From contig CAYXNZ010000001.1 in the NCBI GenBank assembly GCA_964467155.1, positions 4,070-68,069 of the forward strand: 64,000 nucleotides of DNA, given 5' to 3'. Numbering within the stretch: position 1 is the first letter of the stretch; every line of letters begins with the position of its first letter. The stretch comes from an uncultured Gammaproteobacteria bacterium. GTDB lineage: Bacteria > Patescibacteriota > Patescibacteriia > Patescibacteriales > GWC2-42-12. A program made the position numbers and the translations under genes. Below, one piece after another: positions 1 through 64,000 of the stretch. The notes under the pieces are model-generated. The model searched no databases. It worked only from the letters and a program-made list of their open reading frames with translations, and had not been told where the DNA came from.

Positions 1-61
1 AATCGCTGGTGGAGTGATTATTGTTTTGATTGGGTTATTAATTAAATTAGGTAAAAAATAG
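1..61 (+). CDS. 3' end of an upstream CDS (hydrophobic C-terminus, product unknown), partial
   Basis: The frame beginning at nt 2 reads IAGGVIIVLIGLLIKLGKK, then TAG at 59-61. It is too short to assign. Confidence 0.3.
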   Translation, partial: IAGGVIIVLIGLLIKLGKK

Positions 62-157
62 GTGATTGACAAAAAATAATTTTCGGCTAGTATTAAAAAT
101 ATAAACTTGTCGTACTATTTTTTGTTTTTTCAAACTTTTATGAAGGAGGTGCGAGTA

Positions 158-511
158 ATGAAGAAGATGGAAATAAATATGGAGAATATTATTTTGGTCA
201 TCGCAGATTCCTTGGGCGTAGATAAAAAAAGAATTACGCCTGAAACAAAGCTGGTTGACCTGGACGTTGATATGAGAACTTTGGTAGATCTCGATCAACT
301 GATATTGGATTTTTCATTTGCTTTCGACGTGTCTATCCCAGACGATGTCTTGGAACAGTTCGTGATTGTTCAAGACGTGGTTAACGCTCTAATACTGGAG
401 ACAAAGGAAAAAGTGCTGAAGTCAGAGAAAAAAGTAACGCCTAAAGTAGCACGGGGCATTTCTAGAGACCCCCTGCTCAGAAGGGAAATGACCAGTTACT
501 ACCCCGGCTAA
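158..511 (+). CDS. acyl-carrier-protein-like protein lacking the phosphopantetheine-attachment serine
   Basis: ORF track 107..511, with the start moved to ATG 158, 7 nt after AAGGAGGT (143-150). The sequence aligns by eye to ACP helices (LGV..., DVSIPDD, VQDVVNALI). The DSL motif is replaced by DMR (DLDVDMRTLVDL). Confidence 0.55.
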   Translation: MKKMEINMENIILVIADSLGVDKKRITPETKLVDLDVDMRTLVDLDQLILDFSFAFDVSIPDDVLEQFVIVQDVVNALILETKEKVLKSEKKVTPKVARGISRDPLLRREMTSYYPG

Positions 512-533
512 CGTTTTCATTCCCTTGCAACAA

Positions 534-572
534 CCGCCCCCTAATTGTGCTAGACGGGGGCGGCTTTTTTTT
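534..572 (+). terminator. rho-independent terminator
   Basis: ccgccccc (534-541) pairs with gggggcgg (556-563), followed by a run of 9 T. Confidence 0.8.
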
Positions 573-584
573 ATATTCTAGTCG

Positions 585-593
585 TGGTATAAT
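585..593 (+). promoter_or_regulatory. extended -10 promoter element (TGgTATAAT) upstream of ftsK
   Basis: tggtataat lies at 585-593, 52 nt before ATG 645. No good -35 is present. Confidence 0.35.
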
Positions 594-644
594 TCACATA
601 TAACAAGTGGAAAATCCCAAAAAAATTTGGGTTAATTTATTATT

Positions 645-3131
645 ATGGCCAAAAGAAGACGCAGAAGAAAGTATAAAAAAGATTTATTGGATTATGTGGC
701 TCTACCCAACATAGACCTTGACCCTGATATTAAAAAGGGTATTTTTATTGTGTTTTTGTTAGCTTTTGGGGCAATCAGTTTATTGAGTTTGTTTGACTTG
801 TCTGGCAGTATGGGCGTGTATTTAGCTAGAGGAATGGTGTTTCTATTCGGTTGGGGTAAATGGTTATTTCCAATAATCTTATTGGCACTTGGATTTTTGC
901 TTTATAACGAAGATAAGTATTGGGTTGGTGGAGCTAATTATCTTGGCTTATTTTTATTTATTATTTCATCGACTGGTTTATTACATTTACTGGTTGAACC
1001 ACCGAGTTGGCAAGTAGCTATTAAAGGAGGTTTCGGCGGCGGTTATTTGGGTTTTATTATAGATAGCGGGTTGTTTAAAGTAATGGGTTTTTGGGCCAGT
1101 TTAATTATTTTGTTTTGTTTGTTTTTGATTTCTGTAATGTTGATGTTTAATTTAGCTTTGCGCAACTTAATCGGAGGAGAGAGTTGGTTAGCCAAAGTTT
1201 TATATCCAATTAATTTTATTATTGGTAAATTATTTGGTAGTCGCGATGAAGACGACGAAGAAGAGGAAGAAGAATTTGAAGAGGAGGAGGAAGAAATCAA
1301 AGAAGAAGAGGAGGAAGAAGTTGACGTAGGCAGTGGTTTTGTGAGCCATAAGTTACCTACCTTTTTTGAAAACGGTAATGGTGCGACAAAAGAAAAGGTT
1401 GAATCAACATGGAAGCCAAGTAATGTAAAGATTGATTTACCACTAGATTTGATTAATGGCAGTAAGGGCAAGGCAATGAGTGGAGATATAAAAGCTCATT
1501 CAGAAATAATTAGAAAAACATTAGAAAATTTTGGTATTGTGGTTGGCATGGGAGAAGTGAGTGTTGGACCAACAGTTACCCAATACACATTAAAACCAGC
1601 CGAGGGCGTAAAGGTGTCAAGGATTACCACCTTGAGTAATGACTTAGCTTTGGCTTTGGCAGCGCATCCGATTAGAATTGAAGCACCGATTCCAGGTAAA
1701 GCCTTGGTTGGTGTAGAAGTGCCGAATCAAACAAAAGCCATGGTTGGTCTAAAGGAAATTTTATCTGGCGAGCAATTTAAAAAACGAAAAAGTAGTTTAA
1801 TGGTAGCCTTGGGCAAAGATGTCTCGGGTAAGGTTTGGATGGACGATTTAGCACGGATGCCTCATCTCTTAGTAGCGGGTGCGACTGGTTCTGGTAAATC
1901 AGTTTGTTTAAATGGAATTATTATTAGTTTATTATATCAGAATAATCCTGATGATTTACGTTTTATTTTTGTTGACCCAAAGAGAGTTGAATTACCTGTC
2001 TACAATGGCATTCCTCATTTATTAACACCAGTGATTACAGATGTTAGCAAAACTATTAATGCTTTGAAATGGTGTTTAAATGAAATGGATAGAAGATTTG
2101 AATTATTAGCCAAAACTGGCAAGAGAAATATTGATAGTTATAATGCTAATGGCAGTAATGAAAAATTACCTTACATTATTTTTATCATTGATGAATTAGC
2201 TGATTTGATGGTCGTCGCAGCTAGAGATATTGAAACAGGTATAATACGTTTGGCACAGATGGCTCGAGCCGTTGGTATTCATTTGATTTTAGCCACGCAA
2301 AGACCGAGTGTTGATGTCATCACCGGTTTGATTAAGGCCAACATGCCGGCTCGTATCGCTTTCTCAGTTGCTTCTGGTGTAGATTCCAGAACAATTCTAG
2401 ATTCCTTAGGTGCGGAGAAACTTCTTGGTCGAGGCGACATGTTATTTACCACGGCTGAAATTTCTAAGCCAAAACGTTTGCAGGGAGCTTTTGTTAGTGA
2501 TAATGAAATAAAGAGAATAGTTAATTATATAAAAGAAAAAGGTGGTGAAGCGGACTATATTGAAGGAGTGACTGATCGACAAAAAGTTAAAGGTATGGGC
2601 GGGGTTGGAATTGATGGCGCAGGTTCAGATGACGATGAACTTTTGGGTGAAGCCAAAGAAATGATTATTAATACGGGTAAAGCAAGTGCTTCTTATTTAC
2701 AAAGAAGATTGAGTATCGGTTATGCTCGAGCAGCCAGATTACTGGATTTATTAGAAGAAGGAGGAGTGATTGGTCCATCTAATGGTGCTAAGCCAAGAGA
2801 GGTGTTGATTACCCCAGAACAGTATGATAATATGATTAACCAAGGCGTTAGCGGGGTTTCTTTACATAATTCAGAAGAGTCAGAAGCGCCTGATGAATTT
2901 TTATCTTCAGATGACGAAGAAGAAGATGAAGAAGAAGAAACGAATGATGACGAAGTATTAGATGAAGATGAAGTTTTAGAAGAGGACGAGGATGTGGCAG
3001 AAGAAGACGAAGAAGTTGATGAAGAAACAGACGACGATGAAGAGGAGAACGAGGAGGATGACGAAGAAGAAAAGGAAGAAGAAACCAAAAAAGCTGAAGA
3101 CGATGATGATGGAAAATATTTTTTAAGATAA
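645..3131 (+). CDS. ftsK: DNA translocase FtsK/SpoIIIE
   Basis: It has N-terminal TM helices, Walker A GATGSGKS, IFIIDELADLM, ATQRPSVDVITG and a gamma winged-helix (ASASYLQRRLSIGYARAARLLDLLEEGGVIG). Acidic low-complexity blocks lie in the linker and after the gamma domain. Confidence 0.95.
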   Translation: MAKRRRRRKYKKDLLDYVALPNIDLDPDIKKGIFIVFLLAFGAISLLSLFDLSGSMGVYLARGMVFLFGWGKWLFPIILLALGFLLYNEDKYWVGGANYLGLFLFIISSTGLLHLLVEPPSWQVAIKGGFGGGYLGFIIDSGLFKVMGFWASLIILFCLFLISVMLMFNLALRNLIGGESWLAKVLYPINFIIGKLFGSRDEDDEEEEEEFEEEEEEIKEEEEEEVDVGSGFVSHKLPTFFENGNGATKEKVESTWKPSNVKIDLPLDLINGSKGKAMSGDIKAHSEIIRKTLENFGIVVGMGEVSVGPTVTQYTLKPAEGVKVSRITTLSNDLALALAAHPIRIEAPIPGKALVGVEVPNQTKAMVGLKEILSGEQFKKRKSSLMVALGKDVSGKVWMDDLARMPHLLVAGATGSGKSVCLNGIIISLLYQNNPDDLRFIFVDPKRVELPVYNGIPHLLTPVITDVSKTINALKWCLNEMDRRFELLAKTGKRNIDSYNANGSNEKLPYIIFIIDELADLMVVAARDIETGIIRLAQMARAVGIHLILATQRPSVDVITGLIKANMPARIAFSVASGVDSRTILDSLGAEKLLGRGDMLFTTAEISKPKRLQGAFVSDNEIKRIVNYIKEKGGEADYIEGVTDRQKVKGMGGVGIDGAGSDDDELLGEAKEMIINTGKASASYLQRRLSIGYARAARLLDLLEEGGVIGPSNGAKPREVLITPEQYDNMINQGVSGVSLHNSEESEAPDEFLSSDDEEEDEEEETNDDEVLDEDEVLEEDEDVAEEDEEVDEETDDDEEENEEDDEEEKEEETKKAEDDDDGKYFLR

Positions 3132-3155
3132 ATAAAATAATTTAATATAAAATTT

Positions 3156-3800
3156 ATGATTATTACTTGGTTGGGGCATTCATGTTTTAAAATTCAAGAT
3201 AAATCTGGTTCTGATGGAGTAATTGTGGTGACTGATCCATTTGATAAAGCAGTTGGTTTAAAAGTGCCTAATTTTGAAGCAGATATTATTACAGTTAGTC
3301 ATGATCATCATGATCATAATAATGTAAAAGCTTTACGAGGCAATCCTTTTATCGTTAAAGATGCTGGTGAATATGAAACAAAAGAAGTTTTTGTGGAAGG
3401 AATTGAAGCTTATCATGATGACAAACAAGGCAAAGAAAGAGGCAAGAATATAATTTACCGGATAGATATTGATAATATTTCTATTGCTCACTTGGGAGAC
3501 TTAGGACATGTTTTAGATAATAAACAGTTAGAAGGTTTGGCTGGAACGGATATTCTTTTGATTCCAGTTGGAGGAAAATATACCCTTAACGCAAGTAAAG
3601 CTGTGGAAGTGGTTAATCAAATTGAACCGCGAATTGTTATTCCGATGCATTATAAAACACCAGGTTCTAAAATAGATATTGATACGGCAGATAAATTTAT
3701 TAAAGAACTGGGTATAAAACCAACCGAAGAAGAAAAGCTAAAAATAAGTAAGAAAGATTTGCCGCAAGAAGATGTGGAGTTAGTGATTTTAAAATCATAA
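3156..3800 (+). CDS. MBL-fold metal-dependent hydrolase (UPF0173-like)
   Basis: Motifs MIITWLGHSCF and SHDHHDHNN match the beta-lactamase-fold histidine pattern, at about 214 aa. Confidence 0.8.
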   Translation: MIITWLGHSCFKIQDKSGSDGVIVVTDPFDKAVGLKVPNFEADIITVSHDHHDHNNVKALRGNPFIVKDAGEYETKEVFVEGIEAYHDDKQGKERGKNIIYRIDIDNISIAHLGDLGHVLDNKQLEGLAGTDILLIPVGGKYTLNASKAVEVVNQIEPRIVIPMHYKTPGSKIDIDTADKFIKELGIKPTEEEKLKISKKDLPQEDVELVILKS

Positions 3801-3819
3801 ATAAACCTAAAATTAGCAT

Positions 3820-3848
3820 AAAATCAGGAGATTTATCTCCTGATTTTA
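3820..3848 (+). terminator. rho-independent terminator
   Basis: aaaatcaggaga / ttta / tctcctgatttt forms a perfect 12-bp stem ending in T residues. Confidence 0.7.
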
Positions 3849-3949
3849 TAGTTTAATAGCACTTTACTTTTTTATGTTTTTTTGCTAATATATATGTAGT
3901 ATTTAGGCACTCATTAGGGGTGATTTTTATTGTTAAAATTGATGAATTT

Positions 3950-4390
3950 ATGGCAAAAAAGGAGGCAGTAAAAACTAAAAATGTAAAAGCCAATCGTCGT
4001 CAACCGATTAAAAAGAAAGAAACAATAGAAGAAATAACCAAACATGAAAAAGACAAGATATTTGCTATGTGGGCGGGCGTTATTTTTTTCATGGTTTTAA
4101 TTTTTATATTTTGGCTTTTCACATTTAGATCTACTATAGAAACTAACTCATCAGTTAACCAGAGCGAACAATTCAATTGGCAAGAAGTAAAACAAGAATT
4201 TAGTCAGACCATGCAAGACGTCAGAGGTAATTTGAATGAGATAAAAGAATTGCGTGAAGAATTTGTAGCAGAGACCAAAGAAACGCAATTATCAGATGAA
4301 CAAATAGAGGAATTAAAGAAAAATATATTAGACAAAAATATTGAGGAAGAAAATATTGCTACTTCTAGTGAAATAATTATACATAATTAA
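3950..4390 (+). CDS. hypothetical membrane-anchored coiled-coil protein
   Basis: ORF track 3920..4390 (GTG), with ATG 3950 (MAKKEAV) preferred. It has a basic N-terminus, one TM (WAGVIFFMVLIFIFWLFTF) and a charged helical C-terminus. Confidence 0.5.
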   Translation: MAKKEAVKTKNVKANRRQPIKKKETIEEITKHEKDKIFAMWAGVIFFMVLIFIFWLFTFRSTIETNSSVNQSEQFNWQEVKQEFSQTMQDVRGNLNEIKELREEFVAETKETQLSDEQIEELKKNILDKNIEEENIATSSEIIIHN

Positions 4391-4412
4391 TCAATCGAAA
4401 TATTTATAACAT

Positions 4413-7139
4413 ATGCCAAAGAAGAAAGAAAAACAACCAAAACCAAAACCAAAAAAGAAAATTGTAAAACAGCCAGCCAAGAAAAAAGTAGTAAAACCAG
4501 TGGCTAAAAAAACAGTATCAACAAAACCAGTTACTAAAAGTACCAAGAAAGAAAAACCAGAGATAATAAAAGAGAAAACAGAAACAAAGAAAAAGGCTAT
4601 TGAAATAGACAAAAAATTAGTTGCTGAAGAAATAACTGAAGAAGCAAAAGAAGGTACAGTTAGTCGAATCGTAAATGGCCGAGAAAAAACTGAATATGGA
4701 TTAGTTCAATCCCAACCAATCGTTGAAGAAATGAGACGGTCTTATTTGGATTATGCTATGAGTGTTATTGTGGCTCGTGCTTTGCCTGATGTTCGAGATG
4801 GACTTAAACCAGTTCATCGTAGAATACTTTATGCTATGTGGAGTGTTGGTTTGAGAGCCAATGCTAAGTTTCGTAAGTCAGCTACAGTTGTTGGTGAAGT
4901 TTTAGGTAAATATCATCCACATGGCGATTCAGCTGTTTATGAATCAATGGTTAGAATGGCACAGGATTTTTCCATGAGACATCCTTTAGTTAGGGGTCAA
5001 GGTAACTTCGGTTCAATGGATGGTGATAGAGCAGCGGCTATGCGTTATACCGAAGCCAAACTAGCACCGATTGCTGAAGAGATGTTGTTTGATATAGAAA
5101 AAAATACAGTTGATTTTTCTCCAAACTTTGATGGATCTCACCAAGAGCCAAGAGTTTTACCAGCAAAATTACCTAATCTGCTTTTGAACGGAGTAATGGG
5201 TATTGCAGTCGGTATGGCAACTAATATTCCGCCTCATAATTTGAGAGAATTAGTTGGGGCAGTTATTTATTTATTAGAAAAACCTGAAGCAACAGTTGAG
5301 GAATTAATCCAATTTGTCAAAGGACCTGATTTTCCAACTGGAGGAATTATTTATAGTCAGAATGACATTAGACAGGCTTATTCAACTGGTCGAGGTGGAG
5401 TTGTTATTCGTGGACAAGCGGAGATAGTAGAAGCAAAAGCAGGTGGTTTTCAAATTATTATTTCCGAGATTCCTTATCAAGTCAATAAGGCGAATTTAGT
5501 TGAAAAGATAGCTGACTTGGTCAAGAATAAAAAATTAGAAGGCATAAGAGATTTGCGTGACGAATCAGATAAGGATGGTGTACGAGTAGTTATTGATCTC
5601 AAAAGAGATGCTTTTCCAAAAAAGATATTAAATAGTTTATACAAACAGACTCAGTTGCAGGAAACTTTTCATTTCAATATGTTGGCCTTGATTGATGGTA
5701 TTCAGCCAAAGGTTTTGAATTTGAAAATGATTTTGGAAGAATATATTAAACATCGAGAAGAAGTCGTGAAACGTCGTACTCAGTTTGATTTAGATAAAGC
5801 GAAAAGCAGAGCGCATATTTTAGAAGGTTTAATGATTGCTTTAAATAATATTGATGCGGTTATAAAAACTATTAAAGCTTCCAAAGATCGTGAAATTGCT
5901 AAAGTAAATTTAATAAAAAAGTTTAAATTAACTGAGAGACAGGCAATCGCTATTTTAGAAATGAAGCTAGCCACTTTGGCCAACTTAGAAAGACTAAAAA
6001 TAGAGAACGAATTAAAAGATAAAAAAGTTTTAATTAAAGAATTAGAAGCAATATTGAAATCAACTAAGGAGATGAGAGCTATTATTAGAACAGAAATAGA
6101 AGCTTTAGTTGAAAAATTTGGCGAGGATAGACGAACCAAAGTAATTGCTCATGGAGTCAAAGATTTTTCGGTTGAAGATTTAGTACCAAACGAAGAAACA
6201 GTTGTAGCTATGACTCGTGATGGTTATATTAAACGAGTACCAACAGATACTTTCAAAGTTCAAGGACGAGGTGGTAAAGGCGTGATCGGTCTAACGACCA
6301 AAGAAGAAGATATGGTTATGTTCTTGTTTACAACAATGACTCATAATGACATTTTATTCTTTACTACTAGCGGACGAGTTTTCCAATTAAAAGCTTATGA
6401 AATACCGCAGACAACGAGAACTGCTAAGGGAACACCAATCGTAAACTTTTTACAGTTATCTGGTGGAGAGAGTATTTCAACCATTTTGCCACTAGATAAG
6501 ATTTCAAAGAGTAAATACCTTTTCTTTGCAACTGAAAAAGGATTAGTTAAGAAAGTAAAGATTGAAGCTTTTGACAATGTCCGACGTTCAGGTTTAATTG
6601 CTATCAAAATAAAAGATAATGATAGATTGATTTGGACAAAACCAACTGATGGCAATGATCATATTGAATTAGTGACAGCTGAAGGTCAGGCAATTCGTTT
6701 CAAGGAAGCCAATGTTAGAGATATGGGTCGTGGTGCAGCTGGTGTCAAAGGAATTCGTTTGAAAAAGAAAGAGGACGCAGTTGTTGGCATGGGAGTTATC
6801 AAAAACGATAAGGAAAAAATGAAAAAATATCAGGTCTTAGTTATTACTGATAATGGTTTTGGCAAAAGAACACCATTAAATTTATACAAAGTTCAAGGAC
6901 GAGGTGGTTCAGGAGTAAAGACATCCAAGGTTACAACTAAAACTGGCCGATTGACTCAAGCCTATGTTGTCAATACGGAAACAATGAAAGATCAGGATTT
7001 AATAATAATCTCTGAAAAAGGCCAAGTTATTAGATTGCCTTTCAAAGCAGTTAATCAACTTGGGCGTGATACTCAAGGGGTTAGACTGATGAGATTTAAA
7101 GATAAAGACGATAAGGTAGCTTGTGTTACTTGGGTATAA
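4413..7139 (+). CDS. gyrA: DNA gyrase subunit A with a lysine-rich N-terminal extension
   Basis: Contains [39 protein letters not shown] and the catalytic AAMRYTE. C-terminal beta-pinwheel repeats (QGRGGKG twice) are present. Confidence 0.95.
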
Positions 7140-7168
7140 AAACGATAATTAATAATTAATTTTTTATT

Positions 7169-7345
7169 ATGGCTATAAAAATCGATCAAGAATCATGTAT
7201 TGGTTGTGGAGCTTGTACTGCTATTTGTCCGAGTGTATTTAGAATGAATGATGATGGCAAAGCAGAAGTTATTAAAGAAGACGATGTTGAATGTGCCAAG
7301 AATGGAGCGGAAAGTTGTCCAGTTCAAGCAATTAAAGTTGACTAA
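7169..7345 (+). CDS. small 4Fe-4S ferredoxin (58 aa), absent from the ORF track
   Basis: Manual translation gives MAIKIDQESCIGCGACTAICPSVFRMNDDGKAEVIKEDDVECAKNGAESCPVQAIKVD*. It shows the CxxCxxC...CP single-cluster pattern. Confidence 0.8.
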   Translation: MAIKIDQESCIGCGACTAICPSVFRMNDDGKAEVIKEDDVECAKNGAESCPVQAIKVD

Positions 7346-7366
7346 AACTATAGAGTTTATATAAAA

Positions 7367-7397
7367 GACAATTCCAATTTTTTGGGATTGTTTTTTG
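7367..7397 (+). terminator. rho-independent terminator after the ferredoxin gene
   Basis: acaattcca (7368-7376) pairs with tgggattgt (7383-7391) with one mismatch, then T6. Confidence 0.6.
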
Positions 7398-7426
7398 TAT
7401 TTGTAGAATGATAGTATAATGAAATT

Positions 7427-8770
7427 ATGAATTTAGATAATGTAAAAAAATTAACAATCCCTGTTTTACCTGGATGTTATGAGTTTTTTAATAAGCAAGG
7501 CAAGATTATTTATATCGGTAAGGCGGCTAATTTAAAAGCACGTGTTTTTTCTTATTGGCAAAAGAGCACTAATCATACATTAGCTAAGGAAGAAATGGTA
7601 AAGAAAGTATTTGAAATTAAATGGATAGAAACTGACAGTGAAGTAGAGGCCCTACTTTTAGAGGCAAACTTAATTAAAAAAAATAAGCCTTATTACAATA
7701 TTTTATTGCGTGATGATAAACGTTTTGTTTATATAAAAATTTCTACTGAAGAAAAATATCCTCGAATTTTTATGACTAGAGAAATAGAAAAAACTGGTCG
7801 ATATTTTGGTCCATTTACTAGTGTCGAATCAGTTCGAGAGACTTTGAAAATTATTAGAAAAATGTGGACGTATCGTTCTTGCCGTAATTTATCAAAAAAA
7901 GTTTGCTTGTATTATCGGATTGGTAAATGTCCGGGAATGTGCGAGGAAAAAATTAGTCAGACAGAGTATAAGAAAATTATTAAAGAAATAATTGATTTTT
8001 TATCTGGTAAAAAAAAGGCGATTGTGAAAAATTATGAAAAAAAGATAAAACAAGCTAATAACGAAGATGTTAATAGATTAAAATATCAATTAAATAATCT
8101 TAAAAAAGTTTTAGCAACTTCAAGCATAATCGGTGTTGGTGAAAAATATGAAAACGACGTGATTGAGTTATCGAAGGTTTTGGGTTTTGATAAAGATTTA
8201 GCCAGAATTGAAGGCTATGATATCTCAAATATTTTTGGCCGTGAAGCAGTTGGTTCAATGGTTGTTTTTAATAATGGTGAGCCAGACAAAAATGAATATA
8301 GAAAATTCAAAATAAAAATCGGCGAAGGATTAGCTAACGATACTGGAATGTTAAAGGAAATTTTAGAAAGAAGAATAAAACATAGTGTCATTCTGGAAGA
8401 AGCGAGGAACGAGCGACTGATAGAATCTCAAAACAATAAAAACAAAAGAGATACTATCGCTTCGCTCCAGCATGACAAAAAGTGGCCGTTGCCGGATCTG
8501 ATTGTCGTTGATGGAGCTCGGGCACAACTCAATGCGATTTTGTCAGTTTTAAAAAAAAGTAAGCTAAATATTTCAACCATTGCCATTTCAAAAGGTTTGG
8601 GTTTGCGTAGTGCTTTGGCGCCAGACAAGATATTTTTTCCAGGCGAGAAAAAACCATTGGAACTTCCCTTGGCTTCACCAGCTTTGCATTTGATTAAACG
8701 AGTCCGTGATGAAGCTCATCGCTTCGCTATTAATTATCATCGGAAATTAAGAAGTAAAAGATATAAATAA
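7427..8770 (+). CDS. uvrC: excinuclease ABC subunit C, short form without the C-terminal (HhH)2 domain
   Basis: It has a GIY-YIG N-terminus (PGCYEFFNKQGKIIYIGKA), a UVR-like helix, and an endonuclease domain (EGYDISN, PDLIVVDGARAQL, RDEAHRFAINYHR). The protein ends right after that motif. TATAAT at 7415-7420 lies 7 nt before the ATG, so the mRNA may be leaderless. Confidence 0.85.
   Translation: MNLDNVKKLTIPVLPGCYEFFNKQGKIIYIGKAANLKARVFSYWQKSTNHTLAKEEMVKKVFEIKWIETDSEVEALLLEANLIKKNKPYYNILLRDDKRFVYIKISTEEKYPRIFMTREIEKTGRYFGPFTSVESVRETLKIIRKMWTYRSCRNLSKKVCLYYRIGKCPGMCEEKISQTEYKKIIKEIIDFLSGKKKAIVKNYEKKIKQANNEDVNRLKYQLNNLKKVLATSSIIGVGEKYENDVIELSKVLGFDKDLARIEGYDISNIFGREAVGSMVVFNNGEPDKNEYRKFKIKIGEGLANDTGMLKEILERRIKHSVILEEARNERLIESQNNKNKRDTIASLQHDKKWPLPDLIVVDGARAQLNAILSVLKKSKLNISTIAISKGLGLRSALAPDKIFFPGEKKPLELPLASPALHLIKRVRDEAHRFAINYHRKLRSKRYK
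8386..8477 (+). repeat. family-1 palindromic element (tgtcat...atgaca) inserted in frame in uvrC
   Basis: It has the same termini as the intergenic copies. The left arm is near-identical to the leuS copy. It is translated as SVILEEARNERLIESQNNKNKRDTIASLQHD. Confidence 0.7.
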
Positions 8771-8785
8771 TTTTTTATTCTCTTT

Positions 8786-8876
8786 TGTCATGCCGGACTA
8801 TGATCCGGCATCCAGGAGTGAGTAGTAGGAATATAAATTTTTTCATAGATTCCGGCTCGGAGGCCGGAATGACATT
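8786..8876. repeat. family-1 palindromic element, two-hairpin form
   Basis: tgtcatgccggactatgatccggcatccagg ... agattccggctcggaggccggaatgacat. The terminal inverted repeat is tgtcat/atgaca and each arm is itself a GC-rich hairpin. Confidence 0.8.
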
Positions 8877-8880
8877 AACA

Positions 8881-8909
8881 GAAAACACTGGTTTTACACC
8901 AGTGTTTTC
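8881..8909. terminator. bidirectional terminator between convergent uvrC and proS
   Basis: gaaaacactgg (8881-8891) pairs perfectly with ccagtgttttc (8899-8909). Confidence 0.65.
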
Positions 8910-8924
8910 TGTTATATAGGTATT

Positions 8925-10151
8925 TTATTTTAACAATGAGTTTAATTCAGTTGTTTTGATTATTTCAGCTTTCTTTTCACTTCTCTTTTTTATTTCAATA
9001 CCGCCAGCTTTCAGTGATTTGTCGCTTATGACTACTCGATAGGGTAGACCAATCAAATCAGCATCAGCAAATTTTTCTCCAGCGCTGGCCTCACAATCAT
9101 CATAGAGAACTTCAACGCCATCTTTCATTAAATTATTATAAATTTTTTCTGCTTCTTCATTTTGTTTAATGCTGATCAAATGGACTTTAAATGGCGCGAT
9201 TTCTTCTGGCCAAATAATACCAGCTTCATCGTGGTAGGTTTCAACGATAGTGCCCATCGCGCGACCAAGTCCAATGCCATAACAACCCATAACCAGTTCT
9301 TGCTTTTTGCCATTTTCATCTAAGACCGACAAATCAAACGGTTTGGAATATTTATTCATTAATTTAAAAATATTACCAACCTCAATCGCTTTTTCTTCGC
9401 GGAATTTTTTTCCACCACACTCTGGGCATTCATTTATTTCGTCTTTGATTTCTTTGTTGATAGCTGATTGGCATTTCTCACAAATATAAATTGTGTCTTC
9501 GCCGACTGGATTAACAGTTTGGAATTCATGTGAGTATTTACAAAAGGAGCCACCAGAGGCAAAAGTGTAATAAGTTTTTTCTTTCAAACCCATGCGTTCA
9601 AATATTTTGAAATAAGCTTCTTTAGCTTTTTGATAATAGTCGTCTAAATCTTCTTTGGTTAAGTGAAAAGAGTAAAGGTCTTTCATTAGGAATTCGCGTC
9701 CGCGTAAAATACCAGACTTTGATCTTAACTCCATGCGGAATTTATTTTGAAATTGATAAACATAAGTCGGTATATCCTTATAAGAGTTGATAAACTTTTT
9801 TGCCAAAGGCACAATGATTTCTTCGTGCGTCGGACCCAGAGCATATTCTTTGTTGCCAGAGTCTTTGACTTTGTATAAATCATCCATAGCGTCCCAACGT
9901 CCGGTTTTTTCCCAATTCTCTTTTGGTTGTAGAGTTGGCATGACGATTTCCTGTCCATCAATTTTATTTATTTCTTCGCGGATGACATTTTCTATTTTTT
10001 TGATAGTTAGGAGTCCCAATGGTAGGAGAGTATAGACTCCCGCCATCAGTTTATCAATAAAGCCAGCACGAATTAAAAGACGGGCATTTATACTAGTCTC
10101 GTCTTTTGGATTTTCTTTGGTTGTTTTCGTGAAAAGTTGTGATTGTTTCAT
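8925..10151 (-). CDS. proS: proline--tRNA ligase (short form, no INS editing domain, CxxC...CxxC insertion)
   Basis: It has class II motifs, a ProRS-like N-terminus (SQLFTKTTKENPKDETSINARLLIRAGFI), LRGREFLMKD, and an anticodon-binding C-terminus. A zinc-ribbon-like CEKCQS...CPECGG is present. Confidence 0.85.
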   Translation of the reverse strand: MKQSQLFTKTTKENPKDETSINARLLIRAGFIDKLMAGVYTLLPLGLLTIKKIENVIREEINKIDGQEIVMPTLQPKENWEKTGRWDAMDDLYKVKDSGNKEYALGPTHEEIIVPLAKKFINSYKDIPTYVYQFQNKFRMELRSKSGILRGREFLMKDLYSFHLTKEDLDDYYQKAKEAYFKIFERMGLKEKTYYTFASGGSFCKYSHEFQTVNPVGEDTIYICEKCQSAINKEIKDEINECPECGGKKFREEKAIEVGNIFKLMNKYSKPFDLSVLDENGKKQELVMGCYGIGLGRAMGTIVETYHDEAGIIWPEEIAPFKVHLISIKQNEEAEKIYNNLMKDGVEVLYDDCEASAGEKFADADLIGLPYRVVISDKSLKAGGIEIKKRSEKKAEIIKTTELNSLLK

Positions 10152-10275
10152 ATGTCTTAATTATATTTTAGAACGGCGAGTGTGTCAAAGAGGAAAAGTA
10201 AATAACAGTATAACATTAAAAATTATAAGCTGCCGCTTAGGCCTACTTTTTGTAACCAAAAAGTAGCAAAAAGTT

Positions 10276-10361
10276 TTGGGGTGCTTTATTCCCCGCCAGT
10301 CGGCGGGGTAAACGCTACTAAGCTCAGGCCTGTCCCGCAGTATTGCGGGAACGCACCCCAA
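10276..10361. repeat. cluster of GC-rich nested hairpins (REP-like)
   Basis: An outer stem ttggggtgc/gcaccccaa encloses hairpins ccccgcc-agt-ggcgggg and tcccgca-gtat-tgcggga. Another hairpin (ctactttttg/caaaaagtag) lies just upstream. Confidence 0.6.
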
Positions 10362-10448
10362 ACCCCATGAATATTTTTATACCAAAATTACTATAAAATT
10401 AAAATAAAAGAATTAAGTAAATTTTTATTAAAATAGTTTTTTTTATTT

Positions 10449-10472
10449 CTCTCCCTTCATTGAAGGGGGAGA
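10449..10472. repeat. CCCT/AGGG-type hairpin (family 4)
   Basis: tctcccttcattgaagggggaga is the same stem type as the hairpins at 15443-15515 and 15816-15900. Confidence 0.5.
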
Positions 10473-10688
10473 TAAAGAGGGGGTTGTTTCTGGTTGACAA
10501 ATAACTGGAAATATGTAAAAATAAAAGTGTAATTCAGAATGACACTTTTTAAGCCATTTTTACGCTAATATTCGTATAGGGGGTTTAAAAATTGTTATTC
10601 TTTGATAAAAAAGGATAACAAATTGTTCTTATAAAATCATTCCATAAGGGATGAAAAATATAAAAAAAAGGAGAGGGAGGGCAAAATC

Positions 10689-10823
10689 ATGATGCCTACA
10701 TATTTTAGTCTCAGAGATCTGAGAAGAGGACTGCCGAAATATTTCGTCAGTACAATTGTTGACCTTGGGAAACTTGTCGTTGTTGGAGTTTTATTCCTGC
10801 CGGCGATTTTTATCTTCAGATGA
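10689..10823 (+). CDS. small hydrophobic-tailed peptide (44 aa), absent from the ORF track
   Basis: MMPTYFSLRDLRRGLPKYFVSTIVDLGKLVVVGVLFLPAIFIFR*. It is preceded by AGGAGAGGGAGG (10669-10680) and sits directly upstream of the methyltransferase gene. Confidence 0.4.
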   Translation: MMPTYFSLRDLRRGLPKYFVSTIVDLGKLVVVGVLFLPAIFIFR

Positions 10824-10876
10824 AAGGTTAAAATCCTTTCGTAAACGAAAAAACAGAAAGAAAGGAGGTATCGGTT

Positions 10877-11836
10877 ATGTCGTCATTAAGAAAAGAAGTT
10901 CGATTGGATAAAAACGATAGAATTGTTTTGCGCATGGCGAGTCTAACATATGCCGATATCAAAAATCGGCAATGGTCCTTGGATACGCCAGCAGCAATAG
11001 AGCTGTTTTCTTCAATAGATAGAGATATTGTGAAGAAAATAAAATCCAGTTTTCTTTCTCGCAAGATAAGTGAGATAGATAAAAAAATTATTCTTGACTA
11101 TTTAACATCGAATTCTGATATCGCAAGAATAATTTACGAGGAACCCAGTTCAGCTGAGGCTTTCGAGTTTCTTTACAAGGAAGAGACCATTAATACTCCT
11201 ATAGATAAGTATTTTATAGAGAGTTTAGCTGGGCAGCACGTCACAAAGAGACTTGTTGCTTTAGAAAAAAATTTGCTTAAATATATAAGCAAATATTTTA
11301 ATGGGCGACGTGTGTTGGTGGATAATGTCTGTTCTGGTCCTGGACGCGACATGATTCGGATGCTACAAAATCATCCGGAGATTGCGTCAAAAGTGCACGT
11401 TAGAAATATTGATACAAATCAACGTGCTTTGGACATAGGGCAAAAGGCAGTTGAAGAGCTGGGTCTTTTTGACTCTTTTGAGTTTATTCATGGAGATTTT
11501 ACTAGAGTTAAACCCAGATCAGCTGACATCATTATCTTGGCCGGGGTTTTATGTACCATTCCTATGTTCCCGAGCATTAAATTGTTAAGAATTTTGCTCA
11601 GGTATTGTGGTGAGAAGGGCATTATTATCTACAGTACCAACCAGACGGTAATGGTAGAAAAAGATCCGTTAACAGATCTTTTTATGAGACTTAGCGGTTG
11701 GCGTATGGACTACAAAACCAATCAAGAGTCTCGAGAAGTTGGTGAGTTGGCTGGATGGGAATTTGTTGATCAGTTTTTTGACGATGGATTGCATTTTCAA
11801 TGCATGACTGTATGTCAAAAAAAATTGAATTTTTAG
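10877..11836 (+). CDS. class I SAM-dependent methyltransferase with a ~130-aa N-terminal extension
   Basis: Motif I-like VLVDNVCSGPGRD, an acidic loop (RNIDTN) and IILAGVL are present. A strong SD AAGGAGGT lies at 10862-10869. Confidence 0.6.
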   Translation: MSSLRKEVRLDKNDRIVLRMASLTYADIKNRQWSLDTPAAIELFSSIDRDIVKKIKSSFLSRKISEIDKKIILDYLTSNSDIARIIYEEPSSAEAFEFLYKEETINTPIDKYFIESLAGQHVTKRLVALEKNLLKYISKYFNGRRVLVDNVCSGPGRDMIRMLQNHPEIASKVHVRNIDTNQRALDIGQKAVEELGLFDSFEFIHGDFTRVKPRSADIIILAGVLCTIPMFPSIKLLRILLRYCGEKGIIIYSTNQTVMVEKDPLTDLFMRLSGWRMDYKTNQESREVGELAGWEFVDQFFDDGLHFQCMTVCQKKLNF

Positions 11837-11892
11837 GGGGTAGATAGTATAATAACAATGTAAGTTATTATATCGTTTACTCCCTATTTTTT

Positions 11893-14064
11893 ATGTCTTT
11901 AAATTTTTACATCGTTTCACATTTTGCGATCGGAACAATTGCTTTTTTCCTTGGTTTTTTAATATTAAAAAATAATTGGAAAAATATTATCAATTTAACA
12001 TATTTTTTGTTAAGTACCAGTATCGCGATTTGGGCAATTTCATACGGCATATGGCTACTATCCAGTAGTCAAGAGATTGCTTTGTTCTGGGCAAGGACTC
12101 TAAATTTTGGTTCTTCATTAATCCCTGTTTTTTATTTACATTGGATAATAAGTGTTTTAAAGAAAGATAATCGTAAAATTTTAACTTTTTATTATTTTTT
12201 TACTTTAGTTTTTTTAATTTTTGGGTATAGCAAAGTATTTATTTCTGGCACACAGCAAATATTGCAATTTTCGTTTTTTCCACAGGCAAATTGGTTGTAT
12301 GTTGTATGGCTAATTTTTGGTTGGGGTTTTGTTATCATTTATACTCAAATTTTATTATTAAAAGAAATATCAAAATCTAATGGAAACTATAGACTTCAAA
12401 TTATCTATATTTACATAGGTTCATTGATTGGTTTTGTAGGTGGGTCAACAAATCATTTATTGATGCTTGGCATCAATTGGTTTCCGCCCATAGGTAGTCC
12501 TCTTGTAGTGGCTTATCCTATAATTTTTGCTTATGCCATAATTAAACATCGTCTCATGGATATTAAATTAGTGATGAGACGGTCATCGGTTTTTTTAATG
12601 AGTTTGTCAATTGTTTTATTGATTGCGATTGGAGTTAAATATTTAGTGGCGATTTATTTTATTGAAGTGTCAGTGTTGCTTGATTTTTTGATTTTAATTG
12701 TCGCGGTTTATTATTTTCCAATACTCAGAAAATATTTTTACAAAGTAGCTAATAAATATTTATTTTCTTCAATGTATGATAGTCGCGAAGTGATTGCCGA
12801 GTTGTCAGAAAAATTGCGTTTTACGCTTGAGATTTCATCAATTTACAAATATATTTCTGAAACACTAGAGCATGCTTTTCATTCTACAGCTATTGGTGTT
12901 TTAATTTTTAATGAAAAAAAAGGTGAGTATGTTGTGAAACATAATCATGGTTTTGCTCTCAATGGTAATAAGTTTTTTGCTGGTGATAAAAAATTGTATA
13001 AGATGTTTATTGAAAAAAATAAATCAATTGTAACTGAAGAAATACGGCAAAGTAATTTACCTCTCGGCATTAGTGGCAATAAGACGATTAAGTTGTTAGA
13101 AAAAATGAAAGTAGATATTTTAACACCATTAAATATTAAAGACAGGACAATTGGTCTGATTGCTTTGGGTTCAAAAGAATCTCGTGATATGTATAATGAT
13201 GAGGATTTACAGGTTTTGGAAGTGATCGGGGCGCAGGCGGCGATTGCCATTGAAAATGCTATTTTGTATGAAGAACAAAAGAATTTTAATATTAAATTAG
13301 AAAAGGAAGTTGAAAAAGCAACCCATGATTTGAAGAAAGCTAATAAACAGTTAATTAAACTTGATGAAGCCAAGTCAGAGTTTATTTCTATTGCTTCACA
13401 TCAGCTTCGTACGCCGTTGACGGTGGTTAAGGGATATATTTCTATGATTCTGGAAAAGAATTTTGGCGAGGTAACGTCAAAGATGGGAGACCCACTGGAA
13501 AAAATATATGAATCAAATGACAGATTAATTAAATTAGTAGAGAATTTACTCAATGTTTCCCGCATTGAATCTGGTAGAATGCAATTTGAAGCACAGGATA
13601 TGCATTTAGAAGATTTGGTAGCTAGTGTGGCTGAAGAATTAACATCCACTGCGAAGAAGAAAAAAATTAAATTAATTTTGAAAAATTCTAAAAAGGTTTT
13701 GCCAAAAGTAAAGATTGATGAGGAAAAGATTAGACAGGTAGTAATGAATCTGATTGATAATGCCATTAAATATACCAAGGAAGGTAGTGTGACAGTTGAA
13801 GTTAAAAAGAGAGATGATAATATTAGATTTTGCGTGGCAGATTCTGGCATGGGAATTGATCCAAAAGATCAGATTAATTTATTTAAAAAATTTTATCGGG
13901 GCGAAGGTACAGTTCTGATACACACTGAAGGTACAGGTTTAGGATTATATGTTGCTCGCAATATGCTCACCATGCACAAAGGTAAGATTTGGGCAGAAAG
14001 TAAAGGGGTTGGTAAAGGCAGTAAGTTTTGTTTTGAGTTACCGATTGAGACAATTAAGAATTAG
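11893..14064 (+). CDS. sensor histidine kinase (7TM N-terminal domain, GAF, HisKA, HATPase_c), no adjacent response regulator
   Basis: It has multiple N-terminal TM helices, a GAF-like segment (IGLIALGSKE), an H-box SHQLRTPLT, an N-box NLIDNAIKYT, and G-boxes DSGMGI / GTGLGL. Confidence 0.9.
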   Translation: MSLNFYIVSHFAIGTIAFFLGFLILKNNWKNIINLTYFLLSTSIAIWAISYGIWLLSSSQEIALFWARTLNFGSSLIPVFYLHWIISVLKKDNRKILTFYYFFTLVFLIFGYSKVFISGTQQILQFSFFPQANWLYVVWLIFGWGFVIIYTQILLLKEISKSNGNYRLQIIYIYIGSLIGFVGGSTNHLLMLGINWFPPIGSPLVVAYPIIFAYAIIKHRLMDIKLVMRRSSVFLMSLSIVLLIAIGVKYLVAIYFIEVSVLLDFLILIVAVYYFPILRKYFYKVANKYLFSSMYDSREVIAELSEKLRFTLEISSIYKYISETLEHAFHSTAIGVLIFNEKKGEYVVKHNHGFALNGNKFFAGDKKLYKMFIEKNKSIVTEEIRQSNLPLGISGNKTIKLLEKMKVDILTPLNIKDRTIGLIALGSKESRDMYNDEDLQVLEVIGAQAAIAIENAILYEEQKNFNIKLEKEVEKATHDLKKANKQLIKLDEAKSEFISIASHQLRTPLTVVKGYISMILEKNFGEVTSKMGDPLEKIYESNDRLIKLVENLLNVSRIESGRMQFEAQDMHLEDLVASVAEELTSTAKKKKIKLILKNSKKVLPKVKIDEEKIRQVVMNLIDNAIKYTKEGSVTVEVKKRDDNIRFCVADSGMGIDPKDQINLFKKFYRGEGTVLIHTEGTGLGLYVARNMLTMHKGKIWAESKGVGKGSKFCFELPIETIKN

Positions 14065-14070
14065 AAATTA

Positions 14071-14104
14071 ACCCGCCTGCCAAGCAAGTTCGCGAGCGGG
14101 CAGG
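14071..14104. repeat. family-2 palindromic element just past the kinase stop codon
   Basis: acccgcctgccaagcaagttcgcgagcgggcagg is about 90% identical to 47589-47621 inside rsmA. It is flanked by a 13-nt direct repeat aattaagaattag (14052-14064 and 14106-14118). Confidence 0.75.
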
Positions 14105-14146
14105 AAATTAAGAATTAGGCGAGGATTATTCTCGTTTTTTTTATCC

Positions 14147-14300
14147 CCCCCCCTCCCTAACCCTCCCCCGCAATAAATTGCAGGAGAGGGAACTATATAT
14201 TTTTTTGAAATTATTTGATATCTATCTATTTTATATTATGCGTATTCCCTCTCCCGTGAGGAACGAGCGGGGGGGGGGTTAGGGAGGGGGGATCCAGAAA
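14147..14300. repeat. long GC-rich inverted-repeat element with an AT-rich core
   Basis: cccccccctccctaaccctcccccgc ... gcggggggggggttagggagggggg form arms of about 25 nt. Inner arms are aggagagggaa / ttccctctccc. The element ends in ggatccagaaaggaatgaca, resembling family-1 ends. Confidence 0.7.
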
Positions 14301-14381
14301 GGAATGACAGAAAATTATTCTATTTACTTTTTTTAAGATTTTTGCTAATCTAATGTAGATAAGAATTAAATATTTAAAACT

Positions 14382-15383
14382 ATGAAAAAAGCTATATTAT
14401 TGTCTTTGTCGGCAATCGTTGTGGTCGGGGTTGTTGGTTTTGGTTTAAGTAAAAGCATTGGCACAAAAGATATTATTGGTATAGACGAGGCAAGGGCCAA
14501 GACAGAAAAGTTTATTAATGAAAATTTACTGTCAAACGGAATGACAGTTGAAATTAAAGAAGTAAAAGATGAAGGTGATCTTTACAGTATTGCCTTAGTT
14601 GTTAGTGGTCAAGAATACACTTCGTATATAACAAAAGATGGTAAAAAGTTTTTTCAATCAGCTATTGATATCGAAGAAATTGAAAAAGCTAAACAAGCAG
14701 AAACAGGTAGTCAGTCACAGAATACACCAACAGTGGCTAGTAAAAGCGACAAACCAACAGTTGAATTATTTGTTATGAGTCATTGTCCTTACGGCACACA
14801 GATTGAAAAAGGTATTTTGCCAGTTGTGGAATTATTGCAAGACAAAATTAATTTTGAATTGAAATTTTGCGATTACGCTATGCATGGACAGACAGAATTA
14901 AATGAACAGTTAAATCAATATTGCATTCAGAAACAAAGTTCAGATAAATTACTCGCTTATTTGAATTGCTTTTTAGCCGATAGCGATGGACAAGACTGTT
15001 TAGTAAAAGCTGGTATTGATCAATCTGTTTTGAATAGTTGTGTTAGTCAAACTGATAGTCAATACAAGGTGACAGAGAGTTTTAAGGATAAGGACACCTG
15101 GAGAAAGAAAAAAAATGAAAAGGGGGAATGGGAACCCGCCTATCCGGTTTTTAATGTTTACCAAGCGGATAATGAAAAATATGGCATTCAAGGTTCACCT
15201 GGTTTAGTAATTAATGGTGTTTCAGTTTCAGCTAATCGTGATTCAGCCAGTTTATTGTCAGTAATTTGTTCAGCCTTTAATGAAGTTCCAGAAGTTTGTG
15301 GCGCTCAATTGTCAACTACTTCACCATCACCAGGGTTTGGTTTTGAAGGCAGTGGTAGTGATACAGCAGCTACTTGTAATTAA
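14382..15383 (+). CDS. secreted/membrane-anchored thioredoxin-fold protein with CPYG motif, cysteine-rich
   Basis: It has an N-terminal TM/signal segment. ELFVMSHCPYGTQ resembles a thioredoxin-fold active site with the second Cys replaced by Gly. Several further Cys are present. Confidence 0.5.
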   Translation: MKKAILLSLSAIVVVGVVGFGLSKSIGTKDIIGIDEARAKTEKFINENLLSNGMTVEIKEVKDEGDLYSIALVVSGQEYTSYITKDGKKFFQSAIDIEEIEKAKQAETGSQSQNTPTVASKSDKPTVELFVMSHCPYGTQIEKGILPVVELLQDKINFELKFCDYAMHGQTELNEQLNQYCIQKQSSDKLLAYLNCFLADSDGQDCLVKAGIDQSVLNSCVSQTDSQYKVTESFKDKDTWRKKKNEKGEWEPAYPVFNVYQADNEKYGIQGSPGLVINGVSVSANRDSASLLSVICSAFNEVPEVCGAQLSTTSPSPGFGFEGSGSDTAATCN

Positions 15384-15403
15384 ATTATATTTTTTTGAGA
15401 TAA

Positions 15404-15438
15404 AAAGAATTACAGAGTTAACTCTGTAATTCTTTTTG
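15404..15438 (+). terminator. rho-independent terminator
   Basis: aagaattacagagttaactctgtaattctt is a perfect palindrome followed by T residues. Confidence 0.8.
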
Positions 15439-15442
15439 TTTT

Positions 15443-15515
15443 AACCTCCCTCCCCCTCCTTTAGAAGGAGGGCACTATTTTTTGTCCCCCTTGCCAAGGG
15501 GGAGTGAGGGGGTTA
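15443..15515. repeat. family-4 CCCT/AGGG hairpin pair
   Basis: ccctcc-tttagaa-ggaggg and cccc-ttgccaa-gggg are enclosed by aacctccctccc / gggagtgagggggtt. Confidence 0.6.
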
Positions 15516-15571
15516 GTTTTACCTTTCTTACCTCACCAATTCGGCGGACGATTTTTGGTTTTAATCTATTC

Positions 15572-15734
15572 TGTCATCTCGAGAAGACTCATCCTTATAA
15601 AGGATGAGTTGACGAGAGATCTCTGAAATTAGTAAAAACGTAAATTATTGTAAATTGATTTTAAATAAACAAGTTGATTTAATGAGATCTTTCCTCGCCC
15701 GTCCTTTGTTAAGTCCGGGGTCGTCAAGATGACA
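15572..15734. repeat. family-1 long-form element (163 nt) with tgtcat/atgaca termini
   Basis: tgtcatctcgagaagact[hairpin]gacgagagatctct ... atctttcctcg[hairpin]tcgtcaagatgaca. Its end modules are shared with 18750-18927. Confidence 0.75.
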
Positions 15735-15815
15735 AATAAGGAATGTTAATATGGTTGCCGAGGGTTCTGGTTTTTGCTAAAATTAAATAATAAAGAATAA
15801 TGGTAGATGATAATT

Positions 15816-15900
15816 TCCCCTCTTTAATAAGGAGGGGATGAAGGGGAGGTAAACAACACGTAAAACCCCACCTCAATCCTCCCCTTAGTAAGGGGAGGAA
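15816..15900. repeat. family-4 CCCT/AGGG hairpin pair
   Basis: ttcccctc-tttaataa-ggagggga and tcctcccc-ttagtaa-ggggagga. Confidence 0.6.
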
Positions 15901-15939
15901 TAAATATTTTTATTATTTAGTTTAAATAATATTTGATTT

Positions 15940-16650
15940 ATGGCATTAATCTTTGATATTGAAACAATTGGTTATAAATTTGACGAAATGGACGAGACAA
16001 CTAAATCTAGTTTGACTCGTTGGATTAAGCGTGAAGCTGGAGATAATCAAAACAAATACAATGTTTTATTTGAAGACTTGAAAGAAGGATTAGGCTTTTC
16101 ACCTTTAACTGGTGAAATTGTAGCGATTGGTGTTTATGATACGGAAAAAGGTAAAGGTGTTGTCTATTATCAGTCTCCTGATATTACTAGCCAAGAATCT
16201 CGGCAGGAGAATTTTATCTTTAAACCAGTAACCGAAGCAGAGATGTTACAGAAATTTTGGCAAGGCGTTAGAAATTACCAAGAGTTCGTTAGTTTTAATG
16301 GGCGGTCATTTGACGCGCCTTTTTTAATGCTTCGTTCAGCTGTTCACAAGATTAAACCAACAGTTAATTTGATGGCTAGACGATATTTATCTTCATACCA
16401 ACAAGATATTCGACATATTGATTTGATGGATCAGTTGACATTTTATGGAGCAGTTAGGCGTCGAGGTAATCTACATTTGTATTGTCAAACTTTTGGTATT
16501 CAATCGCCGAAGGACAGAGGTATCACTGGCGATGATGTCCAACGACTATTTGAAGAAAAAAAATATCAGGAAATCGCTGAATATAATAGTTGGGATTTGA
16601 TTGCCACTTTTGAACTTTATCAAAAATGGTTAAAGTATGTTAAAATGTAG
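15940..16650 (+). CDS. RNase H-like 3'-5' exonuclease (PolB-exonuclease-related)
   Basis: The N-terminal FDIETIG (Exo I-like), FNGRSFDAPFL (Exo II-like) and a C-terminal YNSWD motif are present. Confidence 0.6.
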   Translation: MALIFDIETIGYKFDEMDETTKSSLTRWIKREAGDNQNKYNVLFEDLKEGLGFSPLTGEIVAIGVYDTEKGKGVVYYQSPDITSQESRQENFIFKPVTEAEMLQKFWQGVRNYQEFVSFNGRSFDAPFLMLRSAVHKIKPTVNLMARRYLSSYQQDIRHIDLMDQLTFYGAVRRRGNLHLYCQTFGIQSPKDRGITGDDVQRLFEEKKYQEIAEYNSWDLIATFELYQKWLKYVKM

Positions 16651-16656
16651 AAAGAT

Positions 16657-17205
16657 ATGGAAACAAAAAGAAAAAATTGTTATCGTTTTAAAATAACACT
16701 TATTGTTCTCAGTTTTATTTTGGGCGAGTTTTTAATTTGGTTTATTTTTGTCCGACCAGAAAGTTTCATTTGGTTGAATCAAAAAATTAGTCAAGGCACC
16801 TCGCCTTATGCGATTAGCAAGATTGATGATGGGAGAACAATCATTAGTCATGTAGTTAAAGGTTTTGAATATATTTTGCCGATTGGTTTTGAAACTCAAG
16901 AAGAACCAGTTTTAGTTTTAAATTACAAAGAAAATGGCAAAAATATCTGTCAAGTAATTAGTCGAGCGATTGATAATAAAAACGGTATTGAAAAATTAAA
17001 GCAAGAAAAAGAATCGTATCGCGAAATAGGTATTAACGGAACTGAAGCCATGGAAAGATTGCCAACAGCAGAAGATAGTTCTTATCACCTGGCAATCGGT
17101 GGTGATGGCTATTATATTGAATATAGTTTAACGGCTGAAGAAGAGAATCAAGCCAGATGCCGATATTTTCTTCAACAAATTGTAAAAAGCTTCAGAAAGC
17201 ACTAA
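16657..17205 (+). CDS. hypothetical membrane-anchored protein
   Basis: It has one N-terminal TM (ITLIVLSFILGEFLIWFIFV) and no recognisable motif. Confidence 0.45.
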   Translation: METKRKNCYRFKITLIVLSFILGEFLIWFIFVRPESFIWLNQKISQGTSPYAISKIDDGRTIISHVVKGFEYILPIGFETQEEPVLVLNYKENGKNICQVISRAIDNKNGIEKLKQEKESYREIGINGTEAMERLPTAEDSSYHLAIGGDGYYIEYSLTAEEENQARCRYFLQQIVKSFRKH

Positions 17206-17209
17206 GGAC

Positions 17210-17237
17210 TTGCATTTTTTCTTAAATTCTGTATAAT
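17210..17237 (+). promoter_or_regulatory. sigma70-type promoter TTGCAT-16-TATAAT for rpsA
   Basis: ttgcat lies at 17210-17215 and tataat at 17232-17237. This predicts a leader of about 120 nt containing hairpins. Confidence 0.5.
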
Positions 17238-17363
17238 ATAGAGACAATTTAATACACCTATAATAAATCTTTTGGTCCGCTAACAAGCGGTAGGTGGCCA
17301 AAAGGCTCCGTATATGGGGTTAGACAGTCTTTTTTTATTTTTTAAAATAGACTGAACAAAAAA

Positions 17364-18644
17364 ATGACTAAAACTAAAGAAATTGAGCAAAAAGATTTTG
17401 AGAAGCTTCTTGATGAAGAAAATATAAAAATACCTCAAATTAGCGATATAGTTAAAGGTATTGTTTTATCGTCTTCTAAAGCTGAAGTAAGACTTGATAT
17501 TGATGGCATAAGAACTGGCGTAGTGAGAGGCAGAGAGCTTTATTTTGAAGCAGAAGAATATGCTGATTTAAAACCAGGCGATGAAGTTGAAGCAACAGTA
17601 ATTGAGGAAGAAAATGAAAATGGTGAATTAGAATTATCATTCAAGCATGCTGGACAGCAAAAAGCTTGGAGTAATTTAATTGACGCTTTTGAAAATAAAA
17701 AGATAATCAAGGTAAAAATAAATGATGCAAACAAAGGTGGTTTATTAGCATCTTATGCTCAGATTCAAGGCTTTTTACCAGTATCACAATTAGCACCAGA
17801 AAATTATCCGAGAGTTAATGGTGGTGACAAGGGAAAGATATTAGATAAATTAAAATCTTTTGTTGGCACTGAGTTTGAAGTAAAAATTATGAATTTGGAC
17901 GAGAAAGATGAAAAGTTAATTGTCAGTGAAAAGGATGCTTGGCAAGAGAAACAAAAAGATGTTATTTCTAAATATAAAGTTGGTACAGTTATTGAAGGTG
18001 AAATTACAGCATTGACTGATTTTGGTGTTTTTATCAGTTTTGGTGAAAATTTAGAAGGCTTAATTCATATTAGTGAGTTGGCTTGGCAGAGAATTGATAA
18101 TCCGTCTAATTTGTTTAATGTCGGCGATAATGTTAAAGCTGAAATAATTTCTATTGAAGGTTCAAAAATATTCTTGTCAATTAAGAAATTATTAACTGAT
18201 CCATGGGCTAATGTTGGAAAGAAGTATAAAATTGGACAAGCAGTACAAGGTAAGATTTTAAAGGTTAATCCTTTTGGTTTGTTTGTTGAATTAGATGATG
18301 ATATACATGGTTTAGCACATATTAGTCAACTTAATTTGGCACCAGGACAAAAAATCCATGAACTTTTCAAGGCAAATGAGGAAAAAGAATTTACAGTAGT
18401 TTCAATTGAACCGAAAGAGCATCGATTAGGTTTATCTTTTGGGGATAAGGCAGAAGATAAGAAAGCCCCGAAAGAAACTAAAGAAGCTAAAGAAAAGACA
18501 GAAGATAAAAAGAAAGATTCAAAAGAAATTGAAAAACCAAAAAAAGCTGTTAAAAAAACAGAGAAAAAAGAAGAAATAAAGAAAGAAGAGAAGACCGAGA
18601 AGGATGAGCAAAAAAAAGATAGTAAAACAAAAGAAGAAAAATAA
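17364..18644 (+). CDS. rpsA: 30S ribosomal protein S1 (four S1 domains) with a K/E-rich C-terminal tail
   Basis: Repeated S1 OB-fold signatures are present (G.V..V..fGvFv....eGLiHiSEl). The tail runs from about 18440. Confidence 0.85.
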   Translation: MTKTKEIEQKDFEKLLDEENIKIPQISDIVKGIVLSSSKAEVRLDIDGIRTGVVRGRELYFEAEEYADLKPGDEVEATVIEEENENGELELSFKHAGQQKAWSNLIDAFENKKIIKVKINDANKGGLLASYAQIQGFLPVSQLAPENYPRVNGGDKGKILDKLKSFVGTEFEVKIMNLDEKDEKLIVSEKDAWQEKQKDVISKYKVGTVIEGEITALTDFGVFISFGENLEGLIHISELAWQRIDNPSNLFNVGDNVKAEIISIEGSKIFLSIKKLLTDPWANVGKKYKIGQAVQGKILKVNPFGLFVELDDDIHGLAHISQLNLAPGQKIHELFKANEEKEFTVVSIEPKEHRLGLSFGDKAEDKKAPKETKEAKEKTEDKKKDSKEIEKPKKAVKKTEKKEEIKKEEKTEKDEQKKDSKTKEEK

Positions 18645-18667
18645 AGAAATAATATTAGTTATAGAAA

Positions 18668-18692
18668 AGACCCGTTTAAGGCGGGTCTTTTT
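18668..18692 (+). terminator. rho-independent terminator
   Basis: agacccg (18668-18674) pairs with cgggtct (18682-18688), followed by a T-run. Confidence 0.7.
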
Positions 18693-18749
18693 GGTTGATA
18701 TACGGAATGAGTGTGGATTTATAGCGAAATTTGTAGAGACAACACTATT

Positions 18750-18927
18750 TGTCATCTCGAGAAGACTAATTTGTTAGTCGACGAGAGATCTCTAGAATTG
18801 AGTTAAAAGTTAATTGTTATAAAATGGTTTTAAATATTTGTGATTTCTTTTAGTATTTCTTTATTGATAATTTAATTATATTTCCCGAAATCTTTCCTCT
18901 CTCTATCTGACTATCGTCAAGATGACA
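18750..18927. repeat. family-1 long-form element (178 nt)
   Basis: tgtcatctcgagaagact...gacgagagatctct ... atctttcctc...tcgtcaagatgaca. It is a homologue of 15572-15734 with a different AT-rich core. Confidence 0.75.
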
Positions 18928-19083
18928 AAGATAATTAGTTCGGCCCCTAAACCCCATGGATATTTTTATACAATATTACAATTAAAAAAGAAATAAAATA
19001 ATATATAAGAGAACAGAGGTTGTTATTTGATAAAAATAAGTATTTAATATATAATTTTATAGTAATTATTAGCCTATAAATAA

Positions 19084-20910
19084 ATGAAAAATCTAGTGAA
19101 AAATTTTTTGATTTTCTTTTTCGTATTTTTAGTGGTGGCGGCTTTATTTAGTTCGTTTACCCCATTCAATAATAACGTTGAAAAAGCTGGTCTGGAAACT
19201 TTAATTTTTCAGATAAACAATGATGAAGTGGAAAAAATAGAAGTTAGTGGTAGTGAAATGTCTGTGTTTTTAAAAGATGGTCGAGAAGAAATTGTTAAAA
19301 AAGAGGTTGGTGAAACTTTTTCTGGTTTGGTAAAGAATTTTAATGTAAATACTGAAAAAGTAGCAGCTGTTAAATTAGAAATTAAAGAAGGTGAAGGTCT
19401 TGATTATTGGCTAGCTACTTTGTTGCCTTTCCTTTTACCATTTTTGCTTATCGGTGTTTTTCTTTATTTTATGATGCGATCTGTCCAAGGAGCGAATTCT
19501 AAAGCAATGATGTTTGGACAATCTCAGGCCAAAGAATTTACTAAAGATAAAAAAGATAAGATAACTTTCAAAGATGTAGCCGGTGTTAAAGAAGCCAAAG
19601 AGGAATTAAAAGAGGTGGTTGAATTTTTAAGATTACCAAAGAAATTCGCTGAACTAGGTGCACGTATTCCACGAGGTGTGTTATTACTTGGTAGTCCTGG
19701 AACAGGTAAAACATTGTTAGCTCGGGCAGTTGCTGGAGAAGCAGACGTGCCTTTCTATAGTATTTCTGGTTCAGAGTTTGTTGAAATGTTCGTTGGTGTC
19801 GGTGCTTCTAGGGTAAGAGATTTATTTAAACGAGCCAAAAAAAATTCACCTTGTATTATTTTTATAGATGAAATTGATGCAGTCGGTCGTCGAAGGGGAT
19901 CTGGTTTGGGTGGTTCACATGATGAACGAGAACAAACATTAAATCAAATATTAGTCGAGATGGATGGTTTTGATCAAACGACTAATGTGATTGTAATGGC
20001 CGCGACTAATCGTCCTGATGTTTTGGACCCAGCTTTACTTCGTCCTGGTCGATTTGATCGTCGAGTTATGATTGATGAGCCTGATATTGCTGACCGAGAA
20101 GCAATTTTAAAAGTTCATGCCAAGAAAAAACCTTTAGGTAAAGAAGTAAGCTTACGTCAAATTGCTGAACGAACTCCTGGTTTTAACGGAGCTGATCTAG
20201 CCAATCTATTGAATGAGGCAGCTATTTTAGCAGCCAGAAGAAATAAAAAAATTATTGAAATGGATGAATTACGTGAGTCAATTGAAAAAGTTATGCTTGG
20301 TCCAGAAAGAAGATCTCGTGTTTTATCAGAGAAAGAGAAGAATATCACGGCTTATCATGAAGCTGGACATGCGATTGTGGCTCATTTTTTACCGAATACT
20401 GATCCAGTACATAAAATATCTATTATCGCTCGAGGACAAGCTGGTGGATACACTATTAAATTACCAATTGCCGATAAGCATATGCATACCAAGCAGGAAT
20501 TTCTCGAAGAATTGGCGGTATTATTAGCCGGTTATTTGGCGGAAAAGGAAATTTTTGGTGAGGTAACAACTGGTGCTACATCAGATTTACGCCGGGCAAC
20601 TTCGCTGGCTAGAAAATTGATTACTGACTATGGCATGAGTGAAACTCTAGGTTTACGAACTTTTGGAGAAAAAGAAGATATGATATTTTTGGGCAGAGAA
20701 ATTCATGAGCAAAGAGATTATAGTGAAAAAATCGCTGAAGAAATTGATAAAGAAATAGCCAATTATCTTGATCGGGCAGCACACCAAGCGCAAGGAGTTA
20801 TTCGGCAGAAGCGTGAAGAAATGGAAAAAGTTGTTAAAACTTTGCTTAAAAAAGAAACTTTAGAAAAAGATGCGTTTGAAAAAATAGTTGGTCCTAAAAA
20901 AGAACTATAA
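19084..20910 (+). CDS. ftsH: ATP-dependent zinc metalloprotease FtsH
   Basis: It has two TM helices, Walker A GSPGTGKT, Walker B IIFIDEID, the SRH region, and the HEAGH zinc motif. Confidence 0.95.
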
Positions 20911-20925
20911 AAATATATTAATTTG

Positions 20926-20934
20926 TGGTATAAT
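20926..20934 (+). promoter_or_regulatory. extended -10 element TGgTATAAT
   Basis: tggtataat lies at 20926-20934, 54 nt upstream of ATG 20988. Confidence 0.35.
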
Positions 20935-20987
20935 TTAAGCATAATAAAATAAACCGCGTTTAATATCGCGAGCAGGGGGAAAAATAT

Positions 20988-21968
20988 ATGTTTTTATATC
21001 GTAATATTTTAAAACAAGCTTGGATGATTTCCTGGCGCAATAAATATTTATGGTTTTTTGGTATTTTTGCTGCTTTGCTAGGTAACGGCGCTGGTTTGGA
21101 AATTGTAACTAGAGGTTTTAGTGACGGAACAGGTGGTAATTTTTGGATTGGTTGGGAGAGATTTTCATCAACTGGAATTTTTAGCTGGCAAGCACTACAC
21201 AACATAAGAATGTTAATGGTTGAGGACTCTTTTGCTATGATATTAGTCCTCTTGGTATTGTTAACAGTGTTGATTCTTCTAGGTTTTTTATTATGGTTAT
21301 CAATTGCTTCTCAAATAGCCTTGGTTAATAATTCAGCTGCCTTTATCAATAAAAAAAGTGCTAGTTTTCAAGATGGAGTGTCAGCTGGAGCAAAATATTT
21401 TTGGCCAGTTTTGGGTGTAAATATTTTAGTTAAAGTTTCTATATTTTTAATTTTTATTTTAATAAGTTTGCCTGTGATTTTTACTGCTGGAAAAGTGAAT
21501 TTACTAACAGCTAACTTTATTTATGTTATAGCTTTTATTCTTTTTATTCCTTTGGCAATTGGTTTATCTTTTATGGCTAAATATGCGATTGCATATTTAA
21601 TAATTAAAAAAGATGATTTTTGGGAATCACTGAAAAATGGTTGGAAATTGTTTCTTGATAATTGGTTAGTTAGTTTTGAAATGGCTTTCTTACTATTTTT
21701 TATAAGCTTAGTTATTAGTTTAGTTGTTGTATTGACCATTCTTACATTGACGATACCGTTTTTATTTCTAGGTTTTATTTTTTATTATTTATTTGCTTTG
21801 GTTGGTTTTTGGATAATGATTTTAATCGCTGGAATAAGTTTCTTAGCAATTATAATTTTAGCTGGATCAATTTTAGCTGTTTTTCAAATTGCTTCATGGA
21901 CAGATTTATTTCTTCAATTTGAGAAAGGTGGAGCAATTAGTAAAATAATAAGATTAGTTGAAAGATAA
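20988..21968 (+). CDS. hypothetical polytopic membrane protein
   Basis: It has at least six predicted TM helices and an SD-like AGGGGGA upstream. No family was recognised. Confidence 0.5.
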   Translation: MFLYRNILKQAWMISWRNKYLWFFGIFAALLGNGAGLEIVTRGFSDGTGGNFWIGWERFSSTGIFSWQALHNIRMLMVEDSFAMILVLLVLLTVLILLGFLLWLSIASQIALVNNSAAFINKKSASFQDGVSAGAKYFWPVLGVNILVKVSIFLIFILISLPVIFTAGKVNLLTANFIYVIAFILFIPLAIGLSFMAKYAIAYLIIKKDDFWESLKNGWKLFLDNWLVSFEMAFLLFFISLVISLVVVLTILTLTIPFLFLGFIFYYLFALVGFWIMILIAGISFLAIIILAGSILAVFQIASWTDLFLQFEKGGAISKIIRLVER

Positions 21969-22002
21969 TAAAAAAATATTAAAATTTGATTAGTATAATA
22001 AA

Positions 22003-22031
22003 AGAGAGTCTGAATATTCAGACTCTTTTTG
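22003..22031 (+). terminator. rho-independent terminator
   Basis: agagtctgaat/attcagactct is a perfect palindrome followed by T5. Confidence 0.75.
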
Positions 22032-22078
22032 GTTTGCCAAATTGATTGAAAAATAGTAAAGTAGAATAGTAATTATTT

Positions 22079-22657
22079 ATGAATATGATTTCATTTTTAC
22101 GTGGAAAAATTATAAATAAAGGTGATGGTTACATCATTTTGGAAGTTGCCAATGTGGGTTACCAGGTTTTTATTACACCAATAATGTTTGCCGAAATTGA
22201 TATTGGACAGGAAGTCGAAATGTACACCCATCAATACGTCAGAGAGGATACTTTGGATTTATTTGGTTTCGGTTCAATGGATGAATTAGAATTATTTAAA
22301 CTGTTAATTTCAATCTCTGGTATTGGTCCACGATCAGCCATTGGAGTATTGTCAATCGCAAAAACAGAAGATATTAAACAATCAATTGCTTCTGGCGACG
22401 CATCACTTTTAACTAAAGTATCTGGCATTGGTCGGAAGACTGCTGAACGAGTCGTTTTGGAATTGAAAGAAAAAATTGGTGCAATAAATTTAGGTTCTGG
22501 CAAGAAAGGATTTAGTACAATAGCAAACAGTGATGAAATAGATGCATTGATTGCTCTAGGTTATTCTGCCAGTCAGGCACGACAAGCTTTGAGTGAAATT
22601 GATCCAAAGATAAAAGACAGTGGAGATAAAATAAGAGCTGCTTTAAAAAAATTGTAA
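22079..22657 (+). CDS. ruvA: Holliday junction branch migration complex subunit RuvA
   Basis: It shows an OB-fold N-terminus (ISFLRGKI...GYQVF), two HhH motifs (ISGIGPRSA, VSGIGRKTAERV), and domain III. The start could be 22085. Confidence 0.9.
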   Translation: MNMISFLRGKIINKGDGYIILEVANVGYQVFITPIMFAEIDIGQEVEMYTHQYVREDTLDLFGFGSMDELELFKLLISISGIGPRSAIGVLSIAKTEDIKQSIASGDASLLTKVSGIGRKTAERVVLELKEKIGAINLGSGKKGFSTIANSDEIDALIALGYSASQARQALSEIDPKIKDSGDKIRAALKKL

Positions 22658-22720
22658 ATTACTCGTCTTGTCCGCCCAGACTCGACGAGGCGGAAAAATT
22701 TTTATAAATAGTAAATAGCA

Positions 22721-23698
22721 ATGGATATAGTAAATATAGAAAATAAAGACGAATTAAATAATTTTATTGCCAGTCAATCTGATGGTCAATTTTTGCAATC
22801 ATGGCAATGGGGTAAATTTCAGGAAAAAGTTGCTGGTAAAATATTTCGCTTAGCTGTTTTTGATGGTGATGAAATTCTAGCAATCGCTACTTTAATAAAA
22901 AAAACTTTGCCAATGGGTAAAAGTTATTTTTTTTGTCCACGAGGACCAATCATAAAACATACGGACAATGACGTAGAGACAATAAAATTTTTATTTGTAG
23001 AAATAAATAAAATAGCTAAAAGTGAAGGGGCAATTTTTATGCGTTTCGAACCGCTTCAAGAATTACCATCACTTGATAGTTCATTATTTATAAAAAGAAC
23101 CATAGATGTTGAACCAAAAAAAAGTTTAATTTTAGATTTAACTCAGACTGAGGACGAATTATTAAAACAAATGCATCCAAAGACTAGATATAATATTCGT
23201 TTAGCTACAAAGAAGGGAGTAAAAATTATCAAAGGTGATGTTAAAGATTTTGATGATTTATGGCAACTTTTATGTGAAACGAACAATAGAGATAATTTTC
23301 GTTTGCATGGAAAAAAATACTACCAGGAGATGTTGCAGCTGGATGATAATTTTTTGAAATTAGTTTTTGCTGAATATCGTGGCAAGAAAATTGCCGCTAA
23401 TATTATTACTAACTTTGGCGATACTGCTACTTATGTCCATGGCGCTTCAGCCAATGAAAGTCGAAATTTAATGGCACCTCATCTATTACAATGGCATAAT
23501 ATTACAACTGCTAAAGAACTAGGTTTTAAAAAATATGATTTTTTTGGCATTGATGAAAAAAAATGGCCAGGTGTGACTAGATTTAAAAAAGGTTTTTCTG
23601 GGCAGGAAATAGAATATCCTGGTACATTTGATTTAGTTATCGATACTAATTGGCATAATATTTACAAAATGATTAGAAAAGTGAGAAGAACGTTCTAA
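22721..23698 (+). CDS. FemAB-family peptidoglycan bridge-forming aminoacyltransferase
   Basis: FLQSWQWGKFQ, TRYNIRLA and a GASANESRNLMAPHLLQW pattern are typical of FemX/MurM-like transferases. Confidence 0.7.
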   Translation: MDIVNIENKDELNNFIASQSDGQFLQSWQWGKFQEKVAGKIFRLAVFDGDEILAIATLIKKTLPMGKSYFFCPRGPIIKHTDNDVETIKFLFVEINKIAKSEGAIFMRFEPLQELPSLDSSLFIKRTIDVEPKKSLILDLTQTEDELLKQMHPKTRYNIRLATKKGVKIIKGDVKDFDDLWQLLCETNNRDNFRLHGKKYYQEMLQLDDNFLKLVFAEYRGKKIAANIITNFGDTATYVHGASANESRNLMAPHLLQWHNITTAKELGFKKYDFFGIDEKKWPGVTRFKKGFSGQEIEYPGTFDLVIDTNWHNIYKMIRKVRRTF

Positions 23699-23728
23699 TA
23701 GCAATGTTTGAAATTTTAAATTAAAAAC

Positions 23729-25126
23729 ATGATAGATAGATTATTACATTTAATAAAAAAAATAATTCCTAAAAAAATATTTAAAAAGTTGCAACCAAGT
23801 TATCATTTTTTATTAGCTTGGTTAGCAGCTATTTTTTTTGGTCGACCCAGTGAAGACATGATTGTTATTGGTATTACAGGAACTACTGGAAAAACAACTA
23901 GTGCTTATATTATTGCTAAAATGTTAGAAGCTAGTGGTTGTAAAGTCGGTTATACTTCTACGGCCATGTTTAATGATGGGGAAAAAGAATGGGTTAATGA
24001 TAAAAAGATGACAATGCCTGGTAGGTTTTTTGCTCAAAAAATATTACGTAGCATGTTACGTAATGGTTGTCGATATGCAATCGTTGAGACTACTTCAGAG
24101 GGGATTGAACAATGGCGTCATCGATTTATCAATTATGACATCTTGATTTTTACGGGCCTTTATCCAGAGCATATTGATTCTCATGGTAGCTTTGATAATT
24201 ATCGAGCAGCTAAAATTAAATTATTTAAACATTTGAAAAATTGTCAAAGTAAATGTTTTAATCAAGATAATAAAATAGTTAAAGTTGAGGATAGTTTTAA
24301 AAAACTTGGGTTGAATCGAATTAAAAAAACGATTATTGCGAATTTAGATGATAATGAAGCAAATACCTTTTTGGATTGTTGGGCAGAGAAGAAATATGGT
24401 TATTATCAGCAAGCAGATAGTTTAAATAAAAATTTAAAAAATATAGAAACAATTAAATACGAACAAGTAACTGCAAATGAAAAAGGAATCAGTTTTCTTG
24501 TTAATAATAAAAAAATAAGTTTAGATTTATTAGGACAGTTTAATGCGACTAATGCTATGACGGCTGTTTGTTTGGGTTTGTCTCAAGACTTATCTTTAGA
24601 CAAAATTTTTAAAGGTTTGTCTAGCATACATGGTGTACCTGGACGATTGGAAAAAATTGATGAGGGACAAAAATTTACGGTGATTGTAGATTATGCTTTT
24701 GAGCCAAGAGCATTAGAGAAAATGTATGAAACTCTGAATAGTATTAAATATAAAAAAATAATTCATGTCTTGGGTTCGGCTGGCGGTGGTCGCGATATTT
24801 CTCGTCGACCAAAGCTAGGCAAGATTGCTGGTGAACAAGCCGATATAGTTATTGTGACAAACGAAGATCCATATGATGATAATCCACAAATAATTATTGA
24901 TCAAGTGGCCGTGGGTGCAGAAAAATCTGGAAAAATTTTAGAAAAAGATTTATTTAAAATATTAGATCGACGAGAAGCTATTGCTAAAGCTTTATTTTTA
25001 GCTGATGACATGTCTCTGGTGATTATTACCGGTAAGGGTAATGAACAGGCGATATGTCTAGTTAATGGCAAAAAAATGCCTTGGGACGATCGAACTGTCG
25101 TTAGAGAAGAAATAAAGAAAAAGTAA
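23729..25126 (+). CDS. murE: Mur ligase family protein, MurE-like
   Basis: It has the ATP-binding GITGTTGKTT, the Mur ligase middle domain, and a C-terminal domain (VLGSAGGGRD, NEDPYDD). Confidence 0.7.
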   Translation: MIDRLLHLIKKIIPKKIFKKLQPSYHFLLAWLAAIFFGRPSEDMIVIGITGTTGKTTSAYIIAKMLEASGCKVGYTSTAMFNDGEKEWVNDKKMTMPGRFFAQKILRSMLRNGCRYAIVETTSEGIEQWRHRFINYDILIFTGLYPEHIDSHGSFDNYRAAKIKLFKHLKNCQSKCFNQDNKIVKVEDSFKKLGLNRIKKTIIANLDDNEANTFLDCWAEKKYGYYQQADSLNKNLKNIETIKYEQVTANEKGISFLVNNKKISLDLLGQFNATNAMTAVCLGLSQDLSLDKIFKGLSSIHGVPGRLEKIDEGQKFTVIVDYAFEPRALEKMYETLNSIKYKKIIHVLGSAGGGRDISRRPKLGKIAGEQADIVIVTNEDPYDDNPQIIIDQVAVGAEKSGKILEKDLFKILDRREAIAKALFLADDMSLVIITGKGNEQAICLVNGKKMPWDDRTVVREEIKKK

Positions 25127-25278
25127 AATTAATTTATTGAAATATAAATTAATATTTTATACATTGTGGATAAATAGATTTGTCTAATTTTTTTTAAGAT
25201 AAAAATAGTTTTTATTTGGCTAACTTTAGTCTAAAAATTATTTATTGGTAAAATACTTAAAATAAAGAGTAAAAAACC

Positions 25279-25308
25279 TTGACAAGTTATAGTAATTATT
25301 GTTAATAT
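25279..25308 (+). promoter_or_regulatory. candidate strong promoter TTGACA-18-TGtTAATAT about 340 nt upstream of rpoB
   Basis: ttgaca lies at 25279-25284, tg at 25300-25301 and taatat at 25303-25308. Confidence 0.4.
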
Positions 25309-25647
25309 TGAAAAAGACTTCGAGAAGAAAATGGTAAAAATCATTAAAGTTAATATACAAACTAAGTAGTTCATAAGAACGGCCCCGTCTATGGTCGGGT
25401 AAAAATTTGCATAAATACAATTTAAGTGCATAAAAAGCCGTTTTTTGTTTTTTTAAATGATTTTTATAGAATTTTTTTAAAACAAAAACAAAAATTATCT
25501 CCCCATGCACGCTTATTCATCAAGCTTCAAATAAGTGGCAAAAATCTCAATTAATTAAAAAAGATTTCAGTAACTCAATTTAATAAAAATGAATTGGGAT
25601 TTTTTGTATTAGATAAATTTAACTCATTTTAATATACGATAAATTTT

Positions 25648-28600
25648 ATGCTAAATACTTCCGCCGATCGTAAATTTTTTATAGATTCAAGTAAGTCTAT
25701 ACCGTTACCGGATTTAATTGAAATACAAAAGGATTCTTATAAATGGTTTTTAGAAGAAGGCTTGTCTGATTTATTTGAAGAGGTAAATCCTATTACCGAT
25801 TTTATTGGCCGAGACTTAGAGCTCAGTTTCGTTGATTATTCTTTTGACGAACCTAAATTTAGTGAAGCGGAAAGCAAAGCTAAAAATATTACTTTTGAAG
25901 CTTCATTACGTGTTAATGCTAAGCTATCAAATAAGAAAACTACTTTCAGTACTACTCAGGAAGTTTTTCTGGGAGATTTTCCATTAATGACTGAAAACGG
26001 TACTTTTATCGTTAACGGTATTGAAAGAGTGGTTGTCTCTCAGTTAATCAGAAGTGCTGGAGTTATTTTTACTTCAGAATTTATAAAAGGTAAAAAGTAT
26101 TACGGTGCCAAGATTATTCCTAATCGAGGTGCTTGGCTTGAGATTGAAACAGATATGAATAATGTTATCTGGGTCAGGATTGATCGAAAAAGAAAAGTAG
26201 CGATTACTTCATTATTGCGTGTTTTTGGTTATTCTAGTGATGAAGAAATAAAAGCATTATTTTCTGGTGGCGATGAAGCGATTAATAACGAAAATGGAGA
26301 TATTCAAACTTCCAAAGAGATTGATTATATTGAAGCAACTATTGCTAAAGATGTAGCAAAGAATGAAGCTGAGGGATTGAAGGAAGTTTACAAAAGAATT
26401 CGTCCCGGTGATTTAGCTACTACTGATAATGCCCGACAATTGATTCATGCAATGTTTTTCAGATTTGATCGTTATGACTTTGATCGAGTTGGTCGCTATA
26501 AACTTAATAAAAGATTTGGTTTTGATATACCTAATACAAAAGAAAATAGAGTTTTACGTCGAGAAGATTTAATTACCATTATTAAAGAAGTAATTAAAAA
26601 GAACATAACACAAGAAGTAGATGATGATATCGATCACTTAGGCAATCGTCGTGTTAGAGCTATTGGTGAATTAATTCAGAATAAATTTAGAGTTGGTTTA
26701 GCACGTATGGAAAGAATTATCAGAGACAGGATGAGTATTATGGAAGTTGATACTTTAACACCAAACAAACTTGTGAATGCCCGACCAGTTATTAGTGTTG
26801 TTAAAGAATTTTTTATGTCTTCACAATTATCTCAGTTTATGGATCAAACTAATCCATTGGCTGAACTTGAACATAAACGAAGATTATCAGCTATGGGACC
26901 TGGTGGTTTAACTAGAGAACGAGCTGGTTTTGAAGTTCGTGACGTACATTCAACTCACTATAGTCGTATCTGTCCAATTGCTACACCTGAAGGTCCGAAT
27001 ATTGGTTTAGTCGGTCACTTGGCTAGTTATGCCCGATTAAATAGCTATGGTTTTATCGAAGCACCTTATCGTCGAGTTTTACATGATATTGAAAATAAGC
27101 CTGAAATTGCTGAGGGTAAAATTTTGCGAGAGGATATTTATGAAATAAAAACTGACGGAGAACAAGGTAAAAAAATTGCTTTAGCTGGAACAATGATTGA
27201 TAAGAAATTAGCTAAAGAAATAAAAGAAAGGAGAGGAAACTCAACTATTCCAATTAAACCTGTTGTGACTGACGAAATATTATATTTAGATGCTTTTGAA
27301 GAAGAAAAATATATATCAACCGCTTCCACTACGCCAACCGATGATAATGGTTATTTTTTGGTAGATAAAACTGAAGTCAGAAAATACGGGGAGCCTTCCA
27401 TGGAAGAAGTATCCGACATTGATTTAATTGGTGTGTCAGCTAATCAAATTGTTTCTGTTGCTACATCTTTGATTCCTTTTTTAGAACATGATGATGGTAT
27501 TAGAGCTTTGATGGGAACAAACATGCAACGTCAAGCTGTACCATTGATTACTGCTGAATCACCAGTTGTTGGTACTGGTATTGAAGCTCGAGCCGCTCAA
27601 GACTCAGGCCATGTGATTATAGCCAAAGAGGACGGAGAAGTTTCTAAAATGGATGGTTTAAATATTAGTATAAAAAACAAAGAGGGTAAAGTAAAAGAAT
27701 ATACTTTGAGTAAATATCTACGATCCAACGCTTCAACTTGCATTAATCAAAGACCAATTGTTAACAAGGGAGACAAAATAAAGAAAGGTCAGGTTTTAAC
27801 GGATAGTTCAGCAGTTGACAAAGGAGAGTTAGCTTTGGGACGTAATGTACTCGTCGCCTTTATGTCTTGGGAAGGTTATAACTATGAAGATGCGATTATT
27901 ATTTCAGAACGTTTAGTTAAAGAAGATATTTATTCATCTATACATATTGAAAATTATACACTTGATGTTCGAGATACAAAATTAGGCTCAGAAGTTATCA
28001 CTAACGATATACCAAATATTAGTGAAGAAAAATTAAAAGACTTAGATGAAAGAGGTATTGTCAGAATCGGTGCTCAAGTGTCAAGTGGTGACATACTTGT
28101 TGGTAAAATAACACCAAAAGGTGAGACAGAATTATCAGCTGAAGAAAAATTATTAAGAGCAATTTTTGGTGATAAGGCTAAAGACGTTAGAGACTCTTCT
28201 TTGTATCTGGAGCATGGTGAGCATGGCAAGGTTGTTGATATAAAGATTTTTTCTCGAGAAGATGGAGATAAATTATCAGCCGGAGTGATTCAATCAATTC
28301 AAATAACGGTAGCTAATCTGAGAAAAATTCAAGTTGGCGATAAAATGGCTGGTCGTCATGGTAATAAAGGTGTTACTTCAAGAATTGTACCAGCAGAAGA
28401 TATGCCATACATGGAAGATGGTACTCCAATTGATATAATTTTGTCACCGTTAGGCGTTGTTTCAAGAATGAATTTGGGACAGCTTCTAGAAACTCATTTG
28501 GGTTGGGCGGCAAAAACTTTAGGCTATAAAGTAGCCACCCCACCATTAGATGGAATTACACAGGAGCAAATTGTTGGTGAATTGAAGAAAGCTGGTTTGC

Positions 28601-29103
28601 CAGAAGATGGTAAAGCACAATTGTATAGCGGAAGAACTGGTGAACCTTTTGATAATCGAGTGGTGGTTGGTATAAAGTATATGTTGAAATTAAATCATAT
28701 GGTTGAAGATAAAGTTCACCAACGTTCAATTGGTCCTTATTCTTTAATTACTCAGCAACCTTTAGGCGGTAAAGCTCAGTTTGGTGGACAAAGATTTGGT
28801 GAGATGGAAGTTTGGGCATTAGAAGCTTATGGTGCAGCCCATTGTCTTCAAGAGATTTTAACTATTAAATCAGATGACGTTCCAGGTCGAAGTAAAGCCT
28901 ATGAGGCGATTATCAAAGGTGAGCCGATTAGAAAAATGAATGTACCAGAATCTTTTAACGTGTTGTTAAGAGAGTTAAAAGGTTTGGGTTTGAATATCGA
29001 ATTAATGAGAGATAATCAAGTGGTTGATTTTGAAAGTTCTACTGAAGAAGACAAAAAAACAGAAGCTAATGAAGAATCTTCGAATGAAAAACGAATAAAT
29101 TAA
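25648..29103 (+). CDS. rpoB: DNA-directed RNA polymerase subunit beta
   Basis: Conserved blocks are present throughout (GTFIVNGIERVVVSQL, NMQRQAVP, GRHGNKGV, GGQRFGEMEVWALEAYGAA). Confidence 0.98.
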   Translation: MLNTSADRKFFIDSSKSIPLPDLIEIQKDSYKWFLEEGLSDLFEEVNPITDFIGRDLELSFVDYSFDEPKFSEAESKAKNITFEASLRVNAKLSNKKTTFSTTQEVFLGDFPLMTENGTFIVNGIERVVVSQLIRSAGVIFTSEFIKGKKYYGAKIIPNRGAWLEIETDMNNVIWVRIDRKRKVAITSLLRVFGYSSDEEIKALFSGGDEAINNENGDIQTSKEIDYIEATIAKDVAKNEAEGLKEVYKRIRPGDLATTDNARQLIHAMFFRFDRYDFDRVGRYKLNKRFGFDIPNTKENRVLRREDLITIIKEVIKKNITQEVDDDIDHLGNRRVRAIGELIQNKFRVGLARMERIIRDRMSIMEVDTLTPNKLVNARPVISVVKEFFMSSQLSQFMDQTNPLAELEHKRRLSAMGPGGLTRERAGFEVRDVHSTHYSRICPIATPEGPNIGLVGHLASYARLNSYGFIEAPYRRVLHDIENKPEIAEGKILREDIYEIKTDGEQGKKIALAGTMIDKKLAKEIKERRGNSTIPIKPVVTDEILYLDAFEEEKYISTASTTPTDDNGYFLVDKTEVRKYGEPSMEEVSDIDLIGVSANQIVSVATSLIPFLEHDDGIRALMGTNMQRQAVPLITAESPVVGTGIEARAAQDSGHVIIAKEDGEVSKMDGLNISIKNKEGKVKEYTLSKYLRSNASTCINQRPIVNKGDKIKKGQVLTDSSAVDKGELALGRNVLVAFMSWEGYNYEDAIIISERLVKEDIYSSIHIENYTLDVRDTKLGSEVITNDIPNISEEKLKDLDERGIVRIGAQVSSGDILVGKITPKGETELSAEEKLLRAIFGDKAKDVRDSSLYLEHGEHGKVVDIKIFSREDGDKLSAGVIQSIQITVANLRKIQVGDKMAGRHGNKGVTSRIVPAEDMPYMEDGTPIDIILSPLGVVSRMNLGQLLETHLGWAAKTLGYKVATPPLDGITQEQIVGELKKAGLPEDGKAQLYSGRTGEPFDNRVVVGIKYMLKLNHMVEDKVHQRSIGPYSLITQQPLGGKAQFGGQRFGEMEVWALEAYGAAHCLQEILTIKSDDVPGRSKAYEAIIKGEPIRKMNVPESFNVLLRELKGLGLNIELMRDNQVVDFESSTEEDKKTEANEESSNEKRIN

Positions 29104-29134
29104 TTAAAATTATAAATATAAAATTACTAATATT

Positions 29135-32100
29135 ATGCTTAATCCCATAAAAACGACAGATTTTGACGCGATAAAATTAAAATTAGCTTCACCAGAAGAA
29201 ATTTTATCGTGGTCGCATGGAGAAATTACTCGTCCGGAGACAATTAACTATCGTACTCAAAAACCGGAAAAAGAAGGTCTTTTCTGTGAGAAAATATTCG
29301 GTCCGTCAAAAGATTGGGAATGTTATTGTGGTAAATATAAAAAGATACGTTATAAAGGTATTATTTGTGATAAATGTGGTGTAGAGGTAACTCGTAGCGC
29401 TGTTAGACGTGAAAGAATGGGCCATATCAAATTAGAAGCACCAACAACACATATTTGGTTTTTGCGAGGAACTTCTTCTAAAATTGGTTTAATTTTAGAT
29501 ATGACAATGCAAGCGTTGGAAAAAGTTGTTTATTTCGCTAGTTTTATTATTAGTGAAGTTAATGAAGATTTACGACAGGCAACTTTGGATCAAGTAAAAC
29601 AAGAATTTAAATTAAAGAAAAAATCAATTGAATCAGAATTTACCAAACAAACATCTGAAATAAAAAACAAAAAAGGTAAGTTTAAAAATGAAGGAAAAGA
29701 TGAGGCAGAAATTGGAGAAATTATTACTCAAGAGATAGATTCTTTAGAGACTGTAAAAAATGAGAAAATACAAAAATTAGAGCAAGCTCTTGATCAAGCA
29801 CAAAAAGAACTGAAAGAATTAAAACCAATGGCTGTTATATCAGAGACTGCTTACCAAAACTTGAGTTTAAAGTATGGACATATCTTTACTGCTGGCATCG
29901 GTGCAGAAGCTATTAGAAAATTGTTGGAAGATATTGATATGGATAAAACTATTAGTGCATTAGAAAAAGAATTAACTGTATGCATAGATTCTAAAAAAGA
30001 AAAATTAGTTAGACGATTAAAATTATTAAAAAATCTTAGAGCGACTGAGATTAATCCAGCATGGATGGTTATGACAGTTATTCCAGTTATACCACCTGAT
30101 TTAAGACCAATGGTTCCGTTGGATGGTGGTAGATTTGCTACTTCAGATTTAAATGACTTATATCGAAGAATAATTAATCGTAATAATCGTTTAAGACAGT
30201 TAATTGAACTGAATGCACCAGAGGTAATTTGTCGAAATGAAAAAAGAATGCTTCAAGAAGCGGTTGATGCTTTGATTGATAATTCAATTAGACATGGTAA
30301 AACAGTTGTCGCATCAACTGGACAAAAACGTATGTTGAAGTCTTTGGCCGATTCACTGAAAGGTAAGCAAGGTAGATTTAGACAAAATCTTTTAGGTAAA
30401 AGAATTGATTATTCTGGTAGAAGTGTAATTGTAGTTAATCCAAGTTTAAAACTTGGTGAATGTGGATTACCAAAAAGAATGGCCTTAGAATTATTCAAAC
30501 CATTTATTATTAGTAAATTGATTAAACAAGAAATTGTTCATAATGTTCGTAGTGCTTCAAGATATATTGAATCAGGCAAAGAGGAGGTCTGGGATATATT
30601 GGAAGAAATTGTAAAAAAATCTTATGTTATGCTTAATCGAGCGCCAACTTTGCATCGTTTAGGTATTCAAGCTTTTCGACCAATTTTAATTGAAGGACTG
30701 GCCTTGCAAATTCATCCTTTGGTTTGTACTGCTTTTAATGCTGACTTTGACGGTGACCAAATGGCAGTTCATTTACCATTAACTGAAGAGGCAGTAGCTG
30801 AAGCAAGGGATATAATGCTAGCGACCCATAATTTATTAAAGCCAGCTACTGGAGATCCAGTCGTCGCGCCAAACCAAGATATTGTTTGGGGAGCTTATTA
30901 TATGACTGGTCTTCAATCAGAAAAAGATGAAAATAAATTAAAATGTTTTTCTTCTGAAACAGAAGCAAAATTAGCTTATTCATTAAAAAAGATAGGTTTA
31001 CGACAGTTGGTAAAAGTAAAAATTGGTAAGGAAATAATGGACACAACTGTTGGTCGGGTAATTTTCAATGAAGTTTTGCCAGATAAATTAAGATATGTAA
31101 ACGAAGTAGCCGGCAAAAATAAAGTAAAAGACATAGTGAAAAAATGTTTACGTTTATACGGAGAAGATACAACTGTAAAATTATTGGACGACATAAAAAC
31201 AAATAGTTTTAAATATATTACTCAGAGTGGGTTGTCTTGGGGGATCGGCGATTTGGTTGATTTTAAAGAAAAGGATGAATTAATTGAAAAAGCAAATAAA
31301 GAAGCAGAAAAAATTGAAGAACAATACGAAGAAGGTTTATTAACCAAGAGTGAACGTTTCGGAAAGATTATTGAGCTTTGGACAAATACAAAAGAAAAGG
31401 TAACTGAAATTTGTCGCAAAGAATTACCTCGAGATGGATCTATTTTTTCCATGATTGATTCAGGTGCTAGAGGAAGTTGGGCACAATTAACCCAAGTTCT
31501 AGGTATGAAAGGATTGGTTACTTCTCCAAGCGGTGAAATTATTGAATTACCGATCAAATGTAATTTTAAAAAAGGTTTTAGTGTTTTGGAATATTTTATT
31601 GCTACTCATGGTGTAAGAAAAGGTTTATCTGATACGGCTTTGAGAACTTCTAACGCTGGTTATTTAACTAGACGTTTAGTAGACGTTGCTCAAGACGTAA
31701 TTGTAGTAAAAGAAGACTGTGGAGATAAAGAAGGTTTAGTAATAAATAAAATAGAGAGCGAAGAAATGAGTTCAAGTGTTATTAAGAGAATCACCGGAAG
31801 ATATTTAGTAGATGATTTAAAAAATGTTAAAGGAAAAGTTTTAGTTAAGGTTGGTGAACTTGTTACTGAAGAAATAGTTGAAAAGATAAGCAAAGAAGAC
31901 ATTGAAGAAGCAAAAACAAGATCAGTTTTAAGTTGTAAATTAGAAAGAGGTATTTGTGCTAAATGCTATGGTTATGATTTAGCTTATAATAAAGCAGTTA
32001 AACTGGGTGTTTCAGCTGGTACTATAGCGGCTCAATCAATTGGTGAGCCTGGTACTCAATTAACCATGAGAACCTTTCATACTGGCGGTGTAGCTGGACA

Positions 32101-33064
32101 AGACGATATTACTCAGGGTTTGCCAAGAGTTGAAGAAATTTTTGAAGCGCGTATTCCAAAAAAACGAGCTTTTATTGCCGACGTTGCTGGTAAAATACAA
32201 ATTGAAACAGCTGAAAGAACTATCGAAGGTGAATTTGGTGACATGGTAGTCATTAGCACGCAAACAAAAATATTAAAGATTTATTATACAGGTGAAGAGA
32301 CAGATAAATATGCCTTTAATGAAATAATGAAAGAAGCTGGCTTAAAAAAGAGTGATAAAGTTGATATGAAAGTTATAGTTAAGAACGAAGAAGAAATAAG
32401 TAAAGGGTCAGCACTTCTCAGTTTGGGTGATAAAATTATTAAAGCTAAACGAGGCGGAAAAGTTAAAGTAGACGATAAATCCATCAAGATTACAACTGAA
32501 GCTGAAAAGGTAAAAGAATTCATCGTGCCAAAGAGTTTTAATATTTGGGTAAAGGATGGAGACATGGTTGAAGTAGGTGATCAGCTCACAGAAGGCAGTC
32601 TAGATCTTCAGCAATTATATAAATTGCGTGGTCGTTTAGCAACTCAGAAATACATAATTAAGGAAATTCAATACGTTTATTCATCTCAAGGACAGCCTCT
32701 GAATGATAAGCATATTGAAATAATTGCAAAACAGATATTTTCTAGAATTCACATATTAGATGAAGGCGATACAGGTTTATTATCAGGTGAAATAATTGAG
32801 AAAGCTGTTTTTGAGAAGACTAACAGAGAAGCAAAAAAAGCAGGCAAAAAACCAGCCAAAGGCGAGTTATTATTGTTAGGTATAACTAAATCTTCTTTAA
32901 CAACTGACAGCTTTTTGTCTTCAGCTTCATTTCAAGAAACAGCTAGAGTATTAATTGAAGCAGCAGTGACTGGTAAAGTTGATCATTTGATTGGCTTGAA
33001 AGAAAATGTGATAATTGGACGGCCGATTCCAGCTGGAACTGGTTTTAAGATTAGTAAAGAATAG
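29135..33064 (+). CDS. rpoC: DNA-directed RNA polymerase subunit beta'
   Basis: It has the zinc-binding CxC...CxxC, the catalytic NADFDGDQMAVH, the trigger loop and bridge helix. A coiled-coil lineage insertion lies near aa 140-300. Confidence 0.98.
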   Translation: MLNPIKTTDFDAIKLKLASPEEILSWSHGEITRPETINYRTQKPEKEGLFCEKIFGPSKDWECYCGKYKKIRYKGIICDKCGVEVTRSAVRRERMGHIKLEAPTTHIWFLRGTSSKIGLILDMTMQALEKVVYFASFIISEVNEDLRQATLDQVKQEFKLKKKSIESEFTKQTSEIKNKKGKFKNEGKDEAEIGEIITQEIDSLETVKNEKIQKLEQALDQAQKELKELKPMAVISETAYQNLSLKYGHIFTAGIGAEAIRKLLEDIDMDKTISALEKELTVCIDSKKEKLVRRLKLLKNLRATEINPAWMVMTVIPVIPPDLRPMVPLDGGRFATSDLNDLYRRIINRNNRLRQLIELNAPEVICRNEKRMLQEAVDALIDNSIRHGKTVVASTGQKRMLKSLADSLKGKQGRFRQNLLGKRIDYSGRSVIVVNPSLKLGECGLPKRMALELFKPFIISKLIKQEIVHNVRSASRYIESGKEEVWDILEEIVKKSYVMLNRAPTLHRLGIQAFRPILIEGLALQIHPLVCTAFNADFDGDQMAVHLPLTEEAVAEARDIMLATHNLLKPATGDPVVAPNQDIVWGAYYMTGLQSEKDENKLKCFSSETEAKLAYSLKKIGLRQLVKVKIGKEIMDTTVGRVIFNEVLPDKLRYVNEVAGKNKVKDIVKKCLRLYGEDTTVKLLDDIKTNSFKYITQSGLSWGIGDLVDFKEKDELIEKANKEAEKIEEQYEEGLLTKSERFGKIIELWTNTKEKVTEICRKELPRDGSIFSMIDSGARGSWAQLTQVLGMKGLVTSPSGEIIELPIKCNFKKGFSVLEYFIATHGVRKGLSDTALRTSNAGYLTRRLVDVAQDVIVVKEDCGDKEGLVINKIESEEMSSSVIKRITGRYLVDDLKNVKGKVLVKVGELVTEEIVEKISKEDIEEAKTRSVLSCKLERGICAKCYGYDLAYNKAVKLGVSAGTIAAQSIGEPGTQLTMRTFHTGGVAGQDDITQGLPRVEEIFEARIPKKRAFIADVAGKIQIETAERTIEGEFGDMVVISTQTKILKIYYTGEETDKYAFNEIMKEAGLKKSDKVDMKVIVKNEEEISKGSALLSLGDKIIKAKRGGKVKVDDKSIKITTEAEKVKEFIVPKSFNIWVKDGDMVEVGDQLTEGSLDLQQLYKLRGRLATQKYIIKEIQYVYSSQGQPLNDKHIEIIAKQIFSRIHILDEGDTGLLSGEIIEKAVFEKTNREAKKAGKKPAKGELLLLGITKSSLTTDSFLSSASFQETARVLIEAAVTGKVDHLIGLKENVIIGRPIPAGTGFKISKE

Positions 33065-33104
33065 AATAATTATAATTTGTTCTTTTATATATAGAACAAA
33101 AAAG

Positions 33105-33136
33105 GCGTCTCAGCTTAAACTGTGGCGTCTTTTTTG
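33105..33136 (+). terminator. probable rho-independent terminator after rpoC
   Basis: gcgtctcag pairs with ctgtggcgt (one mismatch, one GU), followed by T6. Confidence 0.4.
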
Positions 33137-33145
33137 GTTACTTTT

Positions 33146-33175
33146 TGTCATACCGGACCACGATCCGGTATCCAG
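33146..33175. repeat. family-1 half element (left arm only)
   Basis: tgtcataccggaccacgatccggtatccag closely matches the left arm at 8786-8816. No right arm is present. Confidence 0.7.
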
Positions 33176-33202
33176 AAAATATTTTGATATTTTTAGTAAT
33201 AA

Positions 33203-34120
33203 TTATTTTAGATTGTATTTTACTATATTATTTTCTGCCAATTCCTGAATGTATTCTATTTGTTTTTTCCCTCGTTCGGTTTTAAAAAGATGATTAAAAC
33301 GACCTTGTAATTTTAAGTATTCCTCAACTCTTGGTTGATTTTTTGGTGTTTTAATACTTTTAGACAGATTGCCATTTATATATTCAACAGCGGGGTAGTG
33401 ACCTGTTTGAGCAGCTAATTTGGCGACCTTAATTGTTTGATTTGGTTCAATCTTCCAGCCGGGAATACAAGGTACTAATATTTGCAAGTAAGACGGGCCA
33501 GGTGTGTTGATAGCTTTTTTTACCTTTTCAGTAATATCTGCCAGATAACCAGTTGTAGTTTGAGCAACATAGTTTAATCCATGTGCTAGAGCAATCGCTA
33601 GCATATCTTTTTTCCTCAAATGTGAGCCAATTGCATCAATAGTTTTCCCTTTGCCTGATGGTGTGGTGGTGGTGTGAGCACCCCACGGAGTGGCAGTACT
33701 AGCTTGCATGCCAGTATTCATATAAGCTTCATTATCATAACAAACATATAAAATATTTTCACCGCGTTCCCACATACCGCTGATTAAACCAAAGCCGATA
33801 TCAAAAGTTCCACCATCACCTCCTTGAACAACAACCTTTACTTGTTTTTCTTTTTTTTGTTGTTTTAAAGCAGCTGAAATACCAGAAGCAACAGCTGAGG
33901 CATTTTCAAACAGAGAATGAATCCAAGGCATTCCCCAGGCTGATTGTGGATATGGCGTTGAGACAACCTCAAGACAGCCAGTGGCGTTAGATATAATAAC
34001 ATTTGGTCCAAGCGCTTCGGCAACTGTTCGAGCAGCAATGGCTTGTCCGCAACCAGCACAAGCTCGATGTCCAGGCGAAAAGAGAGGTCGTTTAATTGAT
34101 TTTGTTTTGTTTTTTGGCAT
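33203..34120 (-). CDS. porB: 2-oxoacid:ferredoxin oxidoreductase, beta (TPP-binding) subunit
   Basis: PGHRACAGCG, GDGGTFDIGF and a TPP-binding pattern are present. The substrate is not determinable from sequence. Confidence 0.85.
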   Translation of the reverse strand: MPKNKTKSIKRPLFSPGHRACAGCGQAIAARTVAEALGPNVIISNATGCLEVVSTPYPQSAWGMPWIHSLFENASAVASGISAALKQQKKEKQVKVVVQGGDGGTFDIGFGLISGMWERGENILYVCYDNEAYMNTGMQASTATPWGAHTTTTPSGKGKTIDAIGSHLRKKDMLAIALAHGLNYVAQTTTGYLADITEKVKKAINTPGPSYLQILVPCIPGWKIEPNQTIKVAKLAAQTGHYPAVEYINGNLSKSIKTPKNQPRVEEYLKLQGRFNHLFKTERGKKQIEYIQELAENNIVKYNLK

Positions 34121-34141
34121 GCTATTTATAATTATTATTTT

Positions 34142-34354
34142 TTAATTTAATACCGGAATAGTTTTTTTTATATCTTCAATATTTTTTATTTTATTAAATT
34201 GACCTTTGAATTTAGAAGCATTTAATATTTCAATTAAAACTGGTTTTTTATTTTTTGATAAATGAATAATAAAATTACCAAGCTCAATTGCATGATCAAT
34301 TGAATCTTCTGTTATCTCCCAACTCAAAATGTCCGCTTCAATGTCGTAATCCAT
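34142..34354 (-). CDS. DUF2283-like small protein (putative antitoxin-like)
   Basis: MDYDIEADILSWEI...VLIEILNASKF matches the DUF2283 pattern from memory. Confidence 0.5.
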   Translation of the reverse strand: MDYDIEADILSWEITEDSIDHAIELGNFIIHLSKNKKPVLIEILNASKFKGQFNKIKNIEDIKKTIPVLN

Positions 34355-34385
34355 GATATTTGTATTATGTATTTAGTATAATGTA

Positions 34386-34760
34386 TTAAGTATTATTTCT
34401 TAAATATTTAATCAATCCGTTAATTAACTTATGAACGACAACTGTTAATTCTGCTATTTTATCAAATTTATTTTGATCAACATACCCAATATCTAAGGAA
34501 ATTAATAATTGATTTTGTAATTCAGTTAATGAGCCTTGAGCAATATAATAAAATTGCATTTTTTCTTTCGGTGATTGTCTGCTAAAACCTTCAGCGATAT
34601 TTGAAGTTATCGAAACTGCAGCTCTTCTGATTTGGTTAGTTAAGCCGAACAATTCTTCTTTAGGAAAATCTTTAGTTATTCTGTAGATTTCTATGACTAA
34701 TTTATGCCCCTCTTTCCATGCGTTAAGATCAGTAAAAGATTTAATTTTATTATTATCCAT
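34386..34760 (-). CDS. four-helix-bundle protein (23S rRNA intervening-sequence protein family, TIGR02436-like)
   Basis: FTDLNAWKEGHKLVIEIYRITKDFPKEE...QIRRAAVSITSNIAEGFSR...AQGSLTELQNQL. Confidence 0.85.
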   Translation of the reverse strand: MDNNKIKSFTDLNAWKEGHKLVIEIYRITKDFPKEELFGLTNQIRRAAVSITSNIAEGFSRQSPKEKMQFYYIAQGSLTELQNQLLISLDIGYVDQNKFDKIAELTVVVHKLINGLIKYLRNNT

Positions 34761-34780
34761 AATACTTTATACAAAATACA

Positions 34781-35002
34781 TTATACATTTTTGATTGGGT
34801 AAAAAGTAATTATTTTTACAGTGTCCGATTCTTTAGTGTAAATGACACCAATATTTTCTTTGTGTGATATTTGATAAATTGATTTTTTGCTAGTCTGGTC
34901 AGGCACGTTAACAGCATCTTCTATTTGCTCACGGGTGAAATAAACCTTATGTTTGTTTAATGTAGTGAATTTATTTTCAGCGTATTTGGTGAAATAAAGC
35001 AT
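34781..35002 (-). CDS. DUF4258-like small protein (putative toxin-like)
   Basis: It is about 73 aa with a YAENKF...VKIITFYP pattern. The assignment is tentative. Confidence 0.4.
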   Translation of the reverse strand: MLYFTKYAENKFTTLNKHKVYFTREQIEDAVNVPDQTSKKSIYQISHKENIGVIYTKESDTVKIITFYPIKNV

Positions 35003-35020
35003 AAACTCATAATTTAAAAA

Positions 35021-35776
35021 TTATTTATTGGGGCATCCTTCAATTTCACTACACGCTCTTGCATCAAAAACTACATATGGAGACCATGCTTTGCAGTCTG
35101 CTTCTGTGTCTTTTTGAACACATTGACTTATCTTGTCGACCTTATATTTTTTGCAGCAACCCTTAACTTCTATGGCACATTTTTTTGCTGTTGAATCCCA
35201 AAGAGTGCCTTCTCCTCCCCAACCATCCTTAGCTAGTCGATCACATTCAGACCTAGTTACATAACTTTTTCCATTATTTTCATCTATTTTACAACACCCG
35301 ACAACTGTTTTGTTAACTACTGTTGTTTCTATTGGTTTAAACTCAACCAGATTGGGGTTAACTGTATAGAGAATCATGTAAGAGCAGAGAGCCAAAACTA
35401 GACCAGACAATGAAGCAGCTATCCAAGATTTAGCGCTACTGATTCGCTCGTTATTACCGCCAGCCGTAATCCACAGTACTCCGCCAAACATTAAAACAAC
35501 AGCTGCTAATATGCCAACAATGCCTATGGCATATTTATAAATTGCAACGATGTATTTGCTTAATAATGTGCTCTGTAATTTGTCTCCAACTTTTTTACTG
35601 ACATCGTAAGTACCGGTTGTTTTAAAATCATCACCAATTCCAACTTGTGGTTTAAATTGTATTGGGGCCGCCTGAACAGTTTGAGGAGAGCTGATAATAC
35701 AAATTAATCCAACTAATTGAAAAGCAAAAATAAGTAGGAAGGATACAGCTATAATTTTTGGCAACTTGTTGTGCAT
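35021..35776 (-). CDS. VirB2/TrbC-like T4SS pilin family protein fused to a C-terminal cysteine-rich domain
   Basis: It has a signal peptide ending VQA and two TM helices around the loop (AIGIVGILAAVVLMFGGVLWITAGGNNERISSAKSWIAASLSGLVLALCSYMILYTVNP), typical of the CPR pilin family. Ten Cys then follow in about the last 90 aa, with two GCCK motifs. Confidence 0.65.
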   Translation of the reverse strand: MHNKLPKIIAVSFLLIFAFQLVGLICIISSPQTVQAAPIQFKPQVGIGDDFKTTGTYDVSKKVGDKLQSTLLSKYIVAIYKYAIGIVGILAAVVLMFGGVLWITAGGNNERISSAKSWIAASLSGLVLALCSYMILYTVNPNLVEFKPIETTVVNKTVVGCCKIDENNGKSYVTRSECDRLAKDGWGGEGTLWDSTAKKCAIEVKGCCKKYKVDKISQCVQKDTEADCKAWSPYVVFDARACSEIEGCPNK

Positions 35777-35802
35777 AGGTTTTTTAAATTTCTAAATTAT
35801 AA

Positions 35803-35810
35803 ATTATAAT
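35803..35810 (-). promoter_or_regulatory. candidate -10 box (ATTATAAT) for the pilin gene
   Basis: attataat lies about 27 nt upstream of ATG 35776 on the minus strand. This implies a promoter internal to the oxidoreductase operon. Confidence 0.3.
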
Positions 35811-35894
35811 ATCTAATAAATTTTTACTTTGATTTTTTATTTCGTGAATTTTTAATTAATTAACAGTACTTACGTATATTGAAGATTTACAAAT

Positions 35895-37037
35895 TTATCC
35901 AATAAATTCTAATTTATCTTTATTTTTTTTAACATCAGTGATAATATTTTCAATCATTTTTTTTGTGATATCACGACCACCGAGACCGACAATGTAATTT
36001 TTTATTTTTACTTTAATTTTTCCTTGAGCAGTTGCCATGATATCTATGCCCAATGGTCCAGAGCTACCCAGAGAGATAGCTTTGTCTAATACAGCGATAT
36101 ATTTTGCTTTATTAATGACGGATAAAATGGCTTCTTCTGGGAATGGACGATAACATTTTATTTTTAATACACCAACATTTTTTTCTGATTTAATTGTATC
36201 TTTAATTGTACCAACTACCGAACCCATGGCAACAATAATTGTTTTTGGATTTTTCGGACCAGAATATTCTATTAAACCATTGTTATGATTTGAATTCTTG
36301 GTTTTAAATATTTTTTGAAAGTTATTGTATTCCTTATTGATTGTTTTTTGACTATCCGTTAATTTGTCGTGCAAATCTTGGCGAATATCCATGTAATGCG
36401 TTGGTGTAGCCAAATAACCCATAGTAATTGGGTTCTTTGGGTCTAAATATTCATTAGTTTTTGGTTTATAATTAGGTAAATATTTTTTTATTTGTTTTTC
36501 TGTCGGTATATAAACTGGTTCATACGAATGAGTTAAAATAAAACCATCAACATTAACCATGACTGGTAATTTCAGTTGCTCGGCAAGTTTGTAGGCCATA
36601 ATATGTTGGTCAACAGCTTCTTGATGATTTTCTGAAAATAGCATAATCCAGCCAGCGTCTCGGACAGTCATGGCGTCTTGATGATCATTCCAGATACTAA
36701 TTGGAGCTGATATGGCTCGATTAGCACAAGTTAAAACAATTGGCAAACGCATGCCAGCGATATTAAAAATTACCTCAGCCATCAGAAGTAAACCTTGTGA
36801 ACTAGTGGCAGAATAAGTACGAACTCCAGTTGCACTAGCACCAGCGACAATGGAAGCAGCAGCAAATTCTGATTCAGCGCGAACATATTCATAGTTGGCT
36901 TCACCGTCAGCTTTAAATTTTGCCAAGTCTTCTACGATATGAGTTTGCGGAGTGATTGGATAAGCGGATATTACATTTGGTTTTATGTTTTTTATTGTTA
37001 GAGCAATTGCTCTTGAACCTTCTAAAATTTGTTTCAT
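35895..37037 (-). CDS. porA: 2-oxoacid:ferredoxin oxidoreductase, alpha subunit
   Basis: The N-terminus EGSRAIALTIKNIKPNVISAYPITPQT and a transketolase-like pyrimidine-binding domain are present. Confidence 0.85.
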   Translation of the reverse strand: MKQILEGSRAIALTIKNIKPNVISAYPITPQTHIVEDLAKFKADGEANYEYVRAESEFAAASIVAGASATGVRTYSATSSQGLLLMAEVIFNIAGMRLPIVLTCANRAISAPISIWNDHQDAMTVRDAGWIMLFSENHQEAVDQHIMAYKLAEQLKLPVMVNVDGFILTHSYEPVYIPTEKQIKKYLPNYKPKTNEYLDPKNPITMGYLATPTHYMDIRQDLHDKLTDSQKTINKEYNNFQKIFKTKNSNHNNGLIEYSGPKNPKTIIVAMGSVVGTIKDTIKSEKNVGVLKIKCYRPFPEEAILSVINKAKYIAVLDKAISLGSSGPLGIDIMATAQGKIKVKIKNYIVGLGGRDITKKMIENIITDVKKNKDKLEFIG

Positions 37038-37046
37038 ATAATGTTA

Positions 37047-37115
37047 TGTCATTCCCGCGAAAGCGGGAATCTATTTTTTAAATTATTCTGGATTCCCGCT
37101 TTCGCGGGAATGACA
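37047..37115. repeat. family-1 element between porD and porA
   Basis: tgtcattcccgcgaaagcgggaatc ... ggattcccgctttcgcgggaatgaca forms a near-perfect 25-nt inverted repeat. Confidence 0.85.
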
Positions 37116-37149
37116 AGTTTTTTATTTTGATTTTATATTTGCATTATTC

Positions 37150-37440
37150 CTACTTTTTTTCTAATTTCATAATAATAGCTTTGACTGGACATTCCTCCGC
37201 ACATAAACCACAACCCTTGCAATAATTAAGATCAACTTTGGGTTTTAGTTTTCCATTAGTTAATTCCATTTTTATAGCACCCTCTGGACAGAGTCGAGAA
37301 CAGGTCCCACAACCAATGCATTTATCAAAATCAAATTCAGGTCGATTAGTCCGCCAACCACCAGTTTTGTTTTTTTGAGCAGAAGCTGGATAAACTTTTA
37401 AATTTATTTTATTTTTCATAAACTTTATAAGCTTGTTCAA
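37150..37440 (-). CDS. porD: 2-oxoacid:ferredoxin oxidoreductase, delta subunit (2x[4Fe-4S] ferredoxin)
   Basis: CIGCGTCSRLCP and CKGCGLCAEECP motifs are present. Confidence 0.85.
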   Translation of the reverse strand: MNKLIKFMKNKINLKVYPASAQKNKTGGWRTNRPEFDFDKCIGCGTCSRLCPEGAIKMELTNGKLKPKVDLNYCKGCGLCAEECPVKAIIMKLEKK

Positions 37441-37960
37441 TCGCTTTAATATTTTTATTAATAATGATATTACCTTTGTCTTTAAATTTTTCCTTGATAG
37501 CTAATTTTAAAGACGCTAAGCTAACTAGATTTGTAATCTTGGCAAAAGCACCTAGTATGGTGGTATTAACAATATTTTTACCGATAATATCTAGAGCAAT
37601 AGTAGTAGCATCAATAGCGAAAATATTTTCTTTGGGTAGTTTAATTTTTAATTGATTAGTTTTTTTTGCTGTGTTGATTATCACTTTAGTTTTTTCTGAA
37701 CAACCAGTTGACACATCAATAGCATCAAGCAGAGAAGCATCTTGAATAACCAAAATATCTGGTTCATAAATATGTTCACGAGTATTGATTGGTTGATTAT
37801 CAATTCTAACAAAAGATTCGACTGGTGCGCCAGTTCTTTCGACACCAAAAGATGGAAAAGCTTGTGATTGCTGACCGTCCTTGAAGGCAGCGATAGCGAT
37901 TAATTCAGCGGCAGTAACTACGCCTTGTCCGCCTCGCCCATGGATTCGTATTTGGATCAT
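37409..37960 (-). CDS. porG: 2-oxoacid:ferredoxin oxidoreductase, gamma subunit
   Basis: The N-terminus MIQIRIHGRGGQGVVTAAELIA is typical of the gamma subunit. The ORF-track start at 37975 uses an ATG supplied by the tgtcat terminus of the adjacent repeat, so 37960 is preferred. The gene overlaps porD by 32 nt. Confidence 0.8.
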   Translation of the reverse strand: MIQIRIHGRGGQGVVTAAELIAIAAFKDGQQSQAFPSFGVERTGAPVESFVRIDNQPINTREHIYEPDILVIQDASLLDAIDVSTGCSEKTKVIINTAKKTNQLKIKLPKENIFAIDATTIALDIIGKNIVNTTILGAFAKITNLVSLASLKLAIKEKFKDKGNIIINKNIKAIEQAYKVYEK

Positions 37961-37969
37961 AATTTTATT

Positions 37970-38069
37970 TGTCATCCTCGACTTGATCGGGGATCCAGAA
38001 AGTTGTAATATCGGTAAATGGTAAATCTCTAGATTCCCTCCGCCAGTTGGTGGATTCGCGGGAATGACA
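37970..38069. repeat. family-1 element upstream of porG
   Basis: tgtcatcctcgacttgatcggggatccag ... agattccctccgccagttggtggattcgcgggaatgaca. Confidence 0.75.
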
Positions 38070-38077
38070 AGGAATTA

Positions 38078-38743
38078 TTAATTTATTAGACCTTCTATAA
38101 TTTGTATAAAAGTATCGTGGGGGATATCACCCTCAACTTTATAACCATTTATAAACCAAATTGGGGTACCCGTCAAACCTAGGCTTTCTCCAGCAGAAAA
38201 ATCTTTTTGAATTTGTGTTAAATATTTTTTTTGTGTTAAACAAGAACTAAATTTATCAACATCAGCTCCAATTTGATTGGCAAGTTCAATTAAATCTGCA
38301 GTTTCTGTTACTCCTTGATTTTGAAAAAGCTTATCGTGCATTAGCCGAAATAATCCTTGTTCACCAGCGCAACGGGCAGTCATAGCTAAGTCAAGAGATT
38401 GTTCAAAAAGAGGATAATCTTTAAAAATTATTTTTACTTTATCTTTATAGTTTACGCTTATTTCTCTAATATTTGAATAGGAATTTTTACAATACGGACA
38501 GGCAAAATCAACAAATTCGACAATGGTAACTTCAGGGTTAGCAGAGCCAAGCCAATAATTGTTATCAGTATTTATGGCAACAGTATTACCAGTTAAATTT
38601 ACATTAGAAGCGTCAATTTTTGCCTTTTCTTGTTTGACTAAATTTATGAAATAAAAAGATAAAGCGACTAAAAGGGTTAGAAATAAAGCCAAAATTAAAA
38701 CGATAATTATGCCCCACCATTTTTTGTACCACGACTTTGACAT
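38078..38743 (-). CDS. membrane-anchored DsbA-family thiol:disulfide oxidoreductase
   Basis: It has an N-terminal TM helix and a thioredoxin-fold active site FVDFACPYCKN (CPYC). Confidence 0.8.
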   Translation of the reverse strand: MSKSWYKKWWGIIIVLILALFLTLLVALSFYFINLVKQEKAKIDASNVNLTGNTVAINTDNNYWLGSANPEVTIVEFVDFACPYCKNSYSNIREISVNYKDKVKIIFKDYPLFEQSLDLAMTARCAGEQGLFRLMHDKLFQNQGVTETADLIELANQIGADVDKFSSCLTQKKYLTQIQKDFSAGESLGLTGTPIWFINGYKVEGDIPHDTFIQIIEGLIN

Positions 38744-38813
38744 GCTTTCCTGAAAAATTAAATTAATTATGATATAATTGATAATATTATAACATTTTTA
38801 AACATCAGCCACA

Positions 38814-38966
38814 ATGAAGAAACAAATGACTAAACAAATTGAGGGTTTAGAGAAAAAAATTGTAGCCAAAGGTGCTCGTCGAGAGAAAAAGAATAAACCG
38901 ATAATGAAAGTTAGCGGTGCAAGTGTTAAGAATCTGGGAAAAATGATAGAGAAAAAAGGTAAATAA
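38814..38966 (+). CDS. small basic protein (50 aa), absent from the ORF track
   Basis: MKKQMTKQIEGLEKKIVAKGARREKKNKPIMKVSGASVKNLGKMIEKKGK*. The stop lies 1 nt before the xth ATG. No family was recognised. Confidence 0.35.
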   Translation: MKKQMTKQIEGLEKKIVAKGARREKKNKPIMKVSGASVKNLGKMIEKKGK

Positions 38967-38967
38967 T

Positions 38968-39741
38968 ATGAAAATTTTATCTTGGAATATTAATGGTATT
39001 AGAGCAGTAATTCGTAAAGGGTTTTTGTATTTTTTAAAAAAAGAAAAACCAGATGTATTATTGTTGCAAGAAATAAAAATTAGTGACAAAGATATTTTGA
39101 AAGAAAAATTTGATTTTTTAAATTATACTGAATATTGGAACTCAGCTGAAAGACCTGGCTACAGTGGAACAGCTATTTTGATAAAAAATAATCTCAACGT
39201 TAAGCCAATTAATGTAAGTAATGGAATTAGGCAAAAAATATTTGATAGTGAAGGCAGAATTCAAACATTGGAATTTAAAAAATATTTTTTGATTAATACG
39301 TATTTTCCTCATGCCAATCATGAATTAACTCGCTTAGGTTTTAAAATAAAATTTAATCAGGCAATCACTAAATATTTAAATAAATTACAAAAGATAAAAC
39401 CAGTTATTATTGGTGGAGATTTTAATGTAGCTCATCAAGATATTGATCTCGCCCGACCAAAAGACAATGTTGGTAACCCTGGTTTTACAGACGAAGAGAG
39501 AAAATGGATGAGTGGTTTTTTGAAGAATAATTTTATTGATACTTATCGATATATTAATAAAGATAAAATACAATATTCGTGGTGGAGTTATCGTTTTGAT
39601 GTTAGAGCGCGAAATATTGGTTGGCGGATTGATTACTTGTGCGTTTCAAATAAAATTGTAAAAAATGTAAAAAAAGCTTTTATTTTAGATAAAATATTAG
39701 GCTCTGATCATTGTCCAGTTGGCATAGAAATTAAACAATAA
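38968..39741 (+). CDS. xth: exodeoxyribonuclease III
   Basis: MKILSWNINGIRA, LQEIK, GDFNVAH and SDHCPV are present. Confidence 0.92.
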   Translation: MKILSWNINGIRAVIRKGFLYFLKKEKPDVLLLQEIKISDKDILKEKFDFLNYTEYWNSAERPGYSGTAILIKNNLNVKPINVSNGIRQKIFDSEGRIQTLEFKKYFLINTYFPHANHELTRLGFKIKFNQAITKYLNKLQKIKPVIIGGDFNVAHQDIDLARPKDNVGNPGFTDEERKWMSGFLKNNFIDTYRYINKDKIQYSWWSYRFDVRARNIGWRIDYLCVSNKIVKNVKKAFILDKILGSDHCPVGIEIKQ

Positions 39742-39803
39742 CTTGATTTTTTATTTTATTTTAGCTAAAATTACTAATATATTTAAAATATATTTAAAAA
39801 TTT

Positions 39804-40814
39804 ATGGCATATTTTATTGTTGTCGCCTTAGTCTTATTATCAGCGCTTTTTTCCGGGTTAACTCTTGGTTTTTTTAGTTTAAATAAAGATGACTTGCAAA
39901 GAAAGGTAAAGCTGAAAGATGCTCAGGCGATTAAAGTTTATCAAGTGCGTAAAAATGGCAATTTACTTTTATGCACGCTCTTGATTGGTAACGTGGCTGT
40001 TAATTCAACTTTATCAATATTCTTAGGTTCTATTGCTTCTGGATTTATGGCTGGTTTAATAGCTACTAGTTTAATCGTTGTGTTTGGCGAAATAATCCCA
40101 CAGGCAGCTTTTTCTCGCTATGCTTTAGTCTTGGGTTCAAAGATAGCTTGGTTAGTTAGATTATTTATTTTTATACTATATCCAATTTGTAAACCACTTG
40201 CTTGGCTTCTTGATAAGGCCTTGGGTGATGAAATGCCAACCGTTTATTCAAAACATGAATTAATGAAAATAATTGAAGATCACGAACATCTAAAAGAAAG
40301 TGAAGTTGACAAAGAAGAAGAGAGGATAGTTAAAGGCGCACTTTCTTTTTCAGACAAGACTGTTCAAGATATTTTGACTCCAAGAACAACAGTTTTTTCA
40401 TTATCAAGTGAGGAAAAATTAAATGATAAAACTATTATGAAGATTTGTAGAACTGGTCATTCAAGAATTCCTGTTTATGAAAAAAAATTAGATAATACTA
40501 TTGGCATATTGTATGTTAAGGATTTACCAGCCGTTAATTGTAAAAATAAAACAGCTGGCGAGATAGCTAGAAAAGATATCATTTTTACGGATTATAATAA
40601 ACCATTAGATGAATTACTAGACGCTTTCAAAAAAAGTCGACATCATTTATTTTTAGTATTAGATGAATACGGTGGTGTTTCTGGTATAGTGACGATTGAA
40701 GATGTACTAGAAGAGATAATAGGGGCAGAGATTTTGGACGAGTATGATAAAGACGAAGACATGCAAGAGGTTGCTAGAAAAAAATTAAATAATAGAAAGA
40801 TAAAGAGAGCTTAA
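39804..40814 (+). CDS. CNNM/DUF21 plus CBS-pair membrane protein (CorB/hemolysin-like ion transporter)
   Basis: It has a DUF21 TM region followed by two CBS motifs (HSRIPVY, GIVTIEDVLEEIIG). No CorC_HlyC C-terminal domain is present. Confidence 0.75.
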   Translation: MAYFIVVALVLLSALFSGLTLGFFSLNKDDLQRKVKLKDAQAIKVYQVRKNGNLLLCTLLIGNVAVNSTLSIFLGSIASGFMAGLIATSLIVVFGEIIPQAAFSRYALVLGSKIAWLVRLFIFILYPICKPLAWLLDKALGDEMPTVYSKHELMKIIEDHEHLKESEVDKEEERIVKGALSFSDKTVQDILTPRTTVFSLSSEEKLNDKTIMKICRTGHSRIPVYEKKLDNTIGILYVKDLPAVNCKNKTAGEIARKDIIFTDYNKPLDELLDAFKKSRHHLFLVLDEYGGVSGIVTIEDVLEEIIGAEILDEYDKDEDMQEVARKKLNNRKIKRA

Positions 40815-40822
40815 ACAATATA

Positions 40823-43444
40823 ATGGAAAAATATAATCACAAAAAAATAGAAGAAAAATGGCAGGAGAAATGGGATAAAGATAAATCATATCAGACGAGT
40901 GAAGATAAAAAGAAGCCAAAATATTATATTTTAGACATGTTTCCATATCCTTCAGGAGTAGGTCTACATGTCGGTCATCCAAAAGGTTATATTGCGACCG
41001 ATATTTTTTCTCGAATGAAAATGATGCAAGGATACAACGTTCTTCATCCAATGGGTTGGGATGCTTTTGGTTTACCAGCAGAGAATTATGCTTTAGAAAA
41101 TAAAACACATCCTCGAGAAACAACTAATAAAAACGTGGCAACATTCAAAGCCCAATTGGAAAAGCTAGGTTTTACTTATGATTGGGAAAGAGAAATCAAT
41201 ACAACTGATCCAGAATATTACAAATGGACACAATGGATATTTTTGCAAATGTTTAAAAAAGGATTGGCTTATGAATCCTATGAACCTATAAACTGGTGTC
41301 CGTCATGTAAAACTGGTTTGGCTAACGAAGATTTAGAGGGTGGTCGTTGCGAACGTTGTGGAACAGAGATAGAAAGAAAGCCAATGAGACAATGGGTTTT
41401 GAGGATTACGGATTATGCTGATAGATTACTTAATGATTTAGAGAAATTGCCAGACTGGGAGGAGTCTATAAAAGAAATGCAAAAGAATTGGATTGGGAGA
41501 TCAGAAGGAGCAAGTGTGAAATTTTCTGTCATTCTGGAACAAGCGAATCAAAATGAGCGAAGTGATAGAATCTCGAGATCCTATCGCTCCGATTCATCGG
41601 AGCTCCGGGATGACAATTATAATTTAGAAGTGTTTACTACTCGACCAGATACTTTGTTCGGTTGTACTTACATGGTGGTGGCGCCAGAGCATGAGTTAAT
41701 TAAAAATCATGAGTCAAGCATAAAGAATTATAAAGAAGTTGAAAAATATATTAAGCAAGCTGGAAATAAATCTGATTTAGAGCGGACCGATTTAGCTAAA
41801 AATAAGACTGGCGTGAAAATTGAAGGATTAACAGCCATCAATCCAGTTAATAATCAAGAAATACCAATTTTTGTGGCAGATTATGTCTTAGCTGGTTATG
41901 GCACGGGAGCCATTATGGCTGTGCCAGCTCATGATGAAAGAGATTGGGAGTTTGCTAAAAAATATAAGTTACCCATAATTTGCGTAATATATCCCGAAAA
42001 AATAGAAAATTTTTCAAATTATTTTATTGAGGATGAAAAAACTGGTAAAAGTCAGTTAAGAGGAAGTACAGTTGTTTCTTATGATCCAAAAAATGAAACA
42101 ATAAAAGAAGGTATTAAAAGATTTCTAGAAGAAGTAAAAGAAGGTAAACATTGTCATATTGGTAATGGCAAATTGATAAATTCGGGGTTTTTAAACGGAC
42201 TCGGGATTAAAGAAGCAATTACAAAAATGAATGAATGGCTAGAAAAGAAAAAGGTTGGTAAGAAAGCAATTAATTATCGTTTGCAAGATTGGGTGTTTTC
42301 TCGTCAAAGGTATTGGGGAGAACCAATTCCGATTATTCACTGTGAAAAATGCGGAGCAGTTGGTGTGCCAGAGAAAGATTTGCCAGTAAAACTTCCTGAA
42401 GTAAAAAATTATGAACCAACTGGTACAGGTGAATCACCGTTAGCAAATATTTCTGAATGGGTAAATACAACTTGCCCAAAATGTGGTGGTCCAGCTAAAC
42501 GAGAAACTAACACTATGCCTCAATGGGCTGGTTCAAGCTGGTATTATTTACGTTATATTGATCCAAAAAATAAGAAAGCTTTAGTTGATAAGCAAAAAGA
42601 AAAATATTGGTCGCCGGTTGATTTCTATGTTGGTGGTGCTGAACACGCAACGCGACATTTAATTTACGCTCGTTTTTGGCACAAGTTTTTATTTGATATT
42701 GGGGCAGTTAGTCACGAAGAACCATTTAAACGTTTGCAACATGTCGGTTTAATCAATGCTGAAGATGGCCGAAAAATGAGTAAACGTTGGGGGAACGTAA
42801 TAAACCCTGACGATATAGTAGAAGATTTTGGAGCTGATTCTATGAGGGTTTATGAAATGTTTATGGGACCGTTTAGTCAGCCGTGTGCTTGGAGCACTAA
42901 TGGTTTGATTGGCGCTAGAAAATTTTTGGATAAAGTTTGGGAATCGCAATCAAAAATTAGTAAAGAAAATGATGAACAAAAAGAATTAAATAATTTATTG
43001 CATAAAACCATAAAAAAAGTTGGAGAAGATATTGAAGAATTTAAATTTAATACTGCTATAAGTGCGATGATGATTTTGGTAAACAAAATAAATGAACAAA
43101 AGAATATATCCCTAGAAACTTCTGAAAGTTTAATTAAAATCTTATGTCCATTTGCCCCACACTTATCTGAAGAACTTTGGGAAAATCTAGGTCATAAAGA
43201 AAGTATATTTAAAGAGAGTTGGCCGGAATATGATAAAGATTTAATAAAAGACGAGATGATTGAATTAGTATTGCAAATTAATGGCAAAGTACGAGACAAG
43301 ATTGAAGTTAGTGCTGATATTACCGAAGAGAAAGCAAAAAAAATAGCTCAAGAAAGCGAAGTAATTAAAAAATGGATAGAGGACAAAGAAATAATTAAAG
43401 CTATATTTGTCAAAGGTAAATTAGTGAACATTGTTATTAAATAA
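40823..43444 (+). CDS. leuS: leucine--tRNA ligase
   Basis: It has the HIGH-type motif (HVGHPKGY), a zinc-binding CPSC...CERC, the CP1 motif TTRPDTLFG, and KMSKR. Confidence 0.97.
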   Translation: MEKYNHKKIEEKWQEKWDKDKSYQTSEDKKKPKYYILDMFPYPSGVGLHVGHPKGYIATDIFSRMKMMQGYNVLHPMGWDAFGLPAENYALENKTHPRETTNKNVATFKAQLEKLGFTYDWEREINTTDPEYYKWTQWIFLQMFKKGLAYESYEPINWCPSCKTGLANEDLEGGRCERCGTEIERKPMRQWVLRITDYADRLLNDLEKLPDWEESIKEMQKNWIGRSEGASVKFSVILEQANQNERSDRISRSYRSDSSELRDDNYNLEVFTTRPDTLFGCTYMVVAPEHELIKNHESSIKNYKEVEKYIKQAGNKSDLERTDLAKNKTGVKIEGLTAINPVNNQEIPIFVADYVLAGYGTGAIMAVPAHDERDWEFAKKYKLPIICVIYPEKIENFSNYFIEDEKTGKSQLRGSTVVSYDPKNETIKEGIKRFLEEVKEGKHCHIGNGKLINSGFLNGLGIKEAITKMNEWLEKKKVGKKAINYRLQDWVFSRQRYWGEPIPIIHCEKCGAVGVPEKDLPVKLPEVKNYEPTGTGESPLANISEWVNTTCPKCGGPAKRETNTMPQWAGSSWYYLRYIDPKNKKALVDKQKEKYWSPVDFYVGGAEHATRHLIYARFWHKFLFDIGAVSHEEPFKRLQHVGLINAEDGRKMSKRWGNVINPDDIVEDFGADSMRVYEMFMGPFSQPCAWSTNGLIGARKFLDKVWESQSKISKENDEQKELNNLLHKTIKKVGEDIEEFKFNTAISAMMILVNKINEQKNISLETSESLIKILCPFAPHLSEELWENLGHKESIFKESWPEYDKDLIKDEMIELVLQINGKVRDKIEVSADITEEKAKKIAQESEVIKKWIEDKEIIKAIFVKGKLVNIVIK
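41527..41615 (+). repeat. family-1 element inserted in frame in leuS
   Basis: tgtcattctggaacaagcgaatcaaaatgagcgaagtgatagaatctc...ggagctccgggatgaca is translated as SVILEQANQNERSDRISRSYRSDSSELRDD, just before the conserved VFTTRPDT. Confidence 0.75.
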
Positions 43445-43518
43445 TTTAATTTTATAAAATATTAATTATTTTGCAGTTCGACAAAAGTAAGCCGTAAACT
43501 GTTTTTTAATGTAAAATT

Positions 43519-44697
43519 ATGGTGAAATTTACCAAATTTAGCTTCAAAAAATTAAAGTATCTCAATAATGATTTAACTCCTGGCTTCGTAGCTCTTTTTT
43601 CTGGTAGAATGATTCAATTTGCTGCTAATGGTATGCTAGGATTATTTTTACCAGTTTTTTTATTACAAAAAACTGGACGAGTAGATTATGTTTTTTTATA
43701 TTATTTAATCGGAAGTTTATTTTATATTTTAGCACTGCCTTTTTTGTCTAGTTTTATTATAAATAAAATAGGTATTAGTCGCTCTTTAAGAATTAGTGTT
43801 ATTTTTGATGTTCTTTTTTATCTTTGTATGATTTTTATTGATAAAAACGTTTGGTTGTTTTTAGGACTTTCAGTTTTTATTTTAACTTTGAGTCGTTTAA
43901 CTTTTTGGACACCTTTCCATACTGACTTTGCTAAATTTACCAACAAGATTGATCGAGGTAAGGAGATAAGTTTAATGTGGGCGACTAAAGCATTTTTAAG
44001 TATTTTAATGCCAATTGCTGCTGGATTTTTAATTACCATCTATGGTTTTAATATAGTATTTGTAATTGTTTTAATATTATTAGCCTCAGTAGTGATTCCA
44101 TTTTTGGCTTTGCCCAACGCTCAGGAAACTTTTTCTTGGACAGCTTGGCAAACAATTAAAAATTTATTTAAAAAAGATAACAGAAAATTGGTAGTTGCTA
44201 ACATAGCTAATGGTGCGGAAAATGTTGTCGGGCTTATTATTTGGCCGATTTTTATTTGGCAGATTTTAAAAGGAAATTTTTTAGAGATGGGTGCGATTTC
44301 TTCTGGTATTATTTTGATAACCATTTTACTGCAGCTAATAGCTGGGAAATATGTTGATTTATTAGACAAACGTTCTATGTTGCGGTGGGGAACGGGATTT
44401 TATGCTATTGGTTGGTTAGCAAAAACTTTTATTTTAACTGCTTCACAAATTTTTATATTAGGTGCTTATCACAGTATAACCCAGATATTTAAAGATACGC
44501 CGTTTGATTCGTTGAATTATGAAATTGTTGCCGACAAAGGTCATTATGTTGATGAATTTACAGTCTTAAGAGAAGTGTCGGTTCATATTGGTAAAATTAT
44601 TATGTTAGCTTTAGCGGTTTATTTGTCATTAAATTTTGGATTAAATATAACATTTATTTTAGCGGCTTTAGCTTCTTTGTTTATTAATGTTTTGTAG
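43519..44697 (+). CDS. MFS-type transporter
   Basis: About 12 TM helices in two halves separated by a short basic loop. The substrate is unknown. Confidence 0.6.
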   Translation: MVKFTKFSFKKLKYLNNDLTPGFVALFSGRMIQFAANGMLGLFLPVFLLQKTGRVDYVFLYYLIGSLFYILALPFLSSFIINKIGISRSLRISVIFDVLFYLCMIFIDKNVWLFLGLSVFILTLSRLTFWTPFHTDFAKFTNKIDRGKEISLMWATKAFLSILMPIAAGFLITIYGFNIVFVIVLILLASVVIPFLALPNAQETFSWTAWQTIKNLFKKDNRKLVVANIANGAENVVGLIIWPIFIWQILKGNFLEMGAISSGIILITILLQLIAGKYVDLLDKRSMLRWGTGFYAIGWLAKTFILTASQIFILGAYHSITQIFKDTPFDSLNYEIVADKGHYVDEFTVLREVSVHIGKIIMLALAVYLSLNFGLNITFILAALASLFINVL

Positions 44698-44703
44698 AGT
44701 TTA

Positions 44704-44742
44704 TAAAAAACGTCTTCCTAATTTGGGAAGACGTTTTTTTTA
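44704..44742. terminator. bidirectional terminator between convergent genes
   Basis: acgtcttcc (44710-44718) pairs with ggaagacgt (44726-44734), flanked by an A-run and a T-run. Confidence 0.75.
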
Positions 44743-44761
44743 TTTTTAAATTATAATATTA

Positions 44762-45742
44762 TTACAGATTGGTTAATAGCCACGAATTATCGTCTTGTTT
44801 TTCTACATAAAAATATATCGATACTTCATAACCTCCGAGAGAAAAATATACTTCGTTAGAGTATGTTTTTTTGTTTTCAGTTGATTCAGTCAATGTGGCG
44901 CCAGACAAAATATTACCTAAAGTTAGCCTACCTTCTGCATCTAAAAATTCCATTGTATATTCTACCGCTTTTTGCATACTGGGCGTGAAATAACTAAGTG
45001 TCTTTTCAGTATTACCAGTTCGAATAGCTGAAGCAGCTGATGACATAATAGAACTGGAAGTAATCTGGGTTTGGCAAGTGGAACAAGTATTTGGAATTTG
45101 TACTGATTCAGATTGAACCTCGGTTTGTAGGTAACCAATAACAAGTTGATAAAGATTAGAATTGGTAATGCCTAAACCAAGATTTTGCATAACAGAAAAA
45201 GCATCTGCCGGACGACCTAAATAATATCTTTTGTTATCAATTGGGTTGATATACCAAGCTTCGCCATTTGATTCAACTTGCAAAAATATTTTTCCTGAGT
45301 TTTCTAAAGAAAAATTATTATCTATTGGTAAGACTCCATTAGACAAGGGAGAGTAATTATTCTCAATTTCAATTTTGTCATTATAGCCATCATTATCAGT
45401 ATCAATATTGTTTGGATTCGTGCCAATAGCTTCCTCGAATCGGTTAGTCAAACCATCGTTGTCGTTGTCTAAATCATCATAATCAATCAGACCAATCGAT
45501 ATTTTATTTAAATCGTTATTGGTTATGCCAATACCAAGATTTTTCATTAAAGCAAAAGCATCTGCTGGACGACCCATAGAGTATCGTTGATAATTGGACG
45601 GATTAACATACCAAGCTTCGCCATTTGACTCAATTTGTAATAATATTTTACCAGAAAGCGTTTCAGCTAAAGTTTCTGCCGCTTGCATGTTCGGTGCAAT
45701 AAACAGAAATAACAGGATGATAATTGTAATATATTTTTTCAT
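44762..45742 (-). CDS. secreted protein with a duplicated ~60-aa module and thrombospondin-type-3-like Ca-binding repeats
   Basis: It has a signal peptide. GKI(L/F)LQ(I/V)ESNGEAWY(V/I)NP...GRPADAF...LG(I/L)GITN occurs twice, and DNDNDGLTN / DTDNDGYND repeats are present. Confidence 0.6.
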   Translation of the reverse strand: MKKYITIIILLFLFIAPNMQAAETLAETLSGKILLQIESNGEAWYVNPSNYQRYSMGRPADAFALMKNLGIGITNNDLNKISIGLIDYDDLDNDNDGLTNRFEEAIGTNPNNIDTDNDGYNDKIEIENNYSPLSNGVLPIDNNFSLENSGKIFLQVESNGEAWYINPIDNKRYYLGRPADAFSVMQNLGLGITNSNLYQLVIGYLQTEVQSESVQIPNTCSTCQTQITSSSIMSSAASAIRTGNTEKTLSYFTPSMQKAVEYTMEFLDAEGRLTLGNILSGATLTESTENKKTYSNEVYFSLGGYEVSIYFYVEKQDDNSWLLTNL

Positions 45743-45745
45743 GAA

Positions 45746-46420
45746 TTATTCTAATAAAAATTTTTTAAATTCGTTTTTTTGTTGTTTTGAATCGTTTATA
45801 ATTATATTTGTTAATTTTTCGTATTCTTTTGTGTTTTTAAATTGATCGAGAACAATATTTTTATTACAGAGATTACCTTTTCTTAAATTTAAATAATCCA
45901 TATAACTAGACCACGGCCAACTTGTAGCTTTAGTAATATTGTGAATTTCCGAATTGCCGTTAATGTAGCAAGAGACTTTTTGTAATTGACCGTCTGATTT
46001 TATTTCAACAGCTTTAAATGTTCCCTGAAACAATGAGCCTGATCGATTATGTTTGTTGTTAAAATATCTTGTGTAGCCATAGCCTAATTTGTGCATAAAT
46101 TTTGTTATTCCCTCGTTGATAGATTGCTGGACTAATAAATGGAAATGATTTGGTAAGAGCGAATAGCAAATTATTTTTACCAAAGGAATCTTTTTAGAAG
46201 CTAAGCTACTACAAAAAGAATGTTTTTGTAGTAGCTTAGCTTCTTTATCTTTTAATTGTTTTAAGCGATAAATGCTTTCGATTGGATTAATATTATTAAA
46301 TTCACGCAAGCTAATTAAAAATCTTAAATAATCATTTTTATCAAGAAAAATGTTACGTTTATCTACGCCTCGGTTAAAAATATGATAATAGTTATCTGTT
46401 TGAAATTTAATTTTTCTCAT
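45746..46420 (-). CDS. IS200/IS605-family Y1 (HUH) transposase, RAYT-like
   Basis: The start is moved to MRKIKFQ (46420). It has the HUH motif LLPNHFHLLV, a C-terminal Tyr context (SCYINGNSEIH), and WPWSSY. An in-frame hairpin repeat lies at 46196-46244. Confidence 0.75.
   Translation of the reverse strand: MRKIKFQTDNYYHIFNRGVDKRNIFLDKNDYLRFLISLREFNNINPIESIYRLKQLKDKEAKLLQKHSFCSSLASKKIPLVKIICYSLLPNHFHLLVQQSINEGITKFMHKLGYGYTRYFNNKHNRSGSLFQGTFKAVEIKSDGQLQKVSCYINGNSEIHNITKATSWPWSSYMDYLNLRKGNLCNKNIVLDQFKNTKEYEKLTNIIINDSKQQKNEFKKFLLE
46196..46244. repeat. family-3 hairpin (22-bp perfect stem) inside the RAYT-like gene
   Basis: agaagctaagctactacaaaaa / gaatg / tttttgtagtagcttagcttct. It has the same arms as 49149-49193. 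Confidence 0.9.
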
Positions 46421-46443
46421 CGCAAGACGTTTGGTTGAATTTT

Positions 46444-46452
46444 TGCTATAAT
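46444..46452 (+). promoter_or_regulatory. extended -10 element TGcTATAAT
   Basis: tgctataat lies 26 nt upstream of ATG 46478. Confidence 0.35.
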
Positions 46453-46477
46453 CTAAGTATAACATTAAATAAAAAAT

Positions 46478-46942
46478 ATGTTTACAAAAAGAACAATTAC
46501 TTGGGCAATCGTGATAATTATAATTTTAGGTTTGACAGTTTGGCTAGTGCCAAACATAATAAAATACAGAAGTGCAGTCCAGGCAAGCTCAGGTTTTCCA
46601 TATCAGATTGGATTAACTAAAGTGGTGATAATTCCTTGTTTTACTATTGGAACGCCACCAGTATGTGTTGGTGGCACTTTGTGTACCGTAAAGGATGCTG
46701 CGACTTGTACATTGTATTCAGATGTTTCAGGAATGCCAGCTGGCGGTATGGGCGAGAAAGGACTTTTTTTAAATACCGCTATAACTAAAACTGGTTTAAT
46801 ATCTGGTGGGCAATTGATTGCTGGAGGTACATCTCCAGTTTTAATGGATAATGGAGTTTTAGCTTCGGTTGGTGGAGTTTCTTATGCTGTGTCCAATAAA
46901 GTAAATCAAACGATTGATTTTGTGGTTGCCTTATTTGAATAA
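46478..46942 (+). CDS. hypothetical membrane-anchored secreted protein
   Basis: It has an N-terminal TM helix and a Gly/Cys-containing extracellular part. No family was recognised. Confidence 0.45.
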   Translation: MFTKRTITWAIVIIIILGLTVWLVPNIIKYRSAVQASSGFPYQIGLTKVVIIPCFTIGTPPVCVGGTLCTVKDAATCTLYSDVSGMPAGGMGEKGLFLNTAITKTGLISGGQLIAGGTSPVLMDNGVLASVGGVSYAVSNKVNQTIDFVVALFE

Positions 46943-46946
46943 AATT

Positions 46947-47846
46947 ATGGATATATATCAACAAACATTAGAACTGTGTAAACAGTATAATATTAAACCT
47001 GCTCGTTCCAAAGGGCAGAATTTTTTAATTAAAGAAGAAGTTTACAATAATATTATTGAAGCAGCTGATTTGAAAAAAGATAATATTGTTTTGGAGATTG
47101 GACCTGGCTTGGGTTTTTTAACAACCAAATTAGCTGATAAAGCAAAACAGGTAATAACAATAGAACTAGATGATAAATTAGCAAAGTATTTAAAGTTTAG
47201 TTTGGAGATACAAAAAATAAAGAATGTTGAAATTATAAACGAGAATATTTTAGATATTGAAATTGAAAAGTTGAAAGTTAAAAATTTTGAATATAAGATT
47301 GTTGCTAATTTGCCATATAATATCACTTCTATTTTTTTGCGCAAATTTTTATCTTTAAAAAATAAACCAAACACAATGGTTTTGATGTTGCAAAAAGAAG
47401 TAGCAGAGAGAATTTTAGCCAAACCAGGCAAAATGAGTTTACTGGCTGTGTCAGTTCAATATTATGCTGAGCCAGAAATAATTGACTATGTCCCAGCTAA
47501 TGCTTTTTGGCCAGAGCCTCAAGTAGATAGCGCAATAGTTAAGTTGAAAGTCAAAAGTCCCTCCAATTCGGCGGGCAGGCAAAAGTCACCCGCCTGCCAA
47601 GCAAGCTTGCGAACGGGCAGGAAAGTTAAACAGGTTGGTGTGGATAAGGAAAGAGATTTTTTTAGATTAATAAAGTTTGGTTTTAGCTCAAAACGAAAGA
47701 TGTTGAAGAATAATTTATCTGTTGGGTACAAAATAACCCAAGAATTAGCAGAAAATAAACTAAAACAAGTAGGTTTTGACCCAAAAATTAGAGCACAAGA
47801 ATTGTCAGTTGAAGGTTGGGTTAAATTGTTTGGAGAATTTAATTGA
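46947..47846 (+). CDS. rsmA: 16S rRNA (adenine1518/1519-N6)-dimethyltransferase RsmA/KsgA
   Basis: The start is moved to MDIYQQT (46947). SKGQNFL, the motif I sequence LEIGPGLGFLT, NLPYNITS and PQVDSAIV are present. It contains a 25-codon repeat-derived insertion. Confidence 0.9.
   Translation: MDIYQQTLELCKQYNIKPARSKGQNFLIKEEVYNNIIEAADLKKDNIVLEIGPGLGFLTTKLADKAKQVITIELDDKLAKYLKFSLEIQKIKNVEIINENILDIEIEKLKVKNFEYKIVANLPYNITSIFLRKFLSLKNKPNTMVLMLQKEVAERILAKPGKMSLLAVSVQYYAEPEIIDYVPANAFWPEPQVDSAIVKLKVKSPSNSAGRQKSPACQASLRTGRKVKQVGVDKERDFFRLIKFGFSSKRKMLKNNLSVGYKITQELAENKLKQVGFDPKIRAQELSVEGWVKLFGEFN
47547..47630 (+). repeat. family-2 element inserted in frame in rsmA
   Basis: acccgcctgccaagcaagcttgcgaacgggcagg (47589-47621) matches 14071-14104. 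It is bounded by aaagtcaaa / aaagttaaa exactly 75 nt apart, and encodes SPSNSAGRQKSPACQASLRTGRKVK. Confidence 0.75.
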
Positions 47847-47884
47847 AATATGTTATAATAAAATAGTTAACATAGAAAATTTTA

Positions 47885-48574
47885 ATGGAAGAAGATTATA
47901 AAAATGAAGGCGAAGAGTATCGTGAAGAATATGAAAGTGATCAGGAAATTCCGCAAGCTCAACCACTAGACCGCAATCGCAAAATTGCTGCTGGTGCTTT
48001 GGGTGTGTTTGCATTTGTAATCATTATTATGTGGGCAGTTCAGTTGAAAAATAGTATAAATAGTCCATTGAGTTATAAAAGTAGTAGTAATAATCAAGCA
48101 GAAACATGTACTGGACCGAATTGTGGTGGAATTAGCGACGAAGCTTTAAAGGTAAAAGATACCGATGGTGACGGGTTAAACGATTATGATGAATTAAATA
48201 TTTATAATACATCGCCATATCTGGAAGATAGTGATAGCGATGGTTTTAGTGATAAAGAAGAGATAGATAATGGAAATGATCCGAATTGTCCGACTGGACG
48301 GGATTGTTATTCTGAGCCATTAGCTACAGCTGAAACAGAAGTAAACACACAAGATAGTACATTAAATAGTTTATTAGACCAATATGGTTCTGAAGAACCA
48401 ACAACCGAATTAAACAATACTGAAAGTTTAAATATAGAAGCATTGCTTGGGAGTAGTTTAGATGCAAGTGCATTGCGTGAAATGCTTATACAAGCAGGTA
48501 TGGATGCAAATATGTTAAATCAGATTAGTGATGAAGAATTATTGGCGAGTTATGAAGAGATATTAGGCAGTTAG
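47885..48574 (+). CDS. membrane-anchored protein with thrombospondin-type-3-like Ca-binding repeats
   Basis: It has one TM helix (AAGALGVFAFVIIIMWAV), followed by DTDGDGLNDYDE and DSDSDGFSDKEE repeats. Confidence 0.55.
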   Translation: MEEDYKNEGEEYREEYESDQEIPQAQPLDRNRKIAAGALGVFAFVIIIMWAVQLKNSINSPLSYKSSSNNQAETCTGPNCGGISDEALKVKDTDGDGLNDYDELNIYNTSPYLEDSDSDGFSDKEEIDNGNDPNCPTGRDCYSEPLATAETEVNTQDSTLNSLLDQYGSEEPTTELNNTESLNIEALLGSSLDASALREMLIQAGMDANMLNQISDEELLASYEEILGS

Positions 48575-48601
48575 ATTTTTGAATTTTTTATACTTAAAGA
48601 C

Positions 48602-49126
48602 ATGAATAAAAAAATCAATAATATAGTTTCTGTCGAAACAATTGAAAGTAAAATTTTACATATTCGTGGACAGAAAGTTATTACAGATAGAGATTTAGCT
48701 AATTTTTATGGGGTTGAAACAAAAGTATTAAACCAGGCGGTTAAAAGAAATATGGATAGATTTCCTGCAGATTTTATGTTTCAATTGAATAAGATTGAAA
48801 CTGATGTACTGGTCACAAATTGTGACCGGTTTAGAACATTAAAACATTCTTCAAGTTTGCCCTATGCTTTTACCGAACAGGGTGTAGCGATGTTATCAAG
48901 CGTTTTGAAAAGCAAAAGAGCAATTGGTGTGAACATTGCTATTATGAGAATATTTGTAAATATTAGAAAATTTATATCTTCTTATGATGGGTTAGCTAGA
49001 AAAATAGCAGAATTAGAGAGTAAATACGACATAAAGATAAGTGAAATTATGAATATAATTGATTATTTAGTTAAAGATAAAGAGATAGAAAAAGATAAAA
49101 AAGAGATTGGCTTTAAAACAAGTTAG
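48602..49126 (+). CDS. ORF6N (KilA-N-related) DNA-binding domain protein
   Basis: IRGQKVITDRDLANFYGVETKVLNQAVKRNMDRFPADFMFQL ... PYAFTEQGVAMLSSVLKS matches the ORF6N pattern. Confidence 0.8.
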   Translation: MNKKINNIVSVETIESKILHIRGQKVITDRDLANFYGVETKVLNQAVKRNMDRFPADFMFQLNKIETDVLVTNCDRFRTLKHSSSLPYAFTEQGVAMLSSVLKSKRAIGVNIAIMRIFVNIRKFISSYDGLARKIAELESKYDIKISEIMNIIDYLVKDKEIEKDKKEIGFKTS

Positions 49127-49148
49127 ATTTTTGAAAATTATAAAATAA

Positions 49149-49193
49149 AGAAGCTAAGCTACTACAAAAACTTTTTGTAGTAGCTTAGCTTCT
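49149..49193. repeat. family-3 hairpin, intergenic copy
   Basis: agaagctaagctactacaaaaa / c / tttttgtagtagcttagcttct, with arms identical to 46196-46244. Confidence 0.9.
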
Positions 49194-49271
49194 AGTATTA
49201 ATTAGGAGAGGGGAAGCGAACGAAGTGAGCGGGGTGAGGTAATATAGATTGAACATTTAATTTTAAAAATG

Positions 49272-49308
49272 AAAAACCCTCGCAACTTTAATGAATAAAG
49301 TGCGAGGG
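49272..49308 (-). terminator. rho-independent terminator for the minus-strand lipoprotein gene
   Basis: ccctcgca (49277-49284) pairs with tgcgaggg (49301-49308). The A5 on the plus strand is a T-run on the minus strand. Confidence 0.65.
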
Positions 49309-49369
49309 CTAGAGATTGTCGAGCGTTTCCATTTGTAAATCCTTTCGAGTTTGAGAATGAGCGTGAGTG

Positions 49370-49879
49370 TTAACGAGGAGCAAAAGAAGAAGTCGGTTCC
49401 TCAAGTAGTTCAACTGAAAAGGATGTTCTTTCCTTCTTCGGCGGAGCAGGAAATTCTGTAATGGTTGACATAGCGGGGTCAAGATCAACATTTTTAATTT
49501 CCAAAAATTCATTACGGACAAACTTTTTCTTTTTTTTACTGTCCATGTCCATGTATTTTTGGATTTTCCGCATATCTTTGTAGTATATTCTGTACGTGGG
49601 ATTACCTTTAAGATAGGCTACTAATACCCAAGAAGGGTTTTTAAGATATGTCGCACGACTCATCTGAACTTCATATTCGCCGATTTGCAGTTTTTCAATT
49701 TGTCCAATGGTTTCTGAATTTGTTTTTTTTGTTTCATTTTTTGATTCCATTATACTCGCGAGACCGCTTCCTGCTAAACCAGTAGCCACTTGAAGTGCCC
49801 CGCCACAACCGATGACAAAAAAAAATGATGTGACCACCAATGTTATTGTAAACAAAGTAGACCCTCTTATTTTTTTCAT
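49370..49879 (-). CDS. putative lipoprotein
   Basis: It has a signal peptide with the lipobox FVIGC and a strong SD AGGAGGA 8 nt upstream. It is divergent from the giant gene. Confidence 0.6.
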   Translation of the reverse strand: MKKIRGSTLFTITLVVTSFFFVIGCGGALQVATGLAGSGLASIMESKNETKKTNSETIGQIEKLQIGEYEVQMSRATYLKNPSWVLVAYLKGNPTYRIYYKDMRKIQKYMDMDSKKKKKFVRNEFLEIKNVDLDPAMSTITEFPAPPKKERTSFSVELLEEPTSSFAPR

Positions 49880-49935
49880 CTCTATATCCTCCTGTTTTAT
49901 AGTAGTTTAAATTTAATGTTCAATGTATTAGTTTA

Positions 49936-49941
49936 TATAAT
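49936..49941 (+). promoter_or_regulatory. candidate -10 box TATAAT 11 nt before the giant-gene ATG (short or no leader, no SD)
   Basis: tataat lies at 49936-49941 and the ATG at 49953. Confidence 0.3.
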
Positions 49942-49952
49942 ATAGCATATTT

Positions 49953-52900
49953 ATGAAAATTAGTCAAATAAGAACAAAATTAATTATTTTTTTAATATTA
50001 TCAATATCTATAATATTGTTTTTTTCTCCATTTATAGGAGTAAAAGCAGCAGATAGTTTTGCGCCATTTCAAATTGAAAAAGGGAGTTTGTCTGGAAATG
50101 ATTTAACAGCTGGCTATAAAATAGAAACTAGAGCTGACGGAACTGAATGGGTTGTTAAACAAGGAGCAATAGAAAGAACAATGAATCAAGTAAAAACCTG
50201 GGCCATTGATGAGGCATGGAAAGAATTAAAAAAATCAAGTGCAGTTGCATTCAAGCAGTCTTTAAAAAAATATCTTAATACTTTGGCTTATGATATGGCT
50301 ACTTATATAGCCACTGGTGACAAAGGACAAGCACCAATGTTTGAAGTTGATAGTTTTGGTGATTTTGTAAGAAATGCAGCGGATGATTATACAGGATATT
50401 TTATAGAAGAACTTGGTAAAAAAGGAATGTGGGGAACTAAATTTAATCTTTGTGAGCCTGATCCGAATGTTAAACTAACGATAAGTCTAGGTTTACAAAA
50501 AATTTCTCGTCCTGATAAGCCGGAATGTACTTTTACAGAAATGAAGAAAAATTGGGATGAAGCTCTGAGTGATCCAAATTTTTTGAATGATTTTCAGGAC
50601 ATGTTTAATCCATGGTCAAATGATTTAGGTATAGCTTTAACGTTACAAACAGGAATGGAAACAGGTGCTAGTCAAGCGGCTGAAGATGCAGCAAACGAAC
50701 GTTTGGAAGGAATGGGTATAAAGGCTAAAACTGACCCAGTAAGTGGAAAAATTAAAACACCTGTAACAATAGTTAGAGAATTTTTTTATAAACCAATAGA
50801 AGATTCATCTGCTTCGGAAAAAATTTTTACAGGTTCTATAGCAGCAGATGTAATTGATGTTTTTTTGAATACTTTGTTGGGCAAATTGGTTGATAAATGG
50901 TTAGACGAAGGTATCGTGACTGATTTTTTTTCAGACAGCAACTCTGCTGATTATACTTATTCTGGTTCTGGTGGAGGAATAGCTGCAGCAAAAGAAAGAT
51001 TTAAAAGTTTAATTGAACCACAGTTTGGTGTTCGGGGTGACTATGATATTTTAGCAGAATTAACGATGTGTTCTGACCCGACTAAAGCTGGACCAACTAA
51101 TTGTGTTATTACAGATAATTTTCGCCAGGCAATTGAAAACCGATTGACGGTTGGGCAGGCGCTAACACAAGGATATTTAAATACGAGTGGAATTTTTGGT
51201 TTTAATGCAGATGGTTTGGAGCCAAATTACAATGAAGGTTATCCGTATCGTTCTATGATAATTTTAAGAAAATTTAGGATATTACCGGTTGGTTGGGAAC
51301 TAGCAGCAGAATATATTAAAGATCATCCAGCAGAGATTGACGGAACAAAAAATTTAGGTGATTTAGTAGCTTGTTATTCAGCTAGCGATGATTATAACGG
51401 GTATTATGCTAATTGGTGTGATGGGCTGGTTGACCCGACATGGGTTTTGAAAGCGCCGTTGAACTATTGTAAGCGCGAAGGTGCTGGACCAGAAATAATT
51501 TCTGAGCAAATTATGGGTGAAGGGTACGACAGCGAATTGACGATATTGAGAGATGACACTTATTGTGCTGATGAGCAGTCCTGCATCCAGGAAAATAGTG
51601 ATGGTTCGTGTAATCTCTATGGCTACTGCACAGAAGAGAGGCGAACATGGAATTTTAATGCTGATTCGTGCGATCCAATTTATAATACTTGTCAGACTTT
51701 CCGTAGTTCAGACGGACAAACAATATCTTATTTAGAAAATACTTTGGATTATGGTATTTGCTCTATTGATAATGTCGGTTGCCAGGCTTATTGTCAGGAT
51801 TACGATAATACAACTGAAAATTACACTTGTACCGAGAGTACTGGTGATAAAATATATTTAGATAGTAATGCCGAAGAATGTTCGGCTGAAAATGAAGGCT
51901 GCCACGAGTTTATTAGAATGAAACCTGGATTGGGTGCAAACATTTTAACTAATTCTGGTTTTGAAGACGATATTGATGGGACGATTTGGCAAGGCGCAGG
52001 AACGCAGGTTTATGATAGTTACGAAGGCAGTCGAGGGTTGGAACTAGTTAGTAATTTATCAAAAACTATTACTTTTGGACCAAATGATTATAATGTAGCT
52101 GGTCAGTATTTTTCCCTATCTTTTTATGCTAAAGATTGTGGTTTGGGAGACAATTTTGAACTAGGTGAGCAAGAAACAGCAACTAGTTTAAATCAAGCTG
52201 AGGATTGGCAATATTATAATACAGCGTATGTTTATTCAACGGATTTTAATTCTAATCAAGTAAACTTTTCTATAAATTCTGATTCTTGCGTGATTGACGC
52301 AATTAAATTAGAACGCGGACAAGTCACTACGACTTATAGTGATTATCGTGGGCAGGGTTTAGTCTATCAAAAATTAGCACCTGATTATTTGTCATGTGAT
52401 GGCGTGGGTGATTCGTCAGCCTGTGATAATTTTGCTCGTACTTGTTTAGAAGATGAAGTTGGTTGTGAAATGTATACTTCAGTCAACGATGATATAAGCG
52501 TGGCAGCAAAAGTTGTAGCACAAGATTATTGTCCGAGTGAATGTGTTGGTTACGATACCTATATTCAAAGTGAGACGATTTTTGATTCTCTACGTGATTC
52601 ATATTTTATTCCAACTACAGCTCAAGTCTGTGGAGCAGAAGCCGTTGGCTGTGATGAATTTACGAATTTAGACGAAGTGGAGTCTGGTGGCGAAGCACGA
52701 GAATATTATTCTTATTTAAGACAATGTATTGGTGTAAATGATAGTCAATGTGCCGAATTTTACACATGGGAAGGTTCTGATGAATCTGGTTATCAATTAA
52801 AAGTTCTGGTGTTAAAAGAAAACCAGACAACCGGCGAGCCAGCATTAACAGAAGATGATTCTACACAATGTAATGAAGCAATTTATAATTTAGACGAAAC

Positions 52901-55900
52901 TGATCCAAGCTATAATACAGATTGTCGACAATTTTACAACAGAGACGGACAATTGTCTTATCATCTCTATACTCGAACAGTTAGCTGTAGTGATAATTGC
53001 CATCCTTATCGTCGAACTGAAATTAATGTCGATCCAGAAATTGTTTTGAGTGGCGAGTGTGTTGGTTCTGATAGACATTGGGATACGCCAACTGCTCAAT
53101 GTGTTGTTTGTAAAAATAGCGGAGAGTGGAGCGACCAACATCAATCTTGTATTTATATGGCTATACCAGGCGAAGGTATGACTTGCGCAGCTAACCAAGC
53201 AGGTTGCCGTGAATATAGTGGTAATACTGGCAATAACATGAGGTTTGTTTTGAACGATGATTTTGAGGGTAGTTTGCAGGACTGGACAGGTGTTAATGGC
53301 ACAACCATTAGTTTGTCCAATGAGTCACTTGTCGTTGGTGGAAATTCATTAGAAATAACAGGTAGCCCATTTACTATAAGTAAAACAGTCGGGCAGAATG
53401 TCTTTAAAGGTAACGCCTATGTTTTAACCTTTAGTGCAAAAGCGAGTAGTGCTTCAGCAATTACTTCAATCCAAATGTCTGACAGTGAAGCTTCAACTGA
53501 TTTTACAACAGTAAATTTGTCTAATGAATGGCAATATTATGAAGTTAATTTAACTAATCTTGACCATGACGTTTTGAGTGACGAAGCGATAGTTATGGAT
53601 GCCGATGGTAGTTTATATATTAATGATATTAGATTAACTGAGATTACTGATCGCTACTATTTAATCAAAAATTCATGGGTAACACCAGACAGTTGTAATC
53701 GTAATATTAAAGGTGAGCCATCTCCTTTATATATGTTAGGCTGTGAAGCTTATTATGACCGAGAAAATGATATACATAATTTACATAATTTTGATTATTT
53801 ATGTGGTAGTTCCGCGGTTGGTTGCGAATTAATGATTGATACGCATAATTATAGCGATTATCAATCAGAAGTATTTAATGAAAATGATGATAGTGAAATT
53901 ACTGTTTTGGCTGATAATTATTCATATATTGTTTATGACTCAAATAAACAATGCAATCAGGATGACAAAGGTTGCCAAAAATTAGGTGAGCCTTATCAAT
54001 ATGAAGATGATTTATTGTATAGTGATAAATATTTAAAAAACAATCCAGATAAATATAATGAAATATTATGTGAAGCAGAAGCAGTTGGTTGTCAGGAATG
54101 GACATCTACTGATGGTACAAATTACTTTAAAGATCCAGGTGATATGGTTTGTCAGTGGCGTCAAGCAGCTGATACGACTGAGCAAGGTTGGGGCTGGTAT
54201 AAGAAAAAAATTAAACGTTGTAATGGTAACGACGGAGATGTTTGTTTGGTTGATAATGATTGTTCAGACGGACAGACTTGCCAAATGGAAACTGAAGATA
54301 TTTCTTGTGCAACAACATATTGGAAAACTTTTGGTTATGGTGGACAAGAATCTCGTATCTATCAACCAGGCGGCGATTGGACCGGTTTATGTTCAGCTAG
54401 TCAAGCTGGTTGTACAGAATATATTGACCCAGTTTCACAATTTAGTTCAAATATTATTTTTAATAATAACTTGGCATCACCTCAAGACGTTGATTCTAAT
54501 GGAATCCCTGATGGTTGGATAAGTTTCGGAGGTGGTTTTAGTCAGGAAGTATCAGCTAATCCTTATACTTTATATCGTTTAAGTAGAAACAGTTTAGCTG
54601 GAAACATTAGTTTAACTTGTAATAATAATATTTATACCTTGGGTAGCAATAATATATTATCAAGCGGAGCAACGACAATTAGCTTGTCAGATGAGAATTA
54701 TAATTCTAGTAAATTAATTTATATATCCAATAATGAATCTTGTGTAATAAATGTGAGTAGTGCCTCAGGTCAAATTGGACTAGCAGAGGCAGTTATAGAT
54801 TATCAATTAAAAGAAGACATTGATAAACAAAGTTGTAATGGCATAATTGATTTTGAAGATGGTTGTGTTTTATTCAATGAACGAGACAGTAGTGGTTCGT
54901 CTTTATCTGGTTTAACTTGGGACGCTGATTTAACTATTTCTGATCAAAGTGGCGTAACTCCACTCGTAGGAGAAGAAAGCAACAGAGATGCTAATGTCAT
55001 AATAAAAGTAACGCCAGATAGAATTTGTGATAAATGGTTGGCTTGTCGTAGCTACATTAAAGATGAAAACGATAATAACGTATGTTTTGATATAGGTTTA
55101 TGTAATAGTGTTGATCCGAATGGTAACTGCAATAGTTTTTTAACAATCGAAAAAGAAAATCAAATTTATCCTGTTGTACTAGATAATTCTGATATTGCTA
55201 ATATGACTGGATATGCTAAAGTCGGTTATTCTAACGGATCAATGGTTAGTGATTATTATTCGTTTGGTGCAATGGAGCAAGAAGGAGAAATGACTAATGT
55301 TGCCAATAGCGGTTTTGAAATAGCTGGTTCAAATGGTTATCCAATTGGATGGATTTGGGAGGGCGGAACGTGGAATGCTAGCGTATTTAAAGTAATAAAT
55401 AATCCAATTGAAACACAGACTGAAGGACTTGGTTATGCACCTGAAGGACAAAACTTTTTAAAACTTGGCTCAAGCTATAATGCAATTAGTGAATTTGTGG
55501 ATGTAGTTGGTGGAACAGCAAATGATCCAATTGAATATATTGTTACCGCCTACATCAATACTCTTAATTTGAAATCAGGTTCAGCCAAAATAAAAATTGG
55601 TTTATATGATAGCGCTGGTAATCATCTAGCTGATGCTTCAATGAACCCAGAAATAACATTAGAGCCTGGTCATGATTGGATATTTAAATTAGGTAGATTT
55701 AATATATCGTCAACAAACGTTAGCCGAATTAAAATTATTCTTTATTCAGATATTGGGACTGAAGGTAATTATTATTTTGATGATATAAAAATAAAACCAG
55801 CCTTGAATTCAAGAGATAGTTGGTACACACCGCAAAGTTGCCGATTGTATCCGCAAACTGATTCTTTGTCGTGTGATTATTATGATAATTCTGGTAAACG

Positions 55901-57518
55901 ACAAAAAGGTTGGTCAGGTTATTGTCTTGAATATGACAGATATCCTGGTTCGGATGATGCTTGTCTTTTGTGGTGGCCAGTTGATAAAGTCAAAGGTGAA
56001 GGTGTAGAGGAAGGAGCAGGATATATTGGAAAAGTACCAGTGTATTATTGCACGGGATTTCAGAGTGGTATTTTAGTTGAGGCCAGAAAAGCTATATGGG
56101 CAAGTGGTTCTTGTAGTTGTCGAGGATATGGAGATGATGATGAATATAATTTAAGTGTTTGTGAAGGATATGGCTGTGAAGATAATATACCAAACGGTTA
56201 TCATGTAGTTGGCACAGGCCATGAGTCTGGCTGTGGGCATGATTGCCCTGGAGGAGGATTACAGAATGCTCGATTTCATCTATATCCAGATTCAGAAGAT
56301 TTTGTTGTTGCTAGTGATGGTTATGATTGGTATAAATATGATGGTGATTTGCAACTAATGGTTGGAAAAGAGACTTGGGATGAAGCTAATCCTGATTTAC
56401 GATTGTACAATCCTGATGATGGCAATTTATATGATCCTAGAATTGCTTGCACTAAAGTTGTTCAAACTGTTACAACAATTGGACAAAATAAATATTGGTC
56501 AGGTCGAGTTTATGAGGGTAGCGATTATGAAACACCATTATCATCCAGAGAATACAGCACAAGAAATTCTCCTTTTGGGTCTATGCAACCTCCTTCCCCC
56601 GTAAATAATCCCTATGAATGGGATGGAATACTTAATACTGAAGATGATAGTTCGGTTCAGCCTGTATATATTACCGTGGATTCAGATTTGGCTAATGCAG
56701 GGACTCCTTACGGTTGTTTAGGAAGTCAGTGTGATAAATTTGGAGTTTGTTCAATTTCAAGAGAGTTGTGTTACAGAGGAGGACTTGAAGCTTCGGGTGA
56801 TAATTTGCGTATGCCCGATGAGTCGTTATTGTGTAATCAAGAAGAAGATTGTGAATATTTTTCCATTAGAGCTAATGGGCAAAAAGAAGTAAAAGGTCTT
56901 TTCGCTCAAAGTTATGGTACATGGGAATGGGATAATAACCTTGGTCGATATAAGATAAGTAATGGTCAAGACTGGGGACCACCAGATAATTTATGCTATT
57001 CTGACGCCACGGGGCCTGATTGTTTACAAAGAACTGGATCATATTCTCGACCAGCTTTTCCTTGTGATTATTGCGCTATTTTACCGAGGATAGAAAATAT
57101 TAGAGTCAACAATAAAAAAAGAGTTATTGGTGAATTTGATGGATTTATAGAATTAACAAAAAGTCAATTCGTTAAGCTGACTTTTAATAGCATAGTTGAC
57201 AGTCAACAGTTGCCTGTGGTTATGTATGCGATTGATTGGGGAGATGGTGAGGAGACAGTAGTGACTGGGGTAGAGATGAGAGCTAGACCAGACGAAAGTA
57301 ATCCTCATTCACTTTATCATTTATATAGTTATTGGGATTTGAAAGCAAAAGATGCTAGCGGAGTGTCTGACATTGATTGTTCAGTTGAAGGTGAATGTCG
57401 GGTAAAACCAAAAATTAAAATTAAAGATAATTGGGGTTGGTGTAATGGTGGTACAGCAATGAATGACTGTGACCAGTGGGTGGATTTTAGTAGTTGGATT
57501 GTAGTGAAGGAAAAATAA
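49953..57518 (+). CDS. giant (2521 aa) secreted cysteine-rich surface protein with CBM-like beta-sandwich modules and a C-terminal PKD-like domain
   Basis: A single uninterrupted ORF with an N-terminal signal/TM segment. The motif C-x5-G-C-x-E-[FYWM] occurs nine times. NSGFE/DDFEG..W modules lie near 51930, 53240, 54450 and 55300. A WGDGEE PKD-like motif lies near 57240. Confidence 0.85.
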   Translation: MKISQIRTKLIIFLILSISIILFFSPFIGVKAADSFAPFQIEKGSLSGNDLTAGYKIETRADGTEWVVKQGAIERTMNQVKTWAIDEAWKELKKSSAVAFKQSLKKYLNTLAYDMATYIATGDKGQAPMFEVDSFGDFVRNAADDYTGYFIEELGKKGMWGTKFNLCEPDPNVKLTISLGLQKISRPDKPECTFTEMKKNWDEALSDPNFLNDFQDMFNPWSNDLGIALTLQTGMETGASQAAEDAANERLEGMGIKAKTDPVSGKIKTPVTIVREFFYKPIEDSSASEKIFTGSIAADVIDVFLNTLLGKLVDKWLDEGIVTDFFSDSNSADYTYSGSGGGIAAAKERFKSLIEPQFGVRGDYDILAELTMCSDPTKAGPTNCVITDNFRQAIENRLTVGQALTQGYLNTSGIFGFNADGLEPNYNEGYPYRSMIILRKFRILPVGWELAAEYIKDHPAEIDGTKNLGDLVACYSASDDYNGYYANWCDGLVDPTWVLKAPLNYCKREGAGPEIISEQIMGEGYDSELTILRDDTYCADEQSCIQENSDGSCNLYGYCTEERRTWNFNADSCDPIYNTCQTFRSSDGQTISYLENTLDYGICSIDNVGCQAYCQDYDNTTENYTCTESTGDKIYLDSNAEECSAENEGCHEFIRMKPGLGANILTNSGFEDDIDGTIWQGAGTQVYDSYEGSRGLELVSNLSKTITFGPNDYNVAGQYFSLSFYAKDCGLGDNFELGEQETATSLNQAEDWQYYNTAYVYSTDFNSNQVNFSINSDSCVIDAIKLERGQVTTTYSDYRGQGLVYQKLAPDYLSCDGVGDSSACDNFARTCLEDEVGCEMYTSVNDDISVAAKVVAQDYCPSECVGYDTYIQSETIFDSLRDSYFIPTTAQVCGAEAVGCDEFTNLDEVESGGEAREYYSYLRQCIGVNDSQCAEFYTWEGSDESGYQLKVLVLKENQTTGEPALTEDDSTQCNEAIYNLDETDPSYNTDCRQFYNRDGQLSYHLYTRTVSCSDNCHPYRRTEINVDPEIVLSGECVGSDRHWDTPTAQCVVCKNSGEWSDQHQSCIYMAIPGEGMTCAANQAGCREYSGNTGNNMRFVLNDDFEGSLQDWTGVNGTTISLSNESLVVGGNSLEITGSPFTISKTVGQNVFKGNAYVLTFSAKASSASAITSIQMSDSEASTDFTTVNLSNEWQYYEVNLTNLDHDVLSDEAIVMDADGSLYINDIRLTEITDRYYLIKNSWVTPDSCNRNIKGEPSPLYMLGCEAYYDRENDIHNLHNFDYLCGSSAVGCELMIDTHNYSDYQSEVFNENDDSEITVLADNYSYIVYDSNKQCNQDDKGCQKLGEPYQYEDDLLYSDKYLKNNPDKYNEILCEAEAVGCQEWTSTDGTNYFKDPGDMVCQWRQAADTTEQGWGWYKKKIKRCNGNDGDVCLVDNDCSDGQTCQMETEDISCATTYWKTFGYGGQESRIYQPGGDWTGLCSASQAGCTEYIDPVSQFSSNIIFNNNLASPQDVDSNGIPDGWISFGGGFSQEVSANPYTLYRLSRNSLAGNISLTCNNNIYTLGSNNILSSGATTISLSDENYNSSKLIYISNNESCVINVSSASGQIGLAEAVIDYQLKEDIDKQSCNGIIDFEDGCVLFNERDSSGSSLSGLTWDADLTISDQSGVTPLVGEESNRDANVIIKVTPDRICDKWLACRSYIKDENDNNVCFDIGLCNSVDPNGNCNSFLTIEKENQIYPVVLDNSDIANMTGYAKVGYSNGSMVSDYYSFGAMEQEGEMTNVANSGFEIAGSNGYPIGWIWEGGTWNASVFKVINNPIETQTEGLGYAPEGQNFLKLGSSYNAISEFVDVVGGTANDPIEYIVTAYINTLNLKSGSAKIKIGLYDSAGNHLADASMNPEITLEPGHDWIFKLGRFNISSTNVSRIKIILYSDIGTEGNYYFDDIKIKPALNSRDSWYTPQSCRLYPQTDSLSCDYYDNSGKRQKGWSGYCLEYDRYPGSDDACLLWWPVDKVKGEGVEEGAGYIGKVPVYYCTGFQSGILVEARKAIWASGSCSCRGYGDDDEYNLSVCEGYGCEDNIPNGYHVVGTGHESGCGHDCPGGGLQNARFHLYPDSEDFVVASDGYDWYKYDGDLQLMVGKETWDEANPDLRLYNPDDGNLYDPRIACTKVVQTVTTIGQNKYWSGRVYEGSDYETPLSSREYSTRNSPFGSMQPPSPVNNPYEWDGILNTEDDSSVQPVYITVDSDLANAGTPYGCLGSQCDKFGVCSISRELCYRGGLEASGDNLRMPDESLLCNQEEDCEYFSIRANGQKEVKGLFAQSYGTWEWDNNLGRYKISNGQDWGPPDNLCYSDATGPDCLQRTGSYSRPAFPCDYCAILPRIENIRVNNKKRVIGEFDGFIELTKSQFVKLTFNSIVDSQQLPVVMYAIDWGDGEETVVTGVEMRARPDESNPHSLYHLYSYWDLKAKDASGVSDIDCSVEGECRVKPKIKIKDNWGWCNGGTAMNDCDQWVDFSSWIVVKEK

Positions 57519-57521
57519 GGT

Positions 57522-57568
57522 GTCTGAACCACTGAAGCACACTGAAAAAACTGAATTACACTGATAAA
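57522..57568. repeat. left inverted repeat flanking the GxxExxY gene
   Basis: gtctgaaccac is followed by reiterated cac(a)tgaa units. It is the partner of 57964-58010. Confidence 0.65.
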
Positions 57569-57660
57569 TATTGAAAATTATGGATTATATTGATGATAAA
57601 TAGTATAAGTCGGATATTACGGCAAAAATAATTAAGGGCGCTTATCAGGTACATAATAAT

Positions 57661-57963
57661 TTGGGTATTGGTTTTCAGGAAATAATATATCAAAGAGCAT
57701 TAGCAATTGAGCTTGGTGAATTAGGATTGAATTTTGAAAGAGAAAAAGAAATGTTGATATTTTATAAGGAATTAGAAATTGGTCAGAGAAGAGTAGATTT
57801 TTTAGTAGAGGATGATATTATGGTTGAATTAAAAGCTTTGGTGCAATTGGATGATGTTCATATAGCTCAATTAATGAATTATATTGAAGCTTACAAAACA
57901 AAGGTTGGTTTGCTTATAAATTTTGGAGCCAAGAAATTGGAAGTAAAAAGATTTATTAAATAA
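57661..57963 (+). CDS. GxxExxY protein (PD-(D/E)XK-like, IVS-associated family); N-terminus interrupted by an in-frame TAG at 57601
   Basis: GFQEIIY, RVDFLVEDDIMVELKA and LLINFG are present. Family-typical residues (ITAKIIKGAYQVHNNLG) continue upstream of the TTG start, back to a TAG that follows ATG 57580. Confidence 0.75.
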   Translation: MGIGFQEIIYQRALAIELGELGLNFEREKEMLIFYKELEIGQRRVDFLVEDDIMVELKALVQLDDVHIAQLMNYIEAYKTKVGLLINFGAKKLEVKRFIK

Positions 57964-58010
57964 ATCATGTGTTTTCAGTGTATTCATGTGTGAATTCATG
58001 TGGTTCAGAC
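57964..58010. repeat. right inverted repeat flanking the GxxExxY gene
   Basis: The reverse complement reads gtctgaaccacatgaattcacacatgaatacactgaaaacacatgat. Confidence 0.65.
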
Positions 58011-58014
58011 GATT

Positions 58015-58596
58015 ATGGGAGATTTAGATAGTACATTATTGAGAAACAATAAGTTGGCTGGACCAGCGCAAGAGGCTTTGGCGCAAAGAAAATTAAGACA
58101 AGGGAGAAGCAATGGAGAAGATAGCGCTCTAGAAGACGAATCAAGTTCTTTAAGACAGAGAATTGCCGCTAAGAAAAAAGCTTTGAATTTGAAAGAAAAA
58201 GCTAAAGAAAAAGTTATGTCGCCGATGAGTCAGGCGACTAAGGGTGCTTTACGCTGGGCATGGTTTAGTCTAATTCCGAGCTTTGGTTTGTCACTGATAT
58301 ACATAAATATGCATGTGTTTCTCCGGTGGGTTTTTCCGAGTGCATTTTGTAAATTAGGAGAGGAGTGGATACCAAAGCAAGTTCAAGCAACTAGTGGAAG
58401 TGCTGGGAAAACGGGAGGCAAGGCGATTGGGATAGTTGAAGTGATGGGACTTTTAATATTAGATATTCTATTAATTTTTATAACAATAAGTGCTTTAGGA
58501 CTTTTGTCTTTAATAGTATCAGCCATAGCTAGTCCGCTAAAAGCAATTTGGGATTTAGGGTGGGGAGGCATACAAGCGTTAATTGATTTATTTTAA
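58015..58596 (+). CDS. hypothetical small membrane protein (2-3 TM)
   Basis: The start is moved to ATG 58015 (MGDLDS). It has a charged N-terminal half and hydrophobic segments WFSLIPSFGLSLIYI and VMGLLILDILLIFITISALGLLSLIV. Confidence 0.5.
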   Translation: MGDLDSTLLRNNKLAGPAQEALAQRKLRQGRSNGEDSALEDESSSLRQRIAAKKKALNLKEKAKEKVMSPMSQATKGALRWAWFSLIPSFGLSLIYINMHVFLRWVFPSAFCKLGEEWIPKQVQATSGSAGKTGGKAIGIVEVMGLLILDILLIFITISALGLLSLIVSAIASPLKAIWDLGWGGIQALIDLF

Positions 58597-58601
58597 TTTT
58601 A

Positions 58602-61055
58602 ATGTTAAAAAATATAAAAAATAAAATTGATATCAAGAAGCATGCCATTTTATTAATAGTTACTTCTTGTTTCGTTGTATCAGTTATTTTTTTTATACCT
58701 TCTATCGTAGAAGCGACAACATCAGATTTAATAAGCGGTACTGTGGGAGTGGCTGTGGCAACAGTAATCGGCTGGATAACGTCCATATTGTCTGCCATAA
58801 TCGGTTTAATACTAACTTTATTGATAAAAATTTTAGTTAATGTAGCTCAATTTAACAATATAATAAATGTGGAAGCGGTATCACAAGGATGGAAAATAGT
58901 TCGTGATTTGTGCAATATGTTTTTTATACTAATTTTATTAGTTATTGCCTTTGCGACTATTTTAAAATTGGAAAATTATAGTGTTAAAAAACTATTGCCG
59001 AAGTTATTAATAATGGCAGTATTGATTAATTTTTCAAGAACTATTTGTGGTTTGATAATAGATTTTGGACAAGTGATAATGCTTACTTTTGTTAATGGTT
59101 TTGGTGACCATGGCGTTAATAATTTTATAAATTTATTTAATATACAAAATTATCAAAGAATATCTAGTAGTTTAGGCGATAAAAAGGTGTCTAATTTTTC
59201 AGTTGCAGGTGCCTTTATTGCTGGTTTAATAGCCATGATAATAACTACAATTGTTGTTTTAATGATGTTAGCAATTCTTGTTATGAGAATAATAATGCTA
59301 TGGGTTTATACAATTTTATCTCCACTCGCTTTTTTGGCTTCTGCTTTTCCAGCTGGGGCAAAGTATGCCCAGCAATGGTGGGGTGAATTTACAAAACAAG
59401 TTATAGTTGGACCAGTGTTGGCATTTTTTATTTGGTTAGCATTGACAACTGCACAAAAATCGTCTACAGCATTAGGTACTTTTGGTGCAGGAGAAGGTTT
59501 GGATGGTCAGGCTTGTGCTGGCATAAATGCCTTTTTTTGCGAAGGTAATTTACAGACATATATAATAACAATAGGTTTATTGGTTGGTGGTCTTATGGTG
59601 GCTCAACAAATGGGTAGTATAACAGGAAATATTGCTGGAAAAGGGTTGAGTTGGGCAAAGGGAGTTGGAAGAGGTCTAGGAAAAGGTTCGTTGGTGGGAC
59701 TGGATTGGGTAAACAGAAAACAGGCGTCTGGTAAAAGAGGAGCAGGAATTGATCTTAATCCTTTTCGACAAGCTGAAAGGATTAAGGCATCTCTTGATAG
59801 AAGTAAAGCAAAAGATTTAGATGATGTTGAAGACAAAGGTAGTGCTCGATTAAAAAAAGGAGGGTGGACAGGGGCGGTTGGTGGATTTACCGCTGCCGGT
59901 TGGGGTGATCAGCATTTGAGAGGATTTTTAGGATACAAGGGATTAATGTCAGCCGTGAGAGGTAATGAAGATAATGTAGGGGAATGGAGAAAAGAAGAGA
60001 AAGAAAACAAATGGATGGCAGAAAATGCTGGAGATAGTTATACAAAAAATTTAAGAGGATTAATTCATAATAAAATTAATGCTAACGCGGCTGGCGATGA
60101 AGATGCTGTTCAAAAATATACTGACGAAATTCTAAAATTAAATAAAAATAAAAAAGAATTAACTAGCCATAACGCCGAGTATTTTACAAAAAAACAAACA
60201 AAAGCCGCAAATTTAGCTGCCAAATATGAAGTTAGAGATTACGAAGGAGGAAAAAGAAGACGTACTGCTGAAAACGAAGAAAGAAGCAAGATTACTTCAA
60301 AAAACGAAGATGAACTAATAGCTCAATTTGGAAATGCTATTTCTCATAACAATAAATCTTTGACTGGGGCATTAGCTAAGGCAATAACTGAAGTGGGTGG
60401 TGGTAACGCATTGTTAAAAAAATATGGTTACCAAGCTACGGCTGGCTTAACTGAAGATGAAGCGAAGGGTAAATCAGATAAAGAGATTATGGATAAAAGA
60501 GGTTTGAATGACTTTATGAGAGATATTTTTGAAAAAAAATTAGGATTAGATAAACAAAGCACATTGGCTTTGCAGAGTGATTTAGGCGGAATTGGTGAAG
60601 CAATAGGACATGATTATTTAATAAAAACGGTTGGTGTTGATGATCAAGGTAGATTTTACCAGAACAACGAAAAAGACAGAAATCGTGTAAAAACAGAAGA
60701 AAAGATTAAGAGAGAACCAGAAGGTGTAATAAGAAAAAATAATCGTTTAGAATATGGAGCCGAAGATATTCATACGGGTGATTTTAATTGGTCAGACTCT
60801 GGCTTAGCTACTTTTATTTCTAATATTGATATGGTTAATAAAGAAATAGATGGTAAAAGATTTAATCGTAGTGCTGCTCAGGCAATTACCCAAGATGATT
60901 CTATGGCTAAATTAATGCAAAAATTGCAACAGCTAAATATTAAGAAAATACAAACTAAAGAAGGGCACTCTATTTCTTTGAAGGAATTTACAGATAAACT
61001 TAATGCCTACGGAAAACAAGCTAGTACAGATCAATTAGACAAGCTGTTGGCTTAA
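58602..61055 (+). CDS. polytopic membrane protein, VirB6/TrbL-like, with a ~450-aa soluble C-terminal domain
   Basis: It has a signal-like N-terminus and about 6-7 TM helices with TrbL-like spacing (LCNMFFILILLVIAF, LLIMAVLINFSRTICGLIIDFGQVIMLTF). A charged C-terminal region follows. The assignment is by resemblance only. Confidence 0.45.
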   Translation: MLKNIKNKIDIKKHAILLIVTSCFVVSVIFFIPSIVEATTSDLISGTVGVAVATVIGWITSILSAIIGLILTLLIKILVNVAQFNNIINVEAVSQGWKIVRDLCNMFFILILLVIAFATILKLENYSVKKLLPKLLIMAVLINFSRTICGLIIDFGQVIMLTFVNGFGDHGVNNFINLFNIQNYQRISSSLGDKKVSNFSVAGAFIAGLIAMIITTIVVLMMLAILVMRIIMLWVYTILSPLAFLASAFPAGAKYAQQWWGEFTKQVIVGPVLAFFIWLALTTAQKSSTALGTFGAGEGLDGQACAGINAFFCEGNLQTYIITIGLLVGGLMVAQQMGSITGNIAGKGLSWAKGVGRGLGKGSLVGLDWVNRKQASGKRGAGIDLNPFRQAERIKASLDRSKAKDLDDVEDKGSARLKKGGWTGAVGGFTAAGWGDQHLRGFLGYKGLMSAVRGNEDNVGEWRKEEKENKWMAENAGDSYTKNLRGLIHNKINANAAGDEDAVQKYTDEILKLNKNKKELTSHNAEYFTKKQTKAANLAAKYEVRDYEGGKRRRTAENEERSKITSKNEDELIAQFGNAISHNNKSLTGALAKAITEVGGGNALLKKYGYQATAGLTEDEAKGKSDKEIMDKRGLNDFMRDIFEKKLGLDKQSTLALQSDLGGIGEAIGHDYLIKTVGVDDQGRFYQNNEKDRNRVKTEEKIKREPEGVIRKNNRLEYGAEDIHTGDFNWSDSGLATFISNIDMVNKEIDGKRFNRSAAQAITQDDSMAKLMQKLQQLNIKKIQTKEGHSISLKEFTDKLNAYGKQASTDQLDKLLA

Positions 61056-61068
61056 TAATTTAATAAAC

Positions 61069-61920
61069 ATGGATACAAAAAAAATATTAAAAGAAGTTGA
61101 AGAAGTCATAAAATTTGATGAGGTGAATACTGCTCATCAGTTTATTGTTGAATTGGAAAATTATTCTAAAACAAATGAATTCCAAAAACAGGATTTAAAA
61201 ATACAAGAGAGTATAAAAAAAATAATTACGCAATTAAAATGGGTGGCTTTACCTTATTGTTTTGAAAAAGATATCTTAGAGATGTTCAGTAGTCATTTTC
61301 AAATTGCTTTAGAAATGGAGTATTTTGATATTTGGGATAAAATTAAAAACACTTTAGTGGCAATTATTCTTCACGAAGATAGAGATAAATTTAAACAACA
61401 AATAAAAAAAATAATAGAAAGAAATAAAGCAAAAATATCCAAAGATAAATTAAATAATAGCATTGAACCAACAGTGGAAAATTGGATAAAAAAATATAGT
61501 GGTTATATTGGTCTAGGGGTAGCTGATAAATTAAAATTTAATCAATTTATTGTTAACGACATAGACATAAAAAAATTAGATGGAATTTATAAAAAAAATG
61601 TTATAGATTTCTTTAAATTTTATGAAAAATTAAAATTATCTTCTCTAACTGTTGTAGGAATAGAAGAATCAATTCCAGTTAACACCCCACAATTCAAAGG
61701 ATATATTAGAGATGGGAGATTGGAAAAAGAAACAAAATTAAGTCCAGAAATTCAAAAAATACTTGATGTTGTTAGTGCAGGAGAAGATGCAACAATTGAA
61801 ATAGCCGTAGATAAAGACGGTAATAAGAGCAGTTTGCAACAATTATTACAAAATTATCCCGAAGGAAGTCTGGAGAGACGGGCAATTGAAGAGGAAATGA
61901 AGAAAATTTCTAAATTATAA
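61069..61920 (+). CDS. hypothetical soluble protein
   Basis: 283 aa, helical and charged, with no recognised motif. Confidence 0.45.
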   Translation: MDTKKILKEVEEVIKFDEVNTAHQFIVELENYSKTNEFQKQDLKIQESIKKIITQLKWVALPYCFEKDILEMFSSHFQIALEMEYFDIWDKIKNTLVAIILHEDRDKFKQQIKKIIERNKAKISKDKLNNSIEPTVENWIKKYSGYIGLGVADKLKFNQFIVNDIDIKKLDGIYKKNVIDFFKFYEKLKLSSLTVVGIEESIPVNTPQFKGYIRDGRLEKETKLSPEIQKILDVVSAGEDATIEIAVDKDGNKSSLQQLLQNYPEGSLERRAIEEEMKKISKL

Positions 61921-61946
61921 TGTCTAATTACTAATTTAAAAAGTAA

Positions 61947-62312
61947 ATGAGCGTCAATGGTAAGAAGTATGATTTAGAAGAGCGAACTGCAATTTTTGGT
62001 GAAAATATAATAAATTTTACTAAAAAATTACCAAAAAATATTATTACTAGCTCAATAATTAGCCAATTAGTTAAGGCGAGTACTAGTGTCGGGGCAAATT
62101 ATTGTGAGGCTGATTGTGCTGAAACAAAAAAAGATTTTGAACATAAAATAGGAATTAGTAAAAAAGAATCAAGAGAATCAAAACATTGGTTAAGAATGAT
62201 AGCCATGGCAGTGCCAGAAATAAAAAATGAAGCTAGAATATTATGGAAAGAAGCCAATGAATTAAATTTAATATTTATAGCTATTGTTAATAATTCTAGA
62301 AAGAATAGTTAA
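61947..62312 (+). CDS. four-helix-bundle protein (23S rRNA IVS protein family)
   Basis: YDLEERTAIFGENIINFTKKLP...QLVKASTSVGANYCEA...ESRESKHWLRM. Confidence 0.8.
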   Translation: MSVNGKKYDLEERTAIFGENIINFTKKLPKNIITSSIISQLVKASTSVGANYCEADCAETKKDFEHKIGISKKESRESKHWLRMIAMAVPEIKNEARILWKEANELNLIFIAIVNNSRKNS

Positions 62313-62353
62313 GTTTTATTTTTTAGAAATTATAATTTAGAAATTATAAATTC

Positions 62354-63754
62354 ATGCTTGGTTATTTAGAAAAATACAATCAATTATCTCAGGAAATTCG
62401 GGATAAGGTTTCAACGCCGGCAATCATGTCGGCTATTGATGATTTGGAAAAAAAATATGGCGTTGATTTAGCACCGACGATAATGAAAGTAATGGTTAAG
62501 GATATCGATTTGAATAATGTTTTACAGATGCAAAAAGAATTAAGTATTGACGAAGTAACTGTTTTGGATTTAGTTGGCGAGTTAAAAGAGCAAATTTTTA
62601 GTGAGGTAGCTGACTATTTGGGGTTAATTAAAAAAGTTTCAGAAGTAGCACTAACTCAGAGTAGTCAAGCTAAAGAAAAGCCAAAAGTTATGTCAGACGA
62701 GATAAGGAAAAATGCTAATTTATTTTTTTCGTCAGAAGATGAACGTGAAATTATGGAATTGTCTAAAGTGGCAGGAAAAATTGATTTACAACCAGCCATT
62801 AAAATATCCGATCAACTCGATAATATAATTGCTAAATTACAGATTAATTTTGGTTCAGATGATTTGAGAAATAGATTTAGGCAAATTATGGAGACATATT
62901 TAAAAGGTATTAGAAGTAGCGTAGAAACCAAACAAGCATTGATTAAATCTTTTGAATCGGGTGGACTGGGTTTTGATGAAGAATCTGTTGATAAAATTGT
63001 GGCGATTGCTAATGATAATTCAAAAAATATAGGTGAAATAAAAATAAAAGTACCAGAGAAAATAAAAACATTAGACACGGAAGAAGAAAAAATTGCTAGC
63101 TTAAGGCAAAGTGGTATTAGAGATGTTGAATATGATTTAGCTAGTGAATTAAAGAAAAAAGAAAAAGAAACTCAAAAACAAAAGAATACAGAAATTGATG
63201 TTAGTCATGAATTAGCGCCACCACCACCAGCTAAAATAATAACTCCTCATAAAATTAAAATTACTGAGCCAAAAAATACAATGCCCGTTCCGTCAGAAAC
63301 AAAAAAGGCAGAAACACAAAAGACGCAAAAAACAATCATTAAACCAGATTTTTCAATTAAACCTAAAGCTAGAATAGTTCAGAGAAAAGAAGGGAAAATA
63401 AAAATGGAGGACGTGAAACAAATGCCAAAGGTTATGAGTCCGATTGATGAATTAAAATATATGGACTTAACTAATTTTCGTCGACTAGGCGAGACTCCAG
63501 AGGCTATTATAGAGGAAATTAAAGAAAGATTATTATTGCTTGAAAATGACAATTATGCAAAAAGATTAGAAGGAGTGAAAGCTTGGCGGAATAGTCCAGT
63601 TAATAAATTATATTTGAGTATTGGGCAAGCCAGCATTAGCGAGAATAAGGCGATTGATGATATAATAGAAGAACAGAAAAAGCAAAATAAAGAAATTTTA
63701 ACTAATCAAGAATTTAAAGCCATCATGGATCTAAACAGAAGCTTGCGTTTCTAG
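62354..63754 (+). CDS. hypothetical protein with a central K/P-rich linker
   Basis: 466 aa with no TM helix and no recognised motif. Confidence 0.45.
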   Translation: MLGYLEKYNQLSQEIRDKVSTPAIMSAIDDLEKKYGVDLAPTIMKVMVKDIDLNNVLQMQKELSIDEVTVLDLVGELKEQIFSEVADYLGLIKKVSEVALTQSSQAKEKPKVMSDEIRKNANLFFSSEDEREIMELSKVAGKIDLQPAIKISDQLDNIIAKLQINFGSDDLRNRFRQIMETYLKGIRSSVETKQALIKSFESGGLGFDEESVDKIVAIANDNSKNIGEIKIKVPEKIKTLDTEEEKIASLRQSGIRDVEYDLASELKKKEKETQKQKNTEIDVSHELAPPPPAKIITPHKIKITEPKNTMPVPSETKKAETQKTQKTIIKPDFSIKPKARIVQRKEGKIKMEDVKQMPKVMSPIDELKYMDLTNFRRLGETPEAIIEEIKERLLLLENDNYAKRLEGVKAWRNSPVNKLYLSIGQASISENKAIDDIIEEQKKQNKEILTNQEFKAIMDLNRSLRF

Positions 63755-63791
63755 TTAATTAGGGCTTGGTTAATTAGGGATTAGTCTAATT

Positions 63792-64000
63792 ATGTCCAAT
63801 AAAATAAAGGGGATTGAAAATTTTAAAATATATAAACTAGCTGAAAGATTAGAAATATTTATATACAAAGTTACTAAAAAATTTCCTATTGAAGAAAAAT
63901 ATAGAAGCATTGATCAGCTGAGGAGATCATCTGCTTCTGCGAGCGAAAATATTTCGGAAAGTTATCACAGATATCATTATAAAGATAAGATTAACAGGAT
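63792..64000 (+). CDS. four-helix-bundle protein (23S rRNA IVS protein family), 5' partial at window end
   Basis: Manual translation gives MSNKIKGIENFKIYKLAERLEIFIYKVTKKFPIEEKYRSIDQLRRSSASASENISESYHRYHYKDKINR... It is not in the ORF track because it runs off the window. Confidence 0.75.
   Translation, partial: MSNKIKGIENFKIYKLAERLEIFIYKVTKKFPIEEKYRSIDQLRRSSASASENISESYHRYHYKDKINR

Follow-up and report, generated by a model that had tools for sequence, protein, structure and literature searches.

ORF-bearing intervening sequences (IVSs) are found in the 23S rRNA genes of Coxiella burnetii and also in those of Leptospira. The heptanucleotide repeats of cyanobacteria are known as STRR repeats. 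In REPIN-RAYT systems, inverted copies of a short repeat stand on both sides of a single gene, which encodes an HUH/Y1 (IS200-like) transposase, the RAYT; elsewhere in that genome, this repeat is dispersed as many intergenic, ORF-less inverted doublets. The Coxiella IVS contains tandem GACAGAT heptamers 5′ of its ORF and a 28-bp terminal stem that is cut by RNase III in vitro, and its ORF was reported to be decaying and is probably not translated (PMC4990558). The related protein XCC0516 of Xanthomonas was reported to be a homopentamer (PMC4990558). The heptanucleotide repeats of Xanthomonas and cyanobacteria (GGGAATC/GGGGAYT) occupy intergenic spacers of operons, most commonly as four units and often paired convergently, and GGGAATC is present in about 186 copies per Xanthomonas genome, including 70–75 inverted pairs (PMC4692102). 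That study treats them as G-quadruplex-forming simple repeats not associated with mobile elements; it draws no link to PF05635 and mentions neither xcc0516 nor accB. In our literature search, from which subscription journals were mostly absent so that an earlier description is possible, no published link between four-helix-bundle/S23p genes and heptamer repeats outside rRNA was found, and the Coxiella paper (PMC4990558) was the sole match.

In the 64-kb stretch of DNA analyzed here (the window), three genes lie on one strand and the middle one belongs to the IVS family, in agreement with the original prediction (Table 1). The only Pfam and NCBIfam matches of its product were to PF05635, TIGR02436, and related models, and its closest solved structure is 2GSC (XCC0516, E 1.5e-21); the PDB entries for homologues of this protein hold five chains. 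Among close homologues, the dN/dS of the ORF is 0.05–0.07, and it evolves under strong purifying selection, in contrast to the reportedly decaying ORF of Coxiella. The protein belongs to a fold family homologous to Avd of diversity-generating retroelements, as indicated by its matches to bAvd, but these fell below both cut-offs (Pfam, 31.5 bits versus 40; NCBIfam NF033474, 25.8 versus 80), and neither a reverse transcriptase (no RT-sized unknown ORF) nor a template/variable repeat pair was found in the neighbourhood of the cassette.

The two genes on either side had been described as a putative, toxin-antitoxin-like DUF4258/DUF2283 pair. The DUF2283 assignment stands, above the Pfam cut-off, whereas the DUF4258-like label of the 73-aa gene appears faint: its product gave no Pfam match, even at E ≤ 1, and weak matches to DUF4258 and BrnT were obtained for six (best E 0.0099) and four of 31 homologues, respectively. 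DUF4258 is nevertheless the NCBI name for some homologues that are 60% identical to it. The homologues of the 73-aa protein are mostly 71 aa long, and the final two codons and the stop codon of the gene in the window come from the 5′ arm of the cassette. An ORF and Pfam survey of the surroundings revealed por genes, the DUF2283 gene, the 73-aa protein, and a pilin-like protein. The cassette is placed in the sense orientation inside this porA...porB gene run, between two protein-coding genes and not, as is the case for the rRNA IVSs, within a 23S or 16S rRNA gene. No rRNA match was present in 33000–36000, and an Rfam search of the locus returned no matching family. The 124-aa four-helix bundle is the sole ORF of the cassette; no transposase was found in the cassette or nearby, and no recombinase gene was found near it in the ORF list or by Pfam.

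Table 1. Features of the three PF05635 loci in the window. Arms are named according to the coding strand of the cassette ORF.
Feature	Position	Strand	Evidence
Cassette ORF, PF05635/TIGR02436 four-helix bundle ("23S rRNA intervening sequence protein"), 124 aa	34386–34760	-	Pfam E 3.9e-39; TIGR02436 E 8.3e-38
Upstream host gene, 73 aa, faint DUF4258/BrnT-like	34781–35002	-	ORF call; homologue comparison
Downstream host gene, DUF2283, 70 aa	34142–34354	-	Pfam 28.9 bits versus cut-off 23; synteny in relatives
Cassette 5′ arm, about 4–5 heptamers GTATnnn	34752–34789	-	TRF; pattern matches; inverted repeat
Cassette 3′ arm, 5 heptamers ATACnnn	34357–34396	-	TRF; pattern matches; 30/36 inverted repeat
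Second cassette ORF, PF05635, 121 aa, divergent subfamily	61947–62312	+	Pfam E 2.9e-13
Second cassette 5′ arm, overlaps end of upstream gene	61905–61927	+	22/23 complementary to 62323–62345
Second cassette 3′ arm, 14-nt unit = two heptamers (TRF 62322–62349)	62323–62345	+	22/23 complementary to 61905–61927
Third cassette ORF, PF05635, cut by window end; 123 aa in contig L097	63792–64000	+	Pfam E 1.9e-15
Third cassette 5′ arm, ATTAGnn repeats, TRF period 15	63752–63792	+	TRF

An ungapped inverted repeat of 36 nt brackets the cassette ORF (34361–34396 and 34752–34787, with 30 of 36 positions complementary). The inverted repeats predicted around this gene are thus real and stronger than first described, and the indel that had been introduced to align them is unnecessary. 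The repeat has a score of 21, a value reached in none of 3000 shuffles of the flanks (shuffle maximum 16), and the runner-up gene in the window scored 11.5. Both arms are period-7 arrays (TRF period 7/14) of 4–5 heptamers each. The pattern ATACnnnATACnnnATAC has two sites in the 64 kb, both of which are cassette arms, and as many matches were obtained in none of 100 shuffles. The 5′ arm carries the stop codon of the 73-aa gene and also takes in the start of the cassette ORF (the ATG and the first codons); the 3′ arm spans the final codons and stop of this ORF and ends 2–6 nt short of the DUF2283 ATG. The arms fill the spacers, supplying the upstream stop codon and abutting the downstream start, and both flanking ORFs are intact. 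In the predicted RNA fold, the MFE and centroid structures both pair the arms around the ORF, forming an imperfect stem of about 25 bp with periodic mismatches, within which the AUG is located.

We consider it likely that this locus is an IVS-type foldback cassette inserted in an operon spacer, consisting of a PF05635 ORF and inverted heptamer arrays and built in the same way as an ORF-bearing 23S rRNA IVS. With the IVSs of Coxiella and Azospirillum, it shares the PF05635/S23p ORF, heptamers located directly 5′ of the start, and inverted repeats at the termini, through which the ORF is enclosed in a long stem. RNase III processing is known experimentally for the rRNA copies only, while the stem borne by an mRNA is a predicted one.

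The arms were analyzed in a census of 79 Patescibacteria homologues of the cassette gene, with 296 neighbouring ORFs as controls. The median arm score was 15 for the homologues versus 6 for the controls (p = 7e-35), and a score of at least 12 was obtained for 77% and 3.4% of them, respectively, the high-scoring "controls" being mostly four-helix-bundle genes themselves. At least three 4-mers spaced by exactly 7 nt were present in the 5′ arm of 61 of 80 loci (mode, four copies), and the 3′ arm repeats the reverse complement of the 5′ core in 45 of 61 loci, when 16.8 would be expected with arms swapped among loci. Position 2 of the heptamer is A or T at about 50:50 among loci, and the two arms of one locus agree in 95%. 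Sixty-nine of 77 cassettes were co-oriented with both neighbours, compared to 59% of control triplets (p = 2e-7), and, as a general rule, these cassettes are inserted into the short spacers of gene runs that share one direction. Upstream SD-like motifs were counted for 79 cassette genes (15 with a motif) and 73 neighbouring genes (7 with a motif), a comparison that is uninformative in these genomes. The proposal that GxxExxY (PDDEXK_3) genes behave alike found no support in the window: the copy there lacks an inverted repeat at its flanks (score 6), although a gene of this kind in L021 reached 14.

The complementarity might reflect chance in AT-rich spacers, since the window has a G+C content of 33% and weak AT-rich inverted repeats are frequent in it (100 pairs among the matches listed), or the repeats might flank an invertible, phase-variable segment. 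However, the flanking complementarity lies far above both shuffled AT-rich sequence and the real-sequence controls, as the original prediction implied, and the signal is family-wide. An invertible segment would be expected in mixed orientations, yet 90% of the cassettes are in the sense orientation with both neighbours and no recombinase gene is located nearby. Both readings have a negligible probability and were rejected on the basis of the shuffle controls, the family-wide signal, and the 90% sense orientation.

Two further genes of the family had been predicted in the window, and both matched PF05635 (E of about 3e-13 and 2e-15). The second cassette has a gene of a type IV secretion-like cluster on either side. 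Its repeats had been described as weaker than those of the first, a description now superseded by a 23-nt arm pair with 22 complementary positions (Table 1). The whole third gene and its 3′ arm are visible in contig L097 (6846–7217), and its arms, (ATTAGnn)n and (nnCTAAT)n, completed from this contig, match at 20 of 26 positions. A motif common to both genes was also confirmed: the window contains GTCTAATTA at two sites and no others, one immediately 5′ of each gene.

Comparison with related loci showed that relatives have the two host genes next to each other, as had been supposed. In L091, the 73-aa-type gene and the DUF2283 gene are 4 nt apart with no heptamer arrays, and their order is kept in L087, L089, and L090. 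The cassette ORF is missing from L087 and L089, where a similar solo array lies at the position of the 3′ arm, and L090 contains an ORF-less foldback at the cassette site. Moreover, a copy located between atpG and atpD in L007 shares 90% nucleotide identity with the L008 copy, which lies in a 71aa-DUF2283 context, and the homology stops at the ORF and arms. The arms belong to the inserted unit. Because relatives show an empty site, ORF-less remnants, and the 90%-identical copy at atpG-atpD, the cassette is, judging from these comparisons, an insertion that moves or is lost. The empty, remnant, and filled sites, the atpG-atpD copy, and the 69 of 77 co-oriented cassettes support the original proposal that these small genes are mobile cassettes in operon spacers, whose positions are not fully conserved in relatives. 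Two Nostoc plasmids present a similar picture: within one operon, they carry different cassettes in neighbouring 3-nt spacers, and the spacer that is filled in one plasmid is cleanly empty in the other.

A different history was also considered, in which the ORF is a stable host gene whose hairpins, regulatory or terminator-like, were acquired once and are inherited vertically. The cassette occupies the same 73-aa/DUF2283 site in the window, L006, L008, and L014, its arms are identical and their heptamer copy number invariant in five metagenome population contigs with an identical gene, and, as described above, the ORF is under strong purifying selection. The insertion at this site is old and has been passed on stably in some lineages (L006, L008, and L014), and, because of this common site and of the identical arms in the five contigs, movement of the cassette is considered rare. 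Nevertheless, the presence of nearly the same ORF and arms between atpG and atpD, the close relatives with empty and remnant sites, the different cassettes of the sister Nostoc plasmids, and a protein identity of 65–80% across very divergent CPR lineages make an immobile gene very improbable.

The insertion polymorphism, the inverted termini, which contain subrepeats in foldback elements, and the ORF-less short forms are features that the cassettes share with MITEs and foldback transposons. The arms could then be the terminal inverted repeats of a DNA transposon mobilized by a transposase in trans, with the small ORF as cargo, and the fact that homology between copies ends at the arms would fit such an element. 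However, no target-site duplication was visible in three filled/empty comparisons (the window versus L091 and two Nostoc junctions), although the fuzzy arm boundaries could hide very short ones, and no transposase was found next to a cassette at any locus examined. The termini are tandem arrays whose sequence varies among closely related copies, whereas transposase-binding ends are conserved, and the insertions are precise to a single nucleotide in stop-start spacers of down to 3 nt. A MITE-like origin thus appears unlikely.

The gene-plus-heptamer-array unit is found in several phyla and in operons that are unrelated to one another. Inverted heptamer arms were found around 11 of 13 plasmid-borne homologues (cyanobacteria, Riemerella, and Azospirillum), the two exceptions being L094, with direct and not inverted arrays, and L102, without arrays. 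In cyanobacteria, three copies run antisense to the genes beside them, and the arrays comprise 4 to 14 units. In Azospirillum L107, (GACRGAN)n arms surround a homologue inside a 23S rRNA gene and form a genuine intervening sequence. In Xanthomonas, a PF05635 gene located between accB and accC has GGGAATC arrays as arms, and the heptanucleotide repeat of this genus has the same sequence as the arms of the XCC0516-type cassette. As in the cassettes, the repeats of Xanthomonas and cyanobacteria are period-7 arrays in intergenic spacers of operons.

Another possibility is that the heptamer arrays are binding sites of the encoded protein, which would be ring-shaped, for autoregulation or array propagation, in a REPIN-RAYT-like arrangement of one ORF-bearing master and many ORF-less foldbacks. 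We regard this explanation, which is compatible with a stem cut by RNase III, as tentative. The 7-nt period is kept across phyla while the sequence varies, the typical array has 4–5 units, and pairing in the stem does not by itself explain a conserved 7-nt period with a free sequence. Mismatches between arms cluster at heptamer positions 5 (39%) and 7 (28%) and, because of this concentration, suggest a motif-level and not purely pairing constraint, which applies to positions 1–4 and 6 and not to all paired positions. The five chains of the PDB entries and the reported homopentamer are consistent with a ring. ORF-less foldbacks are common in the same Patescibacteria loci, with the core of the local cassette present in 8 of 15 versus 4.6 expected (P = 0.04), and the inverted GGGAATC pairs of Xanthomonas, whose cassette arms consist of this heptamer, provide a second set of ORF-less inverted doublets, as in REPIN-RAYT systems.

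On the other hand, no ORF-less foldback of the cassette type was found within the 64-kb window, and the cyanobacterial arrays depart from a fixed number of units. The protein clade does not follow the core class (GAAT, GTAT, or GTAG): identity is 64% within and 62% between classes, and no internal residue column tracks the core cleanly. This grouping by core gives no support for sequence-specific recognition of the repeat by the protein, which may nonetheless exist. The cassettes also differ from REPIN-RAYT systems in that their small four-helix-bundle protein shows neither a nuclease nor a transposase fold that could be recognised and has no HUH/Y1 match, and in that their repeats are tandem heptamer arrays whereas REPs are single palindromes.

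For the IVS-type cassette that we favour, the following steps may be envisaged. The cassette would probably rely on read-through transcription from the host operon, because the spacers, of 10–50 nt, are made of repeats. In the read-through transcript, the arms would pair into the imperfect stem, with the ORF looped out and its AUG buried. By analogy with the rRNA IVSs, RNase III would probably cleave this stem, thereby releasing the ORF RNA and separating the flanking cistrons; such a cut between cistrons might impose a cost on the host. In the arms of 62 loci, 42 sense G:U and 30 A:C mismatches were counted (p = 0.19), a difference that does not distinguish pairing at the RNA level from pairing at the DNA level. 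For spread and loss, we would favour, as a guess, recombination or gene conversion at the DNA level, with heptamer arrays as the partners and those of ORF-less foldbacks among them, and the encoded four-helix-bundle protein may possibly aid this process.

A gene-plus-repeat unit that the literature searched here describes only within rRNA genes is found between protein-coding genes in several phyla, placed with nucleotide precision between the cistrons of essential operons (por, atp, accBC, ribonucleotide reductase, parAB, and cas). PF05635 genes located within cas or defence loci may therefore be hitch-hiking cassettes and not functional partners, and the arrays of the cassettes can mislead repeat and CRISPR finders. 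It is possible, though we propose it with reserve, that PF05635 genes and heptamer arrays make up a class of mobile elements that lack a transposase and extend across the bacteria; the rRNA IVSs would be the members noticed first, and the intergenic heptamers of Xanthomonas (GGGAATC), cyanobacteria (STRR-type), and Patescibacteria would be non-autonomous foldback derivatives. The ring-shaped protein would then recognise arrays with a 7-nt period and be responsible for maintaining, spreading, or processing them, as RAYT does with REPINs. Two puzzles of about 30 years' standing, namely the nature of the rRNA IVSs and their "S23p" ORFs and the abundance of intergenic heptanucleotide tandem repeats in cyanobacteria, Xanthomonas, and other bacteria, are tied by this evidence to a single module that combines a PF05635 ORF and inverted heptamer arrays. 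Both can now be tested in tractable organisms, as a crystal structure of the Xanthomonas protein is available and the repeat that belongs to it is now identified.

The gene that separates the 73-aa gene from the DUF2283 gene (copy 1) is securely assigned to PF05635 by profile search (Pfam E 3.9e-39, TIGR02436 E 8.3e-38), and the closest solved structure to its predicted product is XCC0516 of Xanthomonas campestris (2GSC, E 1.5e-21; an entry with five chains). A DGR Avd identity was rejected, as copy 1 scores under the two cut-offs and lacks a neighbouring reverse transcriptase gene. The window, with a G+C content of 33%, is Patescibacteria (CPR) sequence, and public records name close protein homologues Patescibacteria. 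The 73-aa protein, described as DUF4258-like in the original prediction, had no match in a Pfam search, and only six of 31 homologues gave a weak DUF4258 match and four a BrnT match. These genes lie in a pyruvate:ferredoxin oxidoreductase run (gamma, delta, alpha ... beta; 33203-37975) whose porA and porB are split by the pilin-like gene and the small two-gene pair; the arrangement is kept in relatives (loci L090 and L091), some of which add a 328-358-aa gene.

Positions of the genes around copy 1 and of other small genes discussed in the text.
Feature	Position	Strand	Remark
porA	35895-37037	minus	
T4SS-pilin-like gene	35021-35776	minus	membrane protein
73-aa gene	34781-35002	minus	
PF05635 gene (copy 1)	34386-34760	minus	
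DUF2283 gene	34142-34354	minus	above Pfam cut-off
porB	33203-34120	minus	
PDDEXK_3 gene	57661-57963		PF13366, GxxExxY-type, 100 aa
PF05635 gene (copy 2)	61947-62312	plus	
PF05635 gene (copy 3)	63792-64000	plus	cut by window end

The inverted repeat described around copy 1 was confirmed and proved better than claimed: 34361-34396 pairs with 34752-34787 without gaps at 30 of 36 positions, and shuffling both flanks never reached the real score (0/3000). This score was 21, compared with 11.5 for the next best gene in the window. Both arms are tandem arrays with a 7-nt period. In coding-strand orientation, four to five GTATnnn units form the upstream arm, where the 73-aa gene has its stop codon and which extends into the cassette ATG; the downstream arm, made of five ATACnnn units, spans the final codons and stop of the ORF and ends a few bases 5' of the DUF2283 ATG. 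The pattern ATACnnnATACnnnATAC was found at both arms and nowhere else in the 64 kb.

Two further family members had been proposed, and both belong to PF05635 according to the profile search. Inverted repeats are also present around copy 2, but the pair originally described is far poorer than the one found here (61905-61927 versus 62323-62345, 22/23 matched). Copy 3, completed from a contig that extends the window (L097), has ATTAGnn and nnCTAAT arms. The putative surface locus (58602-64000 onward, into L097) is a type IV secretion-like cluster (TrbL_3, PrgI, TraC-like, and VirB4/TraG-type ATPase) located 3' of the gene for a 2521-aa protein, with the two PF05635 cassettes interleaved. The PDDEXK_3 gene lies between this giant gene and the following one; no inverted repeat was detected in its flanks, and short tandem repeats occur on either side (57530-57577 and 57965-58002).

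The arms were then scored in Patescibacteria, using 80 loci from one-genome-per-species contigs with homologues of 62-80% identity (flanks scored in 79). The median inverted-repeat score was 15 for the 79 cassette genes versus 6 for 296 neighbouring ORFs of the same loci, and scores of at least 12 were reached by 77% and 3.4%, respectively (Mann-Whitney p=7e-35); the high-scoring "control" ORFs were mostly additional four-helix-bundle genes. Arms were always heptamer arrays, typically of four units, commonly with GAATnnn, GTATnnn, or GTAGnnn upstream and the complements downstream. Cores vary from locus to locus, yet within a locus both arms carry the same one in 45 of 61 cases (16.8 expected when arms were swapped among loci). 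For the whole unit the consensus is G-W-A-K-n-A-w; A and T are about equally common at position 2 among loci, with 95% agreement within a locus between its arms, and mismatches fall mostly at positions 5 and 7. Of 77 cassettes, 69 shared the orientation of both flanking genes, compared with 59% of control triplets (p=2e-7). The spacers that hold them are mostly 10-50 nt long, with little space for a separate promoter or terminator. The dN/dS of 0.05-0.07 among close ORF copies indicates that the encoded protein is functional. ORF-less inverted heptamer foldbacks are common in the census loci (25 in 635 kb under a strict criterion), and 8 of 15 had the core of the local cassette (expected 4.6, P=0.04). 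Homologues 65-71% identical to the CPR protein were also seen on contigs labelled DPANN archaea (L034, a Woesearchaeota MAG, with GAAT arms) and Poribacteria (P0112), which could reflect horizontal spread or mis-binning.

The inference that these genes behave as mobile cassettes was supported in substance by empty and ORF-less sites and by a closely similar cassette in another operon. Relatives keep the gene order porA, pilin-like gene, (an extra gene), 71-aa gene, DUF2283, porB, rpoC. In L091, 4 nt without arrays separate the 71-aa gene from DUF2283, and the same site in L090 (3217-3373) holds an ORF-less foldback whose inverted arrays have a period of about 9 nt (CTTATTTAT units), not 7. The closest relatives of the window, L087 and L089 (small protein 87% and 80% identical), lack the cassette ORF and keep a solo ATACnnn array exactly at the position of the window's downstream arm, adjoining an unrelated GC-rich hairpin element. 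The site is filled in L006, L008, and L014, the last with GAAT-type arms and a protein of a different clade. In L008 (2300-2365), added AT-rich sequence has pushed the downstream array about 40 nt past the stop codon, which suggests secondary insertions or array turnover within arms. The L008 cassette shares 90% nucleotide identity, limited to the ORF and arms, with one located between atpG and atpD in L007, and the same L007 operon carries an ORF-less foldback between atpD and atpC with the same TGTAT core as the cassette. The GC-rich hairpins, of the form TGTCAT-(stem-loop)-TCCAG, are conspicuous in this AT-rich DNA (window 33140-33180, L087 300-360 and 420-470, L089 240-330; for example, GTCATTCCCGCGAAAGCGGGAATCCAG in relatives and GTCATACCGGACCACGATCCGGTATCCAG in the window between rpoC and porB) and look like a separate family of small dispersed repeats or terminators.

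Neighbouring spacers of a conserved operon are filled by different cassettes in two Nostoc plasmids; the matching empty sites read TAG-GTT-ATG and TAA-TTT-ATG. This comparison shows that the arrays belong to the insert; both flanking ORFs are intact, and no target duplication was visible at the junctions. Neither a transposase nor target duplications were found, which speaks against spread as a classical DDE transposon. A possible transposase-free route to new spacers, compatible with the data, is that arrays recombine with one another, including by conversion of ORF-less foldbacks.

Of 13 homologues carried on plasmids of cyanobacteria, Riemerella, and Azospirillum, 11 had inverted heptamer arms, one had direct arrays, and one had none. 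Their sites include the spacers between two ribonucleotide reductase subunits, parA/parB, cas6/cas4, and cmr2/cmr3. The exception to the foldback rule is the cas6/cas4 copy of a Pseudanabaena plasmid (L094), with direct arrays (AAAGCTA)x14 upstream and (AAAGCCA)x10 downstream. A 23S rRNA gene harbours the Azospirillum copy, whose (GACRGAN)n arms closely resemble the GACAGAT heptamers 5' of the S23p start in the Coxiella intervening sequence (IVS), whose 28-bp terminal stem is cut by RNase III (PMC4990558). In Xanthomonas, XCC0516 homologues are located between accB and accC and bracketed by inverted arrays of GGGAATC, the same heptamer that Rehm et al. reported at about 186 copies per genome, including 70-75 convergent pairs, and linked neither to the XCC0516-type gene nor to mobile elements (PMC4692102).

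The copy 1 element shares its ORF family, terminal inverted repeat, and heptamers before the start codon with ORF-bearing rRNA IVS, but not the location in rRNA; its layout, though not its type of protein, is similar to that of REPIN-RAYT systems. PF05635 genes were previously reported in CPR rRNA insertions (PMC11270868) and between cas genes, where a functional link was proposed (PMC3936711). In the literature covered by our incomplete search, no report described a PF05635 gene with inverted heptamers outside rRNA or connected this module to the abundant heptanucleotide repeats.

In the predicted transcript fold (34345-34800), the MFE and centroid structures both pair the two arms in a stem of about 25 bp, with single mismatches every seventh position and the AUG within the stem. 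RNase III cuts such stems in rRNA-borne IVS copies (PMC4990558). A G:U asymmetry test did not separate RNA-level from DNA-level pairing of the arms. The fixed 7-nt period with free sequence, and constraint at the motif rather than the pair level, hint at more than a stem: the ring-shaped cassette protein may recognise the heptamer arrays, or slippage and gene conversion may homogenise both arms. No covariation of the protein sequence with the heptamer core was found. Within the limits that the G:U test and the motif-level constraint set, the best-supported model would have the cassette transcribed along with its host operon; the arms would loop it out of the transcript, which would be processed.

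What the first reader, a model, noticed from the sequence alone, without database searches (positions are those of the whole stretch)
41527..41615. Second in-frame copy of the same element in leuS, at the entry to the CP1 editing domain
Seen: tgtcattctggaacaagcgaatcaaaatgagcgaagtgatagaatctcgagatcctatcgctccgattcatcggagctccgggatgaca encodes SVILEQANQNERSDRISRSYRSDSSELRDD. It lies between GRSEGASVKF and LEVFTTRPDTLFG. The right arm (ccgattcatcgg, ggagctcc) is hairpin-forming like the intergenic copies. The left arm is shared with the uvrC copy, while the right arms differ, suggesting modular arms. An essential aminoacyl-tRNA synthetase tolerates the insertion.
Basis: partly seen in the sequence, partly recalled or inferred. 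Interest (0 to 1): 0.7.

Follow-up and report, generated by a model that had tools for sequence, protein, structure and literature searches.

The report
Hairpin repeat translated inside leucyl-tRNA synthetase
An 89-base copy of a widespread bacterial hairpin repeat (the kind recognised by small Ssn/GIY-YIG nucleases) sits in frame inside the essential leuS gene of a CPR bacterium and adds about 30 floppy amino acids to a surface loop, a known kind of event (as in Rickettsia) but at a loop that turns out to be a recurrent insertion hotspot.

Summary
Window 41527-41615 is a full-length member of a hairpin-repeat family. A profile built only from copies in other genomes hits exactly these coordinates (E about 5e-12). 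It lies in frame in an intact 873-aa leuS, and an independent assembly carries the same insertion.

The element is a head-to-head dimer of two TGTC-tagged hairpin units. The family corresponds to the published CGTC/TGTC-tagged REPs (Neisseria dRS3/NTS, Rickettsia RPE-4/6), now called Ssn-related motifs. In fetched loci, small GIY-YIG (Ssn-like) nuclease genes are flanked by such arms, including leuS-type arms.

The insert sits in the first beta-hairpin of the CP1 editing domain, about 8 residues before TTRPDT. AlphaFold models it as the only long low-confidence loop. Nine LeuRS lineages among 120 CPR homologues carry such repeats in this loop. In eight homologues plus the window the peptide starts one codon after the Phe codon; DNA confirms an identical junction in six. 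At least three arm subfamilies are involved, and each lineage's nearest relative lacks the repeat.

Verdict: a new member of a known kind (RPE-like in-frame repeat). The recurrent same-site occupancy is the unexplained part.

The parts
41527..41615 (.). Head-to-head dimer of two TGTC-tagged hairpin units (Ssn-related-motif / REP dimer), inserted in frame in leuS
   Evidence: Sequence read. External nhmmer profile matches end to end, E 4e-12 and 7e-12. ssDNA fold -15.7 kcal/mol, z -2.7.
41527..41574 (+). Left unit: TGTC tag, ATTCT...AGAAT closing stem, degenerate interior, CTC tail
   Evidence: The intra-arm pairing ATTCT/AGAAT is the covarying helix of the family. The arm alone folds weakly: -1.7 kcal/mol, z +0.8.
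41575..41615 (-). Right unit, read on the minus strand: TGTC tag, ATCCC/AGGAT stem (one G.T wobble), side hairpin GCTCCGA-TGAA-TCGGAGC, CTC tail
   Evidence: -8.5 kcal/mol, z -1.9.
41525..41617 (+). Codons 235-265 of LeuRS, encoding SVILEQANQNERSDRISRSYRSDSSELRDDN. If the element is taken as GTCAT...ATGAC, the net insert is 87 nt (29 codons).
   Evidence: In the AF2 model residues 241-264 have pLDDT below 50, between strands 226-238 and 266-272.
40823..43444 (+). leuS (leucyl-tRNA synthetase), intact 873-aa ORF that hosts the insert
   Evidence: 100% query coverage against CPR LeuRS homologues.
8386..8477 (.). Sister copy of the same subfamily, in frame in uvrC (ORF 7427..8770), encoding SVILEEARNERLIESQNNKNKRDTIASLQHDK
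   Evidence: E about 1e-13.
37047..37115 (.). Intergenic dimer. Its two units match the published Neisseria NTS consensus CGTCATTCCCGCGMAVGCGGGAATCYRG with 2 and 1 mismatches.
   Evidence: ssDNA fold z -12.
8786..8874 (.). Intergenic dimer of TGTC-tagged units with 8-bp stems (ATGCCGGA / ATTCCGGC types) and CCA/CTA tails
37970..38069 (.). Intergenic dimer of TGTC-tagged units
   Evidence: Absent from the orthologous spacers of L002.
33146..33174 (+). Single TGTC-tagged unit (TGTC ATACCGGA CCACGA TCCGGTAT CCA) downstream of rpoC
   Evidence: Absent at the orthologous place in L002.
15572..15734 (.). Longer element with TGTCATCTCGAG...GAGATCTC arms
18750..18927 (.). Second longer element of the same type as 15572-15734
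   Evidence: (D12).

Best explanation
The 89-bp segment is a genuine copy of a dispersed hairpin repeat. It consists of two TGTC-tagged stem-loop units placed head to head. This repeat class is published as CGTC/TGTC-tagged REPs and, more recently, as Ssn-related motifs (SRM). Neisseria NTS/dRS3 and Rickettsia RPE-4/6 belong to it.

Shown here:
- The copy landed in leuS inside the loop of the first beta-hairpin of the CP1 editing domain.
- Its net length is a multiple of three, and the frame used has no stop codon.
- The repeat family is linked to small single-domain GIY-YIG nuclease genes, which in fetched loci are flanked by, or sit inside, such arm pairs.

Inferred:
- The segment is transcribed and translated as a roughly 30-residue hydrophilic, largely disordered excursion from the hairpin tip. 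The catalytic core and the TTRPDT editing motif stay intact.
- It persists because this loop tolerates almost anything. In other CPR LeuRS it carries other repeats and even whole domains.
- Copies that land in genes in other frames, with other lengths or at other places are removed by selection.

Hypothesised only (by the literature too):
- The repeats spread through single-stranded DNA intermediates. The published Ssn enzymes bind the hairpin as ssDNA and cut a few nucleotides upstream. Mobilisation by Ssn has not been demonstrated.

No function for the host is implied.
For: Membership. A profile from 28 foreign copies hits 41527-41615 and 8386-8477 full length. The termini TGTCAT...ATGACA are shared by 7 dimers and 1 monomer in 64 kb. 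Unit 37047-37115 matches the NTS consensus.

Arm units. The intra-arm helix covaries perfectly, with 25 double changes and 0/500 shuffles reaching the observed score. The inter-arm helices do not covary.

Intact host gene. The ORF is 873 aa with all LeuRS domains. An independent assembly carries the same insert.

Location. The insert lies between T. thermophilus LeuRS residues 236 and 242, just before TTRPDT 247-252. In the AF2 model, 241-264 is the only long segment with pLDDT below 50 and sits at the tip of a beta-hairpin.

Permissive loop. The GRSxG..TTRPDT segment is 26 aa in the shortest homologues. Others carry repeat-derived peptides or inserted domains of 150-350 aa there.

Inserts are repeats at the DNA level in other LeuRS: L001, L003, L004, L005, L006, L206.

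Selection filter. Only 12 of 48 short copies elsewhere have a core length that is a multiple of 3, and only 9 of those are also open. Every genic copy seen keeps the host ORF intact: LeuRS, UvrC, MnmA x2, ValRS, AlaRS, AsnB-like.

Nuclease link. GIY-YIG ORFs (Pfam PF01541, E 6e-19) lie inside arm pairs in L034, L043, L070, L103 and L031. In 64 metagenome loci chosen only for that protein, 45 have an arm upstream, 47 downstream and 38 both, against 4.2% of control windows. This agrees with PMC11893778.

Presence/absence between relatives. The closest LeuRS (L002, 79% identity on conserved columns) has an empty site. The sister pair L003/L205 (91%) differs completely in this loop.
Against: - No Ssn/GIY-YIG gene lies in the 64-kb window, so a cognate nuclease in this genome is unverified.
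- No empty-site allele from the same species was found, so recent insertion is not directly shown.
- No target-site duplication or conserved target motif was seen, so the insertion chemistry is unknown.
- The left arm of the leuS copy folds poorly on its own.
- Translation, and activity of the enzyme with the insert, are inferred rather than measured.
- The identical junction in many lineages is not explained by random insertion plus selection alone.
Confidence: 0.85

Rival explanations
1. There was one ancient insertion in an ancestor of these CPR lineages, inherited vertically at this leuS site. It was repeatedly lost, or overwritten in place by gene conversion or replacement from other genomic copies. 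This would explain why the junction is identical everywhere.
For: The peptide starts one codon after the Phe codon in the window and 8 homologues; DNA confirms the junction TT(T/C) NC|TGTCAT in six of them. The window's insert peptide is most like that of P0008 (20 of 31 residues). An orthologous intergenic spacer also carries different repeat subfamilies in the window and in L002. That fits turnover at occupied sites.
Against: Each repeat-bearing LeuRS has as nearest relative (80-91% identity) a LeuRS without it. Bearers are no closer to one another (67-78%) than to non-bearers. The arms belong to at least 3 subfamilies, and one site holds only a monomer. Copies such as L001 are near-consensus (E 4e-16). 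Neutral DNA should have decayed at this host divergence. The NJ tree is star-like and weakly resolved, so this rival is not excluded.
Confidence: 0.15
2. The segment is an intervening sequence removed after transcription or translation (mini-intron or intein-like), so the mature LeuRS lacks it.
For: None directly. CPR genomes are known to carry intervening sequences in rRNA genes (my own background knowledge).
Against: Every genic copy examined keeps the reading frame open and has a multiple-of-three net length. That would be unnecessary if the segment were spliced. There is no Rfam intron or ribozyme match. There are no intein motifs, and 30 aa is far too short for an intein.
Confidence: 0.03
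3. It is a lineage-specific functional extension of the CP1 hairpin, selected for a role in tRNA or editing control. Its resemblance to the repeat is incidental or secondary.
For: The loop is next to the editing-site motif. Many CPR LeuRS elaborate this loop, some with enzyme domains.
Against: The DNA matches the repeat family over its full length, including non-coding-type features: tag, stems, tail. The peptide is predicted disordered. Close relatives lack it. One of only two SNPs in 7 kb between the two assemblies is a non-synonymous change inside it.
Confidence: 0.03
4. It is an assembly or sequencing artefact that hides a split or chimeric leuS.
For: Repeats can mislead assemblers.
Against: An independent assembly from another ENA dataset has the same insert at the same place, with 2 mismatches in 7050 bp. 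The ORF is continuous and aligns end to end with homologues. Homologous inserts occur in many other assemblies.
Confidence: 0.01

Closest known systems
Ssn-related motifs (SRM) / Neisseria Transformation Sequence (NTS, a longer form of dRS3) with Ssn GIY-YIG ssDNA endonucleases (Chenal et al. 2025, Nat Commun 16:2388, PMC11893778)
   Same: The units share a (C/T)GTC tag, a stem starting with AT, a C right after the palindrome, a length of 20-50 nt and many copies. One window element matches the NTS consensus with 1-2 mismatches. Genes for ~95-aa single-domain GIY-YIG proteins are flanked by inverted arms, including leuS-type arms. My alignment of these proteins has invariant Y6, Y17 and E64. 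These are the residue numbers mutated in Nm SsnA in that paper.
   Different: The leuS/uvrC subfamily has a short 5-bp closing stem around a long variable interior, not a compact 8-bp hairpin. The host is a CPR/Patescibacteria genome, which that paper does not mention. The copy is intragenic and in frame; the paper reports NTS as rarely inside genes (2%). No ssnA gene lies in this window. Binding and cleavage were not tested here.
CGTC-tagged REPs (Di Nocera, De Gregorio & Rocco 2013, BMC Genomics 14:522, PMC3733652)
   Same: The tag is often TGTC. Stems are 8-9 bp and begin with AT, loops are 4-5 nt, and tails are CCA. Head-to-head dimers predominate. Intragenic copies encoding 20-30 aa are reported in uvrA/uvrB/dnaE and tRNA synthetase genes. 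Window copies 8786, 33146, 37047 and 37970 fit this description.
   Different: The leuS-type arms depart from the 8-9 bp stem and 4-5 nt loop rule. That survey predates CPR genomes and states that no dedicated transposase is known.
Rickettsia palindromic elements (RPE; Ogata et al. 2000, Science; my own knowledge, and cited in PMC3733652, where RPE-4 and RPE-6 are equated with CGTC REPs)
   Same: A palindromic repeat is inserted in frame in many unrelated, often essential, protein genes. It is translated as an extra surface peptide with no evident function. Sister genomes lack individual copies.
   Different: The phylum and repeat subfamily differ, and sequence similarity to RPEs was not tested here. 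In this case the same loop is hit repeatedly in many lineages, at one nucleotide position.
REPIN/RAYT systems (Bertels & Rainey 2011, PMC3116915)
   Same: Two inverted REP hairpins form a doublet that behaves as the repeat unit. A single associated nuclease or transposase gene is flanked by the repeats. An ssDNA hairpin is the substrate.
   Different: The tag is TGTC, not GTAG. The associated protein is a GIY-YIG nuclease, not a Y1 HUH transposase. No RAYT was seen.

Membership tests
Ssn-related motif (SRM/NTS) repeats | 5' (C/T)GTC tag immediately before a palindromic stem that starts with AT | tested here: met
   Both leuS arms begin TGTCAT. The tag is invariant in 28 of 28 foreign copies.
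Ssn-related motif (SRM/NTS) repeats | Hairpin-forming unit of 20-50 nt with a conserved C right after the palindrome | tested here: met
   The intra-arm helix AyyCT/AGrrT covaries perfectly, and each arm ends ...AGAAT-C-TC. The leuS arms are 48 and 41 nt. The left arm is thermodynamically weak.
Ssn-related motif (SRM/NTS) repeats | The same motif flanks genes for single-domain Ssn (GIY-YIG, cd10448-like) nucleases | tested here: met
   leuS-type arms (TGTCATTCTGGA...GATAGAATCTC) flank GIY-YIG ORFs in L034, L043, L070, L137 and L151. Pfam GIY-YIG E 6e-19. 38 of 64 loci have arms on both sides, against 4.2% of control windows. Assignment to cd10448 itself was not testable.
Ssn-related motif (SRM/NTS) repeats | A cognate ssn gene in the same genome | tested here: inconclusive
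   None in the 64-kb window. The rest of the genome is not available.
Ssn-related motif (SRM/NTS) repeats | Bound as ssDNA and cleaved a few nt upstream by the cognate Ssn | not testable with these tools
   This needs a biochemical assay.
CGTC-tagged REPs (Di Nocera 2013) | Stem of 8-9 bp, loop of 4-5 nt, CCA tail | tested here: not met
   Met by window units 8786, 33146, 37047 and 37970. Not met by the leuS/uvrC subfamily, which has a 5-bp closing stem, an interior of 20-30 nt and a CTC tail. That subfamily is a structural variant.
CGTC-tagged REPs (Di Nocera 2013) | Predominantly head-to-head dimers | tested here: met
   7 dimers and 1 monomer in the window.
RPE-like in-frame repeat insertions | Repeat copy inside an intact ORF, with net length a multiple of 3 and no stop codon | tested here: met
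RPE-like in-frame repeat insertions | Orthologues in related genomes lack the insert | tested here: met
   L002 has an empty site. The nearest relatives of all 9 bearing lineages lack the repeat.
RPE-like in-frame repeat insertions | Insert lies at the protein surface, away from catalytic residues | tested here: met
   It sits at a beta-hairpin tip with pLDDT below 50. The same loop holds whole domains in homologues. Its distance to the tRNA path was not computed.
Classical MITE (derivative of a DDE insertion sequence) | Terminal inverted repeats plus a target-site duplication | tested here: not met
   The termini are inverted, but no duplication flanks any of the 7 window copies. The arms are hairpin units rather than simple TIRs.
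REPIN/RAYT | GTAG tag and an associated Y1 (RAYT) transposase | tested here: not met
   The tag is TGTC, and the associated gene is GIY-YIG.

The most novel reading that the evidence does not exclude
Ssn-related hairpin repeats may integrate, or replace one another, at one precise nucleotide position of leuS (TTy NC|TGTCAT, one codon after the conserved Phe of the CP1 hairpin). This would have happened independently in many CPR lineages and with different repeat subfamilies. If so, the elements have a targeted (homing-like, or hairpin- or occupied-site-directed) insertion mode. The leuS loop would then be a natural reporter for the still unknown mobility mechanism of the Ssn/SRM system.
Probability: 0.25. 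Interest if true: 0.7.

Novelty: new member of a known kind. Interest (0 to 1): 0.45.

Why it matters
It extends the Rickettsia-type phenomenon of selfish hairpin DNA translated inside essential genes to the CPR/Patescibacteria. It also ties that phenomenon to the recently defined Ssn/SRM repeat system.

The recurrent hits give practical material for two open questions.
- How SRM/REP-type repeats move. No mechanism is known; the Ssn paper only hypothesises IS-like behaviour.
- How much structural load the LeuRS CP1 hairpin can bear. In CPR it carries repeats and whole enzyme domains.

For annotation, it explains the odd VILE.../...QDD and CHSG.../...RMT peptides seen in CPR proteins. It also warns against reading them as functional motifs.

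Tried and rejected
- Target-site duplications and a target motif: none found in the flanks of the 7 window copies or the LeuRS copies.
- One long cruciform or four-way fold (outer plus inner inter-arm stems): rejected. These helices show no covariation, whereas the intra-arm helices do.
- Rfam: no match for the window or the site.
- Census of proteins carrying the insert peptide, four failed attempts. The alignment query was too short. The padded alignment found no candidate words. An exhaustive phmmer with the 31-aa peptide gave no hit at E<=0.001. A 74-aa LeuRS fragment query returned only short insert-free fragments.
- I briefly took the GIY-YIG/repeat association as a possible new finding. 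I withdrew this after finding PMC11893778.
- A simple TGTC-plus-5-bp-stem scan of the window is not specific: 20 hits against about 16 in shuffles. I used it only for the clear 8-bp cases.
- DNA for P0008, the LeuRS whose insert is most similar to the window's, could not be fetched.
- PDB holds no close Ssn structure, only UPF0213 proteins at E 4e-7.
Full report
**1. The observation**

It lies inside a single uninterrupted ORF, 40823..43444 on the + strand, 873 aa. That ORF carries the class-I synthetase core, the LeuRS editing domain (PF13603, aa 221-417) and the anticodon-binding domain. It aligns over 100% of its length with CPR/Patescibacteria LeuRS.

Codons 41525-41617 encode SVILEQANQNERSDRISRSYRSDSSELRDDN. 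GRSEGASVKF precedes this peptide, and NYN then LEVFTTRPDTLFG follow it. The segment has 47% G+C in a 33% G+C window.

An independent ENA assembly (L124) is collinear with the window over 7050 bp, with two mismatches, and has the same insert. One of the two mismatches is a non-synonymous change inside the insert. The insert is therefore neither an assembly artefact nor a hidden frameshift.

**2. It is a repeat copy, and more than chance**

Termini TGTCAT...ATGACA delimit seven elements in the window:
- 8386-8477
- 8786-8874
- 15572-15734
- 18750-18927
- 37047-37115
- 37970-38069
- 41527-41615

There is also a lone unit at 33146.

A pattern taken from the leuS and uvrC left arms found more than 117 stretches in GTDB genomes. 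From these I aligned 28 short complete copies, none from this window (A1). An nhmmer profile of A1 matches 41527-41615 end to end (E 4e-12 and 7e-12 on the two strands). It also matches the uvrC copy 8386-8477 (E about 1e-13).

The uvrC copy lies in frame in ORF 7427..8770, which has GIY-YIG and UvrC RNase H domains. It is read in the same frame as the leuS copy: SVILEEARNERLIESQ...ASLQHDK.

**3. Anatomy**

Copies look like one long palindrome, but covariation says otherwise.
- The inter-arm helices (outer TGTCATyCTGGAG/CTCCAGrATGACA and inner GATAGrATCTC/GAGATyCTATC) show only one double change. Their covariation is below every shuffle.
- The five-pair helix within each arm (AyyCT with AGrrT) has 25 double-change cells, no single-side change and 98.9% pairing. 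None of 500 shuffles reaches the observed score.

So the unit is one arm: a TGTC tag, a stem starting with AT, a variable interior (often a side hairpin), the closing half-stem and a C-rich tail. An element is a head-to-head dimer of two such units. It also explains lone arms, such as window 33146 and the LeuRS of L206.

In the leuS copy the left arm has a degenerate interior and folds weakly. The right arm carries a good side hairpin. The whole element folds at -15.7 kcal/mol as ssDNA, z -2.7. No target-site duplication is visible. Flanks are simply T|...|A in AT-rich context.

**4. What family this is**

Di Nocera et al. 2013 (PMC3733652) describe CGTC-tagged REPs as follows:
- The tag is often TGTC.
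- Stems are 8-9 bp and begin with AT.
- Loops are 4-5 nt, and tails are CCA.
- Most copies are head-to-head dimers.
- The class includes Neisseria dRS3 and Rickettsia RPE-4 and RPE-6.
- Intragenic copies encoding 20-30 aa occur in uvrA/uvrB/dnaE and tRNA synthetase genes.
- No dedicated transposase is known.

Window units 8786, 33146, 37047 and 37970 fit this description exactly.

Chenal et al. 2025 (PMC11893778) showed that these repeats are bound as ssDNA by small single-domain GIY-YIG nucleases (Ssn). They call the repeats NTS in Neisseria (consensus CGTCATTCCCGCGMAVGCGGGAATCYRG) and Ssn-related motifs (SRM) in general. The nucleases cut a few nucleotides upstream. In their survey, 71% of ssnA homologues have an SRM nearby and 42% have one on both sides.

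The two units of window 37047-37115 match the NTS consensus with 2 and 1 mismatches.

I reached the nuclease link independently before finding that paper.
- In L034, L043, L070, L103 and L031 a ~95-aa GIY-YIG ORF (Pfam E 6e-19) sits between a left and a right arm, including leuS-type arms.
- I fetched 80 metagenome loci only for encoding relatives of that protein; 64 of them had full flanks. Of these, 45 have a tagged hairpin upstream, 47 downstream and 38 both, against 4.2% of control windows.
- The protein alignment has invariant Y6, Y17 and E64, the residue numbers mutated in Nm SsnA.

The association is therefore real but already published. No such gene lies in the window. The leuS/uvrC subfamily is a structural variant of the SRM: a short closing stem around a long interior.

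**5. Where it sits in LeuRS**

Against solved structures, the insert falls between T. thermophilus LeuRS residues 236 and 242. This is just before TTRPDT (247-252), and inside the first beta-hairpin of the CP1 editing domain.

The AlphaFold2 model has mean pLDDT 81 and pTM 0.74. It has a single long low-confidence segment, residues 241-264, emerging between strands 226-238 and 266-272. The first residues of the insert (SVIL) are modelled as a continuation of the first strand.

**6. The loop is a hotspot**

In the 120 best LeuRS homologues, the GRSxG..TTRPDT segment is 26 aa in the shortest. Many sequences are longer there.
- Eight homologues besides the window carry peptides in the same frame directly after F-x. 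Examples are P0008 SVILERANDSERSDRISGSYHPSSNSGLQDDN and P0111 SVILERPQGAIESQKKNQDAIASLQHDN.
- Two carry the repeat in another frame, two codons later (P0045, P0120: ..CH..).
- Others carry different hairpin-derived peptides.
- At least ten carry whole domains of 150-350 aa: PDDEXK_3, NUDIX, Ham1, ASCH, alpha/beta hydrolase.

DNA fetched for six of the repeat-bearing homologues shows the repeat's termini in each.
- The junction is identical, TT(T/C) NC|TGTCAT...ATGAC|(A/G), in the window, L001, L003, L004, L006 and L206.
- L005 has a shifted junction.
- L206 holds only a monomer.
- The profile hits L001 (E 4e-16), L004 (2e-5) and L003 (1e-3).

The arms belong to at least three subfamilies: ATTCTGGAG..GATAGAAT, ATTCTGAG..GAAGAAT and ATTGCGAG..GCAAT.

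Each of the nine bearing lineages has as nearest relative (80-91% identity on 781 conserved columns) a LeuRS without the repeat. Bearers are only 67-78% identical to one another. The sister pair L003/L205 (91%) has an SRM dimer in one member and an unrelated GC palindrome in the other. The window's closest relative, L002 (79%), has an empty site: AAA TTT TCA ATT TCC.

Fifty LeuRS fragments, mostly from other bacteria, have short loops and no such peptide.

**7. Generality**

Among the fetched loci, copies of the same subfamily lie in frame in five other genes:
- MnmA, at the same site in L053 and L104
- ValRS (L079)
- AlaRS (L095)
- an asparagine-synthase-like gene (L100)

Of 48 short copies elsewhere, only 12 have a core length that is a multiple of three, and only 9 of those are also open. 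Genic copies are therefore a filtered subset, as in the classical argument for Rickettsia RPEs.

Syntenic comparison with L002 shows presence/absence and subfamily replacement at intergenic sites as well.

**8. Explanation and what stays open**

The best-supported reading is a passenger. An SRM/REP dimer landed in a permissive surface loop of LeuRS in a length and frame that keep the ORF open. It is translated as a disordered peptide and retained because it does little harm.

Shown:
- family membership
- arm structure
- ORF integrity
- location in the protein
- absence from relatives
- the link between the family and Ssn-type genes

Inferred:
- translation
- neutrality
- spread through ssDNA intermediates with Ssn involvement, which the literature itself only hypothesises

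Unexplained: why insertions in many lineages, from different subfamilies, share one nucleotide junction. Three readings are possible:
- narrow structural selection, because the VIL start continues the beta-strand
- an old occupied site that attracts or templates replacement
- genuine target specificity

The star-like NJ tree cannot decide among these.

**9. Verdict**

The element type, its nuclease partner and in-frame insertion into synthetase and repair genes are all known. What is new is the host phylum, the specific variant, and the recurrent same-site occupancy of the LeuRS CP1 hairpin. Taxon labels are those in the record titles. Some "uncultured Gammaproteobacteria" MAGs carry CPR-like genes and may be mislabelled.

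Noticed in passing
LeuRS homologues P0012, P0028, P0114, P0038, P0059, P0094, P0104, P0029, P0034, P0049 (loop equivalent to window aa 234-266): In CPR LeuRS whole domains are inserted in the same CP1 hairpin loop. They are PDDEXK_3 (PF13366), NUDIX, Ham1/ITPase, and ASCH with or without an alpha/beta hydrolase. Proteins reach up to 1398 aa.
   Followed up: partly
L053 3409-3514 and L104 4382-4487: The tRNA 2-thiouridylase MnmA carries an in-frame copy of the same repeat at the same site in two different MAGs (..GP IVILE...SRMT(G/D) (K/N)KIIG..). This is a second example of same-site occupancy.
   Followed up: partly
L079 7468-7555; L095 158-231; L100 about 6908-7009: In-frame copies also occur in ValRS, AlaRS and an asparagine-synthase-like gene. 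The ValRS has a second partial arm (DAIASLQHDK) further downstream.
   Followed up: partly
window 37047-37115 versus L002 7076-7151: The orthologous spacer between the POR_N and ferredoxin genes holds an NTS-type dimer in the window. In the closest relative it holds a single ATTGC-type unit with a different side hairpin. This suggests repeat turnover at one place.
   Followed up: partly
L205 1697-1768 (LeuRS of P0116): A LeuRS 91% identical to the SRM-bearing P0071 has instead an untagged perfect GC palindrome in the loop: TCCGCCCGAGGCGGA TCCGCCTCGGGCGGA, giving ...SARGGSASGGE....
   Followed up: no
window 14170-14309: A G-rich hairpin region ends in ...GGATCCAGAAAGGAATGACA. It looks like a lone right end of the repeat family with an unusual interior, including a run of about 10 G.
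   Followed up: no
window 14065-14107 and 47582-47624: Two 43-nt copies (88% identical) of another hairpin, ACCCGCCTGCCAAGCAAG.T.GCGA.CGGGCAGG. It has no TGTC tag.
   Followed up: no
window 10356-10413 and 18945-19002: A 58-nt direct repeat (76%) begins CCCnAAACCCCATGnATATTTTTATAC, next to the repeat element at 18750-18927.
   Followed up: no
L103 7320-7600: An Ssn-like GIY-YIG ORF inside a complete arm pair has an in-frame TGA. The MAG is titled "uncultured Gammaproteobacteria". MAGs with that title carry MnmA about 75% identical (judged by eye, not computed) to that of a CPR MAG, so the labels, or the genetic code assumed, may be wrong.
   Followed up: no
window 41544: One of only two differences between the window and an independent assembly over 7050 bp lies inside the leuS insert (Ala to Gly). 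This fits relaxed constraint, but it is a single observation.
   Followed up: yes
window 645-3131 and 49953-57518: One ORF has long Glu/Asp-rich tracts (repeat family D1). There is also a giant 2521-aa ORF.
   Followed up: no

Follow-up and report, generated by a model that had tools for sequence, protein, structure and literature searches.

The gene for a Y1/HUH single-strand DNA enzyme at positions 45746..46420 (minus strand) of the 64-kb stretch of DNA analysed here (the window) carries in frame a perfect palindrome, which is probably, at a rough probability of 0.7, the cognate DNA element of this enzyme, kept at a site that appears to be permissive throughout the gene family. The original prediction had put forward the hairpin as the cognate substrate of the enzyme, and this idea has gained strong support from the comparison of orthologous genes, since the palindromes that flank these genes are genome-specific and the palindrome at the in-frame site, called IN1 here, usually has the same sequence as they do. 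That the enzyme would bind or cleave this hairpin is a step that we only infer.

The Y1/HUH gene and its protein

The coordinates given above include the stop codon and correspond to a protein of 224 aa starting with MRKIKF, while gene callers start from the ATG at 46465 further upstream and thus arrive at 239 aa. The motifs PNHFHLLV, SCYINGN and WPWSSY, from which the original prediction had assigned the protein to the Y1/HUH family, are all found in the translation of this ORF. Indeed, an HMM search validated the assignment, the protein matching PF01797 (Y1_Tnp) with 35.6 bits (Pfam, cutoff 23, E = 1.1e-8). The NCBIfam model REP_Tyr_transpos, which represents the RAYT equivalog and has a cutoff of 80, was missed by the window protein with 32.2 bits, and a profile search of the PDB sequences gave no match, so that the link to RAYT and TnpA proteins comes from the fold search alone. 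This fold search (Foldseek) returned 4er8_A, the E. coli RAYT with a REP hairpin, as the top match in the PDB (E = 6.7e-7, TM 0.68 on the target), followed by ISDra2 and IS608 TnpA.

The underlying AlphaFold2 model was built on 116 homologues, has a mean pLDDT of 93.2 and comprises the elements b1 (11-18), aA (28-40), aB (50-64), b2 (81-88), b3 (92-99), aC (104-123), b4 (136-140) and aD (143-154). In this model, H92 and H94 sit on b3 and Y152 on aD, and the only poorly predicted stretch ahead of the extreme C-terminus consists of residues 65-80, with a pLDDT below 50 for residues 69-72. The codons of the HUH motif H92-F93-H94 (CAT TTC CAT) are located at 46139..46147 and the codon of the putative catalytic tyrosine Y152 in SCYINGN (TAC) at 45965..45967, both on the minus strand. 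H94 is invariant and H92 nearly invariant in the alignment of 116 sequences, and Y152 is nearly invariant there and invariant in alignment A4; the predicted catalytic residues of the window protein are intact and conserved. The tyrosine motif reads YINGNS in the window protein and YINGNP, YINLNP or YIHLNP in many orthologues (class 2: Y---NP). Homologues of similar length number more than 3000, the few with organism names being Patescibacteria, and their alignments contain a hypervariable stretch precisely at the place that is encoded by the palindrome. No other Y1 genes were found in the 64-kb window by tblastn, i.e. the gene is single-copy there.

A perfect hairpin within the gene and a second copy in the window

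The in-frame palindrome extends over positions 46196..46244 (no strand assigned) and consists of two arms at 46196-46217 and 46223-46244, which are 100% complementary, and a loop of 5 nt, amounting to 49 nt in total and to the perfect hairpin with 22-nt arms that had been described originally. Read on the coding strand, it translates as EAKLLQKHSFCSSLAS (residues E60-S75), and it lies upstream of the HUH codons on this strand, with 48 nt between its end and these codons. According to the model, the palindrome would encode the last turn of helix aB and the disordered surface loop before b2. The reported recurrence of the same hairpin at a distance of 2.9 kb was also reproduced: the dispersed intergenic copy (49149..49193, no strand assigned) has identical 22-nt arms at 49149-49170 and 49172-49193, separated by a loop of 1 nt, and is located 22 nt past the stop codon of a gene encoding an ORF6N-domain protein (48602-49126). 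The four arm matches that make up these two hairpins are all that exist in the 64-kb window at up to 3 mismatches, and none of 100 shuffles contained an arm match. As single-stranded DNA, the two hairpins fold with -22.9 and -22.4 kcal/mol (z = -8.7 and -9.3). Equally stable folds were obtained in 0 of 200 shuffles. A partly palindromic, GC-rich block that is likewise in frame is present in the ksgA-like gene of the window.

REP hairpins usually flank a RAYT gene, and the original prediction had referred to this arrangement, which is not found here: neither flank of the window gene contains a copy of the hairpin. The 57-nt spacer upstream of the gene is devoid of any palindrome, and at the other end the next gene (start at 45742) follows directly on the stop codon (45746-45748) of the window gene. 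The canonical 5' GT[AG]G foot is likewise absent from the window hairpin, the arms of which begin with AGAAGC and contain GTAG only internally. A pattern scan flagged both hairpins as intrinsic terminators, but the respective T-runs are located on the antisense strand only (in-ORF hairpin) and on the minus strand only (copy at 49149), and the gene upstream of the latter already possesses a terminator-like hairpin of its own. Nothing near a gathering score was detected in a search against Rfam.

Orthologous genes carry palindromes at four positions

The comparison is based on 80 orthologous loci from species-representative genomes, which are the best 80 of 552 confirmed matches, a selection that favours close relatives. 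Both anchor motifs were needed for a gene to be analysed, which left 78 genes (77 orthologues and the window gene), mostly from genome bins of Patescibacteria, some of which have organism labels that look unreliable. Hairpins were detected with a simple ungapped score, and palindromes with a score ≥ 9 and at most 1 mismatch were considered strong.

When the hairpin centres of the 78 genes were plotted relative to the HUH codons, the histogram had four narrow peaks, and hardly any centres fell into other parts of the ORF. The peaks are located just ahead of the start codon, at -90 to -31 nt (IN1, between the NRG and HUH motifs), at +210 to +239 nt (IN2) and just past the stop codon. A strong palindrome was found at IN1 in 42 of the 78 genes, which derive from the best 80 of 552 loci, vs 2/78 for a control stretch of equal length located after HUH in the same genes. 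IN2 represents a second in-frame site, situated between the helix of the catalytic tyrosine and the (K)SSW motif, and is occupied in 23/78 genes of the same best 80 of 552 loci. Regarding the combination of both sites, 30 genes have a palindrome at IN1 only, 11 at IN2 only, 12 at both and 25 at neither, and no hairpins were detected between HuH and Y in the orthologue ORFs of this set (78 genes, best 80 of 552 loci).

Outside of the ORF, a palindrome is present in at least one flank of 63 of the 78 genes, and both flanks are occupied in 42. In many orthologues a palindrome is positioned 5-40 nt before the start codon, and in most of them hairpins lie within 0-40 nt of both gene ends. The elements have a length of 21-53 nt in the orthologue family, with arms of up to 20-28 nt and, in many cases, loops of 0-1 nt, and many of them have the foot (C)ACTTRG...CYAAGT(G) in common, which differs from GT[AG]G. 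In the 869 kb of orthologous loci, copies at a distance of over 400 nt from any Y1 gene are limited to 11 sites, from which we conclude that, in the DNA sampled, the elements do not represent high-copy REPs; the copy at 49149 belongs to the rare copies that are dispersed.

Orthologues that lack a palindrome at IN1 have a shorter segment at this place (median of 59 aa vs 64 aa, window protein 71 aa). The extra residues of the window protein that had been pointed out originally are indeed the ones concerned, as palindrome-less orthologues miss about 12-16 residues exactly at KEAKLLQKHSFCSSLA.

The same palindrome is found inside and outside of a gene

In 30/42 genes, a stretch of 12 or more identical nt is common to the palindrome at IN1 and the 150-nt flanks of its own gene, compared to 6/504 cross-locus controls, and the same applies to IN2 in 17/23 genes (cross-locus 3/184). 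Direct reading of three loci (L020, L074 and L011) showed that, in each of them, the palindrome upstream of the start codon recurs within the reading frame and downstream of the stop codon. Palindromes thus usually match within one gene and differ between genomes, and in loci with two paralogues each of these has its own, different palindrome. The copies that belong to a gene undergo concerted evolution. The original prediction had moreover considered the enzyme as the candidate mobiliser of the other palindrome families in the window, for which we found no support, paralogues that share a locus each having a palindrome of their own. We also considered whether the copies before, within and after the gene have a fixed orientation, as at the ends of IS200 or in REPINs, and rejected this because the orientation of the loop varies between loci. 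This variation would be unexpected for a strictly strand-specific substrate.

Alternatively, a dimeric regulator could use the palindromes as double-stranded operators, with the in-ORF copies as additional operator sites, and the helical C-terminal tail of the Y1 protein might act as this regulator. In many orthologues, perfect palindromes with 0-1 nt between the half-sites precede the start codon by 5-40 nt, which is what one would look for in an operator, and proteins of TnpAY1 subclass 2.1, which have the same motifs, possess a C-terminal tail that resembles helix-turn-helix domains (PMC6006769). However, arms of up to 20-28 nt that are hypervariable between close relatives are unlike operator half-sites, copies are also found after the stop codon and at two sites within the ORF, and no helix-turn-helix domain was detected in the window protein by Pfam. 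We therefore consider a role as operators highly unlikely, and the same holds for the idea of additional operator sites within the ORF.

Close relatives retain the pairing and not the sequence

All of the five closest orthologues for which the DNA was examined (58-71% identity) contain a perfect or near-perfect palindrome at IN1 with arms of 15-25 nt, and these palindromes are mostly unrelated in sequence. The IN1 palindrome of L094 is ACCTCTAAGAGGTCA/TGACCTCTTAGAGGT, that of L083 is AAAGGGACCGAGTCCCTAAA-t-..., and the one of L081 has arms of 18 nt, which are built on GGTTCGACCGCTT. L095 and L082 harbor long IN1 palindromes that are related to the one in the window. When these two were aligned with the window palindrome, 10 of the 22 pairs had changed on both sides and 0 on one side only, and 98.5% of the cells were paired, compared to about 40-50% in slid registers. 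None of the shuffles reached the observed values for pairing or compensation. The 10 compensated pairs shared with L095 and L082 indicate that the palindrome lineage is old at IN1.

Between the window palindrome and the copy at 49149, the arms are 100% identical, an indication of recent copying, and it is conceivable that a REP- or MITE-like mobile palindrome landed in frame in a single recent event, its link to the enzyme being incidental. The original prediction had considered this in the form that the gene itself had been hit. Such a one-off event would be in line with the fact that palindrome-less orthologues are 12-16 aa shorter at IN1, and the block in the ksgA-like gene demonstrates that in-frame insertions do happen in this genome. 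Against it stand the occupancy of IN1 in 42/78 orthologues (2/78 controls) and in all five of the closest ones examined, the existence of IN2 as a second fixed in-frame site, the agreement between the IN1 palindrome and its own flanks in 30/42 genes, and the age of the palindrome at this site as deduced from the 10 compensated pairs. The survey of orthologues largely refutes a one-off hit, which we regard as very improbable.

The palindrome could also exert its effect in the mRNA, where a 22-bp stem might slow down ribosomes or invite a double-strand-specific RNase and thereby keep the level of a potentially harmful nuclease low, irrespective of whether the enzyme recognises the hairpin. In fact, the RNA around the in-ORF site folds with -41.5 kcal/mol (z = -7.8), the palindrome stays at the same place despite the turnover of its sequence, and RAYT-type genes are generally single-copy host genes (PMC5581495). 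Pairs changed on one side only, i.e. G-U intermediates, are however missing, and the same sequence is also found upstream of the start codon and downstream of the stop codon, with the loop in either orientation. Furthermore, no T-run follows the stem on the sense strand, and 25/78 orthologues do without any internal palindrome. The absence of G-T/G-U intermediates together with the many loops of 0-1 nt, which fit DNA palindromes better, speaks for a palindrome in DNA and against a hairpin in RNA, and an effect that is based on the mRNA is in our opinion improbable. The element is selected or maintained as paired DNA and is bound to the gene family at four fixed positions.

The peptide that is encoded at IN1 is unconstrained and disordered. 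Since the segment with the palindrome codes for a disordered loop at the surface, any peptide that results is tolerated by the protein, in which the internal copy most likely plays no part.

Gene order and inheritance of the gene

The contigs of two of the five close orthologues (L081 and L095) were long enough for the gene order to be read. L081 has the same order as the window, i.e. MFS, TSP3-repeat protein, Y1, a 154-aa protein, KsgA and a TSP3-repeat protein, and L095 has the downstream half in common with the window. The copy at 49149 is located just beyond the point where the synteny with L081 stops. The Y1 protein of L081 is 71% identical to that of the window and the neighbouring proteins are 70-86% identical. 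Such similar rates of divergence fit a vertically inherited host gene.

These data also bear on the question of whether the gene belongs to an IS200/IS605-type insertion sequence, whose end hairpins define the mobile unit and whose internal copy would be a by-product of transposition. Like the TnpA proteins of this group (IS608, ISDra2), the window protein has the HUH/Y1 fold, and its model also matches these two in the fold search; in addition, hairpins adjoin both ends of the gene within 0-40 nt in most orthologues, and some loci contain two paralogues. The IS200/IS605 TnpA is, however, a multi-copy, mobile protein of about 150 aa of the Y...Q type, whereas the window protein has 224 aa, combines Y...N(P/S) with WSS and is single-copy in the window. 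The order of genes is conserved between genomes with neighbouring proteins that are only 70-86% identical, the paralogues have diverged and have different palindromes, and end hairpins are missing at the window gene. The end hairpins of IS200/IS605 elements are also imperfect and strand-specific, which is not the case here. The window gene is not an IS200-type insertion sequence, and an origin of its internal palindrome in transposition of this type has very little to recommend it.

Comparison with known systems

Y1 enzymes bind single-stranded DNA hairpins and cleave and rejoin DNA adjacent to them, as RAYTs do with their cognate REPs (PMC8266576, PMC6006769). REPs located in frame inside tnpAREP genes have already been published for subclass 2.4 (Quentin et al. 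2018, PMC6006769). As in this subclass, copies of the flanking palindrome of a gene are present in its own coding sequence without breaking the frame, and the variable region of subclass 2.4, which is located on the protein surface (PMC6006769), has its counterpart in the low-confidence loop encoded by the internal palindrome described here. The positions are different, since one in-frame site of the present family precedes HuH (aB:b2) and the other follows the Y helix. The motifs differ as well: NH[IFV]H, WQ and YIxNNP are typical for subclass 2.4 (PMC6006769), whereas the window protein contains NHFH, FQ (LFQG) and YINGNS together with WSS. The hosts of subclass 2.4 are Cyanobacteria and Bacteroidetes (PMC6006769) and not Patescibacteria as in our case, and the foot is (C)ACTTRG here in contrast to GT[AG]G. 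The in-gene hairpin therewith resembles the oddity known from subclass 2.4, apparently at new positions, with new motifs and in new hosts. Among the papers searched we found none that joins RAYT, REPIN or Y1 transposase with Patescibacteria or CPR.

With RAYT/TnpAREP enzymes in general (REPtron, e.g. E. coli YafM, PDB 4ER8), the window protein shares its best structural match and the nature of a single-copy, syntenic host gene, and the orthologues share genome-specific hairpins that bracket the gene, with one palindrome per paralogue. Unlike in a REPtron, the NCBIfam score is far below the cutoff, the GT[AG]G foot is missing and the window gene is unflanked. REPs moreover occur in tens to hundreds of copies per genome, whereas the dispersed copies found here amount to the 11 sites in 869 kb. 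By motifs and length, and not by the profiles of the authors who defined it, the family resembles TnpAY1 subclass 2.1 (Bertels group 1, TIRYT), which has a length of about 238 aa and the motifs NH[YF]H, FQ and Y..(L)NP as well as SS in the tail (PMC6006769); L074 is an example with YIHLNP and RWSSY. Subclass 2.1 was reported to be without nearby REP-like hairpins (PMC6006769), whereas 63/78 genes have them in the family studied here.

The internal palindromes are also reminiscent of another phenomenon, although they differ from it in length and in being bound to the gene of the presumed enzyme. Rickettsia palindromic elements (RPE) are palindromic repeats of about 100-150 bp, which are inserted in frame in many unrelated coding genes and are tolerated in surface segments of the proteins, and they are not known to have a cognate enzyme. 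The elements described here measure 21-53 nt.

Proposed origin and role of the internal palindrome

We propose that a Patescibacterium has domesticated a RAYT-like Y1/HUH enzyme acting on single-stranded DNA, which would be vertically inherited and would recognise the palindrome. The enzyme itself, or gene conversion or template switching driven by the hairpin, may work mainly on its own locus and may thereby repeatedly install and homogenise copies of the palindrome, of which those would survive that are positioned outside of the ORF or in one of two permissive loops only. In the genome that contains the window, the flanking copies would have been lost and one copy would have spread to a site at a distance of 2.9 kb. 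Recurrent insertion and a single old insertion that was followed by conversion may both underlie the observed pattern, as both fit the data.

Most likely, the internal copy would result in a lasting genetic linkage of enzyme and hairpin, and it may in addition damp the expression of its own gene. The internal hairpin may serve for autoregulation, but we regard it as unlikely that it truly has a regulatory or any other function. A reading that goes further, and that we consider doubtful, is that the in-ORF hairpins are not tolerated passengers and instead represent a working part of an undescribed Patescibacterial Y1 system. If so, up to four hairpins would split the gene into N-terminal, catalytic and tail modules, and the enzyme would act on its own hairpins in single-stranded form for self-regulation, for co-inheritance and co-evolution, or for the exchange of modules between paralogues. 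The fast and perfectly compensated turnover would then be the outcome of the enzyme's activity at its own locus.

For the questions of how RAYT-type enzymes benefit their hosts and how enzyme and hairpin are kept matched, this family offers a compact case: its hairpins are almost wholly confined to the gene, occupy four positions (two of them in frame) and change quickly while their pairing is kept. Recognition, cleavage and self-regulation could be addressed with one small protein and a few oligonucleotides. The family also extends REP/RAYT-like systems to the reduced genomes of Patescibacteria. For annotation, it carries the warning that the hypervariable stretch of 10-20 residues in these proteins is dictated by a DNA palindrome and not by the function of the protein.

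The hairpin of the window in other genomes and metagenomes

The exact arms of the window hairpin had 0 matches in the contigs of the species-representative genomes, which implies that the genome containing the window is not among them. Scanning metagenome contigs for the exact arms yielded six loci. Five of these have single-arm matches within unrelated sequence, and a true hairpin is present in L085 only, where the same 22-nt arms enclose a loop of 10 nt upstream of murB; no Y1 gene is located within 13.8 kb of this hairpin. The identical Y1 protein is encoded on nine contigs from several samples, and in the four of these loci that were read back the DNA, including the hairpin, is the same as in the window.

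A second in-frame palindrome site in Y1 orthologues

A second in-frame site, IN2, which has a fixed position within the gene, was occupied by a palindrome in 23 of the 78 orthologues surveyed (the window's own gene included), among others at the fetched contig loci L007, L010, L014, L016, L019, L024, L044, L047 and L070. The site is located about +210 to +239 nt downstream of the HUH codons, past the helix that bears the catalytic Tyr but ahead of the (K)SSW motif, and the peptide encoded there is typically ...LG..(S/P)K.... The palindrome at IN2 usually has the same sequence as those flanking its own gene, and some orthologue genes carry four copies, i.e. upstream, at the in-frame site preceding HUH (IN1), at IN2 and downstream. 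No equivalent of the IN2 palindrome is present in the RAYT-like Y1 gene of the window (45746-46420, minus strand).

In some of the long palindromes, among which the in-frame hairpin of the window (46196-46244) is counted, the arms are near-palindromic themselves, such as AGAAGCTAAACTTCT in the close relative L082 (1433-1481) and CACTTGGACTCCGGGTTTCCAAGT in the upstream flank at L047. These palindromes seem to consist of a shorter unit duplicated in inverted orientation, a structure in which they resemble REPINs. In L081, the syntenic relative of the window, and in the close relative L083, the right arm overlaps conserved codons, those for (E/V)PL, which gives the impression of outward growth of the palindrome.

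The spacer upstream of the Y1 gene

The short divergent spacer that separates the Y1 gene from the 154-aa gene (window 46421-46477; L081 4242-4317; L083 1017-1092; upstream of 1043 in the close relative L094) shows about 97% identity across three genomes, whereas the flanking proteins there are only about 70% identical, and it may represent an ultra-conserved promoter or operator. Since the spacer translates to MLYL(D/N)YSKNSTKRLA, gene callers extend the Y1 ORF to 239 aa.

Hairpins and palindromes outside the Y1 gene

The distal copy of the window hairpin (49149-49193) follows an ORF6N-domain gene (48602-49126), a type of gene that is frequent on mobile elements. Both are located just outside the end of the gene order common to the window and L081, for which the stretch 2103-2119 of L081 was compared. 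The large neighbouring proteins are unrelated (636 aa in L081 vs 2521 aa in the window).

A hairpin whose 22-nt arms are identical to those in the window and whose loop is 10 nt long was also found just upstream of murB on Ga0210057_1002264 (L085, 5722-5776), a contig of a different, Patescibacteria-like genome with a higher GC content (39.8% vs 33.2% in the window). Apart from these arms L085 has no DNA similarity to the window, and no Y1 gene lies within 13.8 kb of its hairpin.

The ksgA/rsmA-like ORF of the window (46914-47846, plus strand), which encodes a housekeeping methyltransferase, contains an in-frame, GC-rich block (47556-47632, about 75 nt) that is palindromic in part and includes ...SPSNSAGRQKSPACQASLRTGRKVK..., and the RrnaAD gene of L081 carries a different palindrome, CCCCTCTCCTAA/TTAGGAGAGGGG (3350-3400). 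This arrangement is reminiscent of Rickettsia-type in-frame palindromic elements.

A second palindrome family with the core CTCCCCTTA / TAAGGGGAG, exemplified by TCTCTCCCTTCA-t-TGAAGGGGGAGA, occurs in the window at 10448-10472, 15875-15901 and 49203-49214, with related copies in L081 (59-81, 115-137 and 3360-3383); a half-site of this family is located directly past the distal hairpin. The window also contains a perfect 25-nt inverted repeat, TGTCATTCCCGCGAAAGCGGGAATC (37047-37115), whose partner arm is 19 nt off and whose arms each harbor a GC-rich mini-palindrome of their own.
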